From Bacteroidales bacterium (lineage in GTDB: Bacteria > Bacteroidota > Bacteroidia > Bacteroidales > GCA-2748055), in NCBI GenBank assembly GCA_016936975.1, contig JAFGWU010000005.1, positions 18,327 to 82,326 on the forward strand: a DNA stretch of 64,000 nt. The letters are read 5' to 3'. Shown here in pieces: positions 1 to 64,000 of this stretch. The translations under genes were made by a program, and so were the position numbers. Every line of letters starts with the position of its first letter. The first letter of the stretch is position 1. The notes beneath the pieces are model-generated. The model did not search any database. It was not told the origin of the DNA and was given only the letters and a program-made list of their open reading frames with translations.

Positions 1-1
1 G

Positions 2-502
2 AAAATCGCGTTGATCCTTGGTTCGCTCCTTTTTTCAGTAACCCTGTTTTCCCAGAACCTCAAGTTCGGTCATATCAGTTCAGATCTGTTACTTTCTGCG
101 ATGCCTGAATATGACAGCGCCCAGGTTAAGATTGATGATCTCAGGGAACAGTACGATCTGGAAATTGAACGTATCCAGGTAGAGATCAATAAAAAGATAG
201 ATGAGTTTACCAAGGCAGAAAAAACCATGAGTGAACTGATCAAGGAAGCCAAGGCTTCCGAGATCCAGGAGATGCAGGTCCGACTTCAGAATTTTGCCCA
301 GACAGCCCAGCAGGATCTCCAGCAAAAAAGCATGACCTTCATTCAGCCGGTTATGGAAAAGGCAAGGACGGCTATTGAGGAAGTAGCCAAAGAGCAGGGA
401 CTGCTTTATGTATTTGATATGAGCCAGGGGAACCCGATTTATGCCTCCGACAAGAGTGTGGATCTTCTGCCCCTGGTTAAGGCAAACCTGGGGCTGCAGT
501 AA
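2..502 (+). CDS. OmpH/Skp-family periplasmic chaperone (5' end probably cut by the window edge)
   Basis: ORF 11..502. The frame stays open back to nt 2. Hydrophobic signal-like start LILGSLLFSVTLFSQ is followed by a long Q/E/K-rich coiled-coil typical of OmpH. It lies directly upstream of murI. Confidence 0.7.
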   Translation, partial: KIALILGSLLFSVTLFSQNLKFGHISSDLLLSAMPEYDSAQVKIDDLREQYDLEIERIQVEINKKIDEFTKAEKTMSELIKEAKASEIQEMQVRLQNFAQTAQQDLQQKSMTFIQPVMEKARTAIEEVAKEQGLLYVFDMSQGNPIYASDKSVDLLPLVKANLGLQ

Positions 503-655
503 CCGCCCTCGGATATTTCCCTGGTCGGGATCACACATCATTTTACCGGATGGTAAATCATCCTCTGCATCATTGCCTTTATCCGGGATTATCAGGACCG
601 GCACCGGCCGCAAATATTCAGGATACGCGGAAATTTTAAAAAAAATCCCTGCAGA

Positions 656-1465
656 ATGGAATCCAAGAAATCAAATCCCATCGGCTTATTTGATTCCGGA
701 GTCGGGGGATTGACCGTTGCGCATGCAATACATACCATCCTGCCCCAGGAGCAAATGATCTATTATGGCGATACCGCTCATCTTCCCTATGGCGATAAAT
801 CGAGGGATACCATTATTCACTACGCCCTCGGCATAACCGATTTCCTTCTTGAGAAGAGATGCAAGGTGATACTGATAGCATGTAACTCAGCCTCCTCCAA
901 TGCTTTTGATGAGGTGAAGGAGCATGTGGGCGACAGGGCGGTTGTGCTAAATGTGATTGATCCGGTTGTGGATTATGTGGCGGGAGATGAAACCATCCGT
1001 AACGTCGGGGTCATCGGAACCAAAGCGACCATCCATTCAAAAACCTATGAAAAAAAACTGGCCGGGCGAAACAGCCGGATCGGGGTAAGTTCCCTTGCCA
1101 CACCCCTGCTTGTCCCGATGATTGAGGAGGGGTTCGTATTCGATGATATCTCCAATGCAATTATCCGGTCCTATCTTTCCCGCAGGGAACTTGCAGAGAT
1201 CGATACCCTGATTCTGGGGTGTACGCACTATCCTATTATCAGGAACCAGATCAGCAGATTCTACAATTTTGAAGTGAATGTTCCGGATTCTTCGCTTATT
1301 GTAGCCGAACAGCTGCAGCAGTTTCTGGGAGAACGGAATTTGCTCAGCGAACATAGAAAACATCCCGATACCTTTTTCGTTTCGGAATACACTCCCTATT
1401 TTGAGGTCATTGCAAATATGTTTTTCAACGAGAAAATTTTGCTTGAAAAAAAGAGCATCTGGTAG
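656..1465 (+). CDS. murI: Glutamate racemase
   Basis: 269 aa with GLFDSGVGGLTV near the N-terminus and the two catalytic Cys motifs IACNSASS and LGCTHYP. Confidence 0.9.
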   Translation: MESKKSNPIGLFDSGVGGLTVAHAIHTILPQEQMIYYGDTAHLPYGDKSRDTIIHYALGITDFLLEKRCKVILIACNSASSNAFDEVKEHVGDRAVVLNVIDPVVDYVAGDETIRNVGVIGTKATIHSKTYEKKLAGRNSRIGVSSLATPLLVPMIEEGFVFDDISNAIIRSYLSRRELAEIDTLILGCTHYPIIRNQISRFYNFEVNVPDSSLIVAEQLQQFLGERNLLSEHRKHPDTFFVSEYTPYFEVIANMFFNEKILLEKKSIW

Positions 1466-1549
1466 ATCAGATCCGGCATTCTTTTAATGATTCCTGCCCT
1501 TTTGTGGATAAAAATGACGATGCTCATAAAACCCCATTATTTAAATAAT

Positions 1550-1557
1550 TAACTTTG
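1550..1557 (+). promoter_or_regulatory. Candidate Bacteroidota -7 promoter box (TAACTTTG, matching TAnnTTTG) upstream of korA
   Basis: Exact match to the TAnnTTTG consensus, 112 nt upstream of the korA ATG in a 203-bp intergenic gap. No convincing -33 TTTG at ideal spacing. Confidence 0.3.
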
Positions 1558-1668
1558 TTTCATTAACAGGACTTTGACAATCCGTCGGTATTAAGATTCA
1601 TGATTTCATGCGAAAATCACGGACGGGCATGAGATTGTTTTTTATACGATTCAATAACAGGAACGATT

Positions 1669-3528
1669 ATGGCAAAAAATCCCAAAGTAGTTGAGCTTGA
1701 AGAGGTGGTTGTTAAGTTTGCGGGTGATTCGGGTGACGGAATGCAACTAACGGGGACCCAGTTCTCTGATACATCTGCGTTTGTCGGAAATGATCTTTCA
1801 ACATTTCCGGACTACCCTTCTGAAATCCGTGCTCCCCAGGGGACCATAGCCGGTGTATCGGGCTTCCAGGTACACATAGGACACAGGGAAGTTACCACCC
1901 CCGGTGACCAGGCTGATGTTCTGGTTGCCATGAACCCGGCAGCTCTGAAAGCCAATATGAAATGGGTCAAGCAAGGAGCTACCCTGATCATCGATATCGA
2001 TAATTTCGACAACAAGCATTATAAGAAAGCGGGATACATAGAAGATCCCCTTCATGATAATTCCCTTGATGGCTATAATGTTGTCAAGGCACCCATCACA
2101 AACCTCACCCGGGACACAATAAAGCAGTATGGGCTGGATCTCAAAATAGCGGACAAGACGAAGAACCAGTTTGTGGCGGGAATTCTTTACTGGTTGTTTA
2201 ACCGTGATCTGAAGATTGGGGAGGATTTTCTGAAACAGAAATTCAGAAGCAAGCCGGACCTGGTGAAGGCCAATATTGCCGTTTTGCATGCGGGATACAA
2301 TTATGCGGAAACGATAGAGGTACTGTCCACCACGTTTCATGTGCACCCGGTTAAGGATAAGCACGGATTGTTCAGGAACATAACAGGGAACCAGGCCACT
2401 GCCTGGGGTTTGCTTGCCGCTGCGGAAAAGGCGGGACTGGAGTTGTTCCTGGGTTCCTATCCCATTACACCGGCTTCGGAGATCCTGCAGGAATTGTCAA
2501 AACTCAAGAGCCTTGGGGCCATAACCTTTCAGGCTGAAGATGAGATTGCAGGGATCTGTTCTTCGATCGGGGCTTCCTTTGCCGGGAGGCTGGCCGTCAC
2601 ATCTACCTCCGGACCGGGGCTTGCCCTCAAAAGCGAAGGGATTGGCCTGGCGGTTATGACCGAACTGCCCATTGTGATTGTGGATGTTCAGAGGGGCGGG
2701 CCGGCAACGGGATTGCCCACCAAGACAGAGCAGGGAGACCTTATGCAGGCCCTTTACGGGCGGAATGGCGAATCGCCCTGTATAGTCATGGCCGCTTCCT
2801 CCCCGGCAAATTGTTTTAATTTTGCATTTAAAGCTGCCAAGCTTGCCGTGGAGCATATGACCCCGGTCATCCTGCTTTCCGACAGTTATCTTGCGAACGG
2901 TTCCGAGCTGTGGGAGATTCCTTTCATGAAAGATCTTGAAGAGATACATCCCCCGTTTGCGGAGGACAATGATCCGAATTATTATCCTTATCTGCGCGAT
3001 CCGAAACGGTTGAACCGGTTCTGGGCCCGTCCGGGTCAGCCCGGTCTGCGTCACAGGGTTGGTGGCCTTGAAAAAGCCGATGTGACCGGAGAGGTTTCTC
3101 ACGATCCCATGAACCACCAGATCATGGTCGAGACACGCGAGGCCAAGGTTCAGAAAGTCGCTGAATTCATTCCTGATCAGGAGATTATCGGGGACAAAAA
3201 GGGAGACCTGCTGGTTGTGGGATGGGGAGGAACCTACGGGGCCATTTTCAGTGCGGTAAACACGATCCGGGAACAGGGCAGGAAGGTTAGCATGGCCCAG
3301 TTCAATTACATCAAACCGCTTCCGAAAAATACGCGGGAGGTGCTCTCGGGCTTTAAGAAAATACTGGTATGTGAACTGAACCTGGGACAGTTTGCCAGTT
3401 ACCTGCGCAGTCAGCTCCCGGAGTTTAATTACGCTCAATTCAATAAAGTGCAGGGATTACCGATGTTTATATCAGAAATTAAACAGAAAATTGAAGAAGT
3501 GCTTGATTCAATGAACAGTGAACAGTAA
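1669..3528 (+). CDS. korA: 2-oxoacid (probably 2-oxoglutarate):ferredoxin oxidoreductase, alpha subunit
   Basis: 619 aa with VVKFAGDSGDGMQLTG, GSYPITPASEIL and TSGPGLALKSEG, typical of the OFOR alpha (fused gamma/alpha) subunit. The TPP-binding beta subunit follows 24 nt downstream. Confidence 0.85.
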   Translation: MAKNPKVVELEEVVVKFAGDSGDGMQLTGTQFSDTSAFVGNDLSTFPDYPSEIRAPQGTIAGVSGFQVHIGHREVTTPGDQADVLVAMNPAALKANMKWVKQGATLIIDIDNFDNKHYKKAGYIEDPLHDNSLDGYNVVKAPITNLTRDTIKQYGLDLKIADKTKNQFVAGILYWLFNRDLKIGEDFLKQKFRSKPDLVKANIAVLHAGYNYAETIEVLSTTFHVHPVKDKHGLFRNITGNQATAWGLLAAAEKAGLELFLGSYPITPASEILQELSKLKSLGAITFQAEDEIAGICSSIGASFAGRLAVTSTSGPGLALKSEGIGLAVMTELPIVIVDVQRGGPATGLPTKTEQGDLMQALYGRNGESPCIVMAASSPANCFNFAFKAAKLAVEHMTPVILLSDSYLANGSELWEIPFMKDLEEIHPPFAEDNDPNYYPYLRDPKRLNRFWARPGQPGLRHRVGGLEKADVTGEVSHDPMNHQIMVETREAKVQKVAEFIPDQEIIGDKKGDLLVVGWGGTYGAIFSAVNTIREQGRKVSMAQFNYIKPLPKNTREVLSGFKKILVCELNLGQFASYLRSQLPEFNYAQFNKVQGLPMFISEIKQKIEEVLDSMNSEQ

Positions 3529-3552
3529 CCTTAAAACTCAAATCAGGAGATT

Positions 3553-4581
3553 ATGGAAGATTCAATGGCGTCAACGGTATTAACCAGGGATGATTTCAAG
3601 CTGGGCGAACCGGTAAAGTGGTGTCCCGGATGCGGGGCCCATGCGGTTCTGGCAACCATTATGAATGTACTTCCCGAAACGGGGGTACGCAAGGAAGATG
3701 TCGTTTTTGTTTCAGGGATTGGCTGCTCTTCACGTTTCCCCTATTATATAAATACCTATGGTTTCCATGGCCTGCATGGCAGGGCGCCTGCCATTGCATC
3801 GGGGATTAAGGCCGCCAACCCGAACCTCAGTGTATGGATCGTTACGGGTGACGGTGATTCAATGGCCATTGGAGGGAATCATTTTATTCATATCATCCGG
3901 AGGAACATCAATGTAAATATCTTATTGTTCAATAATAAGATTTATGGTCTCACAAAGGGACAGTACTCTCCGACAACACCCAAGGGAAGCATCACCAAAA
4001 CCTCTCCCGACGGGACCATTGAAAATGCTTTTAAACCGGGTGAACTGGCTATGGGTGCCCAGGGATCGTTTTATGCCCGGGTTGTGGATACCGATCCCAA
4101 AATGATGAAGGAGGTATTTGCTGCTGCCGCACAGCACCAGGGAACCTCGGTCGTGGAGATTTTGCAGAACTGTGTCATTTTTGCCAACCAGGTGCATAAT
4201 GACATCACCGGAAAAGATGTCCGGGATGATAACCAGATCTATTTAAAGCACGGAGAACCTATGATTTTCGGTAAAGAACGGAACAGGGGACTTCGGATCA
4301 GGAATAATCATCTTGAGGTGGTTACCATTGGTGAAAATGGCGTAACCGAGCGGGATATTATGATTCATAATGCCCTTAATCCGGATGATACAGCACATTA
4401 TATGCTTGTGAGAATGACCCTTCCTGAGTTCCCGGTGGCAATGGGTGTGGTAAGGGCAGTGGAGACGACCGTATACGAATCACTGCTTTACGATCAGATA
4501 AAGCATGCTAAAAGTACGTCTAAGATAAAAAAGGTGGATGACCTGCTGCGAAGTGGAAATGTCTTTCAGATAGATAAGTGA
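3553..4581 (+). CDS. korB: 2-oxoacid:ferredoxin oxidoreductase, beta (TPP-binding) subunit
   Basis: 342 aa with WCPGCGAH and the TPP motif GDGDSMAIGGNH...NNKIYGLTKGQ. The stop TGA (4579-4581) overlaps the start of the next gene. Confidence 0.85.
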   Translation: MEDSMASTVLTRDDFKLGEPVKWCPGCGAHAVLATIMNVLPETGVRKEDVVFVSGIGCSSRFPYYINTYGFHGLHGRAPAIASGIKAANPNLSVWIVTGDGDSMAIGGNHFIHIIRRNINVNILLFNNKIYGLTKGQYSPTTPKGSITKTSPDGTIENAFKPGELAMGAQGSFYARVVDTDPKMMKEVFAAAAQHQGTSVVEILQNCVIFANQVHNDITGKDVRDDNQIYLKHGEPMIFGKERNRGLRIRNNHLEVVTIGENGVTERDIMIHNALNPDDTAHYMLVRMTLPEFPVAMGVVRAVETTVYESLLYDQIKHAKSTSKIKKVDDLLRSGNVFQIDK

Positions 4582-7500
4582 TGGACCCGATTCCGAGCTC
4601 TGAAGAGTATATCCAGAAGCTGATTGCTGAACGGAAAGAGCGCCTCAAGGAATTAAATTGCATCAACCAGACCACGCAGATTATCAAAGAGAGCAGCTCC
4701 GTTGAGCATACTCTCAGCCAGATTGTGATGATTTTGCCCGCTGCCTGGCAATACCAGGAAATGACCGTAGCCAGGATCTGGTTCGAAGGGAGGGAGTATG
4801 CCAGCCCGGGATTCAGGGAAAGCAAATGGAAACAGAGCCAGAAATTCGTTACCATCAACAACCAGAAAGGATCCATCGAAATTTACTATCTCAAAGAGTT
4901 TGCAGAGGCTGATGAGGGCCCTTTTCTGAAGGAGGAGCGGCAGTTGATCGATAATATTGCCAGCATTATTTCCAATTACCTGAACAGCCTCGAAGCTAAA
5001 AAAATCCTGAAAAAGTCCCTGGATGAAAGCATTGTTCGCGCAGAGGTCAGGGATTTCAAGAAACCGGAGGAGATCGATACGAAGCGTCTTCTGCAGAAAT
5101 TTATTAATAAGCAGAATGCTAACAGGGACATTTTTCATGACCTCATGCCTTACAGGGTCAGGGAGATTCTTCTCGTGGCAACCCTTTACGATGCCTACAG
5201 TATAGAAAAGGAGGGTCGGTTTTCCGAACATATCCTCGGGGAGTATCATCAGCTGAGCCTTACATCCATGCCGAGGGTGACTGGCGTTTCCAGCTATGAA
5301 GAGGCTATGGAACAGCTTAATTCCCGTCATTTCGACCTGGTAATCCTGATGTTCGGGAACGATAAAGTCACCCCGCTGAATATTGCCCGGAAGGTCAGGG
5401 AGGATTTTCCATACATTCCCGTTTATGTCCTTGTGAATAATGACCGGGAGGTAAACGCTTTCAAAGAGAATAACCTGACCCTTAACCGCATTGTCGATCG
5501 CCTGTTTGTATGGAACGGCGACTCCAGGGTCTTTTTTGCCATGGTGAAACACCTGGAGGATAGCGTTAATGTGGAGAGCGATACCCGGCTCGGGCTGGTA
5601 AAAGTGATCCTGCTGGTGGAGGATTCCGAAATTTATTATTCACGTTACCTGCCATTGCTTTACAGCAACGTTATTGAACAGACCAGCAGGATCGTGGAAG
5701 ACCCGGGAACCGATGAGATATTCAAAATTCTCCGCCTGAGGGCGAGACCCAAGATATTGCTCGCCAATAACTACGAGGAGGCCATCGATGTGGTCAAAAA
5801 ATATAAGGATTACCTGCTCTGCCTGATTACCGATATTGAATTCAACCGCGAAGGAAAAATGGATCCTGACGCCGGATTCAGGCTGGTGAATGAGGTCCGG
5901 AAAATTGCAGATGATTTGCCGACCATCATTCAGTCGGCAGATGTTCAGAATTCACACAGGGCTTACGAGCTGAAATCAACTTTCATCAATAAGAACAGTG
6001 AGACCCTCCTACAGGATATCCGGAATTTTATTATGTACCACCTGGGATTCGGCAGTTTTATTTACAGGGATTCCAGCGGAAAAAAGATTGCGGAGGCAAA
6101 GTCCCTGCAGGAATTTGAGAAGATGATCGCATCCATTCCGAGTGAATCGCTGGTTTACCATGGACGCAGAAATCATTTTTCATTATGGCTGACTGCGAGA
6201 GGGGAGATTCGGATCGCCAAACTGATCCATCCCATAAAGGTGACGGATTTCAAGACCCCGGATGAGTTCAGGAATTATCTCAGGTACATTATCAAAAAGT
6301 ACAGAAATGAGTCCAATACCGGGAGAATTGTAAATTTCGAAGAGAGTGCCCTGCTCGATGAATCAAATATTGTCAGTCTCGGAACCGGTGCCCTTGGAGG
6401 AAAGGGGCGGGGATGTGCGTTCATTAATACGCTCATCTATAATATGAATTTCCAGGAGATCATCCCGGATCTGAATATCCGTACACCGAGGACCAGCATT
6501 ATCGGCACGGATGAGTTTGATCTGTTCATCGAGCGTAATAACCTGCATGATATTGCACAGAGGGAGATTGATTATAACGGGATCAGGCAGCTCTTCCTGG
6601 AAAGTGATCTCTCCTATAACCTTGAGAAGCGGCTGAGGGAACTGGTTAAAAAGATCGATCAGCCGCTGGCGGTAAGATCATCAAGCCTGATGGAGGATTC
6701 CACCATGCAGCCATTTTCAGGAATATTCGACACCTACCTGGTTCCGAATAACCATCCGGAATTCAATGTCCGGTTCAGGCAGCTTTGCGATGCTGTAAAA
6801 CTGGTGTATGCATCGGTCTACTCCCCGCATTCGAAAGGTTACTTCAAAGCCATCCGCCATAATATTGAGGAGGAAAAAATGGCTGTGGTCATCCAGAACG
6901 TGGTGGGCAGGATTCATGATGACTATTTCTACCCCCATGTGAGTGGTACCGCCCAGTCCCATAATTTTTATCCGATTGCTTATGTTGAACCGGAGGATGG
7001 TTTTGCCCTGGCAGCATTGGGATTGGGACATTATGTGGTGAATGGAGAGAAGTCCTATATTTTCTCCCCTAAATACCCGGAGCTTGAAATCAATTCTCCG
7101 GCAGTGCTCTTCAGGGATTCCCAGGTTGAGTTCCTGGCCCTTGACCTGAAAAACACCGCAATGGATTTTTGCGGGAAAGGTACCGAAGCGAACCTCGCAA
7201 GGTTAACCCTTGCCGATGCAGAAAACCATGGGACATTGAAACACCTGGCATCGGTGTACGACGCGGAAAATAACAGGATTGATCCGGGTTTATCCTCGGC
7301 TGGTCCCAGGATACTTAACTTTGCGGATATCCTTAAGTACGGCTATACTCCGCTGGCCCATGCATTAAGGCTGGTGCTTGATGTGGGACAACAGGCGCTT
7401 GGATCACCGATAGAAATTGAATATGCCCTGGACCTCGATAAATCGGAGAACGGTAAGCCATCAATTTACCTGCTGCAGATCAAGCCGATGCTTGGAAGTG

Positions 7501-8069
7501 ATGCCGTTTTTTCCTTTGAGATGGACAGTATTAATCAGGAAGACCTTATTATCCTGGCTGAAAAGAGCATGGGCAACGGAAGGATTGATGATCTGACAGA
7601 TATTGTTTATGTGATTCCCGAAATATTTGATAAGCTTCGAACCAGGATGATTGCGCGGGAAATTGAGGAGTTTAATGCAGGGTTGGTACAGCAGGGAAGG
7701 CAGTATGTGCTGATAGGGCCGGGTCGGTGGGGAACAAAGGATCCTTTAATCGGACTTCCGGTCAACTGGTCCCAGATCTCCCATGCCCGCGTAATTATTG
7801 AAACGAGCCTCGAAAATTTTCCGCTGGATGCCTCACTGGGATCCCATTTCTTTCACAATGTCACATCAATGAATGTCGGCTACTTTAGCATTCAACACCA
7901 GTCAGGGTCCTCATTCATCCGGTGGGATGTGCTCGGCAGGCAAAAGGTGGTGAAGGAAACGGAATTTGTAAAGCACATCCGCTTTGACGAGCCGCTCTGC
8001 ATCCTGATGAACGGAAGAAAACGGATTTCTGTCGTCATGAGAAAGCCCTGCGGTGTAACGAAACAGTAA
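4578..8069 (+). CDS. Multidomain signalling protein: GAF-like sensor, pseudo-receiver, receiver, PPDK_N-type ATP-grasp (PEP/pyruvate-binding) and a conserved C-terminal module; function unknown
   Basis: 1163 aa. The N-terminus carries LKELNCINQ...IEIYYL...LKEERQLIDNIA (GAF-like). REC-like VILLVEDS...LITDIEF...IIQSAD...INK. ATP-grasp GGKGRGCAFIN, AVRSSSLMEDSTMQPFSGIFDTY, VVIQNVVG, EIEYALDL...YLLQIKP. C-terminus YVLIGPGRWGTKDP...GSHFFHN. No TSHAA swivel motif is visible and there is no room for a TIM-barrel domain. Confidence 0.6.
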   Translation: MMDPIPSSEEYIQKLIAERKERLKELNCINQTTQIIKESSSVEHTLSQIVMILPAAWQYQEMTVARIWFEGREYASPGFRESKWKQSQKFVTINNQKGSIEIYYLKEFAEADEGPFLKEERQLIDNIASIISNYLNSLEAKKILKKSLDESIVRAEVRDFKKPEEIDTKRLLQKFINKQNANRDIFHDLMPYRVREILLVATLYDAYSIEKEGRFSEHILGEYHQLSLTSMPRVTGVSSYEEAMEQLNSRHFDLVILMFGNDKVTPLNIARKVREDFPYIPVYVLVNNDREVNAFKENNLTLNRIVDRLFVWNGDSRVFFAMVKHLEDSVNVESDTRLGLVKVILLVEDSEIYYSRYLPLLYSNVIEQTSRIVEDPGTDEIFKILRLRARPKILLANNYEEAIDVVKKYKDYLLCLITDIEFNREGKMDPDAGFRLVNEVRKIADDLPTIIQSADVQNSHRAYELKSTFINKNSETLLQDIRNFIMYHLGFGSFIYRDSSGKKIAEAKSLQEFEKMIASIPSESLVYHGRRNHFSLWLTARGEIRIAKLIHPIKVTDFKTPDEFRNYLRYIIKKYRNESNTGRIVNFEESALLDESNIVSLGTGALGGKGRGCAFINTLIYNMNFQEIIPDLNIRTPRTSIIGTDEFDLFIERNNLHDIAQREIDYNGIRQLFLESDLSYNLEKRLRELVKKIDQPLAVRSSSLMEDSTMQPFSGIFDTYLVPNNHPEFNVRFRQLCDAVKLVYASVYSPHSKGYFKAIRHNIEEEKMAVVIQNVVGRIHDDYFYPHVSGTAQSHNFYPIAYVEPEDGFALAALGLGHYVVNGEKSYIFSPKYPELEINSPAVLFRDSQVEFLALDLKNTAMDFCGKGTEANLARLTLADAENHGTLKHLASVYDAENNRIDPGLSSAGPRILNFADILKYGYTPLAHALRLVLDVGQQALGSPIEIEYALDLDKSENGKPSIYLLQIKPMLGSDAVFSFEMDSINQEDLIILAEKSMGNGRIDDLTDIVYVIPEIFDKLRTRMIAREIEEFNAGLVQQGRQYVLIGPGRWGTKDPLIGLPVNWSQISHARVIIETSLENFPLDASLGSHFFHNVTSMNVGYFSIQHQSGSSFIRWDVLGRQKVVKETEFVKHIRFDEPLCILMNGRKRISVVMRKPCGVTKQ

Positions 8070-8083
8070 CATTACGATAGCTT

Positions 8084-11074
8084 ATGGTCAGGCAATACCA
8101 AAATTTAAATTATCCCACCATCGATTTCAGTCATACGGCTTTCAACAAGCTTATGCAAAACCGTATCCGAAGGGTATTGATTCTCAGCAGTAACTATGAC
8201 TTTTTCATGCTAGAGGAGGACGGACGTATCGATGAACAGATTTTCAATGAGTATGTGTCCCTGAATCTTCGCTACCCCCCGGTGTTCATAAAAGCCACCA
8301 ATGCCCGGGAGGCTTTCAGTATCCTGGAGAATGAAGATATTGACCTGGTCATAGAAATGCTGAACCTGGGGGATATCGATGCATTCAAACTGGCTAAGAA
8401 GATTAAGGAGAGCTACGAGAACATACCAATCGTTGTGTTAACCCATTTCAACCGGGAGGTGAGCCTGAGAATCCAGAATGAAGATCTCTCAGCAATCGAT
8501 TACGTCTTCTGCTGGCTGGGCAATGCCGATCTCCTGCTTGCCATCATTAAACTTCTGGAGGACAGGATGAATGCGAAGCATGATGTGGAGGAGGTGGGTG
8601 TCCAGGTCATCCTGCTTGTGGAGGATTCCATTCGTTACACCTCGACTTACCTGCCGGAATTATACCGCATCGTGCTCCAGCAATCGAGGGATTTTATGAA
8701 GGAGGCCCTGAATGAACACCAGAAGATGCTGAGGATGCGGGGACGTCCGAAGATACTCCTGGCAAAAACCTACGACGAAGCGTTGGATCTGTATGAAAAG
8801 TACAGGTTTAATATGCTTGGCATCATCTCCGATGTCAGCTTCAAGAGGGATAATAAACGGGACAAGGAGGAGAAGCTCGGTCTGCGTTTGATTGAGCGCA
8901 TCCGCAGGGAGGATCCCTTTATGCCGGCACTGCTCCAGTCTTCCGATCTGTCCAACGCGGCCATTGCCGGGGAGATGGGCGTGGGATTCCTGCATAAATA
9001 TTCTAAATCCCTGTCCATAGAACTGCGGAATTTTATCATGCGGAATTTTGCCTTCGGCGAATTCATATTCAGGGATCCATTGACCCTGGAAGAGGTTGAC
9101 CGGGCAGCGGATCTCCAGGCACTGCAGCATAAAATCCTCGATCTGCCGGATGATGTCCTGCTGTATCATGTCGGAAGGAACGACTTTTCGAAATGGCTCA
9201 ATGCCAGGGCTATTTTTCCAGTGGCCCAGCTTTTCAAATACGTGAAAGCGGAGGATTTCAATAACCTGGATGAGGTCAGAAGTTATATCTATGAGGCGAT
9301 TTCCAGCTTCAGGATCAGCAAGAGCAGGGGGATTATTGCAGAATTTGACAAGCACAGTTTCGATGAGTATACCAACTTCTCCCGGATCGGACAGGAGTCG
9401 ATCGGGGGTAAGGCCAGGGGCCTGGCATTTCTGAACAACGTCATTCAACAGCAGAAGCTGTTTAACAAATATCCCGATTGCATCATAACCGTTCCCCGGA
9501 CCGTTGTTTTGAGCACCGATATTTTCGATGATTTCATGGAGATGAACGATCTCTACAAAATCGGATTATCAGACAAGCCCGACGAAGAGATCCTTGAATA
9601 TTTTGTCAACGGGAGGTTGCCGGGATGGATCCACCAGGATCTCTATACCTTCCTGTCGGTTGTGAAGGCACCCCTGGCCATCCGCTCATCAAGCAAACTT
9701 GAGGATTCGCATTATCAACCGTTTGCAGGCATTTATTCCACCTATATGATCCCGGTTCTCGAGAATAACACAGCCAGAACCATGGAACTTCTTACCAACG
9801 CTATAAAGTCGGTTTATGCATCCGTTTATTTTAAAAGCAGTAAAGCTTATATTGAGGCAACCTCCAATGTGATTGATGAAGAAAAGATGGGAATCGTTCT
9901 GCAGGAGGTGTGCGGGACCCTCATCAATAACCTGTTTTTTCCGACCCTGTCGGGAGTCGCACGGTCCATCAATTTTTATCCAATCGCCCCGGAGAAGACA
10001 GGTGAGGGAATTGCCAAGATAGCCTATGGCCTCGGCAAATACATCATGGATGGGGGAGTCTCACTCAGGTTCTCGCCGAAATATCCGAAAAAGATCCTGC
10101 AACTATCCACTCCACGCCAGATGCTGCGCGATACCCAGAGATCCTTTTACGCCCTGAACACGGACGAACAGGGTTTCAAAATTTCAACGGATGATTCATT
10201 TAATCTGCTCAGGCTGAAAATAGATGAGGCCAGAGAGGACCCGGCTTTAAAGTATGTTATGTCGGTATACGACTATCAGTCAGATGTCGTAAGGGATGGA
10301 TTGAAATACGAAGGAAAGAAAATCGTTACCTTCTCCAGCATTCTTCAGCATAACCTGTTCCCCCTTCCCGCTATTCTGCAGGAACTGCTTGAGATCGGGC
10401 AGAAGGAGATGAACCTGCCAGTTGAGATAGAATTTGCGGTGAACCTGAATGTGCCGAAAGGTTCGCCATTCATCTTCAACCTGCTTCAGATCAGACCCAT
10501 TGTGGAGACCGAACAGGGTCCTGAGATTACCATTGCAGAATTGCAGCCTGAAGATACCATTCTCTATTCTGAGGCAGCACTCGGAAATGGACTGTTTAAA
10601 AATATCCGTGATATCGTGTATCTGCCCCCAGGCACATTTGACCCGGCCCGCAGCAAGGAGATCGCTGAGCAGATTGAGAAAATCAATGAGGAGATGAAAA
10701 AGCAGAACCGGACCTATGTGCTGATAGGTCCGGGGCGGTGGGGCTCATCCGATCCATGGCTGGGGATACCGATTAAATGGGGACAAATATCTGCGGCGAG
10801 GATCATTGTTGAATCCGGTCTCGAGGATTATCGCATCGACCCCAGTCAGGGGACCCACTTTTTTCATAATATGGTCTCTTTTCATGTGGGTTATATGACC
10901 ATCAATCCATACATCAGTGAGGGATTCTATAATCACGGGTACCTCGACCGTCTTCCTGCCTGTTCGGAGGATCATTTTGTGCGGCACGTGAGGTTCGACA
11001 GCGAGCTCATCATCAAGATCGACGGAAAGAGCAATAGAGGGGTGATCCTGAAACCGGGCAAAGGGAGTGTTTGA
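8084..11074 (+). CDS. Paralog of the preceding gene: pseudo-receiver, receiver, PPDK_N-type ATP-grasp and the conserved C-terminal module (no GAF-like N-terminus)
   Basis: 996 aa, collinear with residues ~170-1163 of the upstream protein. Matching motifs: VILLVEDS...IISDVSF...LLQSSD, FGEFIFRD, GGKARGLAFLN, AIRSSSKLEDSHYQPFAGIYSTY, EIEFAVNL...NLLQIRP, YVLIGPGRWGSSDPWLGIPIKWGQIS, GTHFFHN. Confidence 0.6.
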   Translation: MVRQYQNLNYPTIDFSHTAFNKLMQNRIRRVLILSSNYDFFMLEEDGRIDEQIFNEYVSLNLRYPPVFIKATNAREAFSILENEDIDLVIEMLNLGDIDAFKLAKKIKESYENIPIVVLTHFNREVSLRIQNEDLSAIDYVFCWLGNADLLLAIIKLLEDRMNAKHDVEEVGVQVILLVEDSIRYTSTYLPELYRIVLQQSRDFMKEALNEHQKMLRMRGRPKILLAKTYDEALDLYEKYRFNMLGIISDVSFKRDNKRDKEEKLGLRLIERIRREDPFMPALLQSSDLSNAAIAGEMGVGFLHKYSKSLSIELRNFIMRNFAFGEFIFRDPLTLEEVDRAADLQALQHKILDLPDDVLLYHVGRNDFSKWLNARAIFPVAQLFKYVKAEDFNNLDEVRSYIYEAISSFRISKSRGIIAEFDKHSFDEYTNFSRIGQESIGGKARGLAFLNNVIQQQKLFNKYPDCIITVPRTVVLSTDIFDDFMEMNDLYKIGLSDKPDEEILEYFVNGRLPGWIHQDLYTFLSVVKAPLAIRSSSKLEDSHYQPFAGIYSTYMIPVLENNTARTMELLTNAIKSVYASVYFKSSKAYIEATSNVIDEEKMGIVLQEVCGTLINNLFFPTLSGVARSINFYPIAPEKTGEGIAKIAYGLGKYIMDGGVSLRFSPKYPKKILQLSTPRQMLRDTQRSFYALNTDEQGFKISTDDSFNLLRLKIDEAREDPALKYVMSVYDYQSDVVRDGLKYEGKKIVTFSSILQHNLFPLPAILQELLEIGQKEMNLPVEIEFAVNLNVPKGSPFIFNLLQIRPIVETEQGPEITIAELQPEDTILYSEAALGNGLFKNIRDIVYLPPGTFDPARSKEIAEQIEKINEEMKKQNRTYVLIGPGRWGSSDPWLGIPIKWGQISAARIIVESGLEDYRIDPSQGTHFFHNMVSFHVGYMTINPYISEGFYNHGYLDRLPACSEDHFVRHVRFDSELIIKIDGKSNRGVILKPGKGSV

Positions 11075-11129
11075 TCCTTCTGCTAAACAATTTCCCATCA
11101 GAAGTGTTAATGATAAAAACATCATTAAC

Positions 11130-11864
11130 ATGAACAAAAGGAACTTCCTGAAACATACTGCGGCACTCGGGGCAGGTGCCCTTATTGCGCCCTCCCTTCT
11201 GACTTCTTTTACCATTCCCGGTGATCGCGTGAAGGCCGGGTTAACCGGGCAGACCGGATTTCAACAACCGGAACTGAATTATGCCTTTGATGCCCTGGAA
11301 CCCTATATCGACAGGAGAACCATGGAACTGCACTATAGCAAGCACCATGCCGGTTATACGCAGAAGTTAAATGAGGCACTCGGCCGTGAAGGAATTACAG
11401 AAGACAATATCCTGAGAATATTGGAGAACATTTCCTCTTACGGTGCGGCGGTAAGGAACAACGGAGGAGGATATTACAACCATAACCTTTACTGGAATTT
11501 CATGTCTCCCGAAGGAGGTGGAACCCCCCGGGGTAAAATCGGGAAAGCCATCAGGAAACAATTCGGTTCCTTTGAAGCTTTTAAGGAGCAATTTTCTTCC
11601 GTGGCCGCTTCCCATTTCGGATCAGGTTGGGCCTGGCTGATAGTTAAGCCCAATGGACAGCTCCAGGTGGTCAGTACGCCCAACCAGGATAATCCGTTAA
11701 TGGATGTTTCCGAGGTAAAGGGATCCCCGGTGCTGAACATCGATGTCTGGGAACATGCATATTACCTGAATTATCAAAATCAGCGTGCCCGCTATATCGA
11801 AGCCTACTGGAATATCATAGACTGGGATTATGTAGAGCACCTCTACCGGGAAGCGGTGCAGTAA
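11130..11864 (+). CDS. Fe/Mn-family superoxide dismutase with a Tat-like (KR variant) N-terminal signal
   Basis: SOD signatures HYSKHHAGYT, NHNLYW and DVWEHAYYL. A ~50-aa extension begins MNKRNFLKHTAALGAGALIAPSL. I prefer ATG 11130 to the ORF-track start 11067. Confidence 0.85.
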   Translation: MNKRNFLKHTAALGAGALIAPSLLTSFTIPGDRVKAGLTGQTGFQQPELNYAFDALEPYIDRRTMELHYSKHHAGYTQKLNEALGREGITEDNILRILENISSYGAAVRNNGGGYYNHNLYWNFMSPEGGGTPRGKIGKAIRKQFGSFEAFKEQFSSVAASHFGSGWAWLIVKPNGQLQVVSTPNQDNPLMDVSEVKGSPVLNIDVWEHAYYLNYQNQRARYIEAYWNIIDWDYVEHLYREAVQ

Positions 11865-11967
11865 TAGCTATTTTCAAATACCTGTTCTTTATCATATTGG
11901 TTTTGTTTGGTAAATCACATTCAAAAACTCAATTTTGCATCAACAATTTACTTCTAACAAAACCATC

Positions 11968-13305
11968 ATGAATGTAGATAAAATAATGAATGACCTGGTG
12001 AAAAAGCATCCGGCAGAACCGGAATATCACCAGGCAGTAAGGGAGGTTCTTGAATCCATAGAGGAGGTCTACAATGAGAACCCGCAATTTGCCTCGGCCA
12101 ACATCGTTGAAAGGCTTATTGAACCCGACCGGATACTGACCTTTAAAGTGCCCTGGGCGGATGATCAGGGAGCGGTCCATGTCAATATCGGCTACCGGAT
12201 CCAGTTTAATAATGCCATTGGTCCCTACAAAGGCGGCTTGAGGTTTCACCCCAGCGTAAATCTCAGTATCCTCAAATTTTTGGGATTTGAACAGATCTTC
12301 AAGAACAGCCTCACCTCATTGCCCATGGGAGGTGCCAAAGGCGGTTCTGATTTTGATCCAAAAGGAAAGAGCAATGCGGAAATCATGCGTTTCTGCCAGG
12401 CATTCATGTTGGAGCTGTGGAATTTTATTGGTCCTGATACGGATGTCCCGGCCGGGGATATCGGTGTCGGAGGCAGGGAGATAGGATACCTTTACGGAAC
12501 CTACCGCAAACTGGCACGGGAGAATACCGGCGTTTTGACCGGAAAGGGTTTGAACTGGGGAGGTTCCCTTATCAGGCCGGAGGCCACCGGATTCGGATGC
12601 GTCTATTTTGCAAATGAAATGCTGTCTACCCGCGGGGAATCCTTCAAAGGAAAAAAAGTGGCGATTTCAGGATTTGGAAACGTGGCCTGGGGAGCCGCCA
12701 GCAAGGTAACCGAGCTGGGAGGGAAGGTAGTTACCATCTCGGGACCCGATGGTTATATTTATGATCCGGAGGGACTGTCAGGTGATAAGATTACCTACAT
12801 GCTCGAGCTGAGGGCCTCCAATGAGGATATTGTCTCTCCCTATGCCCTTGAATTTGAAAGTGGTGAATTTGTTCAGGGAAAGCGGCCATGGGAAGTTAAG
12901 GTTGATATTGCCTTACCATGTGCCACCCAGAATGAATTAAACAGGGAAGATGCAGAAAACCTCGTTAAGAATGGATGCATGTGTGTTTGTGAAGGGGCAA
13001 ATATGCCTTGCACTCCCGAAGCCATAGAGATCTTCCAGAGGAATGGCCTGTTATATGCCCCCGGGAAGGCAGCCAATGCAGGAGGGGTTGCAACATCAGG
13101 ACTCGAGATGGCCCAGAATTCAATGAAGATAAACTGGAGCAGGGCAGAGGTGGATGACCGGTTGCACCACATCATGAAACAGATACATAAGAACTGTGTG
13201 GATCACGGTACGAACGCTGAAGGATATGTCGATTATGTCAGGGGAGCCAATATAGCAGGTTTCCTGAAGGTTGCGAATGCCATGGTTGACCAGGGATTAG
13301 TTTAG
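11968..13305 (+). CDS. gdhA: NADP-specific glutamate dehydrogenase
   Basis: KGGLRFHPSVN, the catalytic loop PMGGAKGGSDFDPKGKS and the dinucleotide fold GFGNVAWG. Start moved to ATG 11968 (445 aa, MNVDKIMNDL...). Confidence 0.9.
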   Translation: MNVDKIMNDLVKKHPAEPEYHQAVREVLESIEEVYNENPQFASANIVERLIEPDRILTFKVPWADDQGAVHVNIGYRIQFNNAIGPYKGGLRFHPSVNLSILKFLGFEQIFKNSLTSLPMGGAKGGSDFDPKGKSNAEIMRFCQAFMLELWNFIGPDTDVPAGDIGVGGREIGYLYGTYRKLARENTGVLTGKGLNWGGSLIRPEATGFGCVYFANEMLSTRGESFKGKKVAISGFGNVAWGAASKVTELGGKVVTISGPDGYIYDPEGLSGDKITYMLELRASNEDIVSPYALEFESGEFVQGKRPWEVKVDIALPCATQNELNREDAENLVKNGCMCVCEGANMPCTPEAIEIFQRNGLLYAPGKAANAGGVATSGLEMAQNSMKINWSRAEVDDRLHHIMKQIHKNCVDHGTNAEGYVDYVRGANIAGFLKVANAMVDQGLV

Positions 13306-14592
13306 GCTCCAGAGGTATTCTTTGAATGCCTCATATTCGTTGCCTATTTTCAAAGCCTGTTTTTTTCTGCCGGAAAAAGCTGAGAGCCTTTCGGGAACGC
13401 GGCACGGACGACCGATCAGCGGATCAATTATTTCGGTGAATTTCGCCGGATGAGCCGTTTCAAGGAAGATGCCGGTTACACCCTCATGATGATTCATGTA
13501 GGTTCTGGCAGCCTGGTAACCTGTCGCTCCATGCGGGTCGCAAACATACCCCGTGTTTTTGTACACGGATTTAATAATCTCCCGGATCTCGTCATCGGTG
13601 TAAGAATAACCCTCTATATGATGGGTCACTCTTTCATGCTTTCCGCTGAAGATATCCAGGATCCTGACGAAATTGCTCGGGTTCCCCACATCCATCGCAT
13701 TGGCAATGGTTGTAACGGAGGGCCGGGGTACGAACACGCCGGATTGCAGATATTCAGGGACCACATCATTAATGTTGTTGGCCGACAGGAATTTGTGAAC
13801 AGGCAGTCCCATCTCCCTGGCAATCAGTCCGGCGGTCAGATTTCCGTAATTACCGCTGGGCACCGAGAAAAAGATATCTTTTCCGGGAACCTGGTTCCAG
13901 GCCCTGAAATAGTAGAACGACTGGGGCAGTAACCGTGCAAGGTTAATGGAGTTGGCCGACGTCAGGGTAAGCTTTTCCGACAGGTCAGGATCGAGGAAGG
14001 CCTTTTTTACGAGCCGCTGACAATCGTCGAAAGTGCCACTCACCTCAAGGGCTGTGATATTTTGTCCGAGCGTGGTAAATTGCTTCTCCTGCAGTGGGCT
14101 TACCATTCCGGAGGGGTACAGGACATGAACCCGTATTCCTTTTGCCCCCAGGAAACCGTTCGCCACCGCACTGCCAGTATCCCCTGAGGTGGCGACCAGA
14201 ACATGCACTTCTGCGGTCCGGTCGCGGGTAAAGTGCTCGAGCATCCTGGACATGAAACGGGCTCCGACATCCTTGAACGCCAGGGTGGGGCCATGGAACA
14301 ATTCGACCGTGTAGAGGTTATCTTCAATCTTCACCACAGGCGTATCGAAGTTTATGGCTTCGCCGACCAGCCGCACCAGGTCCGGCTGGGGAATATCCTC
14401 TCCAAAGAGCTTTTCTGAAATGATGATCCCGATCTCCGTCAGGTTGGAAGATTTGATGGCTTCCATTTCAGACCGTGTCAGAACCGGGAATCTCTGGGGC
14501 ATGTATAAACCGTTATCGGGTGCCAGCCCTTTGAAGACAGCCTCTTTCAGCGAACAGATGATGCTTTTGTTATTTGTGCTGTAGAATTTCAT
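13297..14592 (-). CDS. thrC: Threonine synthase
   Basis: PLP Lys motif TLAFKDVGARFM and SGDTGSAV. Start placed at ATG 14592 (MKFYSTNN...). The 83 upstream codons of the ORF-track entry overlap thrB. Confidence 0.9.
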   Translation of the reverse strand: MKFYSTNNKSIICSLKEAVFKGLAPDNGLYMPQRFPVLTRSEMEAIKSSNLTEIGIIISEKLFGEDIPQPDLVRLVGEAINFDTPVVKIEDNLYTVELFHGPTLAFKDVGARFMSRMLEHFTRDRTAEVHVLVATSGDTGSAVANGFLGAKGIRVHVLYPSGMVSPLQEKQFTTLGQNITALEVSGTFDDCQRLVKKAFLDPDLSEKLTLTSANSINLARLLPQSFYYFRAWNQVPGKDIFFSVPSGNYGNLTAGLIAREMGLPVHKFLSANNINDVVPEYLQSGVFVPRPSVTTIANAMDVGNPSNFVRILDIFSGKHERVTHHIEGYSYTDDEIREIIKSVYKNTGYVCDPHGATGYQAARTYMNHHEGVTGIFLETAHPAKFTEIIDPLIGRPCRVPERLSAFSGRKKQALKIGNEYEAFKEYLWSLN

Positions 14593-14599
14593 CTTTTTT

Positions 14600-15523
14600 T
14601 CATACGATTCGGCAGCCGGCCTCGCTGACCCTTGAAAGATATAAATTGCATGGAATCTGATGCCGCCTGAAATGATCAAGCTTGGCTCTCCCAACAGATT
14701 CGGCCAGTTCGGCTCCCCTGCAGAGGGAAAATACAGAAGGACCTGAGCCGGAAAGTCCCGTTCCGATCGATCCGGCTTCCAGCGCTTTTTCCCGTAACGA
14801 TTCAAATCCGGGAATCCGTGATGTGCGGAAAGGTTCGGCAAACAGGTCCCTGACTGACCGGCTGATCAAGGCGTAGTCGCTTGTTGCAAGTCCGGCTATC
14901 AGGCCTGCAAGGTTACCGCATTGTTCGAGGGCCGTTTTTAATCTGACCTGTTCGGGAATCAGTTTTCTGCTCTCCAGGGTTTTTATTTCAATTTCGGGAT
15001 GCACCAGGGCGCACCAGAGATCATCAGGGTAGGGGATGTGCTTGATGTCGAGGGGATCGTATCCACGTATCAGGACGAATCCGCCAAGCAGGGCCGGGGC
15101 AATATTATCAGCATGGATGGTTCCGCTGGAGACCAGCTCTCCCTCCATGGCAAACGGAATCAGGGATCTTATATCCAGCGGGGATCCGAGAAGTTCATTT
15201 ATTCCCACCACGGCTGCGGCGCAACTGGCCGCACTGGAACCAATCCCGCTTCCGGGTTTTATCTTCCCGGTAAAGATAATATCGTAATCATCGGAGGCTT
15301 TCAAATGATTCAGCAAAGAGCGAACCGCCACCGCTGCCGTATTGCGGTCGGGCTGAAGCGGGAGTTCAAATCCCGATTCATTGATGAGGGTTAATCCCCT
15401 GCCGTTGTTCCTCCGGATAACCAGCTCATCCCCCGGCTTCTCAAGTGCGAAACCGAGCAGATCGAAACCAGGACCTACATTAGAAACGGTTGCGGGACCG
15501 AATATTTTTATGCTGTCCTTCAT
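14600..15523 (-). CDS. thrB: Homoserine kinase
   Basis: GHMP-kinase motif PGSGIGSSAASCAA and N-terminal FGPATVSNVGPGFD. Located between thrA and thrC. Confidence 0.85.
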   Translation of the reverse strand: MKDSIKIFGPATVSNVGPGFDLLGFALEKPGDELVIRRNNGRGLTLINESGFELPLQPDRNTAAVAVRSLLNHLKASDDYDIIFTGKIKPGSGIGSSAASCAAAVVGINELLGSPLDIRSLIPFAMEGELVSSGTIHADNIAPALLGGFVLIRGYDPLDIKHIPYPDDLWCALVHPEIEIKTLESRKLIPEQVRLKTALEQCGNLAGLIAGLATSDYALISRSVRDLFAEPFRTSRIPGFESLREKALEAGSIGTGLSGSGPSVFSLCRGAELAESVGRAKLDHFRRHQIPCNLYLSRVSEAGCRIV

Positions 15524-15541
15524 TGGGATCCCTTCAGGAAT

Positions 15542-16204
15542 TTAATGATTCAGTTCATCAAAGATAGTCCTATTTATTTCATTTAATGAGGAAATGATCC
15601 GGTCGGCTGCTCCAAACCGCCTGTCTTTTGCCTCTCCGGGTCCCGGCATGGCAATCACCTTCATCCTGGCGGCCCTGGCAGCAATCACACCGTGAAAGGA
15701 GTCTTCAATGGCCAGGCAGGCGGAGGGATGGCATCCCAGGAGCTTCGCCGTATTCAAATACACATTGGGGTGGGGTTTTCCGTAAGGCTCATGCTCGGCA
15801 GAGTAGATCACTGAAAAGTATTTCCGTAATCCGAACCGGTCAAGAATAATATTGATCAGAAACATCGGGGAGGAAGATGCCAGGGCCACCGGCAGGTTCA
15901 ATTCCTTAAAGAACCTGATCGCCCTGTCGGCGCCCTCCATCAATCGCGCCTTAGTCCAGAACAGATCGATCATCCTTTTTTCATATTCTTCCACCAGGGA
16001 CTCCTGTGGCGGGTAACTTCCCGGAAATCTTGAATACCAGTAATGAACCATCTCGTCGGACCGCAATCCTTTGGTCTGGACCTGCATCTCTTCGGTAAGG
16101 GTGATTCCCAACTCCCTGAAGATATCGACTTCCGTCCTCTGCCAGAGTGGCTCCGAATCGGTGAGCACACCATCCATATCAAATATCACCCCTTTTATCA
16201 TCAT
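15542..16204 (-). CDS. HAD-superfamily phosphatase (beta-phosphoglucomutase/sugar-phosphatase-like subfamily)
   Basis: Motif I FDMDGVLTDSE, motif II LASSS and motif IV-like AIEDSFHGVIAA. 220 aa. Confidence 0.75.
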   Translation of the reverse strand: MMIKGVIFDMDGVLTDSEPLWQRTEVDIFRELGITLTEEMQVQTKGLRSDEMVHYWYSRFPGSYPPQESLVEEYEKRMIDLFWTKARLMEGADRAIRFFKELNLPVALASSSPMFLINIILDRFGLRKYFSVIYSAEHEPYGKPHPNVYLNTAKLLGCHPSACLAIEDSFHGVIAARAARMKVIAMPGPGEAKDRRFGAADRIISSLNEINRTIFDELNH

Positions 16205-16266
16205 TTATCGGTTTTATTATTCCGAATCCACAACAGCCTGAAAATTCCTCTTCTCCCCCCGGTTCA

Positions 16267-18693
16267 TTACAGGTTAGCCACGCGGATTATGTCGGCGAAC
16301 ACACCTGCTGCGGTAACATCGGCACCCGCTCCGTATCCTTTTACGATAAGGGGCAGTTCAAGATACCGGTCGCTGGTTATCATTATGATATTATTGCTAG
16401 CTTCAAGCGGGTAAGCCGGATGCGAAGGATCAACCGCGACCAGTCCCATCTTTCCTTTTCCTTCATTGATGGAGGCGATATACCGCCATTTTTTGCCCTC
16501 CGGTTCCAGCTTGATTCGTCGTTCTTCGAATTCCTTATCGAACCTCCTCAGTTTCTCCCAGAAATCCTCCAGGGTCCCTTCAAAAAGCGCATCGGGAAGA
16601 AAGGGCTCGATCCTGATATCGGTCTCTTCAAGCGGGTAGCCCGATTCCCTGGCCAGGATCAGCAATTTTCGCTTGACGTCTGTTCCGCTCAGGTCGACGC
16701 GCGGGTCGGGTTCGGAAAATCCCTTCTCCATGGCCATATGGACGGCCTTACTCAACGGGATCTCCCTGCTGATGACATTGAAGATGAAATTGAGCGTCCC
16801 GGAGACCACGGCATCCAGTTTCAATATCCTGTCGCCGCTTTTGATAAGGTCGTTAATGGTGCTTATTACAGGCAGACCGGCTGCAACGTTGGTTTCGAAA
16901 CTGAACTTCACGCCTTTCTGCAACGCTTTTTCCTTAAGATAGGCATATTGTTTGTAGGAAGAGCTGCAGGCTATCTTGTTGGCGGTTACCACTGAAACGT
17001 AACAATCGAATAGCCGGTCATACAGCTGAGCCACCTTCTCACTGGCCGTGCAGTCGATGAAGACCGAGTTGCGGAGATTGTTCTCACGAATCTGTTCCAC
17101 AAACCGGCCTGGATCCATTGGTTCACCTTTCTCCAGTTTTTCCTCGCAGGCAGATAGAGGTATCCCGTCGATATCAACAACCATTTTTTTACTGCTGGCC
17201 AATCCAACCAGGTTCACTTTCAGCTTCAGGGAATCCTCCAGTTTTTGTTGCTGGGACCGGATCTGTGATATCAGTTTCCTGCCGACATTTCCGACGCCGG
17301 CAAGATAAAGGTGCAGTTCCTTAAATTCTGAAAGGAAAAATCCTTCATGAATGGCATTCAAAGCTTTCTTCAGGCTATCCTGACCGATGACCACGGATAT
17401 ATTCAGCTCACTGGAACCCTGTGCCGTCGCTATAACGCTGATCCCGTTTCTGGCCAGTGATTTGAAAAGGGTGGCCGAGATTCCGGGGGTGTGTCTCATC
17501 TCCTCACCGACAATGGCTATAATGGAAAGGTTATTCAGAACCTCAATATCCATCTCCCTGCGATGCTCAATTTCGATGACAAACTCTTCGTTCAGGCCCT
17601 CCAGGGCAGCATTCGTATCCTGTGGATTTACGGCAAACGAGATCGTCATCTCGGACGAGGCCTGGGTTATAAGAATCACATTAACCCCTCTCTTTGCCAG
17701 GGCGGTGAATACCCGCATGGATGTACCGGTCTTTCCGACCATCCCGGTGCCCCTCACAGTGATCAGATCCACTTTATCGATGGAGGAGATGCCCTTGATA
17801 AGGTGCCCTCTCAATGGTGTCGCTTTCCCGGAAATGAGTGTTCCGGGATCATCGAGATTGAAGGTGTTGCGGACCCTGATGGGAATATGCTTCTGATAGA
17901 CCGGGGCCAGTGTGGGCGTATAGATTACCCTGGCTCCAAAATGCGATAGTTCCATGGCCTCTTCATAGCTCATGTTCTCTACCGTGTATGCTTTCGGGAC
18001 CATCTTGGGATCGGCTGTCATGAATCCGTTCACATCGGTCCATATCTCCAGGATTTCCGCATTCAGTGCTGCAGCCACAATGGCTGCGGTATAATCAGAA
18101 CCGCCGCGTCCGAGGGTGGTCGTCCTGCCATCCTGGTCCGAAGCAATAAATCCCGGCATGATCATGATCCCTGAGCGGCCCGGTAACTTGGTCCGCAGAA
18201 GATCGTTTGTAGTATTGAAATCAACCACCGCCTTACCAAAGTGGCTGTTTGTCCGGATCAAATCCCTGGAATCAACATATTCCGTGCCGGGGATGAAGCC
18301 CGTGATAATGGTTGCCGACAGACGTTCACCGAAGCTGAGCAGGACATCCAGTGTTTTATTACTGAGGTCCTGCAGCAGGAAAACACCCCGGAGGATTTCA
18401 TCGAACTCTTCCAGCATGTCTTCAACCTCTTTCAACAGGGGATCCTGCTGTATTTCATCAAACAGGTTCCTGACGGTGGCGGTGTGGCGCTGTTTAATGC
18501 TTTCGAATTTCTCCCTGTAAACGGGATCATGCCTGCCGGCCATCTCAGCCGTTTGAATAATCAGATCGGTAATACCACCGAATGCCGAAACGACGGCGAT
18601 GCTTCCCTCCTCGCAGGATTCCAGGATTTTTCTTACAATCCTGATGCTTTCAGGTGTTCCGACTGAGGTGCCGCCAAATTTCAATACCTTCAT
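16267..18693 (-). CDS. thrA: Bifunctional aspartokinase / homoserine dehydrogenase
   Basis: [12 protein letters not shown] kinase N-terminus, ACT-like middle region and a C-terminal homoserine dehydrogenase ([11 protein letters not shown]...[17 protein letters not shown]). Start moved to ATG 18693; the longer ORF would overlap fabD. Confidence 0.9.
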
Positions 18694-18751
18694 AAGCTCC
18701 TTATCATTTATTATTGAAGATCCCCCAGGGGATAAAGTTTTACGAACCGGT

Positions 18752-19630
18752 TCAGGATCCGGCACTGTAAACCGGTATTGCCGGATCGATCTTTTTAATC
18801 AGACCCTGGAGAACGTTGCCAGGACCAATTTCCGTAAAGGATGCAGCACCGGCGGCGATCATGTTTTTAACCGATTGCGTCCATTTCACCGGGGAGGTCA
18901 GCTGGGCAACCAGGTTCTTCCTGATGACTTCGGGATCGACTGAAGGTTGTGCGGTTGCATTCTGGTACACCGGGCAAACCGGTTTCTTGAAAGAGGCAGA
19001 GCGGATCGCATCCTCCAGTTCGGCTCTTGCCGATTCCATCAGCGGGGAATGAAAGGCCCCACCAACCTGGAGTTTAAGCGCCCTTTTTGCCCCGAGCTCC
19101 TTCAGTTTCTCAATGGCCAGATCGATACCCCGGAATGAACCTGAAATGACTATCTGGCCCGGACTGTTATAATTGGCCGGTACCACCACCTCATCGATGC
19201 CGGCACAAACCGTCTCCACCACCGCATCCTCCATCCCGATGATGGCCGCCATGGTGGATGGCTCTGTTTCACAGGCTTTCTGCATCGCCATGGCCCGCTT
19301 GGAAACCAGCATTAATCCGCTTTCAAATGACAGTGACCCATTTGCCACCAGGGCGGAAAACTCTCCCAGTGAATGACCCGCTACCATATCGGGATGAAAT
19401 TCCTCAAGGATCATGGCCAGAATGACCGAGTGGAGAAAGATGGCAGGCTGAGTGACCCTGGTCTGTTTGAGGTCCTCAGCAGTTCCTTCAAACATGACCT
19501 CCGTAATTCGGAATCCCAGTATCTGGTTTGCCTGTTCAAATAAAGTCCTTGCCTCGGGGTATTTTTCGAAAAGCTCTTTTCCCATTCCCGGGAACTGGGC
19601 ACCCTGTCCGGGAAATACATATGCTTTCAT
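18752..19630 (-). CDS. fabD: Malonyl-CoA:ACP transacylase
   Basis: [12 protein letters not shown] and the active-site motif [10 protein letters not shown]. 292 aa. Confidence 0.9.
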
Positions 19631-19747
19631 ATAATATATGGATTAGATTTGGTAAAAATAAACACTATTCTTAAAAAAATCCCTTGGAAGATTTTGTTTT
19701 TACAATTGCGGTCAAAGTAATGGCCGTTGTGATACCGTGACTGAATA

Positions 19748-20386
19748 TCAGTGAAGATCAGCTCCGATGAGATGGATAAACTCCTCCCTGGTTTTGGATT
19801 CCTTTAGAAAAACTCCCGTAAAGGCAGAGGTGGTCGTAACGGAGTGCTGTTTCTGGATGCCTCTCATCACCATGCAGAGGTGGACCGCTTCGATAACCAC
19901 TGCAACACCAAGCGGCTGTAAAGTTTCCTGGATACAGTCGCGGATCTGCACCGTAAGCCGCTCCTGAACCTGCAACCTGCGCGCAAAGGCATCTGCCACC
20001 CTGGCAATCTTGCTCAGTCCGGTAATGTAACCATTAGGAATATAAGCAATATGGGCCTTCCCGATAAAAGGAAGCATATGATGTTCGCACATGGAATAGA
20101 TTTCAATATCCTTAACCAGCACCATCTCGCTGTAATCTTCTCTGAACATGGCCGAACGGAGTATCTGGGTCGGATCGGCTCCGTATCCCTTTGTAAGAAA
20201 GAGCATGGCTTTTGCAACCCGCACGGGCGTTTTCTCAAGTCCTTCCCGGAGGGGATCTTCCCCGATGATTTTCAGGATTTCCCTGTAATGGCCGGTAAGC
20301 TCGGAAGTGGTTCTTTCGTTCCATTCCTCAATATTATCGTAACCACCGTTGTTATTTTTTCCTGAGCCACTGTTTATTATTTTCAT
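19748..20386 (-). CDS. folE: GTP cyclohydrolase I
   Basis: [19 protein letters not shown] and a [10 protein letters not shown]-type C-terminal motif. Confidence 0.9.
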
Positions 20387-20456
20387 AGGATATAGATTTT
20401 ACCGGATTGTCTGCGAATTTTCCATTTGACCTTTCCCGGGGGTGATTTCCGTTCCA

Positions 20457-20870
20457 TCATTTGCCGAAATACTCAGCGAAATTATTTTCTGTTTCCTGAA
20501 TCCTTACGGAATGGAGCTCCACTCCCAGGGCCTTCACATGCGGATCCAGCTGTTCCCAGATGCCCATGGCAAGATTCTCCGTTGAGATATATTTTTCCTT
20601 CAGGAAATCCACTTCCACATTCAGGTTCTTATGGTCAATTTTATCAATCACCTCTTCTCTGATCAGACGGCTCAGCTTTTTAAGGTCCACCACATACCCC
20701 GTGCCGGGATTGACTTTTCCTTTAATGGTAACCCAGAGTACATAATTATGCCCGTGCCAGTTGGGATTGGAGCAGGGGCCGTACAATTCAAAGTTCTCCT
20801 CGTCGGAAAGGGCTGGATTGTAAAGCCGGTGCGCTGCGCTGAAACGTTCTCTTCGGGTAAGGTAGATCAT
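20457..20870 (-). CDS. queD: 6-carboxy-5,6,7,8-tetrahydropterin synthase / 6-pyruvoyl-tetrahydropterin synthase family
   Basis: 137 aa with RFSAAHRL and CSNPNWHGHNY (Cys and His triad region). Adjacent to folE. Confidence 0.8.
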   Translation of the reverse strand: MIYLTRRERFSAAHRLYNPALSDEENFELYGPCSNPNWHGHNYVLWVTIKGKVNPGTGYVVDLKKLSRLIREEVIDKIDHKNLNVEVDFLKEKYISTENLAMGIWEQLDPHVKALGVELHSVRIQETENNFAEYFGK

Positions 20871-21037
20871 AGGTTATAATGTTATTACAAATAAACAAAA
20901 TTATTTAATAATAATGTAAAATAGGCGACAGGAGAGAGACGATAGCCTGCAGCCTGTCGATTGTCTTTTCCCTGATTACAGAATATTATAACCTGAGAAT
21001 TCTGTAAATGTTAGACTCCAACACTTATATTTGCATT

Positions 21038-22003
21038 ATGATAGTAGTAACGGGAGCAGCAGGATTCATCGGCAGCAATATTGTTGCCGGTCTGAACCGG
21101 AGAAATTACCGGGATATTGTGATGGTTGACGCGTTCAACCGACCGGAGAAAATCCGTAATTATGAATCGAAGATTTATACTGCCCTGGTGGAGCGTTCGG
21201 AATTCATGGAGTGGCTGGAGCGGAATAACCGGTTTGTGCAGATGATAATCCATATGGGCGCCAGAACTGATACGACGGAGTTCAACCAGGATGTTTTCAG
21301 AAAGCTGAACCTCGACTATTCAAAAATGATCTTCAGGGCCTGTGTGGAGTATGGATTACCGCTGATTTATGCCAGCTCAGCCGCCACCTATGGGATGGGG
21401 GAGCTCGGATATGACGATTCGCATGAAATCATTCCGGAGCTGAAACCGCTTAATCCTTACGGGGAATCAAAGAATGAATTCGATAAATGGGTCCTCATGC
21501 AGGAGGAACATCCGTTTTTCTGGGCGGGACTGAAGTTTTTTAACGTTTTCGGACCCAACGAGTATCATAAGGGACGGATGGCTTCGGTGGTTTACCATGC
21601 ATTCAACCAGATTAAAGAGACAGGGAGAATGAAGCTATTCCGGTCACATCGTCCGGATTTCAGGGATGGGGAGCAGCGCCGTGATTTCATCTATGTTAAG
21701 GATGTGGTGGATGTGATACTCTACCTGATGGAGGGGCGCCCGGATTCCGGGATCTACAATCTCGGATCGGGCAGGGCATCCACATTCATCGACCTGGTAA
21801 CCTTTACGTTCCGGGCAATGGGTAAGGAACCGGATATCCAATTCATTGACACCCCCGAAGATATTAGGGATACCTACCAGTACTTTACCGAGGCCGGAAT
21901 GACAAAACTGAGGGCGGCCGGTTACACCAGACCGTTCCGCACCCTTGAGGAAGGGGTAACGGAATATGTGAGGGATTACCTTTCGGAAGGGCTCAGGTCA
22001 TAG
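21038..22003 (+). CDS. hldD: ADP-L-glycero-D-manno-heptose 6-epimerase (SDR family)
   Basis: MIVVTGAAGFIGSN Rossmann start, SSAATYG and YGESK (YxxxK). Start moved to ATG 21038. Confidence 0.8.
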   Translation: MIVVTGAAGFIGSNIVAGLNRRNYRDIVMVDAFNRPEKIRNYESKIYTALVERSEFMEWLERNNRFVQMIIHMGARTDTTEFNQDVFRKLNLDYSKMIFRACVEYGLPLIYASSAATYGMGELGYDDSHEIIPELKPLNPYGESKNEFDKWVLMQEEHPFFWAGLKFFNVFGPNEYHKGRMASVVYHAFNQIKETGRMKLFRSHRPDFRDGEQRRDFIYVKDVVDVILYLMEGRPDSGIYNLGSGRASTFIDLVTFTFRAMGKEPDIQFIDTPEDIRDTYQYFTEAGMTKLRAAGYTRPFRTLEEGVTEYVRDYLSEGLRS

Positions 22004-22044
22004 GTCATAGCTCGCAGGGAGGGGCGTATAGAATATCGAACACC

Positions 22045-22093
22045 GATTAACGATTTAAGATTTAAGGTTCAAGGATTAAGGGTTCGGTTCGGG
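22045..22093. repeat. Imperfect heptamer tandem repeat (about 7 units)
   Basis: gattaac gatttaa gatttaa ggttcaa ggattaa gggttcg gttcggg, read directly in the hldD/DUF1858 convergent intergenic region. Followed by the direct 9-mer repeat tttacagac x2 (22107-22124). Confidence 0.6.
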
Positions 22094-22116
22094 ATGACTT
22101 TCCGAATTTACAGACT

Positions 22117-22317
22117 TTACAGACGCTCCAGGTCCCTGACAAATCCTTCAATCTCTGCATCACTGAATCCCTTCTCCTTCGCGGCCTCTTCCAGGGTTCC
22201 CCAGATCGGTTCCCCGCAGGCGATGCATTTTATGCCTTTATCGCTCAAATATTTAACCGATGAAACCTTTAAGGTGACCAGATCTTCTATGGTGATATTT
22301 TTGGTGATTTTCATCAA
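22117..22317 (-). CDS. DUF1858-like small protein
   Basis: 66 aa. ITIEDLV...YLSDKGIKCIACGEPIWGTLEEAAKEKG resembles the DUF1858 family (from memory of the family). Confidence 0.6.
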   Translation of the reverse strand: MMKITKNITIEDLVTLKVSSVKYLSDKGIKCIACGEPIWGTLEEAAKEKGFSDAEIEGFVRDLERL

Positions 22318-22385
22318 TTCCCTTATTTTAACAACCTGTTTATGCTGATGTCGGTTTTTATTATCTGCAAATTTAATGTTTAATT

Positions 22386-22946
22386 ATGAAGCTTGAGAGG
22401 CAAAAAGCAATCGAATTACTGAAGCAGTATGTGAAAAATGAGAAGATGATCATCCACAGCCTGGAGTCGGAGGCGGTTATGAGGGCCCTTGCCAGGCGGC
22501 TGGGGAGGGATGAGGAGAAGTGGGGCCTGACCGGGCTCCTTCATGATATCGATGTGGAGATTACCGATGCCGATCCAAAGGTACATGCGCTGAAGGCGGA
22601 GATGTTGCTGGAAGATTACGATCTTGATGGGGATATGCTTGATGCCATCAGGATGCATAATGAAGAGGCCACCGGGCTGGCGCGAACCACGGAGTTTCAG
22701 CATGCACTGGCTGCAGGGGAAACCATTACGGGACTTATCCATGCCACCGCCCTGGTGTATCCCGACAGGAAGATAGAACCGGTGAAAGTCAAATCGATCA
22801 GCAAACGAATGAAGGAGAAAGCGTTTGCGGCCAGTGTCAGGCGGGAGAATATTATGGAGTGTGAGAAGATCGGGCTGACCCTTGATGAGTTCATCGAGAT
22901 CTCCCTGGATGCCATGAAGGGGATTGCCCATCAGATCGGGCTGTGA
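22386..22946 (+). CDS. HD-domain metal-dependent phosphohydrolase
   Basis: 186 aa. H...GLLHDID motif with downstream His residues (RMHNEE). Confidence 0.7.
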   Translation: MKLERQKAIELLKQYVKNEKMIIHSLESEAVMRALARRLGRDEEKWGLTGLLHDIDVEITDADPKVHALKAEMLLEDYDLDGDMLDAIRMHNEEATGLARTTEFQHALAAGETITGLIHATALVYPDRKIEPVKVKSISKRMKEKAFAASVRRENIMECEKIGLTLDEFIEISLDAMKGIAHQIGL

Positions 22947-23054
22947 CAATATCCAATTATTAACACCCGGCACCCAAAGATCAGGTTAAAATCTCCTGAT
23001 TTCCGGATGTTGTTATTGGATTTTGTTTATTGGTTTTTGTTTTTTGGGTTTTGT

Positions 23055-24341
23055 TCATTGGGCATTGGACCTCACAACCTGGTGTCCGATCAGGCGGTCG
23101 AAACGTTCACCTGGCCCAAAGTGGTAGAAAAGAACCAGGTATTCATTTTCCGTTTCGAAATGACTTCCTTCTATTGCTGAAATATCGATTTCTGAGGAGC
23201 TCTCCGGGATAAAGACATAACGATAATTGTAAACCCCCTGTTTCAACAGGAGTGTTTTCATATACGCTTCCTGGTCAGCATCATACTCCATCCTGTTCTC
23301 ATCGCCAAATTGCCAGTTTGTGAGGGCGCCTGCAATGTATACCGAACCCTGGCCCGGAGGGAACGCCATATTCAGCCGGAAGTGGACAAATACATAATCG
23401 GCATCGACATCAGGATCTGATCCTTCCTCAGATTCAATAAAGAACCGGCCATTCATGTCCTCTCTTGAAAAATAGAGGTGTGCCTTATTGGGTTCATCCG
23501 GCTTCAGGGTAAAATGGAAATATGGCGATATGTAATCTATGGATTGCACGTAATAGGTTGGGATACGGGTATTTTTTGTATCAAAGAGCCGGAATTCATT
23601 CCCTCCCATGAAGATGTTTTCCTGCTGGTAGTCGTATACCAGTTCACCCTCATTTACTATCAGCGGACGGAGACCGGATATATTCAGGTCCCAGATGCCG
23701 TTCTGGTAAATGAAGACTTTCGGTTCACTGTAGGGATCGCTGATGGGGAAGTTGGAGTGATTGACCGTAAAATCAATCTCCTGGCAGCATCCCCTGTACA
23801 TGTTCAATTCCGGAATCTTCGCTTTGCCCTCAATGCTGACGATCCCTTCGGTAATCATAAAGCGGCGCGTCAGTACAACAGATGATTCGTCATAATCGCG
23901 ATACACAATGAGCAGATAGTTCCCGGATATTTTAAAGCGGAGTTCTTCATTCGGAAATTGAAGCGTATAGTGGGTATAGTTATAATACGTGCTGAAGGAG
24001 GTCCTGTAATCCCTGATGACATTCTCGGGAAATCCTTCCATGACCTCCTGATCGGAAAGTTCCGAGGGGGTCCAGTCGGCATTGCAATGAACGATTTTGT
24101 AGTTAAATTGGGATGGATGATCCAGCAACTCGTCGAACTCCAGTACCAGCGGGATATCATTTTCTTTTCTTGTCACCGGGTAGCTCAGTGGCCATCCCTC
24201 CCGGTAGAGCTGGACGCTTTTGATGTCTGCATCCAGGATGAGTTCCCGGCCACAGCCTCTTTCGTCGAGATAAACCGCCTGGCCTTTTAATCCGACGGTT
24301 CCCGACAGAACCAAAGCACTGAGAATAATCATTTTTTTCAT
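23055..24341 (-). CDS. DUF5103 / type IX secretion plug-like protein
   Basis: Signal peptide MKKMIILSALVLSGTVGLKGQ. IKSVQLYREGWPLSYPV and YKIVHCNADWTPSEL resemble DUF5103 (T9SS plug first domain) as I remember it. Start moved to ATG 24341. Confidence 0.5.
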   Translation of the reverse strand: MKKMIILSALVLSGTVGLKGQAVYLDERGCGRELILDADIKSVQLYREGWPLSYPVTRKENDIPLVLEFDELLDHPSQFNYKIVHCNADWTPSELSDQEVMEGFPENVIRDYRTSFSTYYNYTHYTLQFPNEELRFKISGNYLLIVYRDYDESSVVLTRRFMITEGIVSIEGKAKIPELNMYRGCCQEIDFTVNHSNFPISDPYSEPKVFIYQNGIWDLNISGLRPLIVNEGELVYDYQQENIFMGGNEFRLFDTKNTRIPTYYVQSIDYISPYFHFTLKPDEPNKAHLYFSREDMNGRFFIESEEGSDPDVDADYVFVHFRLNMAFPPGQGSVYIAGALTNWQFGDENRMEYDADQEAYMKTLLLKQGVYNYRYVFIPESSSEIDISAIEGSHFETENEYLVLFYHFGPGERFDRLIGHQVVRSNAQ

Positions 24342-24491
24342 ATCGTTTGTCTTATGCATTTCACCCCGCACCTTTCTCTGCAAATTGTGTTCCAATGTGT
24401 TCTTTAACAACTTCTGAGGGAGCATGATCCTACAGGATAAATATTTATTAATTTACAAATCTTAATTTTTGTATATGCGGCTGTTCCAGCG

Positions 24492-24521
24492 TTTGCCAAT
24501 TCACAAAAATACCTATTTTTG
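24492..24521 (+). promoter_or_regulatory. Candidate Bacteroidota promoter for the nqr operon (-33 TTTG, 18-nt spacer, -7 TATTTTTG)
   Basis: TTTG at 24492-24495 and TATTTTTG (TAnnTTTG) at 24514-24521, 32 nt upstream of the nqrA ATG. Confidence 0.4.
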
Positions 24522-24552
24522 TTTCTTTACATGAATAAGTAACCTGAACGTA

Positions 24553-25905
24553 ATGTCTGAAGTCATAAAAATCAAGAAAGGGTTAAATATCAAACTGAAA
24601 GGAGAGGCAGATAAAATCCGTGTGCAGGCTCCCAGGTCCGCCACCTACGCGGTAAAACCGGTTGATTTCCAATCGCTCACGCCCAAAATTGATGCCAGGC
24701 CATGTGATGAAGTCAAGGTTGGAACCACTCTGTTCCACGATAAGTATCGTCCGGAGATCCGGTATTCCTCCCCGGTAAGCGGCAAGGTATTATCGATTCT
24801 CAGGGGAGAGCGCAGGCGCATCATATCGGTAGTTGTCGAGGATGACGGTAAGGATACCATGGAGACTTTCCTGAAGGGAAATCCAAACGATCTGACCAGG
24901 GAACAGATCATTAAAAATTTGCTGGATAGCGGGATGTGGCCGATGATCAGGCAGCGACCGTTCAATATTGTGGCCAATCCGCAGGATGTTCCCAAATCGA
25001 TTTTTATTTCCGGTTTCGATACCGCCCCGCTGGCCCCGGATTACGATTATATTATGAAGGATCAGCTGGAGGATTTTCAATGGGGTATCGATGCCCTTAG
25101 GAAACTCACCAGCGGGAAAATTCACCTGAACCAGAGTGCCAATTATCCTGTGGTAAATACGTTCAGAAACATCAGGAATGTACAGATCAACAGCTTTTCG
25201 GGACCGCATCCTGCCGGAAATGCAGGCATCCAGATTCACCATATCGATCCGATCAACAAAAATGAGCGGGTCTGGATTGTTCAGCCCCAGGAAGTGTCTG
25301 CCATTGGACGATTGTTCAGGAGCGGCAACTATGATCCGAAAATGATTGTGGCCCTGACCGGTTCGGAGGTTAAAAAGCCGCTGTATTACCGTGTCATCCG
25401 CGGGGCAGAGGTATCCACCATCTTGCAGGACAACGTCGGAGAGGGGGATGTGCGGTACATCAGCGGGAATGTGCTGAGCGGCCGGCAGGTCCCGGCAGAT
25501 GGTCATCTTGGTTATTATGCCTATCAGCTGACAGTGATTCCCGAAGGGAAGCATCATGAAATGTTCGGATGGATAAAGCCGGGATTATCCAAATTTTCAG
25601 CTTCCCGCACCTTCCTGTCATGGATGATACCGAACCGTAAATACAGGCTGGATACCAATATGCATGGAGGGGAGAGGGCTTTTGTGATGACCGGCGAATA
25701 TAATAAGGTTCTGCCCATGAATATCCTCCCGGTTCAGCTGCTCAAATCCATTCTGGTGGAAGATATCGACAGGATGGAACAGCTGGGGATTTACGAGGTC
25801 TGCGAGGAGGATCTCGCGCTTTGCGAGTTCGTCTGTACTTCCAAAACACCGGTAACGGCAATATTAAGGAAGGGACTGGATACCATCAGGAAAGAAATGG
25901 AATAG
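24553..25905 (+). CDS. nqrA: Na+-translocating NADH:quinone reductase subunit A
   Basis: 450 aa, first gene of a six-gene nqr operon. Typical IKKGLNIKLKGEA start. Confidence 0.9.
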   Translation: MSEVIKIKKGLNIKLKGEADKIRVQAPRSATYAVKPVDFQSLTPKIDARPCDEVKVGTTLFHDKYRPEIRYSSPVSGKVLSILRGERRRIISVVVEDDGKDTMETFLKGNPNDLTREQIIKNLLDSGMWPMIRQRPFNIVANPQDVPKSIFISGFDTAPLAPDYDYIMKDQLEDFQWGIDALRKLTSGKIHLNQSANYPVVNTFRNIRNVQINSFSGPHPAGNAGIQIHHIDPINKNERVWIVQPQEVSAIGRLFRSGNYDPKMIVALTGSEVKKPLYYRVIRGAEVSTILQDNVGEGDVRYISGNVLSGRQVPADGHLGYYAYQLTVIPEGKHHEMFGWIKPGLSKFSASRTFLSWMIPNRKYRLDTNMHGGERAFVMTGEYNKVLPMNILPVQLLKSILVEDIDRMEQLGIYEVCEEDLALCEFVCTSKTPVTAILRKGLDTIRKEME

Positions 25906-25930
25906 AAACAACTATTTTCAAGAATACAAA

Positions 25931-27112
25931 ATGAGTGCTCTTAGACGATTCGTTGACAAAATCAAACCACATTTTGTTAAGGGAGGGAGATTTTCAATGT
26001 TCCAGTCCACATTTGAAGGATTTGAAACATTTCTCTTTGTTCCCGACACCGTAACCAGCGGGAGTGTACACATCAGGGACGGGAACGATATGAAACGGAC
26101 CATGATTATGGTGGTCCTTGCATTGATCCCTGCATTGCTGTTCGGAATCTGGAACACCGGGTACCAGCATTTTCTCGCTGTCGGTCAGGAAGCCGGTTTC
26201 TGGCAGATGGTCTGGTTCGGTTTCCTTAAGGTGTTACCCATCATCATTGTTTCTTATGTTGTCGGGCTGGGGATAGAATTTACCTTTGCACAGATCAGGG
26301 GGCATGAGATCAATGAAGGGTTCCTGGTTACGGGGATGCTGATTCCGCTCGTTGTGCCGGTTGATGTCCCCTTATGGATGGTTGCCCTCGCCACCGCCTT
26401 TGCCGTGATTATCGGAAAGGAGGTTTTTGGGGGTACGGGAATGAATATTTTGAACCCGGCATTGACAGCCAGGGCCTTCCTGTTTTTTGCCTATCCCGGT
26501 GATATGTCCGGCGATAAGGTATGGATCGAGGGACTGAAGAACGGAGAGGGGATCGTTGACGGATTTTCAGGAGCAACCTTACTCGGACAGGCCGCCCAGA
26601 ACCAGACCACCTTTCTCAACGGTATCGGCGAACCGATTACCCCTTTTCAGATGTTCCTCGGCAATATACCGGGATCAATCGGGGAAACTTCCACCCTGGC
26701 TATTCTCCTTGGGGCATTTCTATTGATCTATACAGGTGTGGGAAGCTGGAAGATCATCCTCTCCGTCTTTGCCGGTGGTGCTTTAATGGGATGGATCCTG
26801 AATATTTTTGCCGTCAATGAATTCATGGCCCTTCCGTTCTGGCAGCATCTTATACTCGGTGGATTTGCATTCGGTGCCGTATTCATGGCAACGGATCCGG
26901 TTACCGCCGCACAGACGGAGAGGGGGAAGTGGATATATGGTTTTCTTATAGGAGTCCTTGCCATTCTTATCAGGGTACTCAATCCTGCCTATCCCGAAGG
27001 GGTGATGCTGGCCATTTTGTTTATGAATGTTTTTTCACCCCTTATCGATCATTACGTGATCGAAGCAAACATCAGGAAGCGGTTAAAACGTGCTAAAGTT
27101 CAAGCAAATTAA
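25931..27112 (+). CDS. nqrB: Na+-NQR subunit B
   Basis: Polytopic membrane protein with the flavinylation motif GFSGATLLG. Confidence 0.9.
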   Translation: MSALRRFVDKIKPHFVKGGRFSMFQSTFEGFETFLFVPDTVTSGSVHIRDGNDMKRTMIMVVLALIPALLFGIWNTGYQHFLAVGQEAGFWQMVWFGFLKVLPIIIVSYVVGLGIEFTFAQIRGHEINEGFLVTGMLIPLVVPVDVPLWMVALATAFAVIIGKEVFGGTGMNILNPALTARAFLFFAYPGDMSGDKVWIEGLKNGEGIVDGFSGATLLGQAAQNQTTFLNGIGEPITPFQMFLGNIPGSIGETSTLAILLGAFLLIYTGVGSWKIILSVFAGGALMGWILNIFAVNEFMALPFWQHLILGGFAFGAVFMATDPVTAAQTERGKWIYGFLIGVLAILIRVLNPAYPEGVMLAILFMNVFSPLIDHYVIEANIRKRLKRAKVQAN

Positions 27113-27117
27113 GCGAT

Positions 27118-27873
27118 ATGAAACAATTCAGCAACACATATATTTTCATCTTCTCCATGGTTATGGTGCTTATCGTAGCCGTTTTGCTCTCTTTCGTGGC
27201 GATGCAGCTCGGACCCCGACAGGAGATGAATGTTCAGAATGAACGAAAGCAGGACATCCTGCGTTCGGTTGGGAAGGCTGAGAAACTGAAGGAAGCCGAA
27301 GACAGGATAGCCTATATCGATGAGGAGTTCAGAACCTACATCAGCGATTCCTATGTGGTCAATTATGAAGGAGAAAGAGTGGATGCAGATGCATTTGCAA
27401 TTACCCTGCGGATCAGGGATGAGGTATCAGAAGCTCCGGAGGATCGTCTTTACCCGGTTTTTACCTATACAGACGAACAGGATGAGGTAATGTATATTGT
27501 GCCGGTTTACGGGAAAGGGTTGTGGGGGCCCATCTGGGGTTATGTTTCCTTTCATGCTGACATGAATACCATCAACGGCGCCGTGTTCGATCATAAGGGG
27601 GAAACACCCGGACTGGGAGCTGAGATAAACACCGATTGGTTTCAGGAAGCATTCAGGGGAAAAACGATTTTTGATGAAAAGGGAGCGTTTAAATCGATCA
27701 GGGTGGTGAAGGGTGGTGCCGATCCGGATGATCCGCATGGTGTGGATGCCATTTCCGGCGGAACCATTACTTCAAAGGGGCTTGAGGCCATGCTGAAGAA
27801 TTGCCTGTCGGGCTACATCAATCATTTTAAGATGCAGGGAAATCTGACATACGGAATGAATCATTCAATCTAA
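27118..27873 (+). CDS. nqrC: Na+-NQR subunit C
   Basis: Single N-terminal TM and an FMN attachment-type motif VDAISGGTITSKG. Confidence 0.9.
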   Translation: MKQFSNTYIFIFSMVMVLIVAVLLSFVAMQLGPRQEMNVQNERKQDILRSVGKAEKLKEAEDRIAYIDEEFRTYISDSYVVNYEGERVDADAFAITLRIRDEVSEAPEDRLYPVFTYTDEQDEVMYIVPVYGKGLWGPIWGYVSFHADMNTINGAVFDHKGETPGLGAEINTDWFQEAFRGKTIFDEKGAFKSIRVVKGGADPDDPHGVDAISGGTITSKGLEAMLKNCLSGYINHFKMQGNLTYGMNHSI

Positions 27874-27884
27874 ACTGAAGTTCT

Positions 27885-28532
27885 ATGAACAGTGATAATG
27901 AACCTTTATTCTCCGCGAAGAATCTGAAATTATTGAAAGAACCTCTCGGATCGAGTAACCCCATTACGGTCCAGGTACTGGGGATCTGTTCGGCGCTGGC
28001 CGTAACGGTTAAATTGAAGCCTTCCATCGTGATGGCGATCTCGGTAATGGCGGTTCTGGCAGTGTCGAATGTGGTCATCTCCCTGCTGAGAAAGCGTATT
28101 CCGCCAAGGATACGCATCATCGTTCAACTGGTGGTGATCGCGACAATGGTGATCCTGGTTGATGAAATCCTGAAGGCATTTGCCTATGAGATAAGCAAAC
28201 AATTATCGGTATTTGTGGGATTGATTATCACCAACTGCATCATTATGGGCCGGCTCGAAGCTTTTGCCATGGGGAACAAACCCTGGCCCTCCCTGCTCGA
28301 CGGGCTGGGAAATGCAGCCGGGTATGGATTGATACTGATCATCGTTGCATTTTTCAGGGAGCTGCTGGGTTCAGGGACCATCCTGGATTACCAGGTGATC
28401 CCAAACAGTTTTTACGAATTCGGATATGTTAATAACGGTTTGATGATCCTGCCTCCGATGGCCCTGATCGTTGTAGGAATCATCATCTGGATACAACGGT
28501 CGAGGAACAAGGATTTAGTTGAAAACCGGTAA
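27885..28532 (+). CDS. nqrD: Na+-NQR subunit D
   Basis: 215 aa membrane protein with NPITVQVLGICSALAVT. Confidence 0.9.
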   Translation: MNSDNEPLFSAKNLKLLKEPLGSSNPITVQVLGICSALAVTVKLKPSIVMAISVMAVLAVSNVVISLLRKRIPPRIRIIVQLVVIATMVILVDEILKAFAYEISKQLSVFVGLIITNCIIMGRLEAFAMGNKPWPSLLDGLGNAAGYGLILIIVAFFRELLGSGTILDYQVIPNSFYEFGYVNNGLMILPPMALIVVGIIIWIQRSRNKDLVENR

Positions 28533-28547
28533 ACCTGTAATATAACC

Positions 28548-29165
28548 ATGGAAAATCTGGTCAATATATTTGTCAAGTCGATTTTTATTGAAAATATGAT
28601 CTTTGCCTACTTCCTGGGCATGTGTTCATATCTGGCTGTTTCGAAAACGGTAAAGACCTCAATGGGACTGGGTATCGCTGTCATCTTTGTGCTGGGATTC
28701 ACGGTTCCCTTAAACTTTCTGATTGAGAACTATGTGCTGAAGGAGGGGGCGCTGGAATGGATCAGTCCGTCGCTGGCCGATGTCGATCTCAGCTTCCTGA
28801 GTTTCATCATGTTTATAGCAGTGATTGCATCGATGGTACAGCTGGTGGAGATGGTGATCGAGAAGTTCACGCCTGCACTTTACAATTCACTGGGTATTTT
28901 TCTTCCCCTGATTGCCGTGAACTGTGCGATCCTCGGAGGTTCGCTCTTCATGCAGGAGCGGGAATATGCCAACATTGCCGAGGCGGCTGTCTTCGGACTG
29001 GGTTCAGGGGTGGGCTGGCTGCTTGCCATTGTGGGCATTGCTGCCATTCGTGAAAAGATCCGGTATTCAAATATTCCCGCTCCCCTGAGGGGACTGGGAA
29101 TTACGTTTATCATAACGGGATTGATGGGAATTGCCTTTATGAGTTTTATGGGAATCAGTCTGTAA
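28548..29165 (+). CDS. nqrE: Na+-NQR subunit E
   Basis: 205 aa membrane protein with [18 protein letters not shown] and [11 protein letters not shown]. Confidence 0.9.
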
Positions 29166-29182
29166 TTTGAAAATGGTTTAAA

Positions 29183-30436
29183 ATGATATTTCTCACTTCA
29201 TCGCTTGCTGTTATAGGAATCAGTGCGGCAGTGTTCCTGCTGATAATTCTCGCGCTGGTCCTGATGCTGTTATATGCCCGGAAGAAGCTTACCCCCCAGG
29301 GCGATGTCAAATTAAAGATTAACGACAGGGAGGAGACCGTATCCCCGGGATCCACGGTATTATCGACCCTGTCCAACATGAACATATACCTTCCTTCTGC
29401 CTGCGGGGGAGGGGGAACCTGCGGGATGTGCAAATGCCAGATAATGGAAGGAGGCGGGTCCATTCTGCCAACGGAGACAGGATTCTTCACCCGCAAGGAA
29501 CAGCAGAACAACTGGAGGCTGGGCTGTCAGGTCAAGGTCCGGGAGGATATGGTCATCAAAATTCCGGAAGAGATCATGGGCATCAGGAAGTGGGAATGTG
29601 AGGTCGTATCTAACCGGAATGTGGCCACCTTTATCAAGGAGTTTGTGGTGCGCCTGCCGGAGGGAGAACGCCTGAACTTTCAGTCCGGGGGCTATGTTCA
29701 GATTGATGTTCCCAGGGTGGAGGTTGACTTCTCAAAGGATATCGAGGTGGAGGAACAATTCCGTGATGAATGGGACCGCTTCAGAATGTGGGACCTGAAG
29801 ATGAAGAATTCGGAGGAGACCTTCCGGGCCTATTCCATGGCCAATCACCCGGCTGAAGGAAATATCATCATGCTCAACATCCGTATCGCCACTCCTCCAT
29901 GGGATGTCAGTCACGGGCGGTTCAGGAATGTGAACCCCGGGGTTTGTTCTTCCTATATTTTTTCGCGCAAACCGGGCGATAAGGTAAGTATCTCAGGACC
30001 TTACGGGGAGTTCTTTATCAAGGACACCAAACGGGAGATGATTTACATCGGGGGAGGTGCCGGGATGGCCCCGCTGCGGTCACACCTGTTCCACCTGTTC
30101 CACACCCTGAAGACCGATCGGAAAGTCTCGTACTGGTATGGTGCACGTTCAAAACGTGAGATCTTTTACGAAAAAGACTTCAGGGATATCGAGAAAAAGT
30201 TTCCTAATTTCACTTTCAACATAGCCCTCTCCGAACCCAAAGAAGAGGATAACTGGGATGGATATACGGGATTCATTCACCAGGTTCTCTATGATAATTA
30301 TTTGCGCCATCATGAAGAGCCGGAGGAGGTGGAATATTACATGTGCGGACCGCCCATGATGAATGATGCTGTTCAGAAGCTTCTCTATAACCTTGGGGTT
30401 CCGGAGGAAATGATAGACTTTGATGATTTCGGATAA
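29183..30436 (+). CDS. nqrF: Na+-NQR subunit F (2Fe-2S/FAD/NADH)
   Basis: N-terminal TM, CGGGGTCGMCKC ferredoxin cluster, RAYSMAN FAD motif and GGGAGMAP NADH motif. Confidence 0.9.
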   Translation: MIFLTSSLAVIGISAAVFLLIILALVLMLLYARKKLTPQGDVKLKINDREETVSPGSTVLSTLSNMNIYLPSACGGGGTCGMCKCQIMEGGGSILPTETGFFTRKEQQNNWRLGCQVKVREDMVIKIPEEIMGIRKWECEVVSNRNVATFIKEFVVRLPEGERLNFQSGGYVQIDVPRVEVDFSKDIEVEEQFRDEWDRFRMWDLKMKNSEETFRAYSMANHPAEGNIIMLNIRIATPPWDVSHGRFRNVNPGVCSSYIFSRKPGDKVSISGPYGEFFIKDTKREMIYIGGGAGMAPLRSHLFHLFHTLKTDRKVSYWYGARSKREIFYEKDFRDIEKKFPNFTFNIALSEPKEEDNWDGYTGFIHQVLYDNYLRHHEEPEEVEYYMCGPPMMNDAVQKLLYNLGVPEEMIDFDDFG

Positions 30437-31451
30437 GAACACCGGTTTACGGATTTTCATTTTACTCACCACCCTGCTGGCAGCCTCCTGTACATCTGAT
30501 TTTTCAGGGGGGAAATACTATACTGTTGCCGGCTTTACCCAGGGAACCACCTATCATGTGACCTACCATTCGGGCGATTCATTGGATCTCTCCTTTCAGA
30601 TTGATTCACTGCTCGCTGTTTTCGACAGCTCACTCTCAGCCTATCTCCCCGGAAGTATCATTTCATCAATCAACGATAACAGGGATGAACCGGTCACCGA
30701 TACGTTATTCCGTACCGTATTCAGGGAGGCCAAACGGATCCATGAGCTGACGGGCGGCGCTTTTGATATTACCGTGGGACCGCTCATCGATGCATGGGGA
30801 TTCGGCCCCGGAGAAAAAATGAATGTTGACAGCAGTGTGATTGACAGCCTGCTTCAGTTTGTCGGGATGGATAAGGTTAAGTTGGTGAATAACCGGATCG
30901 AGAAATCCCATCCGGGAATGAGACTGGATGTGAATGCCATTGCACAGGGTTATGCGGTTGATTTCCTTTCAGCTTACCTTGAGGGGAGGGGTATCCGGGA
31001 TTATATGGTTGAAGTGGGAGGCGAGGTAAGGACCAGGGGTCTCAACCCGCGGGGCAGGTTATGGGGTATAGGAATCGACCGGCCCGAATTTGGTAACTAT
31101 CTTCCCGGGAACCACCTGGAGGTCATCATTCGTATGTCGGGCAGATCCCTTGCCACATCGGGTAATTACAGAAAATTTTTTGAGAAGGATGGGATCAAGT
31201 ACCACCATTCAGTTGATCCCGCGACGGGTTACCCCAAGCAGGACCGGCTTCTGAGCGCCACCATCCTGGCCGGATCGTGCATGACCGCCGATGCATTGGC
31301 CACGGCCTGCATGGTGATGGGCCTCGACAGGGCCAGGTCATTTATTACAGAGCTGGATGGAGTGGATGCTTTCTTTATTTTCAATGATGAGGCGGGCATC
31401 TACCGTGTGTGGCATACGCCAGGACTGCGAAAGTACCTGGAGAATCCCTAG
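30420..31451 (+). CDS. apbE: FAD:protein FMN transferase (lipoprotein)
   Basis: Lipobox LLAASC. GGAFDITVGPL, DVNAIAQGYAVD and HHSVDPATGYP. Overlaps the nqrF 3' end by 17 nt. Confidence 0.85.
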   Translation: MMISDKNTGLRIFILLTTLLAASCTSDFSGGKYYTVAGFTQGTTYHVTYHSGDSLDLSFQIDSLLAVFDSSLSAYLPGSIISSINDNRDEPVTDTLFRTVFREAKRIHELTGGAFDITVGPLIDAWGFGPGEKMNVDSSVIDSLLQFVGMDKVKLVNNRIEKSHPGMRLDVNAIAQGYAVDFLSAYLEGRGIRDYMVEVGGEVRTRGLNPRGRLWGIGIDRPEFGNYLPGNHLEVIIRMSGRSLATSGNYRKFFEKDGIKYHHSVDPATGYPKQDRLLSATILAGSCMTADALATACMVMGLDRARSFITELDGVDAFFIFNDEAGIYRVWHTPGLRKYLENP

Positions 31452-31645
31452 GCTGGCCTCTTTGTGCCGGGATCACAGGCTCCCCCGCAGCAGCAGGAAA
31501 ACTCATTGCCTTCTGCTTTATCTGCTGATGTTGAGCAACAGGTTCCGGAAAGCCGGGCATCCCGTTTGAACAGCAATCTGATCCCAAGGCCGGCCATGGA
31601 CAGGATCAATAAAGCTGCAGATATTAAAATTACGGTTAACAGCAT
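31448..31645 (-). CDS. Small single-TM Cys-rich membrane protein (hypothetical)
   Basis: 65 aa. TM segment LLTVILISAALLILSMAGLGIRLLF followed by GTCCS...FSCCCGGAC (6 Cys). The N-terminus is paralogous to the adjacent small ORF. The stop overlaps the apbE stop within CCTAGG. Confidence 0.5.
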   Translation of the reverse strand: MLLTVILISAALLILSMAGLGIRLLFKRDARLSGTCCSTSADKAEGNEFSCCCGGACDPGTKRPA

Positions 31646-31662
31646 AACGATCGTTTAACAAA

Positions 31663-31902
31663 TTAACCGGTAACTTGTTTGCAATCCGCACACTCTTTTT
31701 TATCCGTTTTCCTGAGGCTTTTCCGGTAGCATTTCAATTCATCGTGACTGGCGCAGGAGATTCCGAGCTTTTTCATCGCCGGGTTGTGTCCTACCCTGTA
31801 GGCCGGAAACTTACCCTTCTTCCTGAACAGGATATTGAAGGAGAGACCAACCATAGAAAGGCTGAGCAATATAATGGCGATGAACACTATATTCAATAAC
31901 AT
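31663..31902 (-). CDS. Small single-TM four-Cys membrane protein (hypothetical)
   Basis: 79 aa from ATG 31902. MLLNIVFIAIILLSLSMVGLSFNILFRKKG followed by ISCASHDELKC...ECADC. Lies 17 nt upstream of the other miniprotein on the same strand. Confidence 0.55.
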   Translation of the reverse strand: MLLNIVFIAIILLSLSMVGLSFNILFRKKGKFPAYRVGHNPAMKKLGISCASHDELKCYRKSLRKTDKKECADCKQVTG

Positions 31903-31952
31903 CTGAACAATACTGTTTCTTAGTTGTCTTTTAGCTACCGGTCCCGGATGTG

Positions 31953-31960
31953 CAAAGATA
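31953..31960 (-). promoter_or_regulatory. Candidate -7 box TATCTTTG (minus strand) for the miniprotein pair
   Basis: The reverse complement of caaagata is TATCTTTG (TAnnTTTG), about 51 nt upstream of ATG 31902. Confidence 0.3.
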
Positions 31961-32005
31961 GCAATCCTCACCCGAATTTTACAGGAATTTCATAAATTCG
32001 CATAT

Positions 32006-34414
32006 ATGGGAGAGCAATCAGAAGGTTTTGACAAACATATTGTTCTTGCTGACTTTCAACTGGCCCACCTGAGCAGGCAGATGGCCCTGCTTGCCCGCAA
32101 AGAGGTTTTATCCGGCAAGGCCAAGTTCGGAATATTCGGGGACGGTAAGGAGGTTGCCCAGATCGCCCTGGCCAAGCAGTTCAGAAATGGAGACTGGCGG
32201 TCGGGTTATTACAGGGACCATACCTTTATGATGGCTGCCGGACTGGTTACCGCAACCCAATTCTTTGCCCAGGTTTACGGCCTTACCGATGATGAGATCA
32301 ATCCCGGGAATGCAGGCAGGAATTTCAATAATCATTTTGCCACCAGGATTATCAACAGGGACGGCTCCTGGAGAAATCTTACCGAAATGAAAAATTCGGC
32401 TGCCGATCTGTCTCCGACGGCCGGACAGATGCCTCGCCTGGTGGGGCTCGGATATGCATCCAGTCTGTTCCGCAATAACCCGGATCTAAAGCATATGACC
32501 CGCTTCTCCAGAAATGGAGATGAGGTGGCTTTCGGCATGATTGGAGATGCCAGCACTGCGGAGGGACATTTCTTTGAAACGGTCAATGCGTCAGCGGTAC
32601 TCCAGATCCCCGTAGCCATTGCGGTCTGGGATGACGGATACGGTATTTCGGTTACCCGCGATCACCAGATCGTCAAGCAGAGCATTTCAGAGGCGCTCCA
32701 GGGATTTCAGAAGGAGGAGGGGACCAACGGCATTCACATTTTTAAAGGCAAAGGATGGGATTATCCGGGCCTGGTAAAAATGTTTGAGGAGGGCATTGCC
32801 CTGTGCAGGAAGGAACATGCGCCCGTGCTGTTTCACGTGGATGAGATGGTTCAGCCAACCGGGCACTCCACCTCCGGGAGTCATGAACGCTATAAGTCAA
32901 AGGAGCGTCTCGGGTGGGAAGCCGAATATGATCCGCTGTTGAAAATGGAGGAGTGGCTCCTCGGTTCGGGAATAGCTTCCCGGGAGGAGCTGGAGGAGAT
33001 AAAATCCGGGGCAGTGGTGGAAGCCAGGGAGGCAAGGGATGAAGCCTGGAAGGCATATACCGGACCGATTCTCACGGAGCGCGATGAACTCCTGCATATA
33101 ATCGATAACCGATCCTGTGTCTGCCAGAATGAGGGGATTGATAAACTGGGAATCCTGAGCCGGGACCTGAAGCGGATCATGCATCCGATCCGGAAGGATG
33201 TGCAGAGTACTGCAAAACGAATCATGAGACACATGTGCGAAACCTGTCCGGTTAAAAAAGAGCTGCAAGCCGGCATCTCTGCATGGCTGGGAAAGTACAG
33301 GGAAGATAACTATGAGCGCTACAGCTCCATGCTGTATTCCGAAACCGATCGTTCGGCGCTGAAAGTAGAACCGGTGGAACCGGTTTACGGTGACGACGGT
33401 CCTATGGTAACGGGAAGGGAGATTATCAGGGACAATTTCGATGCCCTGCTGAACCGTGATCCCCGCATTGTGATTTTCGGGGAGGATACGGGCAAGATAG
33501 GAGATGTCAATAAGAGTCTTGAAGGACTCCAGGAGAAATACGGTGTTCAGAGGGTGACGGATACGGGGATACGGGAGACGACCATAATCGGTCAGGGGAT
33601 GGGGATGGCCCTGAGGGGATTGAGGCCGGTGGCTGAAATACAGTATTTTGATTACCTTTTGTATGCGCTTCAAACGATCAGTGACGACCTGGCTACCCTG
33701 CACTGGAGAACAAAGGGGGCACAGATTGCGCCTCTCATCATCCGAACCAGGGGACACCGGCTGGAGGGTGTCTGGCATTCGGGTTCCCCCCTGAGCATGG
33801 TAATCAATTCCATCCGTGGTGTCTATGTCTGCGTGCCCAGGAATATGACCCAGGCGGCGGGCATGTATAATACACTGCTCGAAGCCGATGATCCCGCACT
33901 GGTGATTGAGCCGCTCAAGGGTTATGGATTGAAGGAACCGAGACCCGAAAATATGGGTCAGTTCAGGGTGCCGCTCGGACAGCCGGAAATTCTGAATGAA
34001 GGAAAGGATGTGACGCTGGTGACCTATGGGTCCTGTGTAAGGATTGCCCTGACGGCTATTGAACAGCTCAGTGCATTTGATATCGGGGTGGAGCTGATTG
34101 ATGTCCAGACCCTGTTGCCTTTTGACAGAAACCATATGATCGCAGATTCCATAAAGAAGACAAACAAAGTGGTATTTTTTGATGAGGATGTGCCGGGCGG
34201 TGCCACCGCCTTTATGATGCAGAAAGTGCTCCAGGAGCAAAGGGCCTTCTATTATCTCGAATCGGAACCGGTCACCCTGACAGCCCGGGAGCACCGGCCC
34301 GCTTATAGCTCAGACGGGGATTACTTCTCCAATCCGAATGCCGAGGATGTGTTCGAGGTTATTTACGGGTTGATGCATGAAACGAATCCGGAGAAATACC
34401 CGAAAATCTATTAA
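32006..34414 (+). CDS. Fused alpha/beta E1 component of a 2-oxoacid dehydrogenase (TPP-dependent)
   Basis: 802 aa. The N-half resembles E1-alpha (GDGKEVAQIALA..., IGDASTAEGHFFE). The C-half resembles E1-beta (FGEDTGKIGDVNK...RVTDTGIRETTIIGQGMGMALRGLRPVAEIQYFDY). Confidence 0.75.
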   Translation: MGEQSEGFDKHIVLADFQLAHLSRQMALLARKEVLSGKAKFGIFGDGKEVAQIALAKQFRNGDWRSGYYRDHTFMMAAGLVTATQFFAQVYGLTDDEINPGNAGRNFNNHFATRIINRDGSWRNLTEMKNSAADLSPTAGQMPRLVGLGYASSLFRNNPDLKHMTRFSRNGDEVAFGMIGDASTAEGHFFETVNASAVLQIPVAIAVWDDGYGISVTRDHQIVKQSISEALQGFQKEEGTNGIHIFKGKGWDYPGLVKMFEEGIALCRKEHAPVLFHVDEMVQPTGHSTSGSHERYKSKERLGWEAEYDPLLKMEEWLLGSGIASREELEEIKSGAVVEAREARDEAWKAYTGPILTERDELLHIIDNRSCVCQNEGIDKLGILSRDLKRIMHPIRKDVQSTAKRIMRHMCETCPVKKELQAGISAWLGKYREDNYERYSSMLYSETDRSALKVEPVEPVYGDDGPMVTGREIIRDNFDALLNRDPRIVIFGEDTGKIGDVNKSLEGLQEKYGVQRVTDTGIRETTIIGQGMGMALRGLRPVAEIQYFDYLLYALQTISDDLATLHWRTKGAQIAPLIIRTRGHRLEGVWHSGSPLSMVINSIRGVYVCVPRNMTQAAGMYNTLLEADDPALVIEPLKGYGLKEPRPENMGQFRVPLGQPEILNEGKDVTLVTYGSCVRIALTAIEQLSAFDIGVELIDVQTLLPFDRNHMIADSIKKTNKVVFFDEDVPGGATAFMMQKVLQEQRAFYYLESEPVTLTAREHRPAYSSDGDYFSNPNAEDVFEVIYGLMHETNPEKYPKIY

Positions 34415-35913
34415 GTTTCCAGCTTTTCTCCTTCCGAAATTTTCCCCGAAGGCTTTTCATCTTTGCCAAACCTGTGAATTTTGTAATTGATGGAGGCAAA
34501 AAGAATGCTGAAAAGCGGGCTGAGCAGGTTGAAAAAGGCATATGGGAGGTATTCTATCGTCGGTACGCCGAGAACCCGTGATTGTGTGGCTCCGCAGGTG
34601 TTCCACGGGACCAGGACCGAGGTGAGGGTCCCTCCATCCTCCAGGGTTCTGCTGAGGACCTCGGGTTTAAGTCCCCGCTTTTTGTATTCATCTGCGAACA
34701 TTCTGCCCGGGACCACGATCGCGATGTACTGGTCCGAGGCGGTAATATTGAAAAAGATACTGGTGGCGATGGTGGTTCCCACCAGTGAGCCGGTTGAGCG
34801 AGCCCATTTTATGATTGAACCTGTTATTTTTACCAGCAGGCCGGCTGATTCCATGCTTCCTCCGAAAATCATGGCGGCCAGTATCAGCCATATCGTATTT
34901 AACATTCCCCGCATGCCGGTTGAGGTCAGCAGTTCATTCACCAGCTCATTGCCGGTAGAGATGGTCTGTTCCCCAAAAATTGCCTGCATGATTGAAAGGT
35001 ATGAGGCTTTAAAAAATGAGGTGACATTTTCATCCGCAGCCTGGGCCATTTCCCTGACCAGGTGCGGCTGAAATATCAGGGCAAAGAGGGCTCCCATTAA
35101 CGAACCTGCCAGCAGGGAGGGCAGAGGCGGGATTTTACGGATGATGATGACGAGCAGGAATAACGGAACCAGCATCAGCCAGGGCGTCACATTGAATTTA
35201 CTGTCGATGGCGCTCAAAATCTGGTCGATATCTTCCGGGGCGGAATTAAAATCCTTTGTAAAACCCAGTATCAGAAATATTATCAGGGTTAAAGACAGTG
35301 CCGGAACGGTGGTAATGGTCATGTACCGTATATGCGTGAACAGATCGGTCCCTGCCATCGCAGGGGCCAGGTTGGTCGTGTCGGACAGGGGCGACATCTT
35401 ATCTCCGAAATAGGCACCTGAAATAATCGCCCCGGCTGCAAGGCCTTCATTAATACCCAGGGCTTTCCCGACCCCGATCAGGGCGATCCCGATGGTGGCA
35501 ACTGTGGCCCATGAGCTGCCGGTGGCAAGGGAAACCATACCTGCAATTATCACGCTCGCGAAAAGGAAAATGCCCGGATTGAAGATCTTTAAACCGTAAT
35601 AAATAAGAGAAGGGATGACCCCGCTTAACATCCAGGTTCCGGCAAGCGCCCCAATCATCAGCAGGATTAAAATCGATGGCATGGCCGTGCTGATACTGTT
35701 TACAATGCTCTCCCTTATCTGCTCCCACGAACGCCCCAGCACGATGGCGATGATGCCGGCTACGGCTGATCCCAGGATCAGGGCAATCTGGTTGGCCCCG
35801 TCCAATGTACGATCACCGAAGTAAATTACGTTAAATACCAGGAGGGTTATCAGAACCGCAATGGGAAAAAGTGCCTGAAAGAGATTGGGATTCCTGTGCT
35901 TTTTCTGAGCCAT
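34411..35913 (-). CDS. nhaC: Na+/H+ antiporter, NhaC family
   Basis: 500 aa polytopic membrane protein with NhaC-like sequence throughout (GSAVAGIIAI..., SGAYFGDKMSPLSDTTNLA). Confidence 0.8.
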   Translation of the reverse strand: MAQKKHRNPNLFQALFPIAVLITLLVFNVIYFGDRTLDGANQIALILGSAVAGIIAIVLGRSWEQIRESIVNSISTAMPSILILLMIGALAGTWMLSGVIPSLIYYGLKIFNPGIFLFASVIIAGMVSLATGSSWATVATIGIALIGVGKALGINEGLAAGAIISGAYFGDKMSPLSDTTNLAPAMAGTDLFTHIRYMTITTVPALSLTLIIFLILGFTKDFNSAPEDIDQILSAIDSKFNVTPWLMLVPLFLLVIIIRKIPPLPSLLAGSLMGALFALIFQPHLVREMAQAADENVTSFFKASYLSIMQAIFGEQTISTGNELVNELLTSTGMRGMLNTIWLILAAMIFGGSMESAGLLVKITGSIIKWARSTGSLVGTTIATSIFFNITASDQYIAIVVPGRMFADEYKKRGLKPEVLSRTLEDGGTLTSVLVPWNTCGATQSRVLGVPTIEYLPYAFFNLLSPLFSILFASINYKIHRFGKDEKPSGKISEGEKLET

Positions 35914-36003
35914 AGACGGTAGAATGAAGTGTTAAGATAGCTAAATTTTCTTTCAAAAAATTAAAAAAAGGTTTATCTTGCAATTAAGGAATTCGATTGA
36001 AAT

Positions 36004-36591
36004 ATGGATCTGAATATTGATTTCTTCCATATAGTTAATGATCAGGTTGCTGAAAAAGGCCGTATCCTGATTTCCGGACCTTTCCTGGGAGACAACTACT
36101 TCCGGCGTTCTGTGGTTTATCTGACCGAACATACAAAAGATGGTTCCTTAGGATTTGTATTGAATAAACCCATGGATATGAAGGCGTCGGATGTGATTCG
36201 CGATTTTCCGGAAGGGGATTTCAGTGTCTCCATCGGAGGACCGGTTAACACCAACACGGTTCACTACCTTCATACCCTTGGTGATATGATTCCCGAGAGT
36301 ATTTTCGTAAAGGATGGAATATTCTGGGGAGGGGATTTTGAAATTCTGAAGGAAATGATTGAAAAAGATCAGATACAGAGAAACCAGCTCCGGTTTTTTC
36401 TCGGTTATTCCGGATGGTCGGCCAATCAGCTCGACGATGAATTAAAAGAAAATTCCTGGCTTGTAGGAGATATTCCCGCACGACTCGTGATGGAAAGCAA
36501 AGGAGAGGAATTCTGGGGCAAAACCCTTTCAAGGTACCGGAACAAATACAAAGCCTGGGCAAATTTCCCCGAAGATCCGGGGCTTAATTAA
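36004..36591 (+). CDS. YqgE/AlgH family protein (UPF0301)
   Basis: GRILISGPFLGDNYFRRSVVYLTEH...GSLGFVLNKP and FLGYSGWSANQLDDEL. Confidence 0.8.
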   Translation: MDLNIDFFHIVNDQVAEKGRILISGPFLGDNYFRRSVVYLTEHTKDGSLGFVLNKPMDMKASDVIRDFPEGDFSVSIGGPVNTNTVHYLHTLGDMIPESIFVKDGIFWGGDFEILKEMIEKDQIQRNQLRFFLGYSGWSANQLDDELKENSWLVGDIPARLVMESKGEEFWGKTLSRYRNKYKAWANFPEDPGLN

Positions 36592-37075
36592 TCCGTTCGA
36601 GAACTTTTTCCAGATTGGAGTTCGGTTTGATCAGGATCGTACGGATACCCGCATTCCTTCCGGCTTCCACGTCACTTTGCTTATCCCCTATGAAGAATGA
36701 TTGCCCGGGATCGATCCGGTATCGTGCCATTGCCTTTTGAAGCATCAGCGGTTTAGGTTTCCTGCAGAGGCAGTTTTCGACTTCATCGTGATGGGGGCAG
36801 TAGAATATATCTGTGATAATAATCCCCTCACGTTCCAGTATCTCCGTCATGTACTGATGGAGCCGGTCGACATCCTCCTTGCTGTAAAGGCCTTTGCTGA
36901 TTCCACCCTGGTTGGAAACAACAATCAGCAAATACCCTTTACCCTGCAGAAATTTCAAAGCACTGACAACGCCCGGATTCAGGCTGAAATTTTCAATCCT
37001 GTGAATGTAATATTCTTTCGTGTCGTCATTGATCACCCCGTCCCTGTCTATAAAAATTGCCTTACGCATGTTCAA
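36584..37075 (-). CDS. gmhB: D-glycero-D-manno-heptose 1,7-bisphosphate phosphatase (HAD-IIIA)
   Basis: FIDRDGVIN, VVSNQGGI, CRKPKP and GDKQSDVEAG. Confidence 0.8.
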   Translation of the reverse strand: MNMRKAIFIDRDGVINDDTKEYYIHRIENFSLNPGVVSALKFLQGKGYLLIVVSNQGGISKGLYSKEDVDRLHQYMTEILEREGIIITDIFYCPHHDEVENCLCRKPKPLMLQKAMARYRIDPGQSFFIGDKQSDVEAGRNAGIRTILIKPNSNLEKVLERIN

Positions 37076-37081
37076 TACAGA

Positions 37082-37696
37082 TCAAAAAAATGAGTTCCAG
37101 AATATTTTTATCAGTTCCGGTTCGACCAGCACCGGAAAAATAAAACCGAATACCGCTCCCCAGAAATGGGCTTCATGGTTGATATTATCTTTGCTCCGTC
37201 GCGTCATGATGCTCGAATAGATGAGATACAACACCCCGAAGACAATACCGGGAATGGGTAAAACCATGTAAAAATAGATCTTTTCCAGCGGGGCAAAGAA
37301 AATGTAGGTAAAAATTATTGCCGATACGGCTCCGGAAGCGCCTACCGCTCCATAACCGGGATTGCTCCGGTATTTGATAACAGTTGAGACGGTCGAAAGC
37401 ACGATGCTCCCGAAATAGAGCAGAACGAAAAAGAAAGTGCCTGAGAAAATGATGCCCTGTTCCTCCAATCCCCTGAATTTAGATTCGACCGCTGTTCCAA
37501 AAAAATAGAGCACCACCATATTTATGATAAGATGCACATAATCGGCATGAAGAAATGCATGGGTAATCAGACGGTGGTACTCTCCGGATCGTATGATACT
37601 GTATGGAGACAGCTCCATTCCGGAGAAAAGCCTCCGGGATCTGAATGCCAGAAGGGAACTCACACTTGTGACGACGACGATTACCAGTGTGACCAT
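37082..37696 (-). CDS. Rhomboid-family intramembrane serine protease
   Basis: 204 aa, about 6 TM segments. HAFLHADYVHLIINM, the GASGAVSAI catalytic Ser motif and a downstream His (HEAHFWGAVFG). Confidence 0.8.
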   Translation of the reverse strand: MVTLVIVVVTSVSSLLAFRSRRLFSGMELSPYSIIRSGEYHRLITHAFLHADYVHLIINMVVLYFFGTAVESKFRGLEEQGIIFSGTFFFVLLYFGSIVLSTVSTVIKYRSNPGYGAVGASGAVSAIIFTYIFFAPLEKIYFYMVLPIPGIVFGVLYLIYSSIMTRRSKDNINHEAHFWGAVFGFIFPVLVEPELIKIFWNSFF

Positions 37697-38698
37697 TCAA
37701 TGCAATATTTTAAAGATCATCTCTTTCAACAGACTGCCCGAAGAGGTGGTGTCTCCGTTGAATCCCTTGGAGCGCATGTCGTATTCCCTGAGTATCGATA
37801 TGATCTCTACCAGTTTGACGGGTTTATATCTTTTTGCCGCCTCGACAAGCCCGGAAACAAAATAAGGATTCACATTGAAGAGGGCTGCTAAATTTTTTTG
37901 TGACCTATCCTTAACGTAATAATATTTCAGCAATTTGAGGAAATAGTAGTACAGGGAAGATATGGTCAGGGTAATATGATTATTCTTCTCGTTCTGTGCG
38001 AAGTAATTTATGATTCTGTTGGCTTTAAGGACATCTTTGTTTCCAAGGGCATTCTGAAGTTCAAATTGGTTGTAGTCCTTGCTAATCCCAATATTCTTTT
38101 CAATATGTTCGGGGGTGATGGTTGTTTCTTTGTCGGACAGGGTAATGATCAGCTTTTCTATTTCGTTGGTTATTTTCGAAAGGTCGGTCCCCAGGAATTC
38201 TGAAAGGAGGGAGGCTGCTTTTGGCTGGATGCTGTATTTGCGTCCCGACAGGTAACCGGTGATCCATCCGGGTATCTGGTAATCGCGCAGTTTTTTCGAT
38301 TCGAAACAGATCGCATGCTGACTGAGTGCTTTAAAGACTTTCTTTCGGTTATCGGGATTCCTGTATTTATAGTTCAATACCAGGAGTGTTGACTTTAAAG
38401 GTTTTTCGACGTAATGAACCAGGTCATCGAAACCGTTCAGATCCTGTGCCTCCTTCACAATTACAACCTGCAGGCTGGCCATCATCGGAAAGCGCTTTGC
38501 CAGGTTCATGACCTCCCGGCCATCACTGTCCTTCCCGTACACAATCATCTGATTGAAGCTTTTCTCAGCATCTGTCAGAACATTTTTTGAAATAAACCCG
38601 GTGATCAAATCAATATAATATGGTTCCTCTCCATACAGGAAATAAACCGGGTGATAAATTTTTTTCTGCAGTTCTCCAATAATATTTTCGTAAGTCAT
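37697..38698 (-). CDS. holA: DNA polymerase III delta subunit
   Basis: 333 aa with PVYFLYGEEPYYID at the N-terminus and delta-like helical C-terminal domains. The stop abuts the rhomboid start codon. Confidence 0.8.
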   Translation of the reverse strand: MTYENIIGELQKKIYHPVYFLYGEEPYYIDLITGFISKNVLTDAEKSFNQMIVYGKDSDGREVMNLAKRFPMMASLQVVIVKEAQDLNGFDDLVHYVEKPLKSTLLVLNYKYRNPDNRKKVFKALSQHAICFESKKLRDYQIPGWITGYLSGRKYSIQPKAASLLSEFLGTDLSKITNEIEKLIITLSDKETTITPEHIEKNIGISKDYNQFELQNALGNKDVLKANRIINYFAQNEKNNHITLTISSLYYYFLKLLKYYYVKDRSQKNLAALFNVNPYFVSGLVEAAKRYKPVKLVEIISILREYDMRSKGFNGDTTSSGSLLKEMIFKILH

Positions 38699-38706
38699 AT
38701 CCTGTT

Positions 38707-39483
38707 TCAGTCAAATCTGAGATGTTTAACCGATTCGCGGTTTTCCATAATCTCTTTCAGTGAATCAATAGCAATCTTAATGTGCATTTGTGCAAAATTC
38801 TCGGTGACCAGTTTATCGCTTTTCTGGGTTTTTACCCCGGAGGAAATCATGGGCTGGTCCGACACCAGAAGCAGGGCACCGGTCGGAATTTCATTTGCGA
38901 AACCGACGGTAAAGAGGGTGGCTGTTTCCATGTCGATGGCCATGCTTCTGGTGGATCGCAGATACTCCTTAAAATTCTCATCGTGTTCCCAGACCCTTCT
39001 GTTGGTGGAGTAGACTGTACCGGTCCAGTAATCCATACCGTGATTCCGGATGGTTGAAGATACGGCTCTCTGGAGATTGAAAGCAGGAAGGGCAGGTACC
39101 TCCGGTGGAAGATAGTCATCCGAGGTGCCGTCACCCCTGATGGCTGCAATAGGCAGGATCAGATCTCCCAGCTTGTTCTTCTTTTTTAATCCGCCGCACT
39201 TCCCGATAAACAAAACCGCCCTTGGCATCACCGCACCGAGCAGGTCCATAACCGTTGCAGCGTTGGCACTTCCGATACCAAAATTGATCATGGTCATTCC
39301 ATTTGAATTGGCACAGGGCATAAATACGCTTTTATTAACTATTTTCGTATCGTTCAAAGTTGCGAATAACTCCAGGTAATTCGTAAAATTAGTCAGAATG
39401 ATATATTTCCCGAAGTCTTCCAGCTTGTTCCCGGTATACCTGGGCAGCCAGTTAAGGATGATTTCCCGTTTTGTTTTCATCAA
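38707..39483 (-). CDS. AMP nucleosidase-like (short form) / PNP_UDP_1-family nucleosidase
   Basis: 258 aa with NWLPRYTG at the N-terminus, GKCGGL and AIDMETATL (nucleoside phosphorylase fold). Confidence 0.6.
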   Translation of the reverse strand: MMKTKREIILNWLPRYTGNKLEDFGKYIILTNFTNYLELFATLNDTKIVNKSVFMPCANSNGMTMINFGIGSANAATVMDLLGAVMPRAVLFIGKCGGLKKKNKLGDLILPIAAIRGDGTSDDYLPPEVPALPAFNLQRAVSSTIRNHGMDYWTGTVYSTNRRVWEHDENFKEYLRSTRSMAIDMETATLFTVGFANEIPTGALLLVSDQPMISSGVKTQKSDKLVTENFAQMHIKIAIDSLKEIMENRESVKHLRFD

Positions 39484-39516
39484 TGTTATTTATAGTCGGT
39501 AAAGATACAACCAAAG

Positions 39517-39969
39517 GTGCAAAAATTAAATTTACCCCGGTATGATTTTAAATTTAGTGATGAAGGGGGCAGGCGGACCATCTTTGATCCATTCCGGAAA
39601 AAATATGTTCTGCTGACCCCTGAGGAGTGGGTCAGGCAGTCGTTCGTCAGGTATCTGACGGAAGAGAAGGATTATCCTGCTTCACTGATCATGACCGAGC
39701 AGGCCCTTCATCTCAACAGGATGATAAAACGGTGTGATGTAATCGTTCATAAGCCTGCAGGAAACCCGGTTTTGCTGATTGAATGCAAAGCCCCGGGGGT
39801 TCAGATCACCGGTGATAGTTTCGACCAGGTGTCGCGGTACAACATTGTTTTTCGGGTAAAATACCTGATGGTCACCAATGGATTGAAACATTATTGCTGC
39901 CGGGTGGATTTCGAAAGCCGCCAGCTGGAATTTCTCAATGACCTTCCTTGTTATGGTGAACTGGATTGA
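39517..39969 (+). CDS. Stand-alone HsdR_N-like PD-(D/E)xK domain protein
   Basis: 150 aa, GTG start. CDVIVHK...VLLIECKAP gives a D...ExK nuclease-like motif. No HsdM/HsdS genes nearby. Confidence 0.6.
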   Translation: MQKLNLPRYDFKFSDEGGRRTIFDPFRKKYVLLTPEEWVRQSFVRYLTEEKDYPASLIMTEQALHLNRMIKRCDVIVHKPAGNPVLLIECKAPGVQITGDSFDQVSRYNIVFRVKYLMVTNGLKHYCCRVDFESRQLEFLNDLPCYGELD

Positions 39970-40486
39970 TCAGCTGCAGCATCAGTTCATCAACATATTT
40001 GTGTTCTCTCTTCAGCCAATCCTGTTTAATTCCGGTTATCACAAAACCGGCATTTGTGAAAAGGTTCAGGCTTTCTTCATTGTCCCTGGCCACATTGCAG
40101 AAAAGCTGGTGCAGATCTAGCACCTCAAAACAGTATTTGATCAGGGTTTCGACTGACTGGCGGGCGTAACCTTTTTTCCGGTCCTGTGGCGCGGCGATCA
40201 GGATTCCGATCCCGGCCCGGTTATGAAAGGGATCATATTCAAACAGGTCAATGGCCCCGACCGGCTCCTTGTTTTCGGTTTTCTGAATCATCAGGCGGAG
40301 CTGTTTCATTTCATAAATATCCTTGCCCGCCTCTTCGAGGTACTTTTTCAGAACATACCTGGAAACTGGAACCAGTGTATTTGATACGTGCCAGACTGAA
40401 GGATCGTTCTCCCACAGATACAGGGTCTCCAGGTCTTCCGGTTCCGGAGCCCTCAGTTCAATCTCTTTATTCTGAAGCAGGTTCAC
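39935..40486 (-). CDS. GNAT-family N-acetyltransferase (RimJ/RimL-like)
   Basis: 183 aa with IELRAPEPEDLETLYLWEND and acetyl-CoA region QDRKKGYARQ. The GTG start lies 1 nt after the stop of the upstream TPR/PD40 gene. Confidence 0.7.
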   Translation of the reverse strand: MNLLQNKEIELRAPEPEDLETLYLWENDPSVWHVSNTLVPVSRYVLKKYLEEAGKDIYEMKQLRLMIQKTENKEPVGAIDLFEYDPFHNRAGIGILIAAPQDRKKGYARQSVETLIKYCFEVLDLHQLFCNVARDNEESLNLFTNAGFVITGIKQDWLKREHKYVDELMLQLINPVHHNKEGH

Positions 40487-40487
40487 C

Positions 40488-41936
40488 CTATTCTTTCCTG
40501 GTTTGGACCACCCTGTACCTGGTTCCCGATGAGGATTTGACCGTTATCCGGTCATTTTCGGCGTCATACTCCAGGTTTATTGTTTCCCCGGAATCATCTG
40601 TCAGTTTGATTAAAAAATTATTCTCACTCAGGCGGGTTAATGATTCCAGGTGGGATTCCTCGTATGGGATGATCTCAACAAACCAGAGGTCCTCCTTTCC
40701 CGTGCACTCTTCCGTGAAACGTGTATACAACCAGGTCTTTCCATCCCCGAGCGGAACAAAGTAGAGGTTGTCCTCGGTGGTGTTTATGGGAGAGCCTATA
40801 TTGGCTGGTTTGCTCCAGGAGCCATCCAGCATTTTTACCGACGTGAAGATGTCATATCCTCCCATGTTAAAATGACCTTTTGAACTGAAGAAGAGCGTTT
40901 TCCCGTCAGGGGCGACGTAGGGGGATGTTTCATCGTGACGGGTATTGATCAATTCGCCCATATTAACGGGCTGACCCCAGATTCCATCCGGTGTAAGATC
41001 CGAGAAATAGATGTCCAGGCCGCCGACTGATCCCCTTCTTGCACTTGAAAAGTAGATTCTTTTGCCGTCGGGGGCGAACGAGGCATGGTCCTCCTCCTGG
41101 TTTGAGTTGATTTCACCCTTCAGAGGCACCGCGGCACTCCATAGATTGCCATTATAACGGCTGTGGTAAATGTCGCTGTCGGATTTCCCCCTTTTTACCA
41201 GAAGAAGTTCGGTTCCGTCAGCGGAGAGTCCGGTCGGGAAAAGGTCTCCGTCCGACAGGATCTGCGGCGTGATGTTTACGGGATCGGTCCATTTCCCCTC
41301 TTTTTTTACCGACATTAATACCGCTTCATAAAAACGCTGACTGCTCACCCATACCAGCATATTCTCATCGGCGGAAATGACGCCGCAGTAGTCCGATTCG
41401 GGTGTATTGACCGGTTCTTCCAGGCAAAACGTTTTGAGATCCAGCCTTGCGTCCTGGATGATCTTCGCCCTTTCAACGGCGGCAATGCGTTCGTCCGTTA
41501 CGCCTGCATTATACTTATTTTCGAAATTTTTCAGTGATTTAAATGTTTCATAGGCGTCGAGAGCCAGGTCGAGCTGATTGGTAACAGCATAGGCATCACC
41601 CAGGTAGTACCAGGTATGATAGGGGGCTTTTTTCTCGGTGTACCGGTCGGCTTTGTACTTCAGGTTTATTTTTTCAGTGGCTTTCAGGAAACAGGGGATG
41701 GCTTCCTTCTCCAGACCCGGTATATTGAGATAACTCATTCCCAGCAGATACTGCACATTATTGTTTTCGGGTTCCATCCGGGACAGCTGCCTGAAGAGGT
41801 AAGCCGATTCTTCATAATCTTCTCTGTAATAGAAGAACAAAGCATCCTCAAATAATTCTTCAGGATTCTGATCCTGGGCCATTGCCGGCGACAGAGAACT
41901 GAAAAGGGACAGGAGTAATATCCAGTGAAGTTTCAT
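40488..41936 (-). CDS. Secreted TPR + PD40 (TolB-like beta-propeller) repeat protein
   Basis: Signal MKLHWILLLSLFSSLSPAMAQ, TPR-like N-terminus (YYREDYEESAYLF), and PD40 repeats (SFAPDGKRIYFSSARRGSVGGLDIYFS; SPYVAPDGKTLFFSSKGHFNMGGYDIF). Confidence 0.7.
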   Translation of the reverse strand: MKLHWILLLSLFSSLSPAMAQDQNPEELFEDALFFYYREDYEESAYLFRQLSRMEPENNNVQYLLGMSYLNIPGLEKEAIPCFLKATEKINLKYKADRYTEKKAPYHTWYYLGDAYAVTNQLDLALDAYETFKSLKNFENKYNAGVTDERIAAVERAKIIQDARLDLKTFCLEEPVNTPESDYCGVISADENMLVWVSSQRFYEAVLMSVKKEGKWTDPVNITPQILSDGDLFPTGLSADGTELLLVKRGKSDSDIYHSRYNGNLWSAAVPLKGEINSNQEEDHASFAPDGKRIYFSSARRGSVGGLDIYFSDLTPDGIWGQPVNMGELINTRHDETSPYVAPDGKTLFFSSKGHFNMGGYDIFTSVKMLDGSWSKPANIGSPINTTEDNLYFVPLGDGKTWLYTRFTEECTGKEDLWFVEIIPYEESHLESLTRLSENNFLIKLTDDSGETINLEYDAENDRITVKSSSGTRYRVVQTRKE

Positions 41937-41946
41937 CTCTTGTGTA

Positions 41947-43797
41947 TTATGGTACGATTTTCAGATGTTCGGGAACCTGTATGTCTTCAATAATTGAAAC
42001 GGGCAGGTTGGAAACAATCACCCTGAACTGGACCCTGCGGTTCAGTTTTCTGCCCTCGGGAGAGTCGTAATTATCTTTTGTCCGGTTAATGGCTATCGGT
42101 TCACTCTCACTTTTCCCTGTTACGTTGAGTCTTTTCTTATCAATACCCCTGGCGGCCAGGTAATCGGCAGCTGACGAAGCCCTGAGGAGGGATAGTCTCT
42201 GGTTATACTCATAAGCCCCTACAGCATCGGTGTGACCGATGATCTCGATATTCAGCTCCGGGAACTTAAGGAGCAGTTTAGCAATATTATCCAGTTTCTC
42301 TTTTGCGATTGCATCGAGCGCATAACTGTCAAATTCAAAAAACAACGGTTTAATGATGTATTCTTCAATTTCAGGTTTTTCCACCACAATTTCAGTTTCC
42401 GCGGCGATTTCCTCTTCGGCTTCTTCTTCGGCCACCGCTTCAATAGCTTCTTCTTCAGTTTCCGCGGCAACAATCTGCTCTTCTTCGGCAGGTTCTTCAA
42501 ATGCTACAGCCACCGGACGGGCATCCGCAGGGATAATGTCAAATTTGAAAATATCTTTTTGTCCTTCCCCTCCTTTGGCGAACAGACAGAGTTGATTCTC
42601 TCCCTGCATATAGACAGGAGAAAATGCGAAGTCATCATCCGTGGTGTTCACAGGATAACCCGGATTGACGGGCTGGCTCCAGCTTTCATCGGGAAGCAGT
42701 TCGCTGTAAAAGATATCATATCCCCCGATGGTGTTATGTCCCTGGGAACTGAAATAGAGTCTTTTCCCATCCGGACTGATGAACGGTGATTCTTCATTAA
42801 GAGGGGTGTTTATAGTGCTCCCAAGGTTCACAGCTTCGCTCCAGGATCCATCCCCCGAACGGTCGCATCTGAAAATATCCATTCCGCCCAGTGATTCATT
42901 CCGGTTACTGGTGAAATAGATGGACTTCTCATCGGGTGTAAGGCAGGCATGCGATTCAAAATATTTCGAGTTGACAGGTTTTCCAATCGGGTATGAGCGG
43001 TTCCATCGCCCGTTTGCCCATTCAGTAATAAAAATGTCACTTTCAAACTGATCGATCCAGGCAAGAAGTATTTTGGACCCATCCTGATTCAGTGACAGGA
43101 CGTACTGGTTTCCATCTGACTGGATGGAGGGGGTTATGTTCAGCGGTTTTGCCCATAATCCGTCGATCTTTTTGGCTACATAAACTCCGTTGTAGAAGCG
43201 GTGTTCACCCATGAAGGCGAGCGTGCCAAGATCACCTGAAACGACAGGATTGAATTTTGTTTCAGCGGTTTCAATAAGCTGGCCAAGATTTCCCTTTGAA
43301 ATTGCCACCGGATTGGCCATGGCTTTTCCGGCATTCTCACACGACTCAATCTGTTTATCGACATACATCAGCTGATAATCATCCTTATCGGAGAGCAGTT
43401 CCCTGTATTTATTATACTGTTCAATGGCTTTGTCCAGTTCATTGTTGATTCTGAAAGCATTTCCCAGGAATAATATGGCATCCAGTGGAGCCTGATCCTC
43501 CTTGAACGAACCTTCCCTGTAACGGTCTGTGACATCCTGTACCGCTTTTTCGAGATATGGAATGGATTCGGTTTTTCTTCCCGGTATATTCAGAAGGCAT
43601 ACCCCGATCTTGTAATTGATATTGGCGTTGTCCTGGAATCCGGAATTATACAATTTATTGTACACATACAATGCTTCCTTATAATCTTCTTCGGCGAAGA
43701 AAAATTCAGCATCATAGAAATCTTCCTTAATCTCCTTCTGGGCAAGGAGCATAAGGGAAATAGTCATAAATACCAGGGAAAAAATCATTCTTTTCAT
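41947..43797 (-). CDS. TPR + PD40 beta-propeller + acidic linker + OmpA_C-like peptidoglycan-binding domain protein (PorE-like architecture)
   Basis: Signal peptide and TPR region. PD40 repeats (CLTPDEKSIYFTSNRNESLGGMDIF; SPFISPDGKRLYFSSQGHNTIGGYDIF). E-rich linker. OmpA_C motifs IIGHTDAVGAYEYNQRLSLLRA...NRRVQF. Confidence 0.7.
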   Translation of the reverse strand: MKRMIFSLVFMTISLMLLAQKEIKEDFYDAEFFFAEEDYKEALYVYNKLYNSGFQDNANINYKIGVCLLNIPGRKTESIPYLEKAVQDVTDRYREGSFKEDQAPLDAILFLGNAFRINNELDKAIEQYNKYRELLSDKDDYQLMYVDKQIESCENAGKAMANPVAISKGNLGQLIETAETKFNPVVSGDLGTLAFMGEHRFYNGVYVAKKIDGLWAKPLNITPSIQSDGNQYVLSLNQDGSKILLAWIDQFESDIFITEWANGRWNRSYPIGKPVNSKYFESHACLTPDEKSIYFTSNRNESLGGMDIFRCDRSGDGSWSEAVNLGSTINTPLNEESPFISPDGKRLYFSSQGHNTIGGYDIFYSELLPDESWSQPVNPGYPVNTTDDDFAFSPVYMQGENQLCLFAKGGEGQKDIFKFDIIPADARPVAVAFEEPAEEEQIVAAETEEEAIEAVAEEEAEEEIAAETEIVVEKPEIEEYIIKPLFFEFDSYALDAIAKEKLDNIAKLLLKFPELNIEIIGHTDAVGAYEYNQRLSLLRASSAADYLAARGIDKKRLNVTGKSESEPIAINRTKDNYDSPEGRKLNRRVQFRVIVSNLPVSIIEDIQVPEHLKIVP

Positions 43798-43823
43798 TAC
43801 GGGGCAGATTTGTATGATTTATA

Positions 43824-43831
43824 CAAATTTA
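43824..43831 (-). promoter_or_regulatory. Candidate -7 box TAAATTTG (minus strand) upstream of the 41947..43797 gene
   Basis: The reverse complement of caaattta is TAAATTTG, 27 nt upstream of ATG 43797. It overlaps an 8-10 bp AT-rich hairpin (43806-43830). Confidence 0.3.
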
Positions 43832-43891
43832 ACAATTTAATCAAAAGAACAATAAAATATGAAGGTTTAAGGGGAAAAGCCAAATTATCTG

Positions 43892-46006
43892 TCAGTTGGC
43901 AGCTTTTTTCTTTCTTTTGCGCCACAGGAACAGAACCAGGAAAACAATCAATAATACCGATATTCCGGAGATTAACAGTGCTGGGGTGTGCTTTTTCTGA
44001 ACTGTTTGAGGGATTTCTTCCCCGCTTCCAGGCTTCCCGGTTTCTTCTGTAAACCGTGGTGTGATTTCCCCTGTTTCTGCAAGGGTATCGTGCCTGGCAG
44101 GTTTTAACTGTTCCGGAGTCTCTTCAGCTTTTTCTGGAACCGGGGGTACTGTTCCCTCAACGACAAACGTTGCCAGATGAATATCTCCGTTTTCCTCGAC
44201 CATCCTCAGTCTGATAAGGTTGGTTCCGGTCCGGGGCAACACCTCCAGGTTCATTCTTTTTTTGTCAACAGAGAAAGTATCGATCTGAACAATAACAGAG
44301 TCCACGATCTGTTCGACGAGCAGGGTGGTCCCTTTTTTGAGCTTCAGCGGAACATGAACGGATTTTCCCGCCTCGCCGCTGTATAAGGAATCTTTGAGCC
44401 CGATTTTACTCTCTTTACCAGAAAAGATCAGGGGCACATAAGGGATGGACTCAAGGTTGATTCCGGTTAAAACGATTCCTTCCTTATCCGTCCGGGGGGT
44501 TATGTGAAGGGGCCTGATAAGATCATGATAATTGTCGCCTGAAATAGCAAGGTAATACTGACCCTGCGGGAGGCTGAATTGAAAAGTCCCGTGTGCCTTG
44601 TCCGGCTGTGTGGAGTAAAGTGTATCTCCCGTTACCTGGTCGATCAGGAAAATAAACACCCCGGCACTGTCGCTCAGTTCCCCCTCCGTATTGACCCTGC
44701 CCGACACCATATACATTCTCAGATTTGCATCGGAATAGACCGTCATGTGATAAATATCATGGCGGCCCAGTCCCTCAGGCCTGTACATGGAGTAATAGGC
44801 TCCGAATCCGTTGTCAACCGGGTAGAAGAACAGATCATCGGAGGTGGTGTTAATCGGGTATCCGAGATTGATCGGGTGTGCCCACAGGGAGTCATTCACC
44901 TTTTGTGCATAGAAAATATCATATCCCCCCATATTGTAATGTCCGTAGGAGCTGAAGTACAGCAGACGGTCATTCCCGGTGATGAAAGGAGTCTCTTCGT
45001 TATACCTGGTGTTTATGGTTTTGCCAAGGTTTTCGGGAGGACCCCATTCCCCTTTATCACGGCGATGGGATCTGTAAATATCCAATCCTCCGTAACCTCC
45101 CTTACGGTTGCTGGTAAAGTAAAGTGTTTGTCCGTCGCGGCTCAGGCAGGCATGGGATTCCCAGTATTTGGTATTGATGTGTTCATTCAGTTTTTTTATC
45201 GGGGTCCATATGCCGTCCACCAGGGTACTGGAATAAAGATTGCCGATATAGTCGTCGTTCCTGTATACAAACATTTCTGTCCCGTCGTAGGAAAGCGCAG
45301 TCGGGTAAACATCTCCGTCAACGCCCAGTTCAAGGCTTAGATTTCTGGGATAGAGCCATTCTCCATCTTTCCTTGTGGTATAATAGGGCGCATCCTGAAA
45401 GGGCCCTTTATACACGAAGACCATGGACCGGCCATCTCCGGATACCACCGGATTGATTTCTGCGTACCGTGTATTGATCAGGGAATCAAGATTGATTACG
45501 TCAAAATCAACAGGTTTCTTCATTAATTCCCTGGCGGTTTCACAGCATTTTATCTGGGTCCGGACCAGTTCCTTATCATATATCTCCTCGTCGAGGATCT
45601 CCATGAATTGTCGGTAATAATAAATGGCAGAATCGATCAGGTTGTTGACCAGGTAGGCATTTGCCAGGTAATATATGGCCTCCGGCGGGGCGGTCCGCTC
45701 TTTATAGCTGTTTTCCTTGTAAAACGGATTGATATTCCTGGAGGCCCTGGAGAGATAATCCACGGACTTTTCCTTCTGATAGGGATCATTCAGGTAGCAA
45801 ATTCCGATCTTGTAGTTGATATTGTCATTTTCAGGATCTTCTTCATGCAGTTGCAGATAAAGGTCCAGTGCTTCCGCAAATTCTTCAAAAAGAAACCACG
45901 ATTCTGCCTCGAGAAAAAGGGTCCGGGATTCGTCCCTCTGTGCGGGCAGATTAAAGGATACAGCAAGAAAAAATACAAAGATAAACTTAAAACTGTTTCT
46001 TATCAT
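43892..46006 (-). CDS. TPR + PD40 beta-propeller + carboxypeptidase-regulatory-like domain protein with a C-terminal TM anchor
   Basis: Start moved to ATG 46006 (MIRNSFKFIFVFFLAVSF). PD40 repeats (CLSRDGQTLYFTSNRKGGYGGLDIY; TPFITGNDRLLYFSSYGHYNMGGYDIF). CRD-like MVSGRVNTEG...GQYYLAISGDNY. C-terminal ALLISGISVLLIVFLVLFLWRKRKKK. Confidence 0.65.
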   Translation of the reverse strand: MIRNSFKFIFVFFLAVSFNLPAQRDESRTLFLEAESWFLFEEFAEALDLYLQLHEEDPENDNINYKIGICYLNDPYQKEKSVDYLSRASRNINPFYKENSYKERTAPPEAIYYLANAYLVNNLIDSAIYYYRQFMEILDEEIYDKELVRTQIKCCETARELMKKPVDFDVINLDSLINTRYAEINPVVSGDGRSMVFVYKGPFQDAPYYTTRKDGEWLYPRNLSLELGVDGDVYPTALSYDGTEMFVYRNDDYIGNLYSSTLVDGIWTPIKKLNEHINTKYWESHACLSRDGQTLYFTSNRKGGYGGLDIYRSHRRDKGEWGPPENLGKTINTRYNEETPFITGNDRLLYFSSYGHYNMGGYDIFYAQKVNDSLWAHPINLGYPINTTSDDLFFYPVDNGFGAYYSMYRPEGLGRHDIYHMTVYSDANLRMYMVSGRVNTEGELSDSAGVFIFLIDQVTGDTLYSTQPDKAHGTFQFSLPQGQYYLAISGDNYHDLIRPLHITPRTDKEGIVLTGINLESIPYVPLIFSGKESKIGLKDSLYSGEAGKSVHVPLKLKKGTTLLVEQIVDSVIVQIDTFSVDKKRMNLEVLPRTGTNLIRLRMVEENGDIHLATFVVEGTVPPVPEKAEETPEQLKPARHDTLAETGEITPRFTEETGKPGSGEEIPQTVQKKHTPALLISGISVLLIVFLVLFLWRKRKKKAAN

Positions 46007-46060
46007 CAATCCATTATATGACCGGATGCCTGATGCCGGTTCTACCGGGCATGCTTTCAA

Positions 46061-46068
46061 CAAATTTA
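46061..46068 (-). promoter_or_regulatory. Candidate -7 box TAAATTTG (minus strand) upstream of the 43892..46006 gene
   Basis: The reverse complement of caaattta is TAAATTTG, 55 nt upstream of ATG 46006. The octamer is identical to the one at 43824-43831. Confidence 0.3.
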
Positions 46069-46180
46069 CTAAATCTGCAGGATATTGCTTTCCGGCAAAT
46101 GTTTATTGTGAACAGTCTCCCAATTTTTGATATACTCCGCGGAGGATGTTACCAAAAGTAGATTTTTCGTGGTAAAGGGA

Positions 46181-48139
46181 TTAAACATTACCAAGATTGC
46201 GGATGTTCCTGAAGAATATTAACAGGTCATTGGTCAGTTTGTAATCCTTTGCATAAAGAATATTGATCCTGGCTGTCAGCTCCCGGTTTGTCAATTTTTG
46301 AACCTGAATATCGGACGGGAAAAGTATTCCCGGTCTGAGACGTGGTAGTGATGTGGAATCTGATTGATCAGGGAGGCAGTAACCCACCCAGGTCCTTTTT
46401 CCGAATATCACAAGCAGGGCATTCTTAATTCCTCTGGCTGGTTTCCTAAAAACCAGAAACCATATGGGGAAGGTTAAAAGGATGGCAGATGCCGAAAGAA
46501 AATCAAATAAACGTTTGTTACGGCGATTGGATTCTTTTCCAATGGAGTTGAAATGGATGGTATAGAGGTCCCCTGCCGTATTGATGGAATTACTTCCGAT
46601 GACCGACAGGCTTTCGGGTGGTGCAATTTTATAGTCCACGGAAAGGCCTATCAGCCGGGTCATTATCCCGATGATATTCTGGGAGGGGATGTCCCTGGAG
46701 CAAAAAACAATTTCATCCACCCTGTTGATATGGACGATATCTTCTATCTGATCAATGCTGCCAATAAAAGGTTCGTGCGATTTACTGGCAGGACTGACAA
46801 ATCCGATGATATCGGGTTTGATGTCCGTTTTCTGAAGGACTTCACTGACCCGTCTGGCCTCTGCCTCCTTTCCGACAATAACCAATCTTTTCTTTTTATT
46901 GACCGCAATTTCATAATCCCGCCAGCCCAGGTAGTGGTTAATGATCCTGAGCCCGGTGGTGATCAGAATGGCCCAGAGGGACCCGAGTAAAATCAGGGCC
47001 CTGGAAAACCTCCAGCTTTCAGGCAGGAGGGCATAGCCGATCAGGATTAAAAGCGTTCCTATGATGTGCCCCTTCAGAAAGTTCAGGATGTTCAGCGGTT
47101 TGTCATAGCCTCCCGAATAGTAGAGGCTCAGGAGCCAGATAAGAATATAACAGGGAACCACAACGGTCAGGAATTCAGAAGGGTAATAGTTTGCATTTCC
47201 GAATTTCACCTGCTCCCAGAGGGGCAGGAGGAGAAAATAACCGAGGAAAATCAGAATGGCATCCAGAAAGGGACGGTATATTTTTTTCAGGAATCTTCTG
47301 AAGATGGCAAGGAATGCCCTGATGTAGATGGCCAGGTTTATGAGCAGGGAGAATATTTTTGCCTTCCGCTGGCTGAAATGCTTCCGTGCAAAAATAATCA
47401 TGGCCCTGTAAAAGATGATGACATAATTGACACTGCTCTTTTTGGTGCTTTCCCCCTTATAGTGGATGATAGTCGTCTCCGGGAAATAGTAATTCTGATA
47501 TCCGGCCTTCGTGAACCGGTAGGAGAGGTCGATATCTTCACCATACATAAAATAATCCTCGTCGAGCAGGCCGACCTTTGAAATGGTTTCTTTCCGGAGA
47601 AACATGAATGCGCCTGCAAGCACATCCACGGCATGGACCTGGTTTTTATCAAGGTATCCCAGATGGTATTTGCCAAAACGCTTCGATTTCGGAAACAGTG
47701 CCGACAGCCCGAATACTTTGCAGAATGCCACCGCTGGTGTTGGAAGGGAGCGTTTTGATTCCGGGAGAAAGTGTCCTTTCCCGTCGATCATTTTAACACC
47801 CAGTGCCCCTGCTTCAGGGTGGGCATCCATGAATGCAATACATTTCCGGAAGGTCTGTTCCTCAACCACCGTGTCGGGATTCAGCAGCAGAACGTAACGT
47901 CCGGAGGACTCCTTGATAGCCTGGTTGTTGGCTTTACTGAATCCCAGATTCTTTTTGTTTTCAATGATCCTGACCCACGGAAATTTCGGCCGGATATGAT
48001 TTACGGAACCGTCAACAGAATTGTTGTCCACCACAAACACTTCCACGCTCAGCCCCTCCATCGCCTTTTCCACAGAATGGAGGCACTGTTCGAGGAAGTA
48101 CTTAACATTGTAGTTGACTATAATGACCGATAGATCCAT
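46181..48139 (-). CDS. Family-2 glycosyltransferase fused to a polytopic membrane region and a degenerate Bac_transf-like C-terminus
   Basis: Start at ATG 48139. GT2 motifs LSVIIVNYN...VVDNNSVDGS...LLNPDT. About 5 TM segments. Rossmann-like KKRLVIVGKEAEARRV. C-terminal NKRLFDFLSASAILLTFPIW...FGKRTWVGY...ILYAKDYKLTNDLLIF. Confidence 0.65.
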   Translation of the reverse strand: MDLSVIIVNYNVKYFLEQCLHSVEKAMEGLSVEVFVVDNNSVDGSVNHIRPKFPWVRIIENKKNLGFSKANNQAIKESSGRYVLLLNPDTVVEEQTFRKCIAFMDAHPEAGALGVKMIDGKGHFLPESKRSLPTPAVAFCKVFGLSALFPKSKRFGKYHLGYLDKNQVHAVDVLAGAFMFLRKETISKVGLLDEDYFMYGEDIDLSYRFTKAGYQNYYFPETTIIHYKGESTKKSSVNYVIIFYRAMIIFARKHFSQRKAKIFSLLINLAIYIRAFLAIFRRFLKKIYRPFLDAILIFLGYFLLLPLWEQVKFGNANYYPSEFLTVVVPCYILIWLLSLYYSGGYDKPLNILNFLKGHIIGTLLILIGYALLPESWRFSRALILLGSLWAILITTGLRIINHYLGWRDYEIAVNKKKRLVIVGKEAEARRVSEVLQKTDIKPDIIGFVSPASKSHEPFIGSIDQIEDIVHINRVDEIVFCSRDIPSQNIIGIMTRLIGLSVDYKIAPPESLSVIGSNSINTAGDLYTIHFNSIGKESNRRNKRLFDFLSASAILLTFPIWFLVFRKPARGIKNALLVIFGKRTWVGYCLPDQSDSTSLPRLRPGILFPSDIQVQKLTNRELTARINILYAKDYKLTNDLLIFFRNIRNLGNV

Positions 48140-48202
48140 CTGACAGCGAAAAACAGAGATAAATGTAATCAAAAGGAAGCATCATATCAAAAACCGGGGA
48201 GA

Positions 48203-49441
48203 CTAAAGCCCGAACTCGACTTCAACCTGGTTCCGCATAAGATCCTCCATCTTCTCACGCTTTCTTATCAAAAAATCCCTGCCTTTATGGACCATGACTT
48301 CTGCCGGCCTGAACCGGGAGTTGTAGTTTGAGGACATGGCGTAACAGTAGGCTCCGGCGTTCCTGAACAGAAAGTAATCCCCTTCCGAGGCCTCTGTTAT
48401 TTTTCTGTTCCAGCCAAACGTGTCAGTTTCGCAAATGTACCCCACGACGGTATAAATCCTGGTTTTACCTTCCGGTTTGCTGACATTGACAATGTCATGA
48501 TAGGCATCATAGAACATGGGCCTTATGAGATGGTTCATCCCTGTATCCAGACCTGCAAAGACGGTAGAGGTAGTTTGCTTAATCACATTTACCCTGGCGA
48601 TGAAGTAACCGGCTTCGCTGACCAGGAATTTACCGGGTTCGAAAATGAGAGTCAGTTTTTTCCCGTACTCATCGCAGAACCGGTTGAATCGATCGGACAG
48701 ACATGCACCGAGGGCATCAATATCTGTTGCCACATCGTCGGTGCGATAGGGAACCTTAAATCCGCTGCCGAAGTCGATGTAATCCAGGTCAGGGAATTTT
48801 TTCGCGGTATCAAACATGATTTCTGCCCCCCTGAGAAAAACCTCTACATCCAGGATATCCGAACCCGAGTGCATGTGCAAACCCTCCACCCTCATTCTGT
48901 TCGTTTCGATGACCCTTTGAACGTGGGTCATCTGGTAGATGGAGATCCCGAACTTGGAATCGATATGCCCCGTGGAGATTTTATGGTTGGCACCGGCAAC
49001 GATGTGCGGATTAATTCTGACGCACACCGGCACCGAATCGGCATATTTGTGTCCGAACTCTTCAAGAATGGCAATATTATCGATATTGATCCGGACGCCA
49101 AGTTCAACGGCTTGGTCGATCTCCTTCATGGAAACACAATTCGGTGTGTAAAGTATCCTGTCCTTTTCAAAACCGGCTTTCAGGCCCATCTGAACCTCCT
49201 GGATGGAGACTGCATCCAATCCTGTTCCCAGCTTTCTGAACAGTTTCAATATATTAATGTTTGTGAGTGCTTTGCAGGCATAATTGATCTGTACCCTGGA
49301 ATCCTTGAAGGCATCCGTGATCCGGTTAAACTGTCCGGCCATTTTTGCAGACTCGTAGACATAGAGCGGGGAATCGTATTTTTCAACCAGGTTCAACACC
49401 GGAATCCCGTCAATAAGGTATTGATTCTTCTTCAGTTCCAT
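48203..49441 (-). CDS. lysA: Diaminopimelate decarboxylase
   Basis: 412 aa. PLP Lys motif INYACKALTN, then HMHSGS and FRNAGAYCYAMSSNYNSR. Confidence 0.85.
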   Translation of the reverse strand: MELKKNQYLIDGIPVLNLVEKYDSPLYVYESAKMAGQFNRITDAFKDSRVQINYACKALTNINILKLFRKLGTGLDAVSIQEVQMGLKAGFEKDRILYTPNCVSMKEIDQAVELGVRINIDNIAILEEFGHKYADSVPVCVRINPHIVAGANHKISTGHIDSKFGISIYQMTHVQRVIETNRMRVEGLHMHSGSDILDVEVFLRGAEIMFDTAKKFPDLDYIDFGSGFKVPYRTDDVATDIDALGACLSDRFNRFCDEYGKKLTLIFEPGKFLVSEAGYFIARVNVIKQTTSTVFAGLDTGMNHLIRPMFYDAYHDIVNVSKPEGKTRIYTVVGYICETDTFGWNRKITEASEGDYFLFRNAGAYCYAMSSNYNSRFRPAEVMVHKGRDFLIRKREKMEDLMRNQVEVEFGL

Positions 49442-49489
49442 AAATCGTGTTTTAGATTGTCAAAATTAGCAAATAATGCCCGAGATGTC

Positions 49490-50119
49490 TCACTGGTTGG
49501 TATGAAACGTGTCTTCGAAGCGGGTCCTGTTCAGAATTGAGCGGCCAAGGGTCACTTCATCCGCATACTCGAGGTCGTCGCCAATAGCCACACCACGGGC
49601 GAGGGTAGTAATCTTAACCGGGTATTGATGAAGTTTTTTGTAAATATAAAAATTGGTGGTATCCCCCTCCATGGTGGTGCTGAGGGCAAGGATGATCTCC
49701 TTAATATCTTCCTGTCTGACCCGCTCTTCCAGCGAATGAATGGTCAGATCCGACGGACCGATGCCATCCATCGGCGAGATGATCCCGCCAAGAACATGGT
49801 ATAGACCATGATACTGCTGGGTATTCTCGATGGAGATAACATCCCTGATAGATTCCACAACGCATACCAGTTGCTGGTCGCGGTATGGATCGGAACATAT
49901 CGGGCATAACCTGGTGTCGGAGATGTTATGGCATTTTTCACACTGAATGATCTCCTTCTTGATCCTCAGGATGGTATTCCCAAATTGTTCGACCTCTTTC
50001 CGGTCCTGCTTCAGAAGGTACAGAACGAGCCTGAGGGCACTTTTCTTGCCGATGCCCGGCAGTTTAGAAAATTCGTCGATCGCCTCTTCAAGAAGCCGGG
50101 ATGAATAATTGTTCTTCAT
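49490..50119 (-). CDS. recR: Recombination protein RecR
   Basis: HhH N-terminus ([13 protein letters not shown]), C4 zinc finger [16 protein letters not shown] and Toprim region [10 protein letters not shown]. Confidence 0.9.
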
Positions 50120-50224
50120 GGTACGAAAATCTGCGTTAAAATTAATACGGAAGTAATACCCTTACAATTTTTTTGTGATTTAATTGTTTTTATCCAATTT
50201 TAGGCCTGCCAAAAAAAACAGGAA

Positions 50225-51718
50225 TTGTCCAGTACGCTTATTGTAATCATTATTGCATCCTATTTTGTACTCCTGCTGATCATCTCATTGATTTCAGGCA
50301 GGAATGCCGATAATGAAGCGTTCTTCCTCGGGAACAGGAGATCCCCATGGTACATTGTTGCCTTTGGAATGATTGGTGCCACGATATCGGGGGTCACCTT
50401 CATTTCGGTTCCAGGATGGGTGGTTGACAGTCAGTTCACCTATATGCAGATGGTGCTGGGATACCTTGCGGGATATGCTGTTATTGCCCAGATCCTGATG
50501 CCTCTTTATTACAGGTTGAAACTCACCAGCATCTACAGTTACCTTGAACAGCGCTTTGGATTCTATTCTTACAAGACCGGGGCCTCCCTGTTCCTGATTT
50601 CAAGAATTATCGGAGCCTCCTTTCGTCTTTACCTTGTCGCAATGGTGTTGCAAATGACCCTTTTTGATACCTGGAGGGTACCTTTTTTCATTACGGTTGT
50701 GGTAACCATTGTCCTGATATGGCTCTATACAAACAGGGGCGGGATCAAAACCATCATCTGGACGGATACCCTGCAGACCTTTTTTATGCTGGCTGCGGTC
50801 ATCACGACCATTGTCATCATCACGAGGTCGTTTGATGCGGGAATTCCGGAAATGATTGCAAAAGTGAGCCGGGATGAGCACTCCCGGATCTGGGTTTTCG
50901 GGGATTGGCGGGCCGGGAACCATTTCATCAAGCATTTCCTGAGCGGGGCGTTCATTACCATCGTAATGACCGGGCTCGATCAGGATATGATGCAGAAGAA
51001 CCTGAGCTGCAGGAATATTCGCGATGCGAAAAAAAATATGTACCTGATGAGCCTTTCCCTGGTTCCTGTCAACCTGATATTCCTTTTTCTCGGAGCCCTC
51101 CTCGTCCTGTTTGCAAATCAGAACCAGATCCCGATCCCGGCGGATACGGACGATCTGTTTCCGCTGATTGTAACGGGAGGCCACTTACCTCAGGTCATCG
51201 GCGTATTTTTCCTGCTGGGTTTGATTGCGGCTGCTTATTCCAGTGCAGACAGTGCACTCACAGCCCTGACCACCTCCTTTACAGTGGATATATTGAACAG
51301 CAGGAAGTGGAGTGAGAAAAAGCTGATGCGGAACAGAAAGATCGTTCATGTCGGCATCTCTTTTCTGCTCGGCACGGTAATCATGATCTTTCAGGCCATT
51401 CATAATGAGAATGTGATAACTGCCGTTTTCACCATGGCCGGCTATACGTACGGTCCCCTGCTGGGATTGTATGCGTTCGGGCTTTTTACCGGGCGGGGGG
51501 TGAAGGATCGGTGGGTCCCCCTGATCGCCATACTGGCACCGCTCCTCTCTTACCTGGTGAGTTATTTTTCGGAAGAGATACTGGACGGGTATCGGTTCGG
51601 ATTTGAGCTCCTGATTGTAAACGGACTCATCACCTTTGCAGGACTGATGCTCATATCTGTCCGCAGGAACGCTCCTGTCAGGAAAGCCGCTCCTCCAGGA
51701 TCCGGATACCCAGGTTAA
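50225..51718 (+). CDS. Sodium:solute symporter family transporter
   Basis: 497 aa, about 13 TM segments. SSF-like GNRRSPWYIVAFGMIGATISGVTFISVPG. TTG start per the ORF track. Confidence 0.75.
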   Translation: MSSTLIVIIIASYFVLLLIISLISGRNADNEAFFLGNRRSPWYIVAFGMIGATISGVTFISVPGWVVDSQFTYMQMVLGYLAGYAVIAQILMPLYYRLKLTSIYSYLEQRFGFYSYKTGASLFLISRIIGASFRLYLVAMVLQMTLFDTWRVPFFITVVVTIVLIWLYTNRGGIKTIIWTDTLQTFFMLAAVITTIVIITRSFDAGIPEMIAKVSRDEHSRIWVFGDWRAGNHFIKHFLSGAFITIVMTGLDQDMMQKNLSCRNIRDAKKNMYLMSLSLVPVNLIFLFLGALLVLFANQNQIPIPADTDDLFPLIVTGGHLPQVIGVFFLLGLIAAAYSSADSALTALTTSFTVDILNSRKWSEKKLMRNRKIVHVGISFLLGTVIMIFQAIHNENVITAVFTMAGYTYGPLLGLYAFGLFTGRGVKDRWVPLIAILAPLLSYLVSYFSEEILDGYRFGFELLIVNGLITFAGLMLISVRRNAPVRKAAPPGSGYPG

Positions 51719-54308
51719 GGGCCCTGTCGATTCCTTCTGGTTCTTTGCCTCCGGCTGTGGCGAAAAAGGGCTGACCGCCCCCCCCGCCTTTAATCTCCCC
51801 GGAGATCCTCCTTATAATCTCGGAAGCGTTTAAATCGTAATCAGTAATGAGATTTTCTGAGATCATCAGGGCCAGGTGCGCCTTGCCCCCGATACCGGCC
51901 CCAAGCAGAAGGTAAAGATTCGGGTGCTCGCTTTTCAGCTGGAACGCGAGATCTTTAAGCTCTCCCGGGTTGTCCACATTGACCTTCCCGGATATAACCT
52001 GAACGTTCTGAACCGTCCTGATGCTCCCGCTCAGCTTTTTTTTCAGCATGAACAGTGCATTCCTGCGGAAGGATTCCACCTGCTTCCATAGATCCTCGTT
52101 CTCCTTCAGTTTCTCTTTTACCGCCTGGACCAGGTCATGCTGTTTTTCAAATTCAGTAGCAATTTCGCTGATGATCTTTATCTGACTCTCAACATATGCT
52201 TCAGCCGCATCTCCCGTAACGGCTTCGATTCTACGGATACCGGCAGCGATGGCCGACTCCCTGAGAATCCTGAAATAACCGATCTGCCCGGTGGCCTTCA
52301 CATGGGTTCCCCCGCATAACTCAACAGAATCGTCAAAACGGATGACCCTGACCATCTCTCCGTATTTCTCCCCGAACAGGGCAATGGCTCCCATTTTTTG
52401 TGCTTCGGAAATCGGAATGGCGCGCTTCTCATCAACCGCAATATTTTCACGGATCAGACGGTTCACAAGCTGGTTGATCCGGTCGATCTCCTCCCCGGTC
52501 AGCTTTTTGAAATGGGAGAAGTCAAACCGTAATCCGTCGGGTCTGACCAGTGATCCTTTCTGCTCCACATGCTTTCCCAGAACTTCCCTGAGGGCAAAGT
52601 GCAGAAGATGGGTGGCCGTATGGTTATTCGCCGTCCGAATCCGATCCTGTTCGTTGACGATGGCCGTAAAAGGGGCTGAGGGATTTTCAGGCAGTGTTTC
52701 GGCAATATGGATGATCAAATCATTTTCCTTCCTGGTATCCAGGATCGGGATGGATTCGGATGCATTTTGTATCATCCCGTTGTCGCCCACCTGTCCGCCG
52801 CTTTCGGCATAGAAGGGAGTGCGGTTGAATACAAGATGATAGGCGGCTTTTTTTCGTGAGACGACCCTTCTGTACCGGGTGATGCGGACTTCGGCAGAGA
52901 GCCGGTCATATCCGATGAACTCCTCCTCCGCATCATCTGTCAGGACGATCCAGTCGCCGGTATCTACCTCGGCGGCCTGCTTTGACCGGTTTTTCTGGGC
53001 CTGCATCTCCTGCTCAAAGGCGGTGCGATCGACAACCAGCCCTCTTTCCTTAACAATCAGCTCGGTGAGGTCGAGCGGAAAGCCATAGGTATCGTAGAGT
53101 TCAAAAGCGTTCTTCCCGCTTATAGTCCCGGATTTGTCCTGTCGTGACTTTTCAATCATCTGATCCAGCAACCGGATGCCTGTCTCCAGGGTGTTCAGGA
53201 ACGATGCTTCCTCTTCCCTGATGACGCTGGTAATAATACCCTGCTGGCTTTTAAGTTCTGTAAAATAGCTACCCATGACCCCGATGAGGGAGGGAACCAG
53301 CCTGTAGATAAAGGGCTCTTTCTGGTTGAGGCAGGTAAATGCATACCGCACGGCGCGCCTCAATATCCTCCGGATCACATAGCCAGCCTTGTTGTTGGAA
53401 GGGACCTGCCCGTCAGCAACAGAGAAGGCGATGGCCCGGAGATGGTCAGCCACGACCCGCATGGCGGTGTCGGTGACGGGATCCTCCCCGTATTTCTTGC
53501 CTGTAATGTCAGCGATGGCATCAATGATCGGTATGAAGATATCGGTATCATAGTTGGAATATTTTCCCTGCACCGCCATGCATAACCTTTCAAAACCCAA
53601 TCCCGTGTCCACATGTTTTTGCGGAAGGGGGGCCAGAGAGCCGTCCGATTTCCGGTTAAACTGGATAAAGACCAGGTTCCAGAGTTCAATCACCAGGGGG
53701 TGGCCCTTGTTAATCAGTTCCTGTGCGGGCAAGCTGGACCGTTCCGGGTCGGGTCTCAAATCAATATGGATCTCCGAGCATGGTCCGCAGGGACCGGTTT
53801 CCCCCATTTCCCAGAAATTATCTTTTTTTGAGCCTTTCAGAATCCGGCTGCTTTCAAGATGGGCTCCCCAGAAATCAAACGACTCCCCGTCCATCAGGAG
53901 CCGCTCCCCTTCATCCCCCTCAAAGATGGTGGCATAGAGCCTGCTTTTTTCCAGACCAAGGACCCCGGTAAGAAATTCCCATGCCCAGTCAATGGCCTCC
54001 TTCTTGAAAAAATCGCCGAAAGACCAGTTTCCGAGCATCTCAAACATGGTGTGATGATAGGTATCGTGACCAACCTCTTCAAGGTCGTTGTGTTTTCCTG
54101 TAACCCGCAGACATTTCTGAGTATTGGCCACCCGCGGATACTGTGCCTTACTGTTTCCCAGGAATATATCCTTGAACTGATTCATGCCTGCATTGGTGAA
54201 CATCAGGGTCGGATCGTTCTTGATAACCATCGGGGCGGATTGCATTATATGGTGCTCCTTATTTTTGAAAAAATTCAGGAAGGATTCTCTGATTTCCCGG
54301 GACGTCAT
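51678..54308 (-). CDS. alaS: Alanine--tRNA ligase
   Basis: 876 aa with FTNAGMNQFK, HHTMFEMLGNWSFGDFFK, HTATHLLH, CGGTH and a C-terminal DHHA1-like region. Confidence 0.95.
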   Translation of the reverse strand: MTSREIRESFLNFFKNKEHHIMQSAPMVIKNDPTLMFTNAGMNQFKDIFLGNSKAQYPRVANTQKCLRVTGKHNDLEEVGHDTYHHTMFEMLGNWSFGDFFKKEAIDWAWEFLTGVLGLEKSRLYATIFEGDEGERLLMDGESFDFWGAHLESSRILKGSKKDNFWEMGETGPCGPCSEIHIDLRPDPERSSLPAQELINKGHPLVIELWNLVFIQFNRKSDGSLAPLPQKHVDTGLGFERLCMAVQGKYSNYDTDIFIPIIDAIADITGKKYGEDPVTDTAMRVVADHLRAIAFSVADGQVPSNNKAGYVIRRILRRAVRYAFTCLNQKEPFIYRLVPSLIGVMGSYFTELKSQQGIITSVIREEEASFLNTLETGIRLLDQMIEKSRQDKSGTISGKNAFELYDTYGFPLDLTELIVKERGLVVDRTAFEQEMQAQKNRSKQAAEVDTGDWIVLTDDAEEEFIGYDRLSAEVRITRYRRVVSRKKAAYHLVFNRTPFYAESGGQVGDNGMIQNASESIPILDTRKENDLIIHIAETLPENPSAPFTAIVNEQDRIRTANNHTATHLLHFALREVLGKHVEQKGSLVRPDGLRFDFSHFKKLTGEEIDRINQLVNRLIRENIAVDEKRAIPISEAQKMGAIALFGEKYGEMVRVIRFDDSVELCGGTHVKATGQIGYFRILRESAIAAGIRRIEAVTGDAAEAYVESQIKIISEIATEFEKQHDLVQAVKEKLKENEDLWKQVESFRRNALFMLKKKLSGSIRTVQNVQVISGKVNVDNPGELKDLAFQLKSEHPNLYLLLGAGIGGKAHLALMISENLITDYDLNASEIIRRISGEIKGGGGGQPFFATAGGKEPEGIDRALNLGIRILEERLS

Positions 54309-54468
54309 ATTGTAAAATACTGTTTTATAAATCTATAATGCAACCTTACGGCATAAGTTCCGTAAAACTTACCTGAAAAAAGGATGTCTCCTGTTACAGA
54401 ATAGCAAAAATAATTTTTTTGACTAATATTTTGGAGATTAAGTGTCATTTTTTATTTTTAGCATCTGA

Positions 54469-55470
54469 ATGGTGAACATGTTTTGTAAAAAATATCATTT
54501 TAATCCCGAAACGCTTCGTTTTGAGCAGGTTAAATTAAACTCAAAACAGAAGTTCCGTTTGTTCTTATCGCTGACCTGCGGAGTAGTTCTCCTCGCAACC
54601 GGCCTCAGAGCAGGATTTGAAAAGCATTTTTCCACTCCGAAGGAAATAATTTATTCAAAAGAAAATCTGCAATTGAGGGAAGCCTATACGGCGCTCAACA
54701 ATAAGCTCTATATTGTGGAGAACCAGCTTTCAGAACTCAAGAACAGGGATGACCGGCTTTACCGGTCGATTCTCGAACTGGATCCGGTTCCGTCCTCTAT
54801 CAGGGAAGGAGGTACAGGGGGGGCGCCGAGGTATATCGATATCAGGAACATTACCGATCCTGAACTGATTCTCGACATTTTCAGGAAGATGGACAAGATC
54901 TCCACCAGGGTCCAGATTCAGTCCAGTTCGCTTGAAGATCTTTATTCCAGGGCCCTGGAAACAGAAAAACTGCTCGCATGCAAACCCTCCATCCAGCCCA
55001 TTTCTCCGGCCGACCATTTCTGGATGACTTCTGCATATGGATACCGGCTGGATCCTTTCACCAAAAAAAGATGCTGGCACCTGGGCATTGACCTGGCGGG
55101 TCCGTATGGTCTGCATATTCATGCAACAGGAGATGGAGTGGTACAAACCGCCGCCTATAACCGTCACGGATATGGTAAAGAGGTGGTAATCGATCACGGA
55201 TTTGGATATACAACCCGCTATGCCCACCTGAAAGAGATGTATGTTAAACCGGGTGAGAAAGTGTACCGCGGACAGACCATAGGGGAGCTCGGAAGCACGG
55301 GACGGTCGACAGGCCCCCATCTGCATTATGAGGTGCATTATATGAACAGAACAGTCAATCCCATGTTATATTTCTACGAGAATTTAACCTCGTCGGAATA
55401 CAGTGAACTGGCCCTTCACGCCAGTGAAAAAGTGGGAACGGTGCATTCCTACGCCCTCAGCAAAAAATAG
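54469..55470 (+). CDS. M23 (LytM-type) metallopeptidase, membrane-anchored, paralog 1
   Basis: N-terminal TM (FRLFLSLTCGVVLLATGL), coiled-coil, catalytic HLGIDLAG (HxxxD) and GPHLHYEVH (HxH). The alternative start ATG 54478 aligns better with the paralogs. Confidence 0.85.
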   Translation: MVNMFCKKYHFNPETLRFEQVKLNSKQKFRLFLSLTCGVVLLATGLRAGFEKHFSTPKEIIYSKENLQLREAYTALNNKLYIVENQLSELKNRDDRLYRSILELDPVPSSIREGGTGGAPRYIDIRNITDPELILDIFRKMDKISTRVQIQSSSLEDLYSRALETEKLLACKPSIQPISPADHFWMTSAYGYRLDPFTKKRCWHLGIDLAGPYGLHIHATGDGVVQTAAYNRHGYGKEVVIDHGFGYTTRYAHLKEMYVKPGEKVYRGQTIGELGSTGRSTGPHLHYEVHYMNRTVNPMLYFYENLTSSEYSELALHASEKVGTVHSYALSKK

Positions 55471-55543
55471 AATCCTCCCGCAGACCCGGCATTATCCCCG
55501 GTTATCCTCTTTTTTTATTATTTTAGCCTGAAATTCTGAATCG

Positions 55544-56503
55544 GTGAACTCAAAGTATCGGTTTAACGACGATCACATCCATTTTGATAAGGTCAGGTCC
55601 AACTGGGGAGTAAAGTTCTGGAGGGGGCTCATTTATGTCGTTGCACTGGTTACCGCCGCCATCCTGTTAAATGGTTTATATTCCTTTTTTTTCGATAGTC
55701 CCCGGGAAAGGCAGGTAAAGCGGGAGAACGAACTTCTGAGGGAGCAGTATGCCATCCTGGAACAGAGGAAGAGTACCATTGATACGGTTTTGCATCATGT
55801 TCGACAAACGGACAAAGACATTTACCGTGTCATCTTCGAGACCGAACCCATAGAAAGGGACTCCATGCGGGCCTTGATGGATCCTTTCAAACTACTGATG
55901 AACAAGACCAATGAGCAGATTGTATCCGAAACGGCCTTTCGCCTGGACACGGTTCTCGCCCGGGCAGGTATGAAGAATCTCAGTTATGACATGACCCGGG
56001 TCCTGGGGGAGTCCAGGAGAGAAATGCTTCCTTTTATTCCCGCCATCCAGCCGGTTGAGAATCAGGACCTCACCCGGACCGCATCGGGATTTGGTTACCG
56101 AATGCATCCGATTTATGAAATCCGAAAAATGCATACGGGGATGGATTTTACCGCGCCTATCGGAACCCCCGTTTACGCCACCGCCGATGGTGTGGTTGAA
56201 ACGGCCGTCCGTTCAGTCAGAGGGATGGGGAACCGGATCATCATTAATCACGGCTATGGATATAAGACCCTTTACGCCTATATGGACGATTTGTTGGTCA
56301 GGGAGGGGACCCGGGTTAAAAGGGGGGATGTCATCGGAACGGTTGGCAATACAGGGCTCTCAACCGCCCCCCATCTTCATTACGAGGTCCACCTCAAGGG
56401 AAAACCGGTCAATCCGGTGAATTATTATTTCCTTGAATTGACCCCCGAGCAGTACAACCAGATGATCATGATATCTATAAATTCGGGACAGTCTTTTGAT
56501 TAA
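55544..56503 (+). CDS. M23 (LytM-type) metallopeptidase, paralog 2
   Basis: GTG start, TM segment (LIYVVALVTAAILL), HTGMDFTA and APHLHYEVH. Confidence 0.85.
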   Translation: MNSKYRFNDDHIHFDKVRSNWGVKFWRGLIYVVALVTAAILLNGLYSFFFDSPRERQVKRENELLREQYAILEQRKSTIDTVLHHVRQTDKDIYRVIFETEPIERDSMRALMDPFKLLMNKTNEQIVSETAFRLDTVLARAGMKNLSYDMTRVLGESRREMLPFIPAIQPVENQDLTRTASGFGYRMHPIYEIRKMHTGMDFTAPIGTPVYATADGVVETAVRSVRGMGNRIIINHGYGYKTLYAYMDDLLVREGTRVKRGDVIGTVGNTGLSTAPHLHYEVHLKGKPVNPVNYYFLELTPEQYNQMIMISINSGQSFD

Positions 56504-56531
56504 ATACGGATTTTTGTATATTGCATCCCGT

Positions 56532-57503
56532 ATGGAGATATTCTTCTATAGCCCTGAAACGTTACAGTACAAGAAAGTAGAAACCACCCGGAAACAAAAA
56601 TTTTTCCGGTTTCTCTCCTTTACCGTTCCGTTACTCTTCCTGTTTGTTGCATTCTTCTTTATTAGTGAATACAATCTGAATACACCCAGGCTGAACCGGC
56701 TAATGGAAGAGCAGGAGCAGCTGGCCTCGAATCTCTCCCTGATCAACCAGAGCATTCTGAGGTCCGAATCGATCCTGGATGGGATTGCCTTTAACGATGA
56801 CCATATTTACAGGGTTTTTTTCGAGGTTGCTCCCTGGCCCGCTTCAATGAGGGAAGCCGGTGCGGGAGGAAGCAATGATTACCAGGACCTTCTGAACTTC
56901 CGCTTTTCCGATATTGCGGTAAACACCCATCGAAATATTGATAATCTGTCAAGAAAACTCCTGATGCAAACCAGGTCGTTTGAAGAGATTATCAGCCTGG
57001 CCAGGAACAAGGAGGCGTTCATCTCTTCCCGTCCTGCCATCCAGCCTGTCAGCATTAAGGATCTGACCCGTTTCGGATCGGCTTTCGGCATGCGGATGCA
57101 TCCGATTCTGAAAGTGATGAGGCCGCATAATGGAATAGACCTGACTGCCCCCTTGGGGACCAGGATCTATGCTACCGCTGACGGAATTGTGGTTTCGGCG
57201 GGGTATACCACCGGGGGGTTCGGAAGAAGAATTGTAATCGACCATGGATTCGGGTATGAAACGCTCTATGGTCATTGCCATGAAATACTGGTAAACAAAG
57301 GAGATACAGTGAAACGGGGGGAGGTGATTGGCTATGTCGGGAATACCGGTCTATCCCTTGCTCCGCATCTTCATTACGAGGTTCATGTGAACGGCAGGCC
57401 CGTTAATCCAATCAATTATTATGCAAACGATCTTTCGGCAGAGGAGTATGAAAAAATGATCACCCTGTTGTCCGATGCCGATCCCTCTTTTGATATTAAT
57501 TAA
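56532..57503 (+). CDS. M23 (LytM-type) metallopeptidase, paralog 3
   Basis: Start at ATG 56532 (MEIFFYSPETLQYKKVE), which aligns with the N-termini of paralogs 1 and 2. HNGIDLTA and APHLHYEVH. Confidence 0.85.
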   Translation: MEIFFYSPETLQYKKVETTRKQKFFRFLSFTVPLLFLFVAFFFISEYNLNTPRLNRLMEEQEQLASNLSLINQSILRSESILDGIAFNDDHIYRVFFEVAPWPASMREAGAGGSNDYQDLLNFRFSDIAVNTHRNIDNLSRKLLMQTRSFEEIISLARNKEAFISSRPAIQPVSIKDLTRFGSAFGMRMHPILKVMRPHNGIDLTAPLGTRIYATADGIVVSAGYTTGGFGRRIVIDHGFGYETLYGHCHEILVNKGDTVKRGEVIGYVGNTGLSLAPHLHYEVHVNGRPVNPINYYANDLSAEEYEKMITLLSDADPSFDIN

Positions 57504-57514
57504 GACCTGATAGT

Positions 57515-58591
57515 ATGAAGCCGGTTCTGGCGGTGCTGCTGCTCATCTTTTCAATCTCCCTGCTGTCGCAAATACCTCCGCCCGATTCTTCAGTCGCATT
57601 ATCCCCCGCAGCGGATACCATCGTTATCATAGGAACCGGTGATATCATGCTGGGGACCAATTATCCGGACACGGCCTACCTGCCTCCGGGTGGCAGCTGC
57701 GTACCTCTCCTGGAAGAGGTCGCTCCCTTGCTGAGATCTGCCGATGTCACCTTCGGGAACCTGGAAGGGGTTTTCTGTGCAGAGGGGGGAACCCCGAAAA
57801 AATGCAGGGACACCCTGAACTGTTACGTGTTCAGAATGCCCGATGAATACATTACCTGCATTGCAGATGCAGGATTCGACGTACTGAGCGTTGCCAACAA
57901 TCATGTGAATGACTTCGGTTACGAGGGAAGGTTCTCCACGGCACGGGTCATACGGGAGGCCGGTATTGCCTTTGCCGGATTCACCGACCATCCGTATGCG
58001 CTGTTCGACAGGGCCGGACTGACCTTTGGGTTTGCAGCCTTCGCACCGCATACTGGAACCCTGGACCTGAAAGATTACCAGGGCGCCGCTGAGATTACCC
58101 GGATGCTCGATTCCATTGCGGATATTGTGCTGATCTCCTTCCACGGAGGCGCAGAGGGAAGGGATCATGAGCATGTCACCAGGGAGGATGAGGAGTTCTT
58201 CGGATACAACAGGGGCAATGTGTACCGGTTCGCCCATACGGTGATTGATGCCGGTGCAGATGTGGTCTTCGGCCACGGGCCCCATGTAACCCGTGCCATC
58301 GAACTGTATCGTGACAGGCTGATCTGCTACAGCCTGGGGAATCTCGCCACTTACAGGCGCTTTAACCTGAGTGGGCCGAATGGGATAGCACCGGTTGTGA
58401 AGGTGCGTACGACCATCGACGGAACGTTCATCGACGGGGAGATTGTTCCCGTGTATCAATCCACCGGGGGAGGAACCTTTATTGACCCCGGGAAGCGGGT
58501 CATTAAAAAACTGCAGATCCTTACGGAGATGGATTTCCCGGAACGGAACATTTCCATCGGTGATGACGGCCGGATAAGGAAACTGAATTGA
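57515..58591 (+). CDS. CapA/PGA_cap-family metallophosphatase-like protein, secreted
   Basis: Signal MKPVLAVLLLIFSISLLSQ. Motifs GTGDIMLG, FGNLEG, VANNH, SFHGGAEG, GHGPH and YSLGN. Lies 12 nt after the third M23 gene. Confidence 0.75.
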   Translation: MKPVLAVLLLIFSISLLSQIPPPDSSVALSPAADTIVIIGTGDIMLGTNYPDTAYLPPGGSCVPLLEEVAPLLRSADVTFGNLEGVFCAEGGTPKKCRDTLNCYVFRMPDEYITCIADAGFDVLSVANNHVNDFGYEGRFSTARVIREAGIAFAGFTDHPYALFDRAGLTFGFAAFAPHTGTLDLKDYQGAAEITRMLDSIADIVLISFHGGAEGRDHEHVTREDEEFFGYNRGNVYRFAHTVIDAGADVVFGHGPHVTRAIELYRDRLICYSLGNLATYRRFNLSGPNGIAPVVKVRTTIDGTFIDGEIVPVYQSTGGGTFIDPGKRVIKKLQILTEMDFPERNISIGDDGRIRKLN

Positions 58592-58730
58592 TGGCCATAA
58601 CCGGTTCTCAAACAGGGAGGAGGCACCGTTAAGGTGGACGCAAAGGGATTTTTGCACTCTTTGTGACCGAAAGATTGATTCCTTCCCTGATTTTTTTTAA
58701 ATTGGTTGTTCATTTGCAATTCGTTCCACG

Positions 58731-59066
58731 ATGCCTTACAAGGAGAAAAAAATCGAGAAGTTGTATTATTCGATCGGTGAAGTCGCAAAAATGTTCAACG
58801 TGAATACCTCTTTGATACGATTCTGGGAAAAGGAGTTCGATATCATCAAGCCAAAAAAGAACAAAAAGGGGAACCGGATGTTTACGCAGACCGACATCGA
58901 TAATTTCCACATTATTTATCACCTGGTAAAAGAAAAGGGAATGACCCTCAGGGGCGCAAAAAAGAAATTACGGGAGAACAGGGAGGAAACCGAACATAAT
59001 TTCGAAATCATCCAGACCCTTGAATCCATTAAAGAGATGTTGCTCGAGGTAAAGGAGAACATCTGA
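58731..59066 (+). CDS. MerR-family transcriptional regulator (short, DNA-binding domain plus coiled-coil only)
   Basis: 111 aa with the HTH YYSIGEVAKMFNVNTSLIRFWEKEF. Confidence 0.8.
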   Translation: MPYKEKKIEKLYYSIGEVAKMFNVNTSLIRFWEKEFDIIKPKKNKKGNRMFTQTDIDNFHIIYHLVKEKGMTLRGAKKKLRENREETEHNFEIIQTLESIKEMLLEVKENI

Positions 59067-59099
59067 TGATGCACTGATAATCAAATCCCCCGGATATTT

Positions 59100-60194
59100 A
59101 TGAAAGTAAATGATGTTACAGGCTACCTTGAAGGACTGGCCCCTTTATCCATTCAGGAATCATATGACAATTCAGGGCTCCAGGTCGGGGAACCCGGTAT
59201 GGAGGTCAGAGGCATCCTGATATCCCTGGATGTGACAGAGGAGGTTGTGGATGAGGCCTTCCGGTGTAAATGCAATCTGATAGTGGCGCATCACCCGCTC
59301 ATCTTTAAGGCCCTGAAGAGCATTACAGGGAGAGGGAGCACGGAGCGGACCATTCTCTCGGCTGTCCGTAACGGGATTGCCGTTTATGCCGGCCACACCA
59401 ATTTCGATTCAATTGATCAGGGGGTTAATAAATACATGGCGGAGAAAATGGGCCTGCACAACCTCCGCATCCTGGAGCCGGCAGGGGAGATGCTGCGCAA
59501 GCTGGTCGTATTTGTGCCGGAAAAGTATGCAGACCGGGTGAGGAAGGCGATGTTTGAGGCAGGAGCCGGTGAAATCGGGGGGTACGACAGCTGTAGCTTT
59601 AATTCCGGGGGTGAAGGAACCTTCAGGGGATCGGAAAATACCAGTCCGTTTGCCGGAGAACCCGGGGTATTACATCATGAGAAAGAGATCCGCATTGAAA
59701 CGATCGTTCCGTCAACAGCCACTGGCCGCGTGGTCAGGGAGATGATAAAAGCCCATCCCTACGAGGAGGTAGCCTATGATATTTATCCGCTGGAAAACCT
59801 GCATCCGAAAATCGGAACGGGTATGATCGGGGAACTCAAACAACCCATGGATGAACATGATTTTCTGGACCGGGTGAAAGAGGCTTATAAAACAGGATGC
59901 ATCCGGCACACCAGTCTGATCGGCAAGGCAATCCGGACGGTGGCGGTATGCGGGGGGAGCGGAAGCTTTTTAATGCAGAAGGCCATGGCTGCCGGTGCGG
60001 ACGCCTTCATTACTTCCGACCTGAAGTACCACCAGTTTTTTGAGGCGGAGGACAGGCTCCTCGTTCTGGATATCGGACATTATGAAAGTGAACAATTTAC
60101 AAGGGACCTGTTTTATGATTTACTTACAAAAAAATTCCCTAAATTTGCAATCCGTTTATCAGAAGTATATACAAATCCAATTAAATATTTTTAA
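59100..60194 (+). CDS. Nif3-like dinuclear metal centre protein (YbgI/GCH1 type 2 family)
   Basis: 364 aa with SYDNSGLQVG, NLIVAHHPLIF, an inserted PII-like middle domain and a C-terminal GHYESEQF. Confidence 0.8.
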   Translation: MKVNDVTGYLEGLAPLSIQESYDNSGLQVGEPGMEVRGILISLDVTEEVVDEAFRCKCNLIVAHHPLIFKALKSITGRGSTERTILSAVRNGIAVYAGHTNFDSIDQGVNKYMAEKMGLHNLRILEPAGEMLRKLVVFVPEKYADRVRKAMFEAGAGEIGGYDSCSFNSGGEGTFRGSENTSPFAGEPGVLHHEKEIRIETIVPSTATGRVVREMIKAHPYEEVAYDIYPLENLHPKIGTGMIGELKQPMDEHDFLDRVKEAYKTGCIRHTSLIGKAIRTVAVCGGSGSFLMQKAMAAGADAFITSDLKYHQFFEAEDRLLVLDIGHYESEQFTRDLFYDLLTKKFPKFAIRLSEVYTNPIKYF

Positions 60195-60197
60195 TCC

Positions 60198-60959
60198 ATG
60201 GCTAAAGATAAGACAGCTGAAGAGGTCAGGGAGATGACCGTTGAGGAAAAACTTAAGGCGCTCTACGAACTTCAGTCAGTAGATACAGCAATCGATAAAA
60301 TCAGGATCCTGCGGGGAGAGTTGCCGCTGGAGGTGCAGGATCTGGAGGATGAGATTGAAGGACTGCAAACGAGGGTTTCCAAATATGAGGAGGATATTCA
60401 CAACCTTGAAAAAGCCATTGCCGGCAAGAACCAGGAGATAAAGAATGCCCAGTCGCTGATTGTAAAGTACAGTGAACAACAGAATAATGTCAGGAACAAC
60501 CGGGAATATGATTCCCTGTCCAAGGAGATTGAATTCCAGACACTGGAGATTGAGCTCTGTGAGAAGCGGATCAAGGAGTTTAATGTTCAGATTGAAGAGA
60601 AGAAAGTAATTATTGAAGAGTCCTCAACCGTGTTGAACGAACGAAAGGCAGACCTCGAGAACAAGAAGAAGGAACTGGAGGAGATTGTATCGGAGACCCA
60701 GAAGGAAGAAGAGGTCCTTCTTAAAAAGTCGGATGAAATACAGAGCATTATCGATTCGCGGCTTCTGACCGCCTATAAAAAGATCAGGGCCAATGCCAGG
60801 AACGGCCTCGCCGTGGTCACCGTGGAACGTGATGCATGCGGCGGATGTTTCAACAAGATCCCTCCCCAGCGCCAGCTGGATATTGCTTCCAGGAAAAAAA
60901 TTATTGTCTGCGAATATTGCGGAAGAATACTGGTGGATCCCGAGCTTAAGGAGGGGTAG
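60198..60959 (+). CDS. Coiled-coil C4 zinc-ribbon protein (COG1579/DUF164-like)
   Basis: 253 aa. Long coiled-coil followed by CGGC...(x22)...CEYCGR. Lies 3 nt after the Nif3 gene. Confidence 0.7.
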   Translation: MAKDKTAEEVREMTVEEKLKALYELQSVDTAIDKIRILRGELPLEVQDLEDEIEGLQTRVSKYEEDIHNLEKAIAGKNQEIKNAQSLIVKYSEQQNNVRNNREYDSLSKEIEFQTLEIELCEKRIKEFNVQIEEKKVIIEESSTVLNERKADLENKKKELEEIVSETQKEEEVLLKKSDEIQSIIDSRLLTAYKKIRANARNGLAVVTVERDACGGCFNKIPPQRQLDIASRKKIIVCEYCGRILVDPELKEG

Positions 60960-60962
60960 ATT

Positions 60963-62072
60963 TTACAGATCGGGTCTGACCAGGTTCATCCAGGTCGGGA
61001 ACACTTCCGGGTGACCGTTCAGGGTGGTCCGTGTATCTTTCAGAAAGGTTTTCATCGATTCGAAATCACTCCATGGCATATTCATTCCTGAAGCCGTTGC
61101 TGAATCAATGGCTGCCGGAATCAGCCGGAATGCAGGGCCTTTATCTGTTATGGGTTTATAGACCCAGAAAGGGAGATAGGCATAGCGGGAGACAATGGTT
61201 CGCCGGTTCTTTTTCTCCAGTTCCATTTCAAAAGCAATGCCACCATCCCTGTAGCGTGTCCGCTGATTGGAGATGAAGTTCCCCAGGGAATAGACGATGA
61301 TCACCCCCGTTTCCGTCCGTTCCAGGGGTTGCACCACATGGGGATGGGATCCGATAACGGCATCGGCTCCGTTCCGGAGAAGGAAGCGGGCGAATTTTTT
61401 CTGGGCGTCATCCGGAGTCAGTTCATACTCATTACCCCAGTGCACTGTCACCACGGTGAAGTCGGGTCGTGCCCCGGATGCCTTTTCAAGGTCCTCCAGG
61501 ATTTGGATGGTGTCGAGGTAATTGACAATAGCGGGAGGTTCGGGGGAGAGGCCGTTTGTCCCGTAGGTTATGTTCAGAATGGCCAGCCTGATGCCGTTCT
61601 TCTCCACGATCAGGGGATAGGTTAAGGCACGGGTGAAGGCATTCTTAAAGGTCCCGGTGTGAATGAATCCCTGCTGTTCGAGTTGCTCAATGGTTCGTTC
61701 CACTCCTGCACGGCCCCTGTCCAGGGCATGATTGTTGGCTGTCAGCAGAATGTCAAACCCGGTCTCATGCAGGGCTGTTCCCAGCTCATCGGGACTGGAG
61801 AAGGCAGGATATCCTTTGTAGGGAGGGCCGGCAAGGGTGACCTCCAGATTGCCTGCCGTGATATCTGCCGAAGAGAGATAGGGCTCCAGGTACCGGAAAC
61901 AGGAGGTGTAGTCGTATCCGGCAGTTCCCGTGTTCAATGCCGATTCGATCTGGGAATCATGACCCATGATATCGCCTGTAAAGATGATCCTCAGCGTGGG
62001 ATAATCCTGGGAACAAAGGACCTGGAAAGAGAGAATTGCAGAAAAGAACAGCGCAAACTTCATAAAATTCAT
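60963..62072 (-). CDS. CapA/PGA_cap-family metallophosphatase-like protein, secreted (divergent paralog of 57515..58591)
   Basis: Signal MNFMKFALFFSAILSFQVLCSQ. Motifs TGDIMGHD, AGNLEV, TANNHALD, VHWGNEY, GSHPH and YSLGN. Confidence 0.75.
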   Translation of the reverse strand: MNFMKFALFFSAILSFQVLCSQDYPTLRIIFTGDIMGHDSQIESALNTGTAGYDYTSCFRYLEPYLSSADITAGNLEVTLAGPPYKGYPAFSSPDELGTALHETGFDILLTANNHALDRGRAGVERTIEQLEQQGFIHTGTFKNAFTRALTYPLIVEKNGIRLAILNITYGTNGLSPEPPAIVNYLDTIQILEDLEKASGARPDFTVVTVHWGNEYELTPDDAQKKFARFLLRNGADAVIGSHPHVVQPLERTETGVIIVYSLGNFISNQRTRYRDGGIAFEMELEKKNRRTIVSRYAYLPFWVYKPITDKGPAFRLIPAAIDSATASGMNMPWSDFESMKTFLKDTRTTLNGHPEVFPTWMNLVRPDL

Positions 62073-62087
62073 TTTTCAAAAGCGTGT

Positions 62088-62876
62088 TTACCATCCCCCG
62101 CCGGCACCGCCGCCACCGAATGAGCCGCCGCCCCCGCCGGAGAATCCTCCGAATCCGCCGCCGAACCCGCCCCTGCCCGAAGAGAAGCTCCCGAAACTGC
62201 CGGAATGGCGCGAACCCGAATTGAGCATCCCGAGCGCAATCAACAGGGGAATATTGCGGCTTCCGATCCCCACGCTCCGCCTCCTGCTGCCTCCGAAGAT
62301 CGCCATGAAAATCATGATGGCAATGAAGATGCCAATGACGGAGGCACCCGTCCCTCCCGACTGCTTCATGTATTCATCGGGGGTGAAACTCCCTTCCAGC
62401 AGTGAGATCATCACGTCGATGCCACTGTTGATCCCTTCAAAAAAGTTGCCTTCCCTGAACCGTGGCAGGATCTCATTATGGACGATTCTGCTGGCAATGG
62501 CATCGGGGATATACTCTTCCAGTCCGTATCCCGTGGAAATAAAGACCTGCCGGTCCATCATATCCATCAGGATGATCAGCCCGTTATCCCTGCCCTGCTG
62601 TCCCACGCCCCAAAGCTCCCCGATCTGCGGCGCCAGGTCGGAGGCAGCATACCCTTCATTGTCGGAAAGGGTGACCAGGAAAATCTGGGTGGAGGTGTTG
62701 TACTCGAACCGGCCCAGCTTTTCCTCGAGCAGGCGCTTCTCATCCGCCGAAAATATGCCGGCGTAGTCATTGACCCATGAGGAAGGCTGATCGGGAACCG
62801 GCAGGCGGATCTGTCCGGAAAGAGGGGTCAGCAACAGGACCAGGATGGATATGGAACTCAGCAGGGATGGTTTCAT
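62088..62876 (-). CDS. TPM-domain protein (YgcG-like) with TM segment and Gly-rich C-terminal tail
   Basis: Signal peptide, TPM-like core (VNDYAGIFSADEKRLLEEKL...QIFLVTL), TM (VIGIFIAIMIFMAIFGG) and tail GGFGGGFGGFSGGGGGSFGGGGAGGGW. Confidence 0.7.
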   Translation of the reverse strand: MKPSLLSSISILVLLLTPLSGQIRLPVPDQPSSWVNDYAGIFSADEKRLLEEKLGRFEYNTSTQIFLVTLSDNEGYAASDLAPQIGELWGVGQQGRDNGLIILMDMMDRQVFISTGYGLEEYIPDAIASRIVHNEILPRFREGNFFEGINSGIDVMISLLEGSFTPDEYMKQSGGTGASVIGIFIAIMIFMAIFGGSRRRSVGIGSRNIPLLIALGMLNSGSRHSGSFGSFSSGRGGFGGGFGGFSGGGGGSFGGGGAGGGW

Positions 62877-62878
62877 GA

Positions 62879-63316
62879 TTAATCTCCAAATGAAATCTCA
62901 TTCGATAATTCGTTCACATCATCCGACTGATGTGGAAAATGCTTCTTCAGCTGATCACCGGCCATCAGAATACCCTTCTCCAATCCTTCGGCGAATTGAT
63001 TCTCCCTGAAAAGTTTCAACATCTCCTCCTTGATATTATCCCAGAAATTTTCGGGGGTTTTCAGGTTGATCCCGGCATCTCCCAGGATGGCAAACTTCCG
63101 GTCCCTGACTGCCAGGTAGAAGAGTACGCCGTTGCGGAGCTTTGTTTTATGCATCTCAAGTTTCCCGAACCACCATGCAGCCCTGTCCATTAAATCCTCC
63201 CTGCAATAGTTGTCGATATGGATGCGGATCTCACCGGACGTATTCAGCTCGGCCTCTTTAATGGCGCGTTTCAGGCTGGACTCCTCCTCTCTGGAAAAAA
63301 AATTGGCTGCGATCAT
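62879..63316 (-). CDS. TPM-domain (TLP18.3/Psb32/MOLO-1-type) protein
   Basis: 145 aa with EESSLKRAIKEAELNTSGEIRIHI...VLFYLAVRDRKFAILGD. Confidence 0.65.
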   Translation of the reverse strand: MIAANFFSREEESSLKRAIKEAELNTSGEIRIHIDNYCREDLMDRAAWWFGKLEMHKTKLRNGVLFYLAVRDRKFAILGDAGINLKTPENFWDNIKEEMLKLFRENQFAEGLEKGILMAGDQLKKHFPHQSDDVNELSNEISFGD

Positions 63317-63325
63317 CAGAATCGG

Positions 63326-63916
63326 TTAAAATTCCACCTGGGGAACGGTCTCTGCCCCTTCGGTGGCTTCAAAATACCCCTTTTCATCAAAATTGGTCAG
63401 AGAAGCAATGATATTGGCTGGGAACCTTCGTACGGCTGTATTGAATGCCCTGACCGCCTCATTGAACTTGCGTCTTTCCACCTGGATCCGGTTTTCAGTT
63501 CCTTCCAGTTGAGCCTGCAGCTCCAGGAAGTTCTGGTTGGCTTTCAGGTCAGGGTAGCGCTCGATGGTTACGAGCAGGCGCGACAGGGCACCGCTGAGTT
63601 CATCCTGCGCCGACTGGAACTGTGCAATGGCTTCCGGAGTGAGGTTGGATGGGTCGACCGTCACGCTCGAGGCTTTGGCCCTGGCTTCAATGACCTGGAC
63701 CAGTGTCTCCTGTTCGAAATCGGCATACCCCTTCACCGTGTTCACAAGGTTGGGTATCAGGTCCAACCTGCGCTGGTACTGGCTTTCGACATTCGACCAC
63801 TGCTCTCCCACCTGCTCGTCGGCCGTAACAAACCCGTTGTACTTCCCGACACCCCAGATCGCGATGATGCCCAGGATAACCAGTAAAATGATGAGACCTC
63901 TGCTTTTCGTTTTCAT
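63326..63916 (-). CDS. LemA-family membrane protein
   Basis: Start at ATG 63916 (MKTKSRGLIILLVILGIIAIWGV). LemA-like YQRRLDLIPNLVNTVKGYADFE and ENRIQVERRKFNEAV. Confidence 0.8.
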   Translation of the reverse strand: MKTKSRGLIILLVILGIIAIWGVGKYNGFVTADEQVGEQWSNVESQYQRRLDLIPNLVNTVKGYADFEQETLVQVIEARAKASSVTVDPSNLTPEAIAQFQSAQDELSGALSRLLVTIERYPDLKANQNFLELQAQLEGTENRIQVERRKFNEAVRAFNTAVRRFPANIIASLTNFDEKGYFEATEGAETVPQVEF

Positions 63917-64000
63917 CGGTTTATGATTTAATATGGATTCAACAATTTTTCTCAAAAATAATAAATCTGAGGCTCTCCTGACCACCGGTTTTGAACAATC

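Follow-up and report, generated by a model that had tools for sequence, protein, structure and literature searches.

PEP synthase (PpsA) and pyruvate phosphate dikinase (PPDK) join an N-terminal ATP-grasp domain (PPDK_N, PF01326) to a swivel phospho-His domain and a PEP/pyruvate TIM barrel. The barrel is absent from rifampin phosphotransferase (RPH) and the PigC/RedH-type ATP-grasp plus swivel enzymes. RPH, whose C-terminus is a swivel His domain and which has an insert for rifampin binding, shows that PPDK_N modules are re-usable with other acceptor domains (PMC4844700). In response regulators of the PleD, CheB and RssB type, N-terminal receivers control a C-terminal catalytic module, and PleD combines a degenerate receiver with a phosphorylatable one. 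At the 2-oxoglutarate/glutamate node, PknG-GarA/OdhI of Actinobacteria and the GlnE/GlnD-type systems of covalent modification comprise signalling enzymes that are encoded beside, and act on, 2-oxoglutarate-converting enzymes and glutamate dehydrogenase (GDH) or GS. In full-text literature searches, we found no description of a response regulator with an ATP-grasp/PPDK_N output.

Here, we describe two adjacent genes, ORF1 and ORF2, from a 64,000-nt stretch of Bacteroidales DNA (the window). Judged from their sequences, the products appear to represent an uncharacterized family of signalling proteins that combine receivers with the ATP-binding half of PEP synthase-type enzymes and with a new, His-bearing end domain (CTD).

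Organization of the Locus

Pfam confirmed the neighbours named in the original prediction, i.e., korA-like and korB-like genes, a Tat-signal SOD and GDH (Table 1). The gene junctions were also as first read: korB ends in ...AAG TGA, the last A of which belongs to the ATG of ORF1 (TGATG, 4579-4583), with the alternative GTG-ATG start overlapping the korB stop, and ORF2 starts 14 nt after the end of ORF1. The SOD gene probably starts 57 nt past the ORF2 stop (MNKRNFLK...), an overlapping GTG at 11067 being disfavoured, and the ATG at 11969 is the probable start of gdhA. From korA to the end of gdhA, the sole plus-strand terminator-like site was one weak site within ORF2.

Table 1. Positions in the window of ORF1, ORF2, their predicted domains and the surrounding genes.
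Feature	Position	Strand	Evidence
Asp/Glu racemase-family gene, 269 aa	656..1465	+	Pfam Asp_Glu_race, E 5e-14
korA-like 2-oxoacid:ferredoxin oxidoreductase alpha subunit, 619 aa	1669..3528	+	Pfam POR, POR_N, PFOR_II
korB-like TPP-binding beta subunit, 342 aa	3553..4581	+	Pfam TPP_enzyme_C, E 8e-31
ORF1, 1162 aa from ATG 4581 (alternative GTG 4578)	4581..8069	+	
ORF1 N-terminal sensor-like domain, aa 1-185	4581..5135	+	Motifs ELxCIN, AWQY, EGPFLxEER
ORF1 pseudo-receiver, aa ~190-330	5148..5570	+	Pfam Response_reg below cut-off, E 1.5e-5; collinear with ORF2 REC1
ORF1 receiver 2, aa 333-480	5577..6020	+	VILLVEDS with the acidic pair; D418 as predicted phospho-acceptor; QS; K
ORF1 OrfY/DUF5752-like domain, aa ~480-600	6018..6380	+	YH527GRRNHFSLWL; faint Pfam DUF5752 at 506-579; aligned with ORF2 domain
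ORF1 PPDK_N-type ATP-grasp, aa 621-970	6441..7490	+	Pfam PF01326, E 7.7e-35
ORF1 CTD, aa 972-1162	7494..8066	+	GPGRWGT, GSH1089FFHN; alignment; motif pattern match at 7728-7859
ORF2, 996 aa	8084..11074	+	
ORF2 pseudo-receiver, aa ~24-165	8153..8578	+	Pfam Response_reg, E 2.6e-10 at 69-148
ORF2 receiver 2, aa 165-312	8576..9019	+	E180, D181, D250, S286, K305
ORF2 OrfY/DUF5752-like domain, aa 303-432	8990..9379	+	YH362VGRNDFSKWL
ORF2 PPDK_N-type ATP-grasp, aa 438-819	9395..10540	+	Pfam PF01326, E 1.9e-33
ORF2 CTD, aa 806-996	10499..11071	+	AF2 pLDDT 85.7, pTM 0.86
Fe/Mn SOD with Tat signal (probable ATG start)	11131..11864	+	Pfam Sod_Fe_N, Sod_Fe_C, TAT_signal
gdhA, glutamate dehydrogenase (probable ATG start)	11969..13305	+	Pfam ELFV_dehydrog, E 1e-90

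Domain Architecture of ORF1 and ORF2

BLASTP paired residues 185-1158 of ORF1 with residues 20-994 of ORF2; across 980 residues with only 11 gaps, identity was 37% and positives amounted to 59% (E = 0). By this alignment the two are collinear paralogues, alike far beyond chance, which confirmed the observation of two adjacent, collinear giant ORFs; the receiver, linker and ATP-grasp motifs quoted for them were all present. Both proteins contain a pseudo-receiver (REC1), a receiver (REC2), an OrfY/DUF5752-like domain, a PPDK_N ATP-grasp and a CTD of ~190 aa, in this order. About 3800 homologues of ORF1, roughly 1160 aa long, were found in Bacteroidales MAGs, and more than 8000 homologues of ORF2. 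Conservation was assessed in 49 divergent relatives, mutually less than 50% identical.

The additional N-terminal domain of ORF1 had no Pfam match; a weak one was to the GAF domain of Nlh2, over its first helix (4g3v, E 0.33). The same domain heads a PPDK_N-CTD-nucleotidyltransferase partner protein in locus L090 (hhalign 99.4%, E 2e-21).

REC1 had been regarded as a pseudo-receiver, and the acceptor position bears this out. E91 of ORF2 (DLVIEM) aligns with the phospho-Asp of CovR/VicR-type receivers in the PDB alignment, ORF1 has Leu (DLVILM), and Asp occurred in 0 of 49 relatives. The view of REC2 as canonical-looking agrees with the key residues kept in ORF2 (Table 1): D250 was found in 44/49 relatives, K305 in 46/49 and S/T286 in 48/49, the acceptor Asp being missing from five. 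Unlike the receivers of PleD, CheB and RssB-type regulators, REC2 is divergent, and in ORF2 about 25 aa are inserted behind beta-1. Receivers were its only matches in a profile search of the PDB, all of them weak (RssB, E 0.03). REC2 is a predicted phosphorylatable receiver (Asp418 in ORF1, Asp250 in ORF2) that profile methods recognize weakly.

The next domain, previously called a linker, is OrfY/DUF5752-like. The ORF2 domain scored just below the Pfam DUF5752 cut-off (E 1.3e-4, 21.9 bits against 23), and a PDB profile search gave OrfY of Thermoproteus tenax (4cso, E 0.065) with the common motif ES.xYH..GRNDFSxWL. Its AF2 model (pLDDT 75) had 4cso as the best Foldseek match (probability 0.99, rmsd 2.2 A, 83 columns). 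Although motif and fold are common to OrfY and the ORF1/ORF2 domain, OrfY has two repeats and one alone was matched here, at individual scores below threshold. To our knowledge, OrfY has no established function.

The ATP-grasp is homologous to that of PpsA/PPDK, with the GGK loop, RSS..ED, the ExE Mg ligands and LQxR/K. G441-G442-K443, R534-SSS-E540-D541, E781/E783 and Q802 of ORF2 were invariant in the 49 relatives. The family profile matched structures of RPH and PEP synthase in register over the ATP-grasp only (E 1e-12 to 1e-9), the best-scoring solved relatives, 5hv6 and 5fbs (E 1e-12), coming from the group of RPH and PigC/RedH-type enzymes. Because all nucleotide- and Mg-binding residues are kept, this domain should bind and cleave ATP.

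As originally predicted, PF01326 was found by Pfam and the PF00391 swivel and PF02896 TIM barrel were absent from both ORFs. The NCBIfam models for PEPS, RPH and PigC scored ~50 bits against cut-offs of 600-1300; PEPS alone gave 22-52 bits against 598-1063 and covered part of the ATP-grasp. Since neither protein has a swivel domain or a TIM barrel, ORF1 and ORF2 are not PEP synthases or PPDKs. That they are ordinary enzymes of this kind, as the PPDK_N domain and the names in source annotations would have it, is refuted by the missing domains, by NCBIfam scores far below cut-off and by a CTD unrelated in sequence and fold. It should be noted that some database records name relatives 'phosphoenolpyruvate synthase' or 'pyruvate, phosphate dikinase'. 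ORF1 and ORF2 further differ from PpsA/PPDK in the receiver and sensor domains ahead of the ATP-grasp (~430-620 residues) and the unrelated 190-aa domain behind it.

This C-terminal part was initially described as a conserved tail of ~190 aa. The conservation stood, but the AF2 model (pLDDT 86) indicates that the CTD is a real, conserved and confidently folded new domain, not a leftover tail. It always followed PPDK_N in the fusion. Ten residues of ORF2, namely R885, G887, D890, G894, E910, S921, G923, H925, F926 and N929, were invariant in the 49 relatives; the glycine-rich loop reads GPGRWG. In the model, the invariant polar residues are found where strands end and where a helix begins, and the loop with the invariant His has lower confidence (pLDDT ~63-66). 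The sequence had no match in Pfam, NCBIfam or PDB, and Foldseek against the PDB gave no match at E <= 0.001 (best TM 0.29). Its predicted fold is thus other than that of the RPH C-terminus, and RPH also differs in having no receivers.

Pairing of Family Members and a Possible Phosphorelay

Tandem or paired PPDK_N-CTD genes were found in 65/71 loci of the Bacteroidales clade and in 7/13 distant contexts, and two-module fusion proteins also exist. REC-less sensor-PPDK_N-CTD proteins pair with REC-bearing members, some partner proteins carry a Pol-beta-type nucleotidyltransferase domain, and the Fibrobacter-type member overlaps, at its stop codon, with a NarL-type REC-GerE gene. The absence of a cognate histidine kinase from the window held for its 20 largest other ORFs, and none was found among 133 neighbouring ORFs.

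Given its invariant His, the CTD may take part in a phospho-His step. All characterized PPDK_N enzymes have a phospho-His carrier (PMC4844700). Together with the pairing, the REC-GerE gene and the lack of a histidine kinase, this could suggest a non-canonical phosphorelay, in which PPDK_N-CTD acts as an ATP-driven autokinase and the CTD His (H1089 in ORF1, H925 in ORF2) passes phosphate to a receiver Asp in the same protein, in its partner or in a separate response regulator. The family would then be a new transmitter type, in place of the HisKA/HATPase core. We consider such a relay unlikely. The receivers are N-terminal, the usual arrangement for input domains rather than for a phospho-acceptor output, and the REC-bearing proteins already hold the full catalytic module. 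Moreover, the CTD is structurally unlike swivel or DHp domains, and the lack of a kinase nearby says little, given how many response regulators are orphans.

Gene Neighbourhood in the Clade and in the Whole Family

The order racemase-korA-korB-ORF1-ORF2 is conserved in the clade, with the racemase upstream in 40, korA in 48 and korB in 50 of 61 informative loci. In the family-wide sample, korB was found in 3/117 loci. The proposed wiring to korAB therefore holds as synteny limited to one Bacteroidales clade. The stop/start overlap, read as translational coupling to korB, is specific to this window and not conserved, the gap in related loci having a median of ~100 nt, with an overlap in 1-2 of about 40.

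As regards the suggested link to SOD and gdhA, the former is weak and the latter recurs. SOD lay within 1.5 kb in 9/51 clade loci and was not among the 25 commonest neighbour families of the family-wide metagenome sample; it is a clade-level neighbour, probably outside the ORF1/ORF2 system. The family-wide recurrent partner is gdhA, found within 2.5 kb in 20/51 clade loci and adjoining the family gene in 7/13 distant contexts. In the unbiased metagenome sample, ELFV dehydrogenases made up 36 of 133 immediate neighbours, and calcineurin-like phosphoesterases came second with seven. GDH lay within 500 nt in 9/26 loci that were informative on both flanks, and in 29/84 that were so on one. This adjacency spans several bacterial phyla, human-gut Phocaeicola included. 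About two thirds of family loci are without adjacent GDH, and some members are solitary among unrelated genes.

In a Phocaeicola plebeius-like gut contig, GDH adjoins the family gene divergently. Among 32 adjacent GDH genes, eight were divergent; together with loci L088 and L167, these show the classic regulator-target layout in several lineages. It is conceivable, though improbable, that the receiver and OrfY-like domain bind DNA and that ATP-grasp and CTD serve as an ATP- or ligand-dependent switch, making the proteins transcriptional regulators of gdh and its neighbours and functional analogues of NtrC. The receivers would fit this role, as would the OrfY-like domain, since the PDB depositors labelled OrfY a transcription factor; we know of no demonstration that OrfY binds DNA. 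Against it, 24/32 adjacent GDH genes share the strand of the family gene, as in an operon, Pfam recognized no DNA-binding domain in ORF1 or ORF2, and the strictly conserved catalytic residues of ATP-grasp and CTD point to enzymatic chemistry.

The phosphoesterases and the metabolic surroundings (racemase, korAB, gdhA) could instead indicate a receiver-regulated dikinase for a small molecule of the node, e.g., a 2-oxoacid or amino-acid derivative, bound by the CTD. PPDK_N enzymes do phosphorylate small molecules, such as pyruvate, rifampin and glucans. This role is quite unlikely: no known pathway at the node requires such a step, and signalling proteins, rather than pathway enzymes, typically have two receivers, additional sensor domains, partners with a nucleotidyltransferase and paralogues in pairs.

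Proposed Functioning of the Pair

Based on the above results, we suggest, with a probability of about one half, that ORF1 and ORF2 form a pair of phosphotransfer enzymes, ATP-dependent and gated by their receivers, at the glutamate/2-oxoglutarate node, the node itself being taken from the gene neighbourhood only. Each protein would be of the response-regulator type, with a degenerate receiver, a phosphorylatable receiver, an OrfY/DUF5752-like helical domain and a catalytic output made of the PPDK_N-type ATP-grasp and the new CTD. Phosphoryl transfer from ATP would be gated by phosphorylation of REC2. Probably by means of the invariant His, the CTD would serve as phospho-carrier or acceptor-binding site and so stand in for two parts of true dikinases, the swivel His domain and the TIM barrel. 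The paralogues may act jointly, with ORF1 contributing the additional sensor domain, and the foremost candidate target is GDH, in its activity or expression. In the Bacteroidales clade, recruitment of the genes would have given rise to a racemase-korAB-ORF1-ORF2-(sod)-gdhA cluster. The original interpretation as a whole is partly supported.

The likeness to PknG-GarA/OdhI and GlnE/GlnD is a functional analogy only. GlnE/GlnD share the Pol-beta-type nucleotidyltransferase domain with some partner proteins, whereas PknG, GarA and GlnE have no homology to the ORF1/ORF2 family. The GDH adjacency points to a system that controls the metabolism of nitrogen and glutamate, and because relatives exist in cultured gut Phocaeicola, this idea is testable.

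Organization of the Gene Pair and Its Surroundings

The original prediction had described two adjacent collinear ORFs, and all the motifs quoted for them were found in ORF1 and ORF2. The collinearity was borne out by BLASTP, in which residues 185–1158 of ORF1 aligned with residues 20–994 of ORF2 at 37% identity with 11 gaps (E = 0); ORF1 carries 185 additional N-terminal residues. The korB stop codon and the ATG of ORF1 have one base in common (TGATG), and 14 nt separate the ORF1 stop from the ORF2 start.

Based on Pfam annotation, an Asp/Glu racemase-family gene and korA-like and korB-like genes for a 2-oxoacid:ferredoxin oxidoreductase are located upstream of the pair. Genes for a Fe/Mn superoxide dismutase (SOD) and glutamate dehydrogenase (GDH) follow downstream, and then a threonine synthase gene on the opposite strand. 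The SOD has a Tat signal (MNKRNFLKHTAALGAGA...) and is therefore predicted to be exported. The gdhA gene most likely starts at ATG 11969. The region 13297–18765 is rich in genes for amino-acid metabolism, and the Nqr cluster includes NqrA, an NQR2/RnfD-family subunit and an NqrF-like Fer2/FAD/NAD protein. No structured RNA or riboswitch match was obtained with Rfam across the whole window. A sigma-70 promoter scan, which does not cover Bacteroidota promoters, was uninformative (20 sites, with 19.6 expected).

Coordinates of the features described (window positions unless a locus of a relative is named)
Feature	Location	Strand	Size	Remarks
ORF1	4578 (GTG)/4581 (ATG)–8069	+	1162 aa, counted from ATG	
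ORF2	8084–11074	+	996 aa	Adjoins ORF1
Pseudo-receiver motif region	ORF2 aa 24–60 (~8153–8263)			Equivalent region in ORF1
SOD	11067–11864			Fe/Mn superoxide dismutase; start likelier ATG 11131 than GTG 11067, which overlaps ORF2
Threonine synthase	13297–14841	minus		Directly downstream of gdhA, opposite strand
Two further ORFs	14600–15523 and 15542–16204	minus		
Bifunctional aspartokinase/homoserine dehydrogenase	16267–18765	minus		ACT domains
Nqr-type Na+-translocating NADH:quinone oxidoreductase cluster, then ApbE	24553–31451	+		
Fused alpha/beta 2-oxoacid dehydrogenase E1-like protein	32006–34414	+	802 aa	E1_dh, Transket_pyr, Transketolase_C domains
Nucleotidyltransferase-bearing partner protein	L090:10068–13385; L091:10094–13270		1058–1105 aa	Two distant lineages
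NarL-type REC-GerE response regulator gene	L082:12164–12826; L085:12139–12801		220 aa	

A single query retrieved >8000 homologues. For ORF1 as well as for ORF2, homologues of matching length number in the thousands, and most come from Bacteroidales metagenome-assembled genomes (MAGs). The family extends to Bacteroidota, Fibrobacterota and Myxococcota MAGs and to cultured human-gut Phocaeicola and Bacteroides species, the cluster names carrying sparse taxonomic information. One member on a gut contig (988 aa) shares 98% identity with a protein of Phocaeicola plebeius and 91% with one of Bacteroides caecicola; its gene and gdh are transcribed in divergent directions, and it keeps every key residue. 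The names given to these proteins in databases vary between "response regulator", "PEP/pyruvate-binding domain-containing protein", "phosphoenolpyruvate synthase" and "pyruvate, phosphate dikinase".

ATP-Grasp and C-Terminal Domains

PPDK_N (PF01326) was recognized by Pfam in both proteins, with E values of 7.7e-35 for ORF1 and 1.9e-33 for ORF2. Among 49 divergent relatives (<50% identity among themselves), the GGK loop, R534-SSS-E540-D541, E781/E783 and Q802 of the ATP-grasp (ORF2 numbering) are invariant. The family profile was in register with the structures of rifampin phosphotransferase (RPH) and PEP synthase (PEPS) at E values of 1e-12 to 1e-9, in the ATP-grasp only.

The catalytic domain is most closely related to PEPS, PPDK and RPH, but the swivel domain and the TIM barrel speak against counting ORF1 and ORF2 among these families. 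For a swivel phospho-His domain (PF00391, TSHAA-type motif), Pfam gave no match on the tail even at E ≤ 10, and the PEP/pyruvate-binding TIM barrel (PF02896) was absent from the Pfam results, with just ~190 residues following the ATP-grasp. With NCBIfam, the equivalog cut-off for PEP synthase/PPDK was not reached (best 51.9 bits vs. 883), and the RPH and PigC-RedH models scored 20–52 bits against cut-offs of 999–1350. The PEPS, RPH and PigC/RedH models cover only part of the ATP-grasp (20–52 bits vs. 600–1350). An ordinary PpsA/PPDK is ruled out by Pfam and NCBIfam, and ORF1 and ORF2 are shown not to be PEP synthases, in agreement with the original prediction. The domain set expected there, PF01326 and Response_reg without PF00391 and PF02896, is also the one that Pfam returned, with Response_reg below the cut-off in ORF1. 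Proteins of the RPH/PigC-RedH type combine the ATP-grasp with a C- or N-terminal swivel His domain, whereas the tail of ORF1 and ORF2 is not swivel-like. The kinship of the ATP-grasp would fit a small-molecule dikinase, a reading that appears rather improbable.

Structure predictions cover two isolated domains, the OrfY-like linker and the C-terminal domain (CTD, the last ~190 aa). The AlphaFold2 model of the CTD is confident (pLDDT 85.7, pTM 0.86) and has a predicted alpha/beta fold. A Foldseek search of this model against the PDB gave nothing at E ≤ 0.001, the best TM being 0.29, and no PPDK, PEPS, enzyme I (EI) or RPH chain was present among the 50 listed matches. Sequence searches of Pfam, NCBIfam and, with a tail profile, the PDB were also without a match. 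Thus, a divergent swivel His domain is without support in Pfam (E ≤ 10), the PDB profile search, AlphaFold2 with Foldseek, and NCBIfam. A Pol-beta nucleotidyltransferase was rejected as well: the partner proteins carry NTP_transf_2 after the CTD, and the two are not equivalent.

Residues R885, G887, D890, G894, E910, S921, G923, H925, F926 and N929 of the CTD are invariant in the 49 divergent relatives. In the model, the invariant residues are found in a Gly-rich post-strand loop (GPGRWG), where the following strand ends (IIVE) and where a helix begins (G-[ST]-H-F-F), and this predicted arrangement looks like an active site. An HMM search with the CTD over the whole library gave 2255 clusters (50% identity). 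All CTDs examined were C-terminal to PPDK_N; therefore, PPDK_N-CTD is the conserved core of the family. Lineages differ in what they add to this core: receivers, an N-terminal domain of the ORF1 type or, at the C-terminus, a Pol-beta-type nucleotidyltransferase.

Receiver and OrfY-like Domains

The first receiver of ORF2 matched the Pfam REC model (E 2.6e-10). Its phospho-acceptor position, placed by alignment with solved receivers, is occupied by E in ORF2, by L in ORF1 and by T, I, L, S or A elsewhere; Asp was found there in none of the 49 divergent relatives. Judged by this position, which is without Asp, the first receiver is therefore a pseudo-receiver. The motif Y38-D39-x-F41-x2-E44-x2-G47-R48-x2-E51 is strongly conserved at the site of a normal receiver's acidic pocket, and E159-D160, at the end of the pseudo-receiver, are invariant family-wide.

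In the second receiver, the acidic pair, the acceptor Asp, the Thr/Ser and the Lys follow the order and spacing expected of a receiver. Across 234 orthologues of both paralogues, E180, D181, D250, S286 and K305 (ORF2 numbering) do not vary, and in the 49 divergent relatives they are 82–98% conserved. Pfam gave a further weak stretch at this receiver, and receivers were the sole matches, weak ones (E 0.03–0.8), in a PDB search with its family profile. About 25 additional residues follow its beta-1. Judged by the residues that the second receiver keeps, ORF1 and ORF2 qualify as response-regulator-type proteins.

A cognate histidine kinase was not seen among the 20 largest other ORFs of the window, in line with the original prediction, and histidine kinases were not among the 25 commonest families of the 133 immediate-neighbour ORFs in the metagenome sample described below. 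DHp and GHKL ATPase domains (HisKA/HATPase_c) had no Pfam match in ORF1 or ORF2. A self-contained kinase-like phosphorelay is another reading of the two proteins, which we consider unlikely.

The linker between the second receiver and the ATP-grasp, searched in isolation, scored 21.9 bits with DUF5752 (PF19027; Pfam cut-off 23); some orthologues have a precomputed PF19027 match, and two relatives surpass the cut-off. The family profile matches OrfY of Thermoproteus tenax (PDB 4cso) via the common motif ES.xYH..GRNDFSxWL. With the AlphaFold2 model of the domain (pLDDT 75), 4cso was the top and only meaningful Foldseek match (probability 0.99; rmsd 2.2–2.3 Å over 83 columns; query-normalised TM 0.47), at an E of 0.2 that alone is not significant. 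These three weak but concordant lines point to an OrfY/DUF5752-like domain. An NtrC-like transcriptional role would act through this domain; set beside the intact ATP-grasp, it seems distinctly improbable. His362 of the linker was considered as a catalytic His and is a weakened candidate, being kept in 39 of the 49 relatives, whereas H925 is invariant. In glucan water dikinases, the His domain precedes the ATP-grasp.

ORF1 N-Terminal Domain and Partner Proteins

The N-terminal domain of ORF1 had no Pfam match, and a PDB search gave only a faint resemblance to the first helix of a GAF domain. The same domain recurs N-terminally in a nucleotidyltransferase-bearing partner protein (hhalign 99.4%). 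At the two loci encoding this partner (L090 and L091), the gene order is gdh, REC-type family member, partner protein, and the partner starts with the ORF1-type N-terminal domain, continues with PPDK_N and the CTD, and ends in a Pol-beta-type nucleotidyltransferase (NTP_transf_2). Its composition recalls GlnE, GlnD and similar enzymes of covalent modification.

Three relatives of 1523–1654 aa (P0242, P0252 and P0262), from three 50%-identity clusters, are apparent single-polypeptide fusions of two PPDK_N-CTD modules, which gives Rosetta-stone-type support for the pair acting together. In another relative (P0243), the ORF1 N-terminal domain is present twice.

At L082 and L085, the REC-GerE gene either overlaps the stop codon of members of 1378–1387 aa (Fibrobacter sp. 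MAG-type) or lies directly against it; gdh, a ferredoxin gene and a sigma-54 activator gene come next at L082. In another Bacteroidales MAG (L088, a contig of GCA_026416095.1), a 674-aa Fe-S/CCG (heterodisulfide-reductase-like) protein is encoded between the ORF1-type and ORF2-type genes, and two gdh genes and a gene for a Crp-family regulator flank the pair. Such an arrangement hints at a redox input.

Conservation of the Gene Neighbourhood

To describe the neighbourhood, we used three sets of loci. The first comprised 80 loci of related genomes (ORF2 identity 61–73%), the denominators being loci with enough DNA. In this set, ORF1 was upstream in 65/71 loci, korB in 50/61 and the racemase gene in 40/61; GDH was within 2.5 kb downstream in 20/51 and SOD within 1.5 kb in 9/51. 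The korB/ORF1 gap had a median of ~100 nt and an overlap occurred in only 1–2 loci, so that translational coupling to korB does not hold as a conserved trait. The second set consisted of 13 contexts of distant members (30–45% identity). GDH was adjacent in 7 of them, a second PPDK_N-CTD gene was likewise adjacent in 7, and korAB was absent from all 13. The genes of this family are thus shown to be mostly paired.

The third set was an unbiased metagenome sample of 117 loci with 30–61% identity to ORF1 or ORF2, collected with a CTD motif pattern that matches only ORF1 and ORF2 within the window. GDH was found within 500 nt in 9/26 loci with both flanks informative and in 29/84 with one. ELFV dehydrogenases made up 36 of the 133 immediate neighbours. 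Genomes hold one to few GDH genes among thousands of genes, and because of this the enrichment is far beyond chance. The second commonest neighbours were calcineurin-like phosphoesterases (Metallophos, 7/133), and other families had ≤4 (census of loci L094–L213). Metallophos genes were also noted at L090 and L093; such neighbours could provide an opposing phosphatase.

The sample contained korB in 3 of the 117 loci, and this count and the neighbour census led us to reject korAB and SOD as family-wide partners. Of the linkages originally proposed, that to gdhA stood and that to SOD did not extend to the family, while that to korAB held in the related Bacteroidales loci but not family-wide. GDH is shown to be the conserved genomic partner and korAB a clade-specific addition.

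Proposed Function and Significance

Based on the above results, the family shows, at the level of sequence, a predicted phosphorylatable receiver together with an intact ATP-grasp and a new conserved domain. We suggest the following mechanism. Phosphorylation of the receiver would gate an ATP-dependent phosphoryl transfer, in which the CTD may serve as a carrier or acceptor site, its invariant His being the obvious candidate. The output would act on the 2-oxoglutarate/glutamate node.

A bolder reading, to which we give a probability of about one in five, is that PPDK_N-CTD is a new protein-phosphorylating machine in which a phospho-His of the CTD is charged by the ATP-grasp. It would be either a new two-component transmitter, free of a GHKL kinase, that feeds the receiver Asp, or a receiver-gated kinase that modifies GDH. 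In the GDH-kinase version, the modification of glutamate dehydrogenase would be covalent, with nucleotidyltransferase-bearing partners in some lineages. If true, this version would fill a gap in Bacteroidota and other anaerobes, for which a post-translational control of ammonium assimilation is missing.

We found no description of the REC, OrfY-like, PPDK_N and CTD combination or of its GDH link in the full-text literature, the coverage of which excludes most subscription journals. What is new here is a response regulator with a new enzymatic output and a dikinase ATP-grasp with a new partner domain. The mechanism would carry the dikinase ATP-grasp into signalling and define a new conserved catalytic domain. 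With PEP synthase ruled out, an annotation that has been propagated in databases and distorts gluconeogenesis reconstructions in anaerobes is corrected. To our knowledge, little is understood of how gut and sediment Bacteroidales regulate the 2-oxoglutarate/glutamate node. By its strong and phylogenetically broad linkage to GDH, the family stands out as a candidate for regulating ammonium assimilation and the catabolism of glutamate, with an additional linkage to 2-oxoglutarate:ferredoxin oxidoreductase in the clade of the window.

Follow-up and report, generated by a model that had tools for sequence, protein, structure and literature searches.

Two cysteine-rich membrane miniproteins beside a Bacteroidales Na+-NQR operon represent conserved families, one of them a probable remote homolog of NqrM

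The window analysed here is the whole 64,000-nucleotide stretch of a Bacteroidales contig (JAFGWU010000005.1), and it contains the Na+-NQR operon nqrABCDEF (24,553-30,436, plus strand; assigned by Pfam matches) together with apbE, the gene of a flavin transferase (30,420-31,451, plus strand; Pfam PF02424, E 1.5e-82). On the opposite strand lie two small tandem open reading frames: ORF1, of 79 aa (31,663-31,902, minus strand), which belongs to a Bacteroidales family that we call ORF1-type, and ORF2, of 65 aa (31,448-31,645, minus strand), which belongs to an NqrM-like family that we call ORF2-type. The two are separated by a spacer of 17 nt (31,646-31,662, minus strand). ORF2 and apbE are convergent with overlapping stop codons: apbE ends at 31,451, and the 4-nt overlap falls within CCTAGG, which supplies a TAG to both strands. 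On its other side ORF1 diverges from an 802-aa gene for a fused E1 alpha/beta 2-oxoacid dehydrogenase (32,006-34,414, plus strand; Pfam), hereafter E1, beyond which the window holds a gene for an NhaC-type antiporter (Pfam). The divergent intergenic region between ORF1 and E1 measures 103 nt and contains TATCTTTG, a candidate Bacteroidota -7 promoter box (31,953-31,960, minus strand). A sequence-only reading of this DNA had described two tandem minus-strand frames of 79 and 65 aa with 17 nt between them, a box about 51 nt upstream of the first, and a distal frame ending inside the apbE stop; the coordinates bear out each of these points, with the box placed 50 nt before the ORF1 ATG. The genome has only these two copies of ORF1-type and ORF2-type genes. 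In the window sequence NqrD carries the motifs GICSALA and TNCIIMG, and NqrE has Cys26 in GMCSYLA and a second motif VNCAILGG, so that each of these subunits has two Cys motifs of the kind that binds a membrane Fe-S centre.

Both small proteins have a single hydrophobic stretch (residues 2-26) followed by K/R residues, and their first 32 residues, which hold the N-terminal transmembrane (TM) helix proposed to be common to them, are 41% identical (BLASTP E 6e-8). The Cys-rich tails described earlier, with four and six cysteines, were likewise found at every position. In ORF1 the helix is followed by KKGKFPAYRVGHN..LGISC..H..C...CxxC, with cysteines at C50, C58, C71 and C74 (spacing C50-x7-C58-x12-C71-x2-C74). 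The helix of ORF2 is followed by C37-x13-C51-x-C53-x3-C57, with extra cysteines at C36 and C52. A 102-aa form of ORF1 with a GTG start was also considered and found no support in the family alignment.

ORF1 and ORF2 are genuine conserved genes. Reading frames of such length are frequent by chance, the exact sequence of ORF2 is absent from public gene calls and from the public protein collection, and a word-index homolog search with ORF2 gave no match; the idea that one or both are chance frames nevertheless has next to no probability in our estimate, given that syntenic ORFs of 65-66 aa in two related contigs retain the helix and all four cysteines of ORF2 at 28-40% identity, that homologs number in the hundreds of clusters, and that promoter boxes of the form TAnnTTTG are enriched upstream of them. 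At E<=1e-3 the ORF2-type family comprises about 664 representative clusters among 1.84 billion proteins, and further members were collected by six-frame search of 151 genomes of the order and then of 301 genomes of the phylum. The ORF2-type alignment (A3), whose 32 sequences represent different families within the order, consists of a TM helix, a KK cluster and the pattern C-x11-14-C-x(1-2)-C-x3-9-C, in which the four cysteines are invariant or near-invariant; outside the order (Bacteroidales) the middle motif is C-x2-C. For ORF1, 20 homologs at 49-67% identity were found, and this close set has the invariant motif FPAYRVGHN...G..C and keeps all four Cys positions invariant or nearly so. The genes and their cysteines are conserved, and in several orders they are often found beside apbE or nqr. 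As the sequence-only reading had expected of genes so small, annotation has passed them by: neither the two ORFs nor the two family alignments matched any family model in Pfam and NCBIfam scans, and in the public record the proteins are labelled "hypothetical protein" or "membrane or secreted protein" (for example WP_310283289.1 from Flavobacterium piscis).

The ORF1-type family is a Bacteroidales-specific paralog of the ORF2-type family. Profiles of the two align with an hhalign probability of 97.6% (E 3e-12), and under the ORF2 HMM the median score is 37.9 bits for ORF1-type proteins and 21.1 bits for tail-shuffled decoys (p 1e-23). ORF1-type genes are present in 80 of the 151 genomes of the order, and all named carriers are Bacteroidales or unclassified Bacteroidota metagenome-assembled genomes, among whose labels are Bacteroidaceae, Prevotellaceae, Rikenellaceae, Muribaculaceae and Williamwhitmania. 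Across the wider ORF1-type alignment (A6) K28, F32, P33, N40 and C50 are kept, C50 being the sole invariant cysteine; most members have four cysteines in the tail, in a spacing unlike that of the ORF2-type family. Among 48 members the residue at +3 from the invariant cysteine is His in 23, Thr in 10 and Cys in 9, and a His or Cys at this position hints at metal ligation.

Both families are found almost only in genomes that carry NQR. The phylum sample consisted of 301 Bacteroidota genomes in which nqrA was scored by PF05896; nqrA was found in 77 and an ORF2-type gene in 55, and all 55 ORF2-type carriers have nqrA, against none of the 224 nqrA-negative genomes with an ORF2-type gene. Inside families where NQR is patchy the ORF2-type and nqrA counts coincide (13/22, 22/49 and 2/3). 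ORF2-type genes went undetected in 22 nqrA-positive genomes of this sample, spread over three families. In the order sample (151 genomes from about 149 genera) one type or the other is present in 117 of 125 nqrA-positive and 5 of 26 nqrA-negative genomes; the Fisher p of 8e-15 is overstated, related genomes not being independent, and the pattern of co-occurrence within families is still telling. The five exceptions are weak matches or incomplete assemblies, and one of them has nqrF and apbE directly beside the small gene. For ORF1-type genes alone, 78 of the 80 carriers have nqrA (p 2e-7), and the two others are incomplete assemblies. The only sampled genome from the same family as the one studied here had no match; there the contig ends about 5.8 kb from nqrA and probably cuts the nqr operon.

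Physical linkage to nqr is recurrent and variable in extent. Among ORF2-type loci of the order, 15 of 29 abut apbE, nqrF or nqrA; in the family that includes Balneola about 7 kb separates each of the 22 matches from the start of nqrA, and at most of the loci fetched from that family the gene is convergent on apbE. In Flavobacterium-like genomes 24-60 kb usually separates the ORF2-type gene from nqrA, or the two lie on different contigs, and in many genomes the small genes are far from nqr. Such distances, together with an architecture of TM helix and Cys-rich tail, would also suit general-purpose metal-binding peptides anchored in the membrane, of the FeoB-associated Cys-rich type (PF12669), which would have no role specific to NQR and would owe their position here to inherited gene order. 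PF12669 does match 6 of the 32 ORF2-type members weakly (best E 0.005, below the cut-off), mainly over the TM helix; the 27-bit cut-off was reached neither by the window ORFs nor by the family members, and the 15 weak PF12669 matches in this genome include neither ORF1 nor ORF2. As the ORF2-type family is also confined to nqrA-positive genomes in the phylum sample, and is found next to apbE repeatedly, in three orders or classes, we consider such a general role improbable.

Around ORF1-type genes the commonest neighbour is E1, which lies within 2.5 kb at 51 of 80 loci, against 19 of 80 for apbE or nqrF, and the head-to-head arrangement of E1 and ORF1 recurs in at least eight families of the order. 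Taken by itself, this arrangement would allow ORF1 to serve E1, or else the more distant NhaC antiporter, instead of NQR. Over the 151 genomes, however, ORF1-type genes and E1 are distributed independently of each other (odds ratio 0.91, p 0.87): none of 10 genomes with E1 and without nqrA has an ORF1-type gene, whereas 46 of 73 genomes with nqrA and without E1 do. Because ORF1-type genes track nqrA and not E1, we read the E1 neighbourhood as inherited gene order with no functional tie. To our knowledge, E1 enzymes need no Cys-bound metal centre, which also counts against a link between ORF1 and E1, and we hold it to be very improbable.

ORF1 and ORF2 are probably one transcription unit with its own promoter upstream of ORF1. 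Boxes of the form TAnnTTTG occur 32 times in the window against 31.75 expected, which is not significant alone. At homologous loci such a box stands 4-35 nt upstream of the start in 30 of 66 cases. Counted by type, it is present at 15 of 29 ORF1-type loci and at 13 of 37 loci of the ORF2-type. Where the two genes are paired in other genomes it precedes ORF1 only in four, ORF2 only in one and both in one, and since it sits mostly before ORF1 in such pairs, we lean towards a single unit with its own promoter. A scan for intrinsic terminators found none. One study produced both the DNA runs that contain the window and a sediment metatranscriptome; over 12 kb the latter contributed three exact contigs, within nqrB, nqrE and ORF1, and none on ORF2, apbE or E1. 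The ORF1 contig (157 nt, exact, 31,689-31,845) gives weak support for expression, DNA carry-over being possible.

In Proteobacteria, NqrM serves as the maturation factor for Na+-NQR (Kostyrko et al. 2016, J Bacteriol 198:655, as reported in PMC12174285 and PMC6209661), and the sequence-only reading had put forward both miniproteins as NqrM-like. By the family model itself they are not: PF04400 (DUF539) matched neither ORF1, nor ORF2, nor any of the 32 ORF2-type members even at E<=10 (cut-off 22 bits). The suggested check for another DUF539 gene, made by six-frame search, found none in this genome, where the best match, elsewhere in the genome, has E 1.3, and none of the 301 Bacteroidota genomes contains a match over the cut-off. 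The sole sub-threshold match in those genomes (18 bits) is a frame that runs antisense to an isocitrate dehydrogenase-like gene.

Comparison of profiles gives a different result for the ORF2-type family. A set of NqrM proteins was obtained with a probe alignment (A4), only the proteins that it returned being used; PF04400 was present in 120 of the 120 listed, and 28 entered the hhalign comparison. NqrM has the cysteine pattern C33-x11-C45-x-C47-x3-C51, of which the first cysteine is essential. Alignment A3 matched the 28 NqrM proteins with a probability of 94.9% (E 4e-8) over 60 columns, pairing all four cysteine columns (C with C, CxC with CxC, and C with C). The observed score of 43.1 lay above all 100 controls with permuted NqrM tail columns, which scored 31.4 +/- 3.5. 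With the TM helix removed, the tail-against-tail profile score was 9.7, compared with 9.5 for permuted tails, which is no gain; because the tail alone does no better than its permuted control, the helix, with the register that it fixes, accounts for a large part of the hhalign score. The NqrM HMM scored 71 ORF2-type proteins above their tail-shuffled decoys (p 2e-10), and one of them, L010:1450-1674:-, reached 35.6 bits, where the best of 1419 decoys had 22.3; it has GGSC, GI.C.C and EPCD in common with NqrM. With these controls the NqrM signal of the ORF2-type family appears real but modest, and the family is a probable remote homolog of NqrM, outside PF04400 as that family is defined. The ORF1-type family gave an hhalign probability of 42% with NqrM and no HMM shift over decoys. 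The proposal of NqrM-like maturation factors is supported within limits: the ORF2-type signal is modest once the helix is controlled for, and the ORF1-type family gives none of its own. In a language-model search the closest cluster carrying a Pfam assignment was NqrM for either type, a result that we treat as a lead only.

On balance we think it fairly likely, arguing by analogy with NqrM, that ORF2 is a divergent Bacteroidota factor of the NqrM type that would deliver Fe or Fe-S to the NqrD/E centre, with ORF1 as its partner or substitute. What we infer of the membrane topology, the metal binding, the NqrD/E target and the ORF1-ORF2 partnership would run as follows. ORF2 would be a single-pass membrane protein with its short tail on the cytoplasmic side, the side indicated by the K/R cluster after the helix. 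At the membrane surface the four conserved cysteines of the tail would bind either Fe or a small Fe-S unit, to be passed on during assembly of Na+-NQR to the Cys4 site that lies between the NqrD and NqrE subunits. ORF1, co-transcribed with ORF2 from the promoter upstream of ORF1, would act in the same pathway, either as the partner of ORF2 or as the sole factor in Bacteroidales genomes with the ORF1-type only; many Bacteroidales genomes have only that type. A complex prediction for NqrD, NqrE and ORF2 reached a score of 0.08, where the mark is 0.32, and is uninformative either way.

The co-occurrence and adjacency data fit assembly and accessory roles alike, and the small genes might instead encode proteins linked to NQR in another way: small accessory subunits, stabilisers of the finished complex, or regulators of it that sense redox state or metal. 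That they stand outside the nqr operon with their own promoter, and that the ORF1-type family has one invariant cysteine, would agree with such a role; the four-Cys pattern and register common to the ORF2-type family and NqrM, a proven maturation factor, argue for maturation instead, and accessory functions of this sort seem to us unlikely. We know of no extra small subunit beside the six in the solved Vibrio NQR structures, which tells against an accessory subunit. An extension of the delivery-factor reading is possible, if doubtful: ORF2-type and ORF1-type proteins might form a two-component, membrane-anchored Fe-S delivery device, jointly holding the cluster bound for NqrD/E, and might belong with NqrM, a 'SGCCGGG' type and the FeoB-associated peptides to a wider superfamily of single-pass metallochaperones, each devoted to one membrane complex. 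In another Bacteroidota family the 'SGCCGGG' type follows apbE.

Bacteroides, Prevotella, Porphyromonas and many marine Bacteroidota have NQR as their main respiratory NADH dehydrogenase, and the enzyme has been discussed as a drug target. In Proteobacteria NqrM is needed for making active NQR. Bacteroidota have no annotated equivalent, and the ORF2-type family looks like the missing counterpart; a full-text literature search, which did not extend to the original NqrM paper, found no paper naming a Bacteroidota counterpart of NqrM. Naming the likely equivalent offers a possible explanation should heterologous expression of Bacteroidota NQR fail, and annotation pipelines gain two small-protein families to add. 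The paralog pair also provides a way to study the insertion of an Fe-S centre into the interior of a membrane.

Set beside known systems, the two families show both likenesses and differences. With PF12669 proteins they have in common a small single-pass form and a Cys-rich cytoplasmic tail with a presumed function in iron handling; they differ in the Cys pattern and in the partner, which here is NQR/apbE and not feoB. The likeness to NqrM lies in a length of 60-90 aa, a single TM helix at the N-terminus and, beyond a basic cluster, four conserved cysteines, and the C-x-C-x3-C spacing of ORF2 is identical to that of NqrM, while the first gap is x13 in ORF2 and x11 in NqrM. ORF1, by contrast, lacks the C-x11-C-x-C-x3-C pattern. 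Sequence identity is about 15%, with GSCGG of NqrM corresponding to GG(S/T)C or K(S/T)C in the ORF2-type family, and CDCPEPCD to GCxCG. In Vibrio nqrM lies downstream in the operon, whereas ORF2-type genes usually have their own promoter and are convergent on apbE, and in Bacteroidales the gene has been duplicated into two paralogous families. Across these differences the ORF2-type family resembles NqrM in being encoded beside apbE or nqr and in being confined, among the genomes sampled, to those with NQR.

In the window, the start codon of nqrA is preceded, at a distance of 31 nt, by a plus-strand TATTTTTG box (24514-24521) that is a plausible candidate for the -7 element of the nqr operon. 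At the operon's other end, the longest frame of apbE opens with a TTG codon inside nqrF, whose last 17 nt it shares (30420-30436), and the true start of apbE may lie further downstream than this TTG at 30420. Several Bacteroidales contigs share a syntenic block of genes for a fused E1 dehydrogenase, an NhaC antiporter, DUF179, a HAD hydrolase, a rhomboid and DNA polymerase III delta (window 32006-35913; loci L002, L003 and L006). The nqr-apbE cluster is joined to this block in just some contigs; elsewhere a polysaccharide epimerase gene takes its place.

Genes of the ORF2 type, the family of the window's 65-aa miniprotein, adjoin a SpoU/TrmH-like RNA methyltransferase gene, so called by sequence motif only, in several Bacteroidales genomes (L016, L019, L029 and L035); in L035 the ORF2-type gene lies between this motif-assigned gene and apbE. 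Two more nqrA-positive Bacteroidota families, f164/g210 and f153, have neither ORF1-type nor ORF2-type genes and give no PF04400 match. In their nqr regions (L110, L112 and L114, from genomes G353, G216 and G290 respectively) apbE does not adjoin nqrF, and the 15 kb fetched contains no small TM Cys-rich ORF.

Another Bacteroidota family, f172, whose nqrA scores best against the Pfam nqrA model, carries small single-TM ORFs of yet another type, the third, 66-69 aa long (L111:5531-5731, minus strand; L113:8684-8893, plus strand) and with the Cys tail 'DSGCCGGGxC...C'. The ORF1 and ORF2 models do not match these two ORFs, and a model built from real NqrM sequences gives them just 16 and 6.5 bits; both come after apbE and in its orientation, which is also how nqrM is placed in Vibrio.

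Within the ORF2-type family itself, the protein of genome G036 (L010:1450-1674, minus strand) contains 'GGSC...GISCACGSEEPCD', a motif far nearer than those of other ORF2-type members to the 'GSCGG...CDCPEPCD' of NqrM. This protein could act as a bridge sequence in building a joint model.
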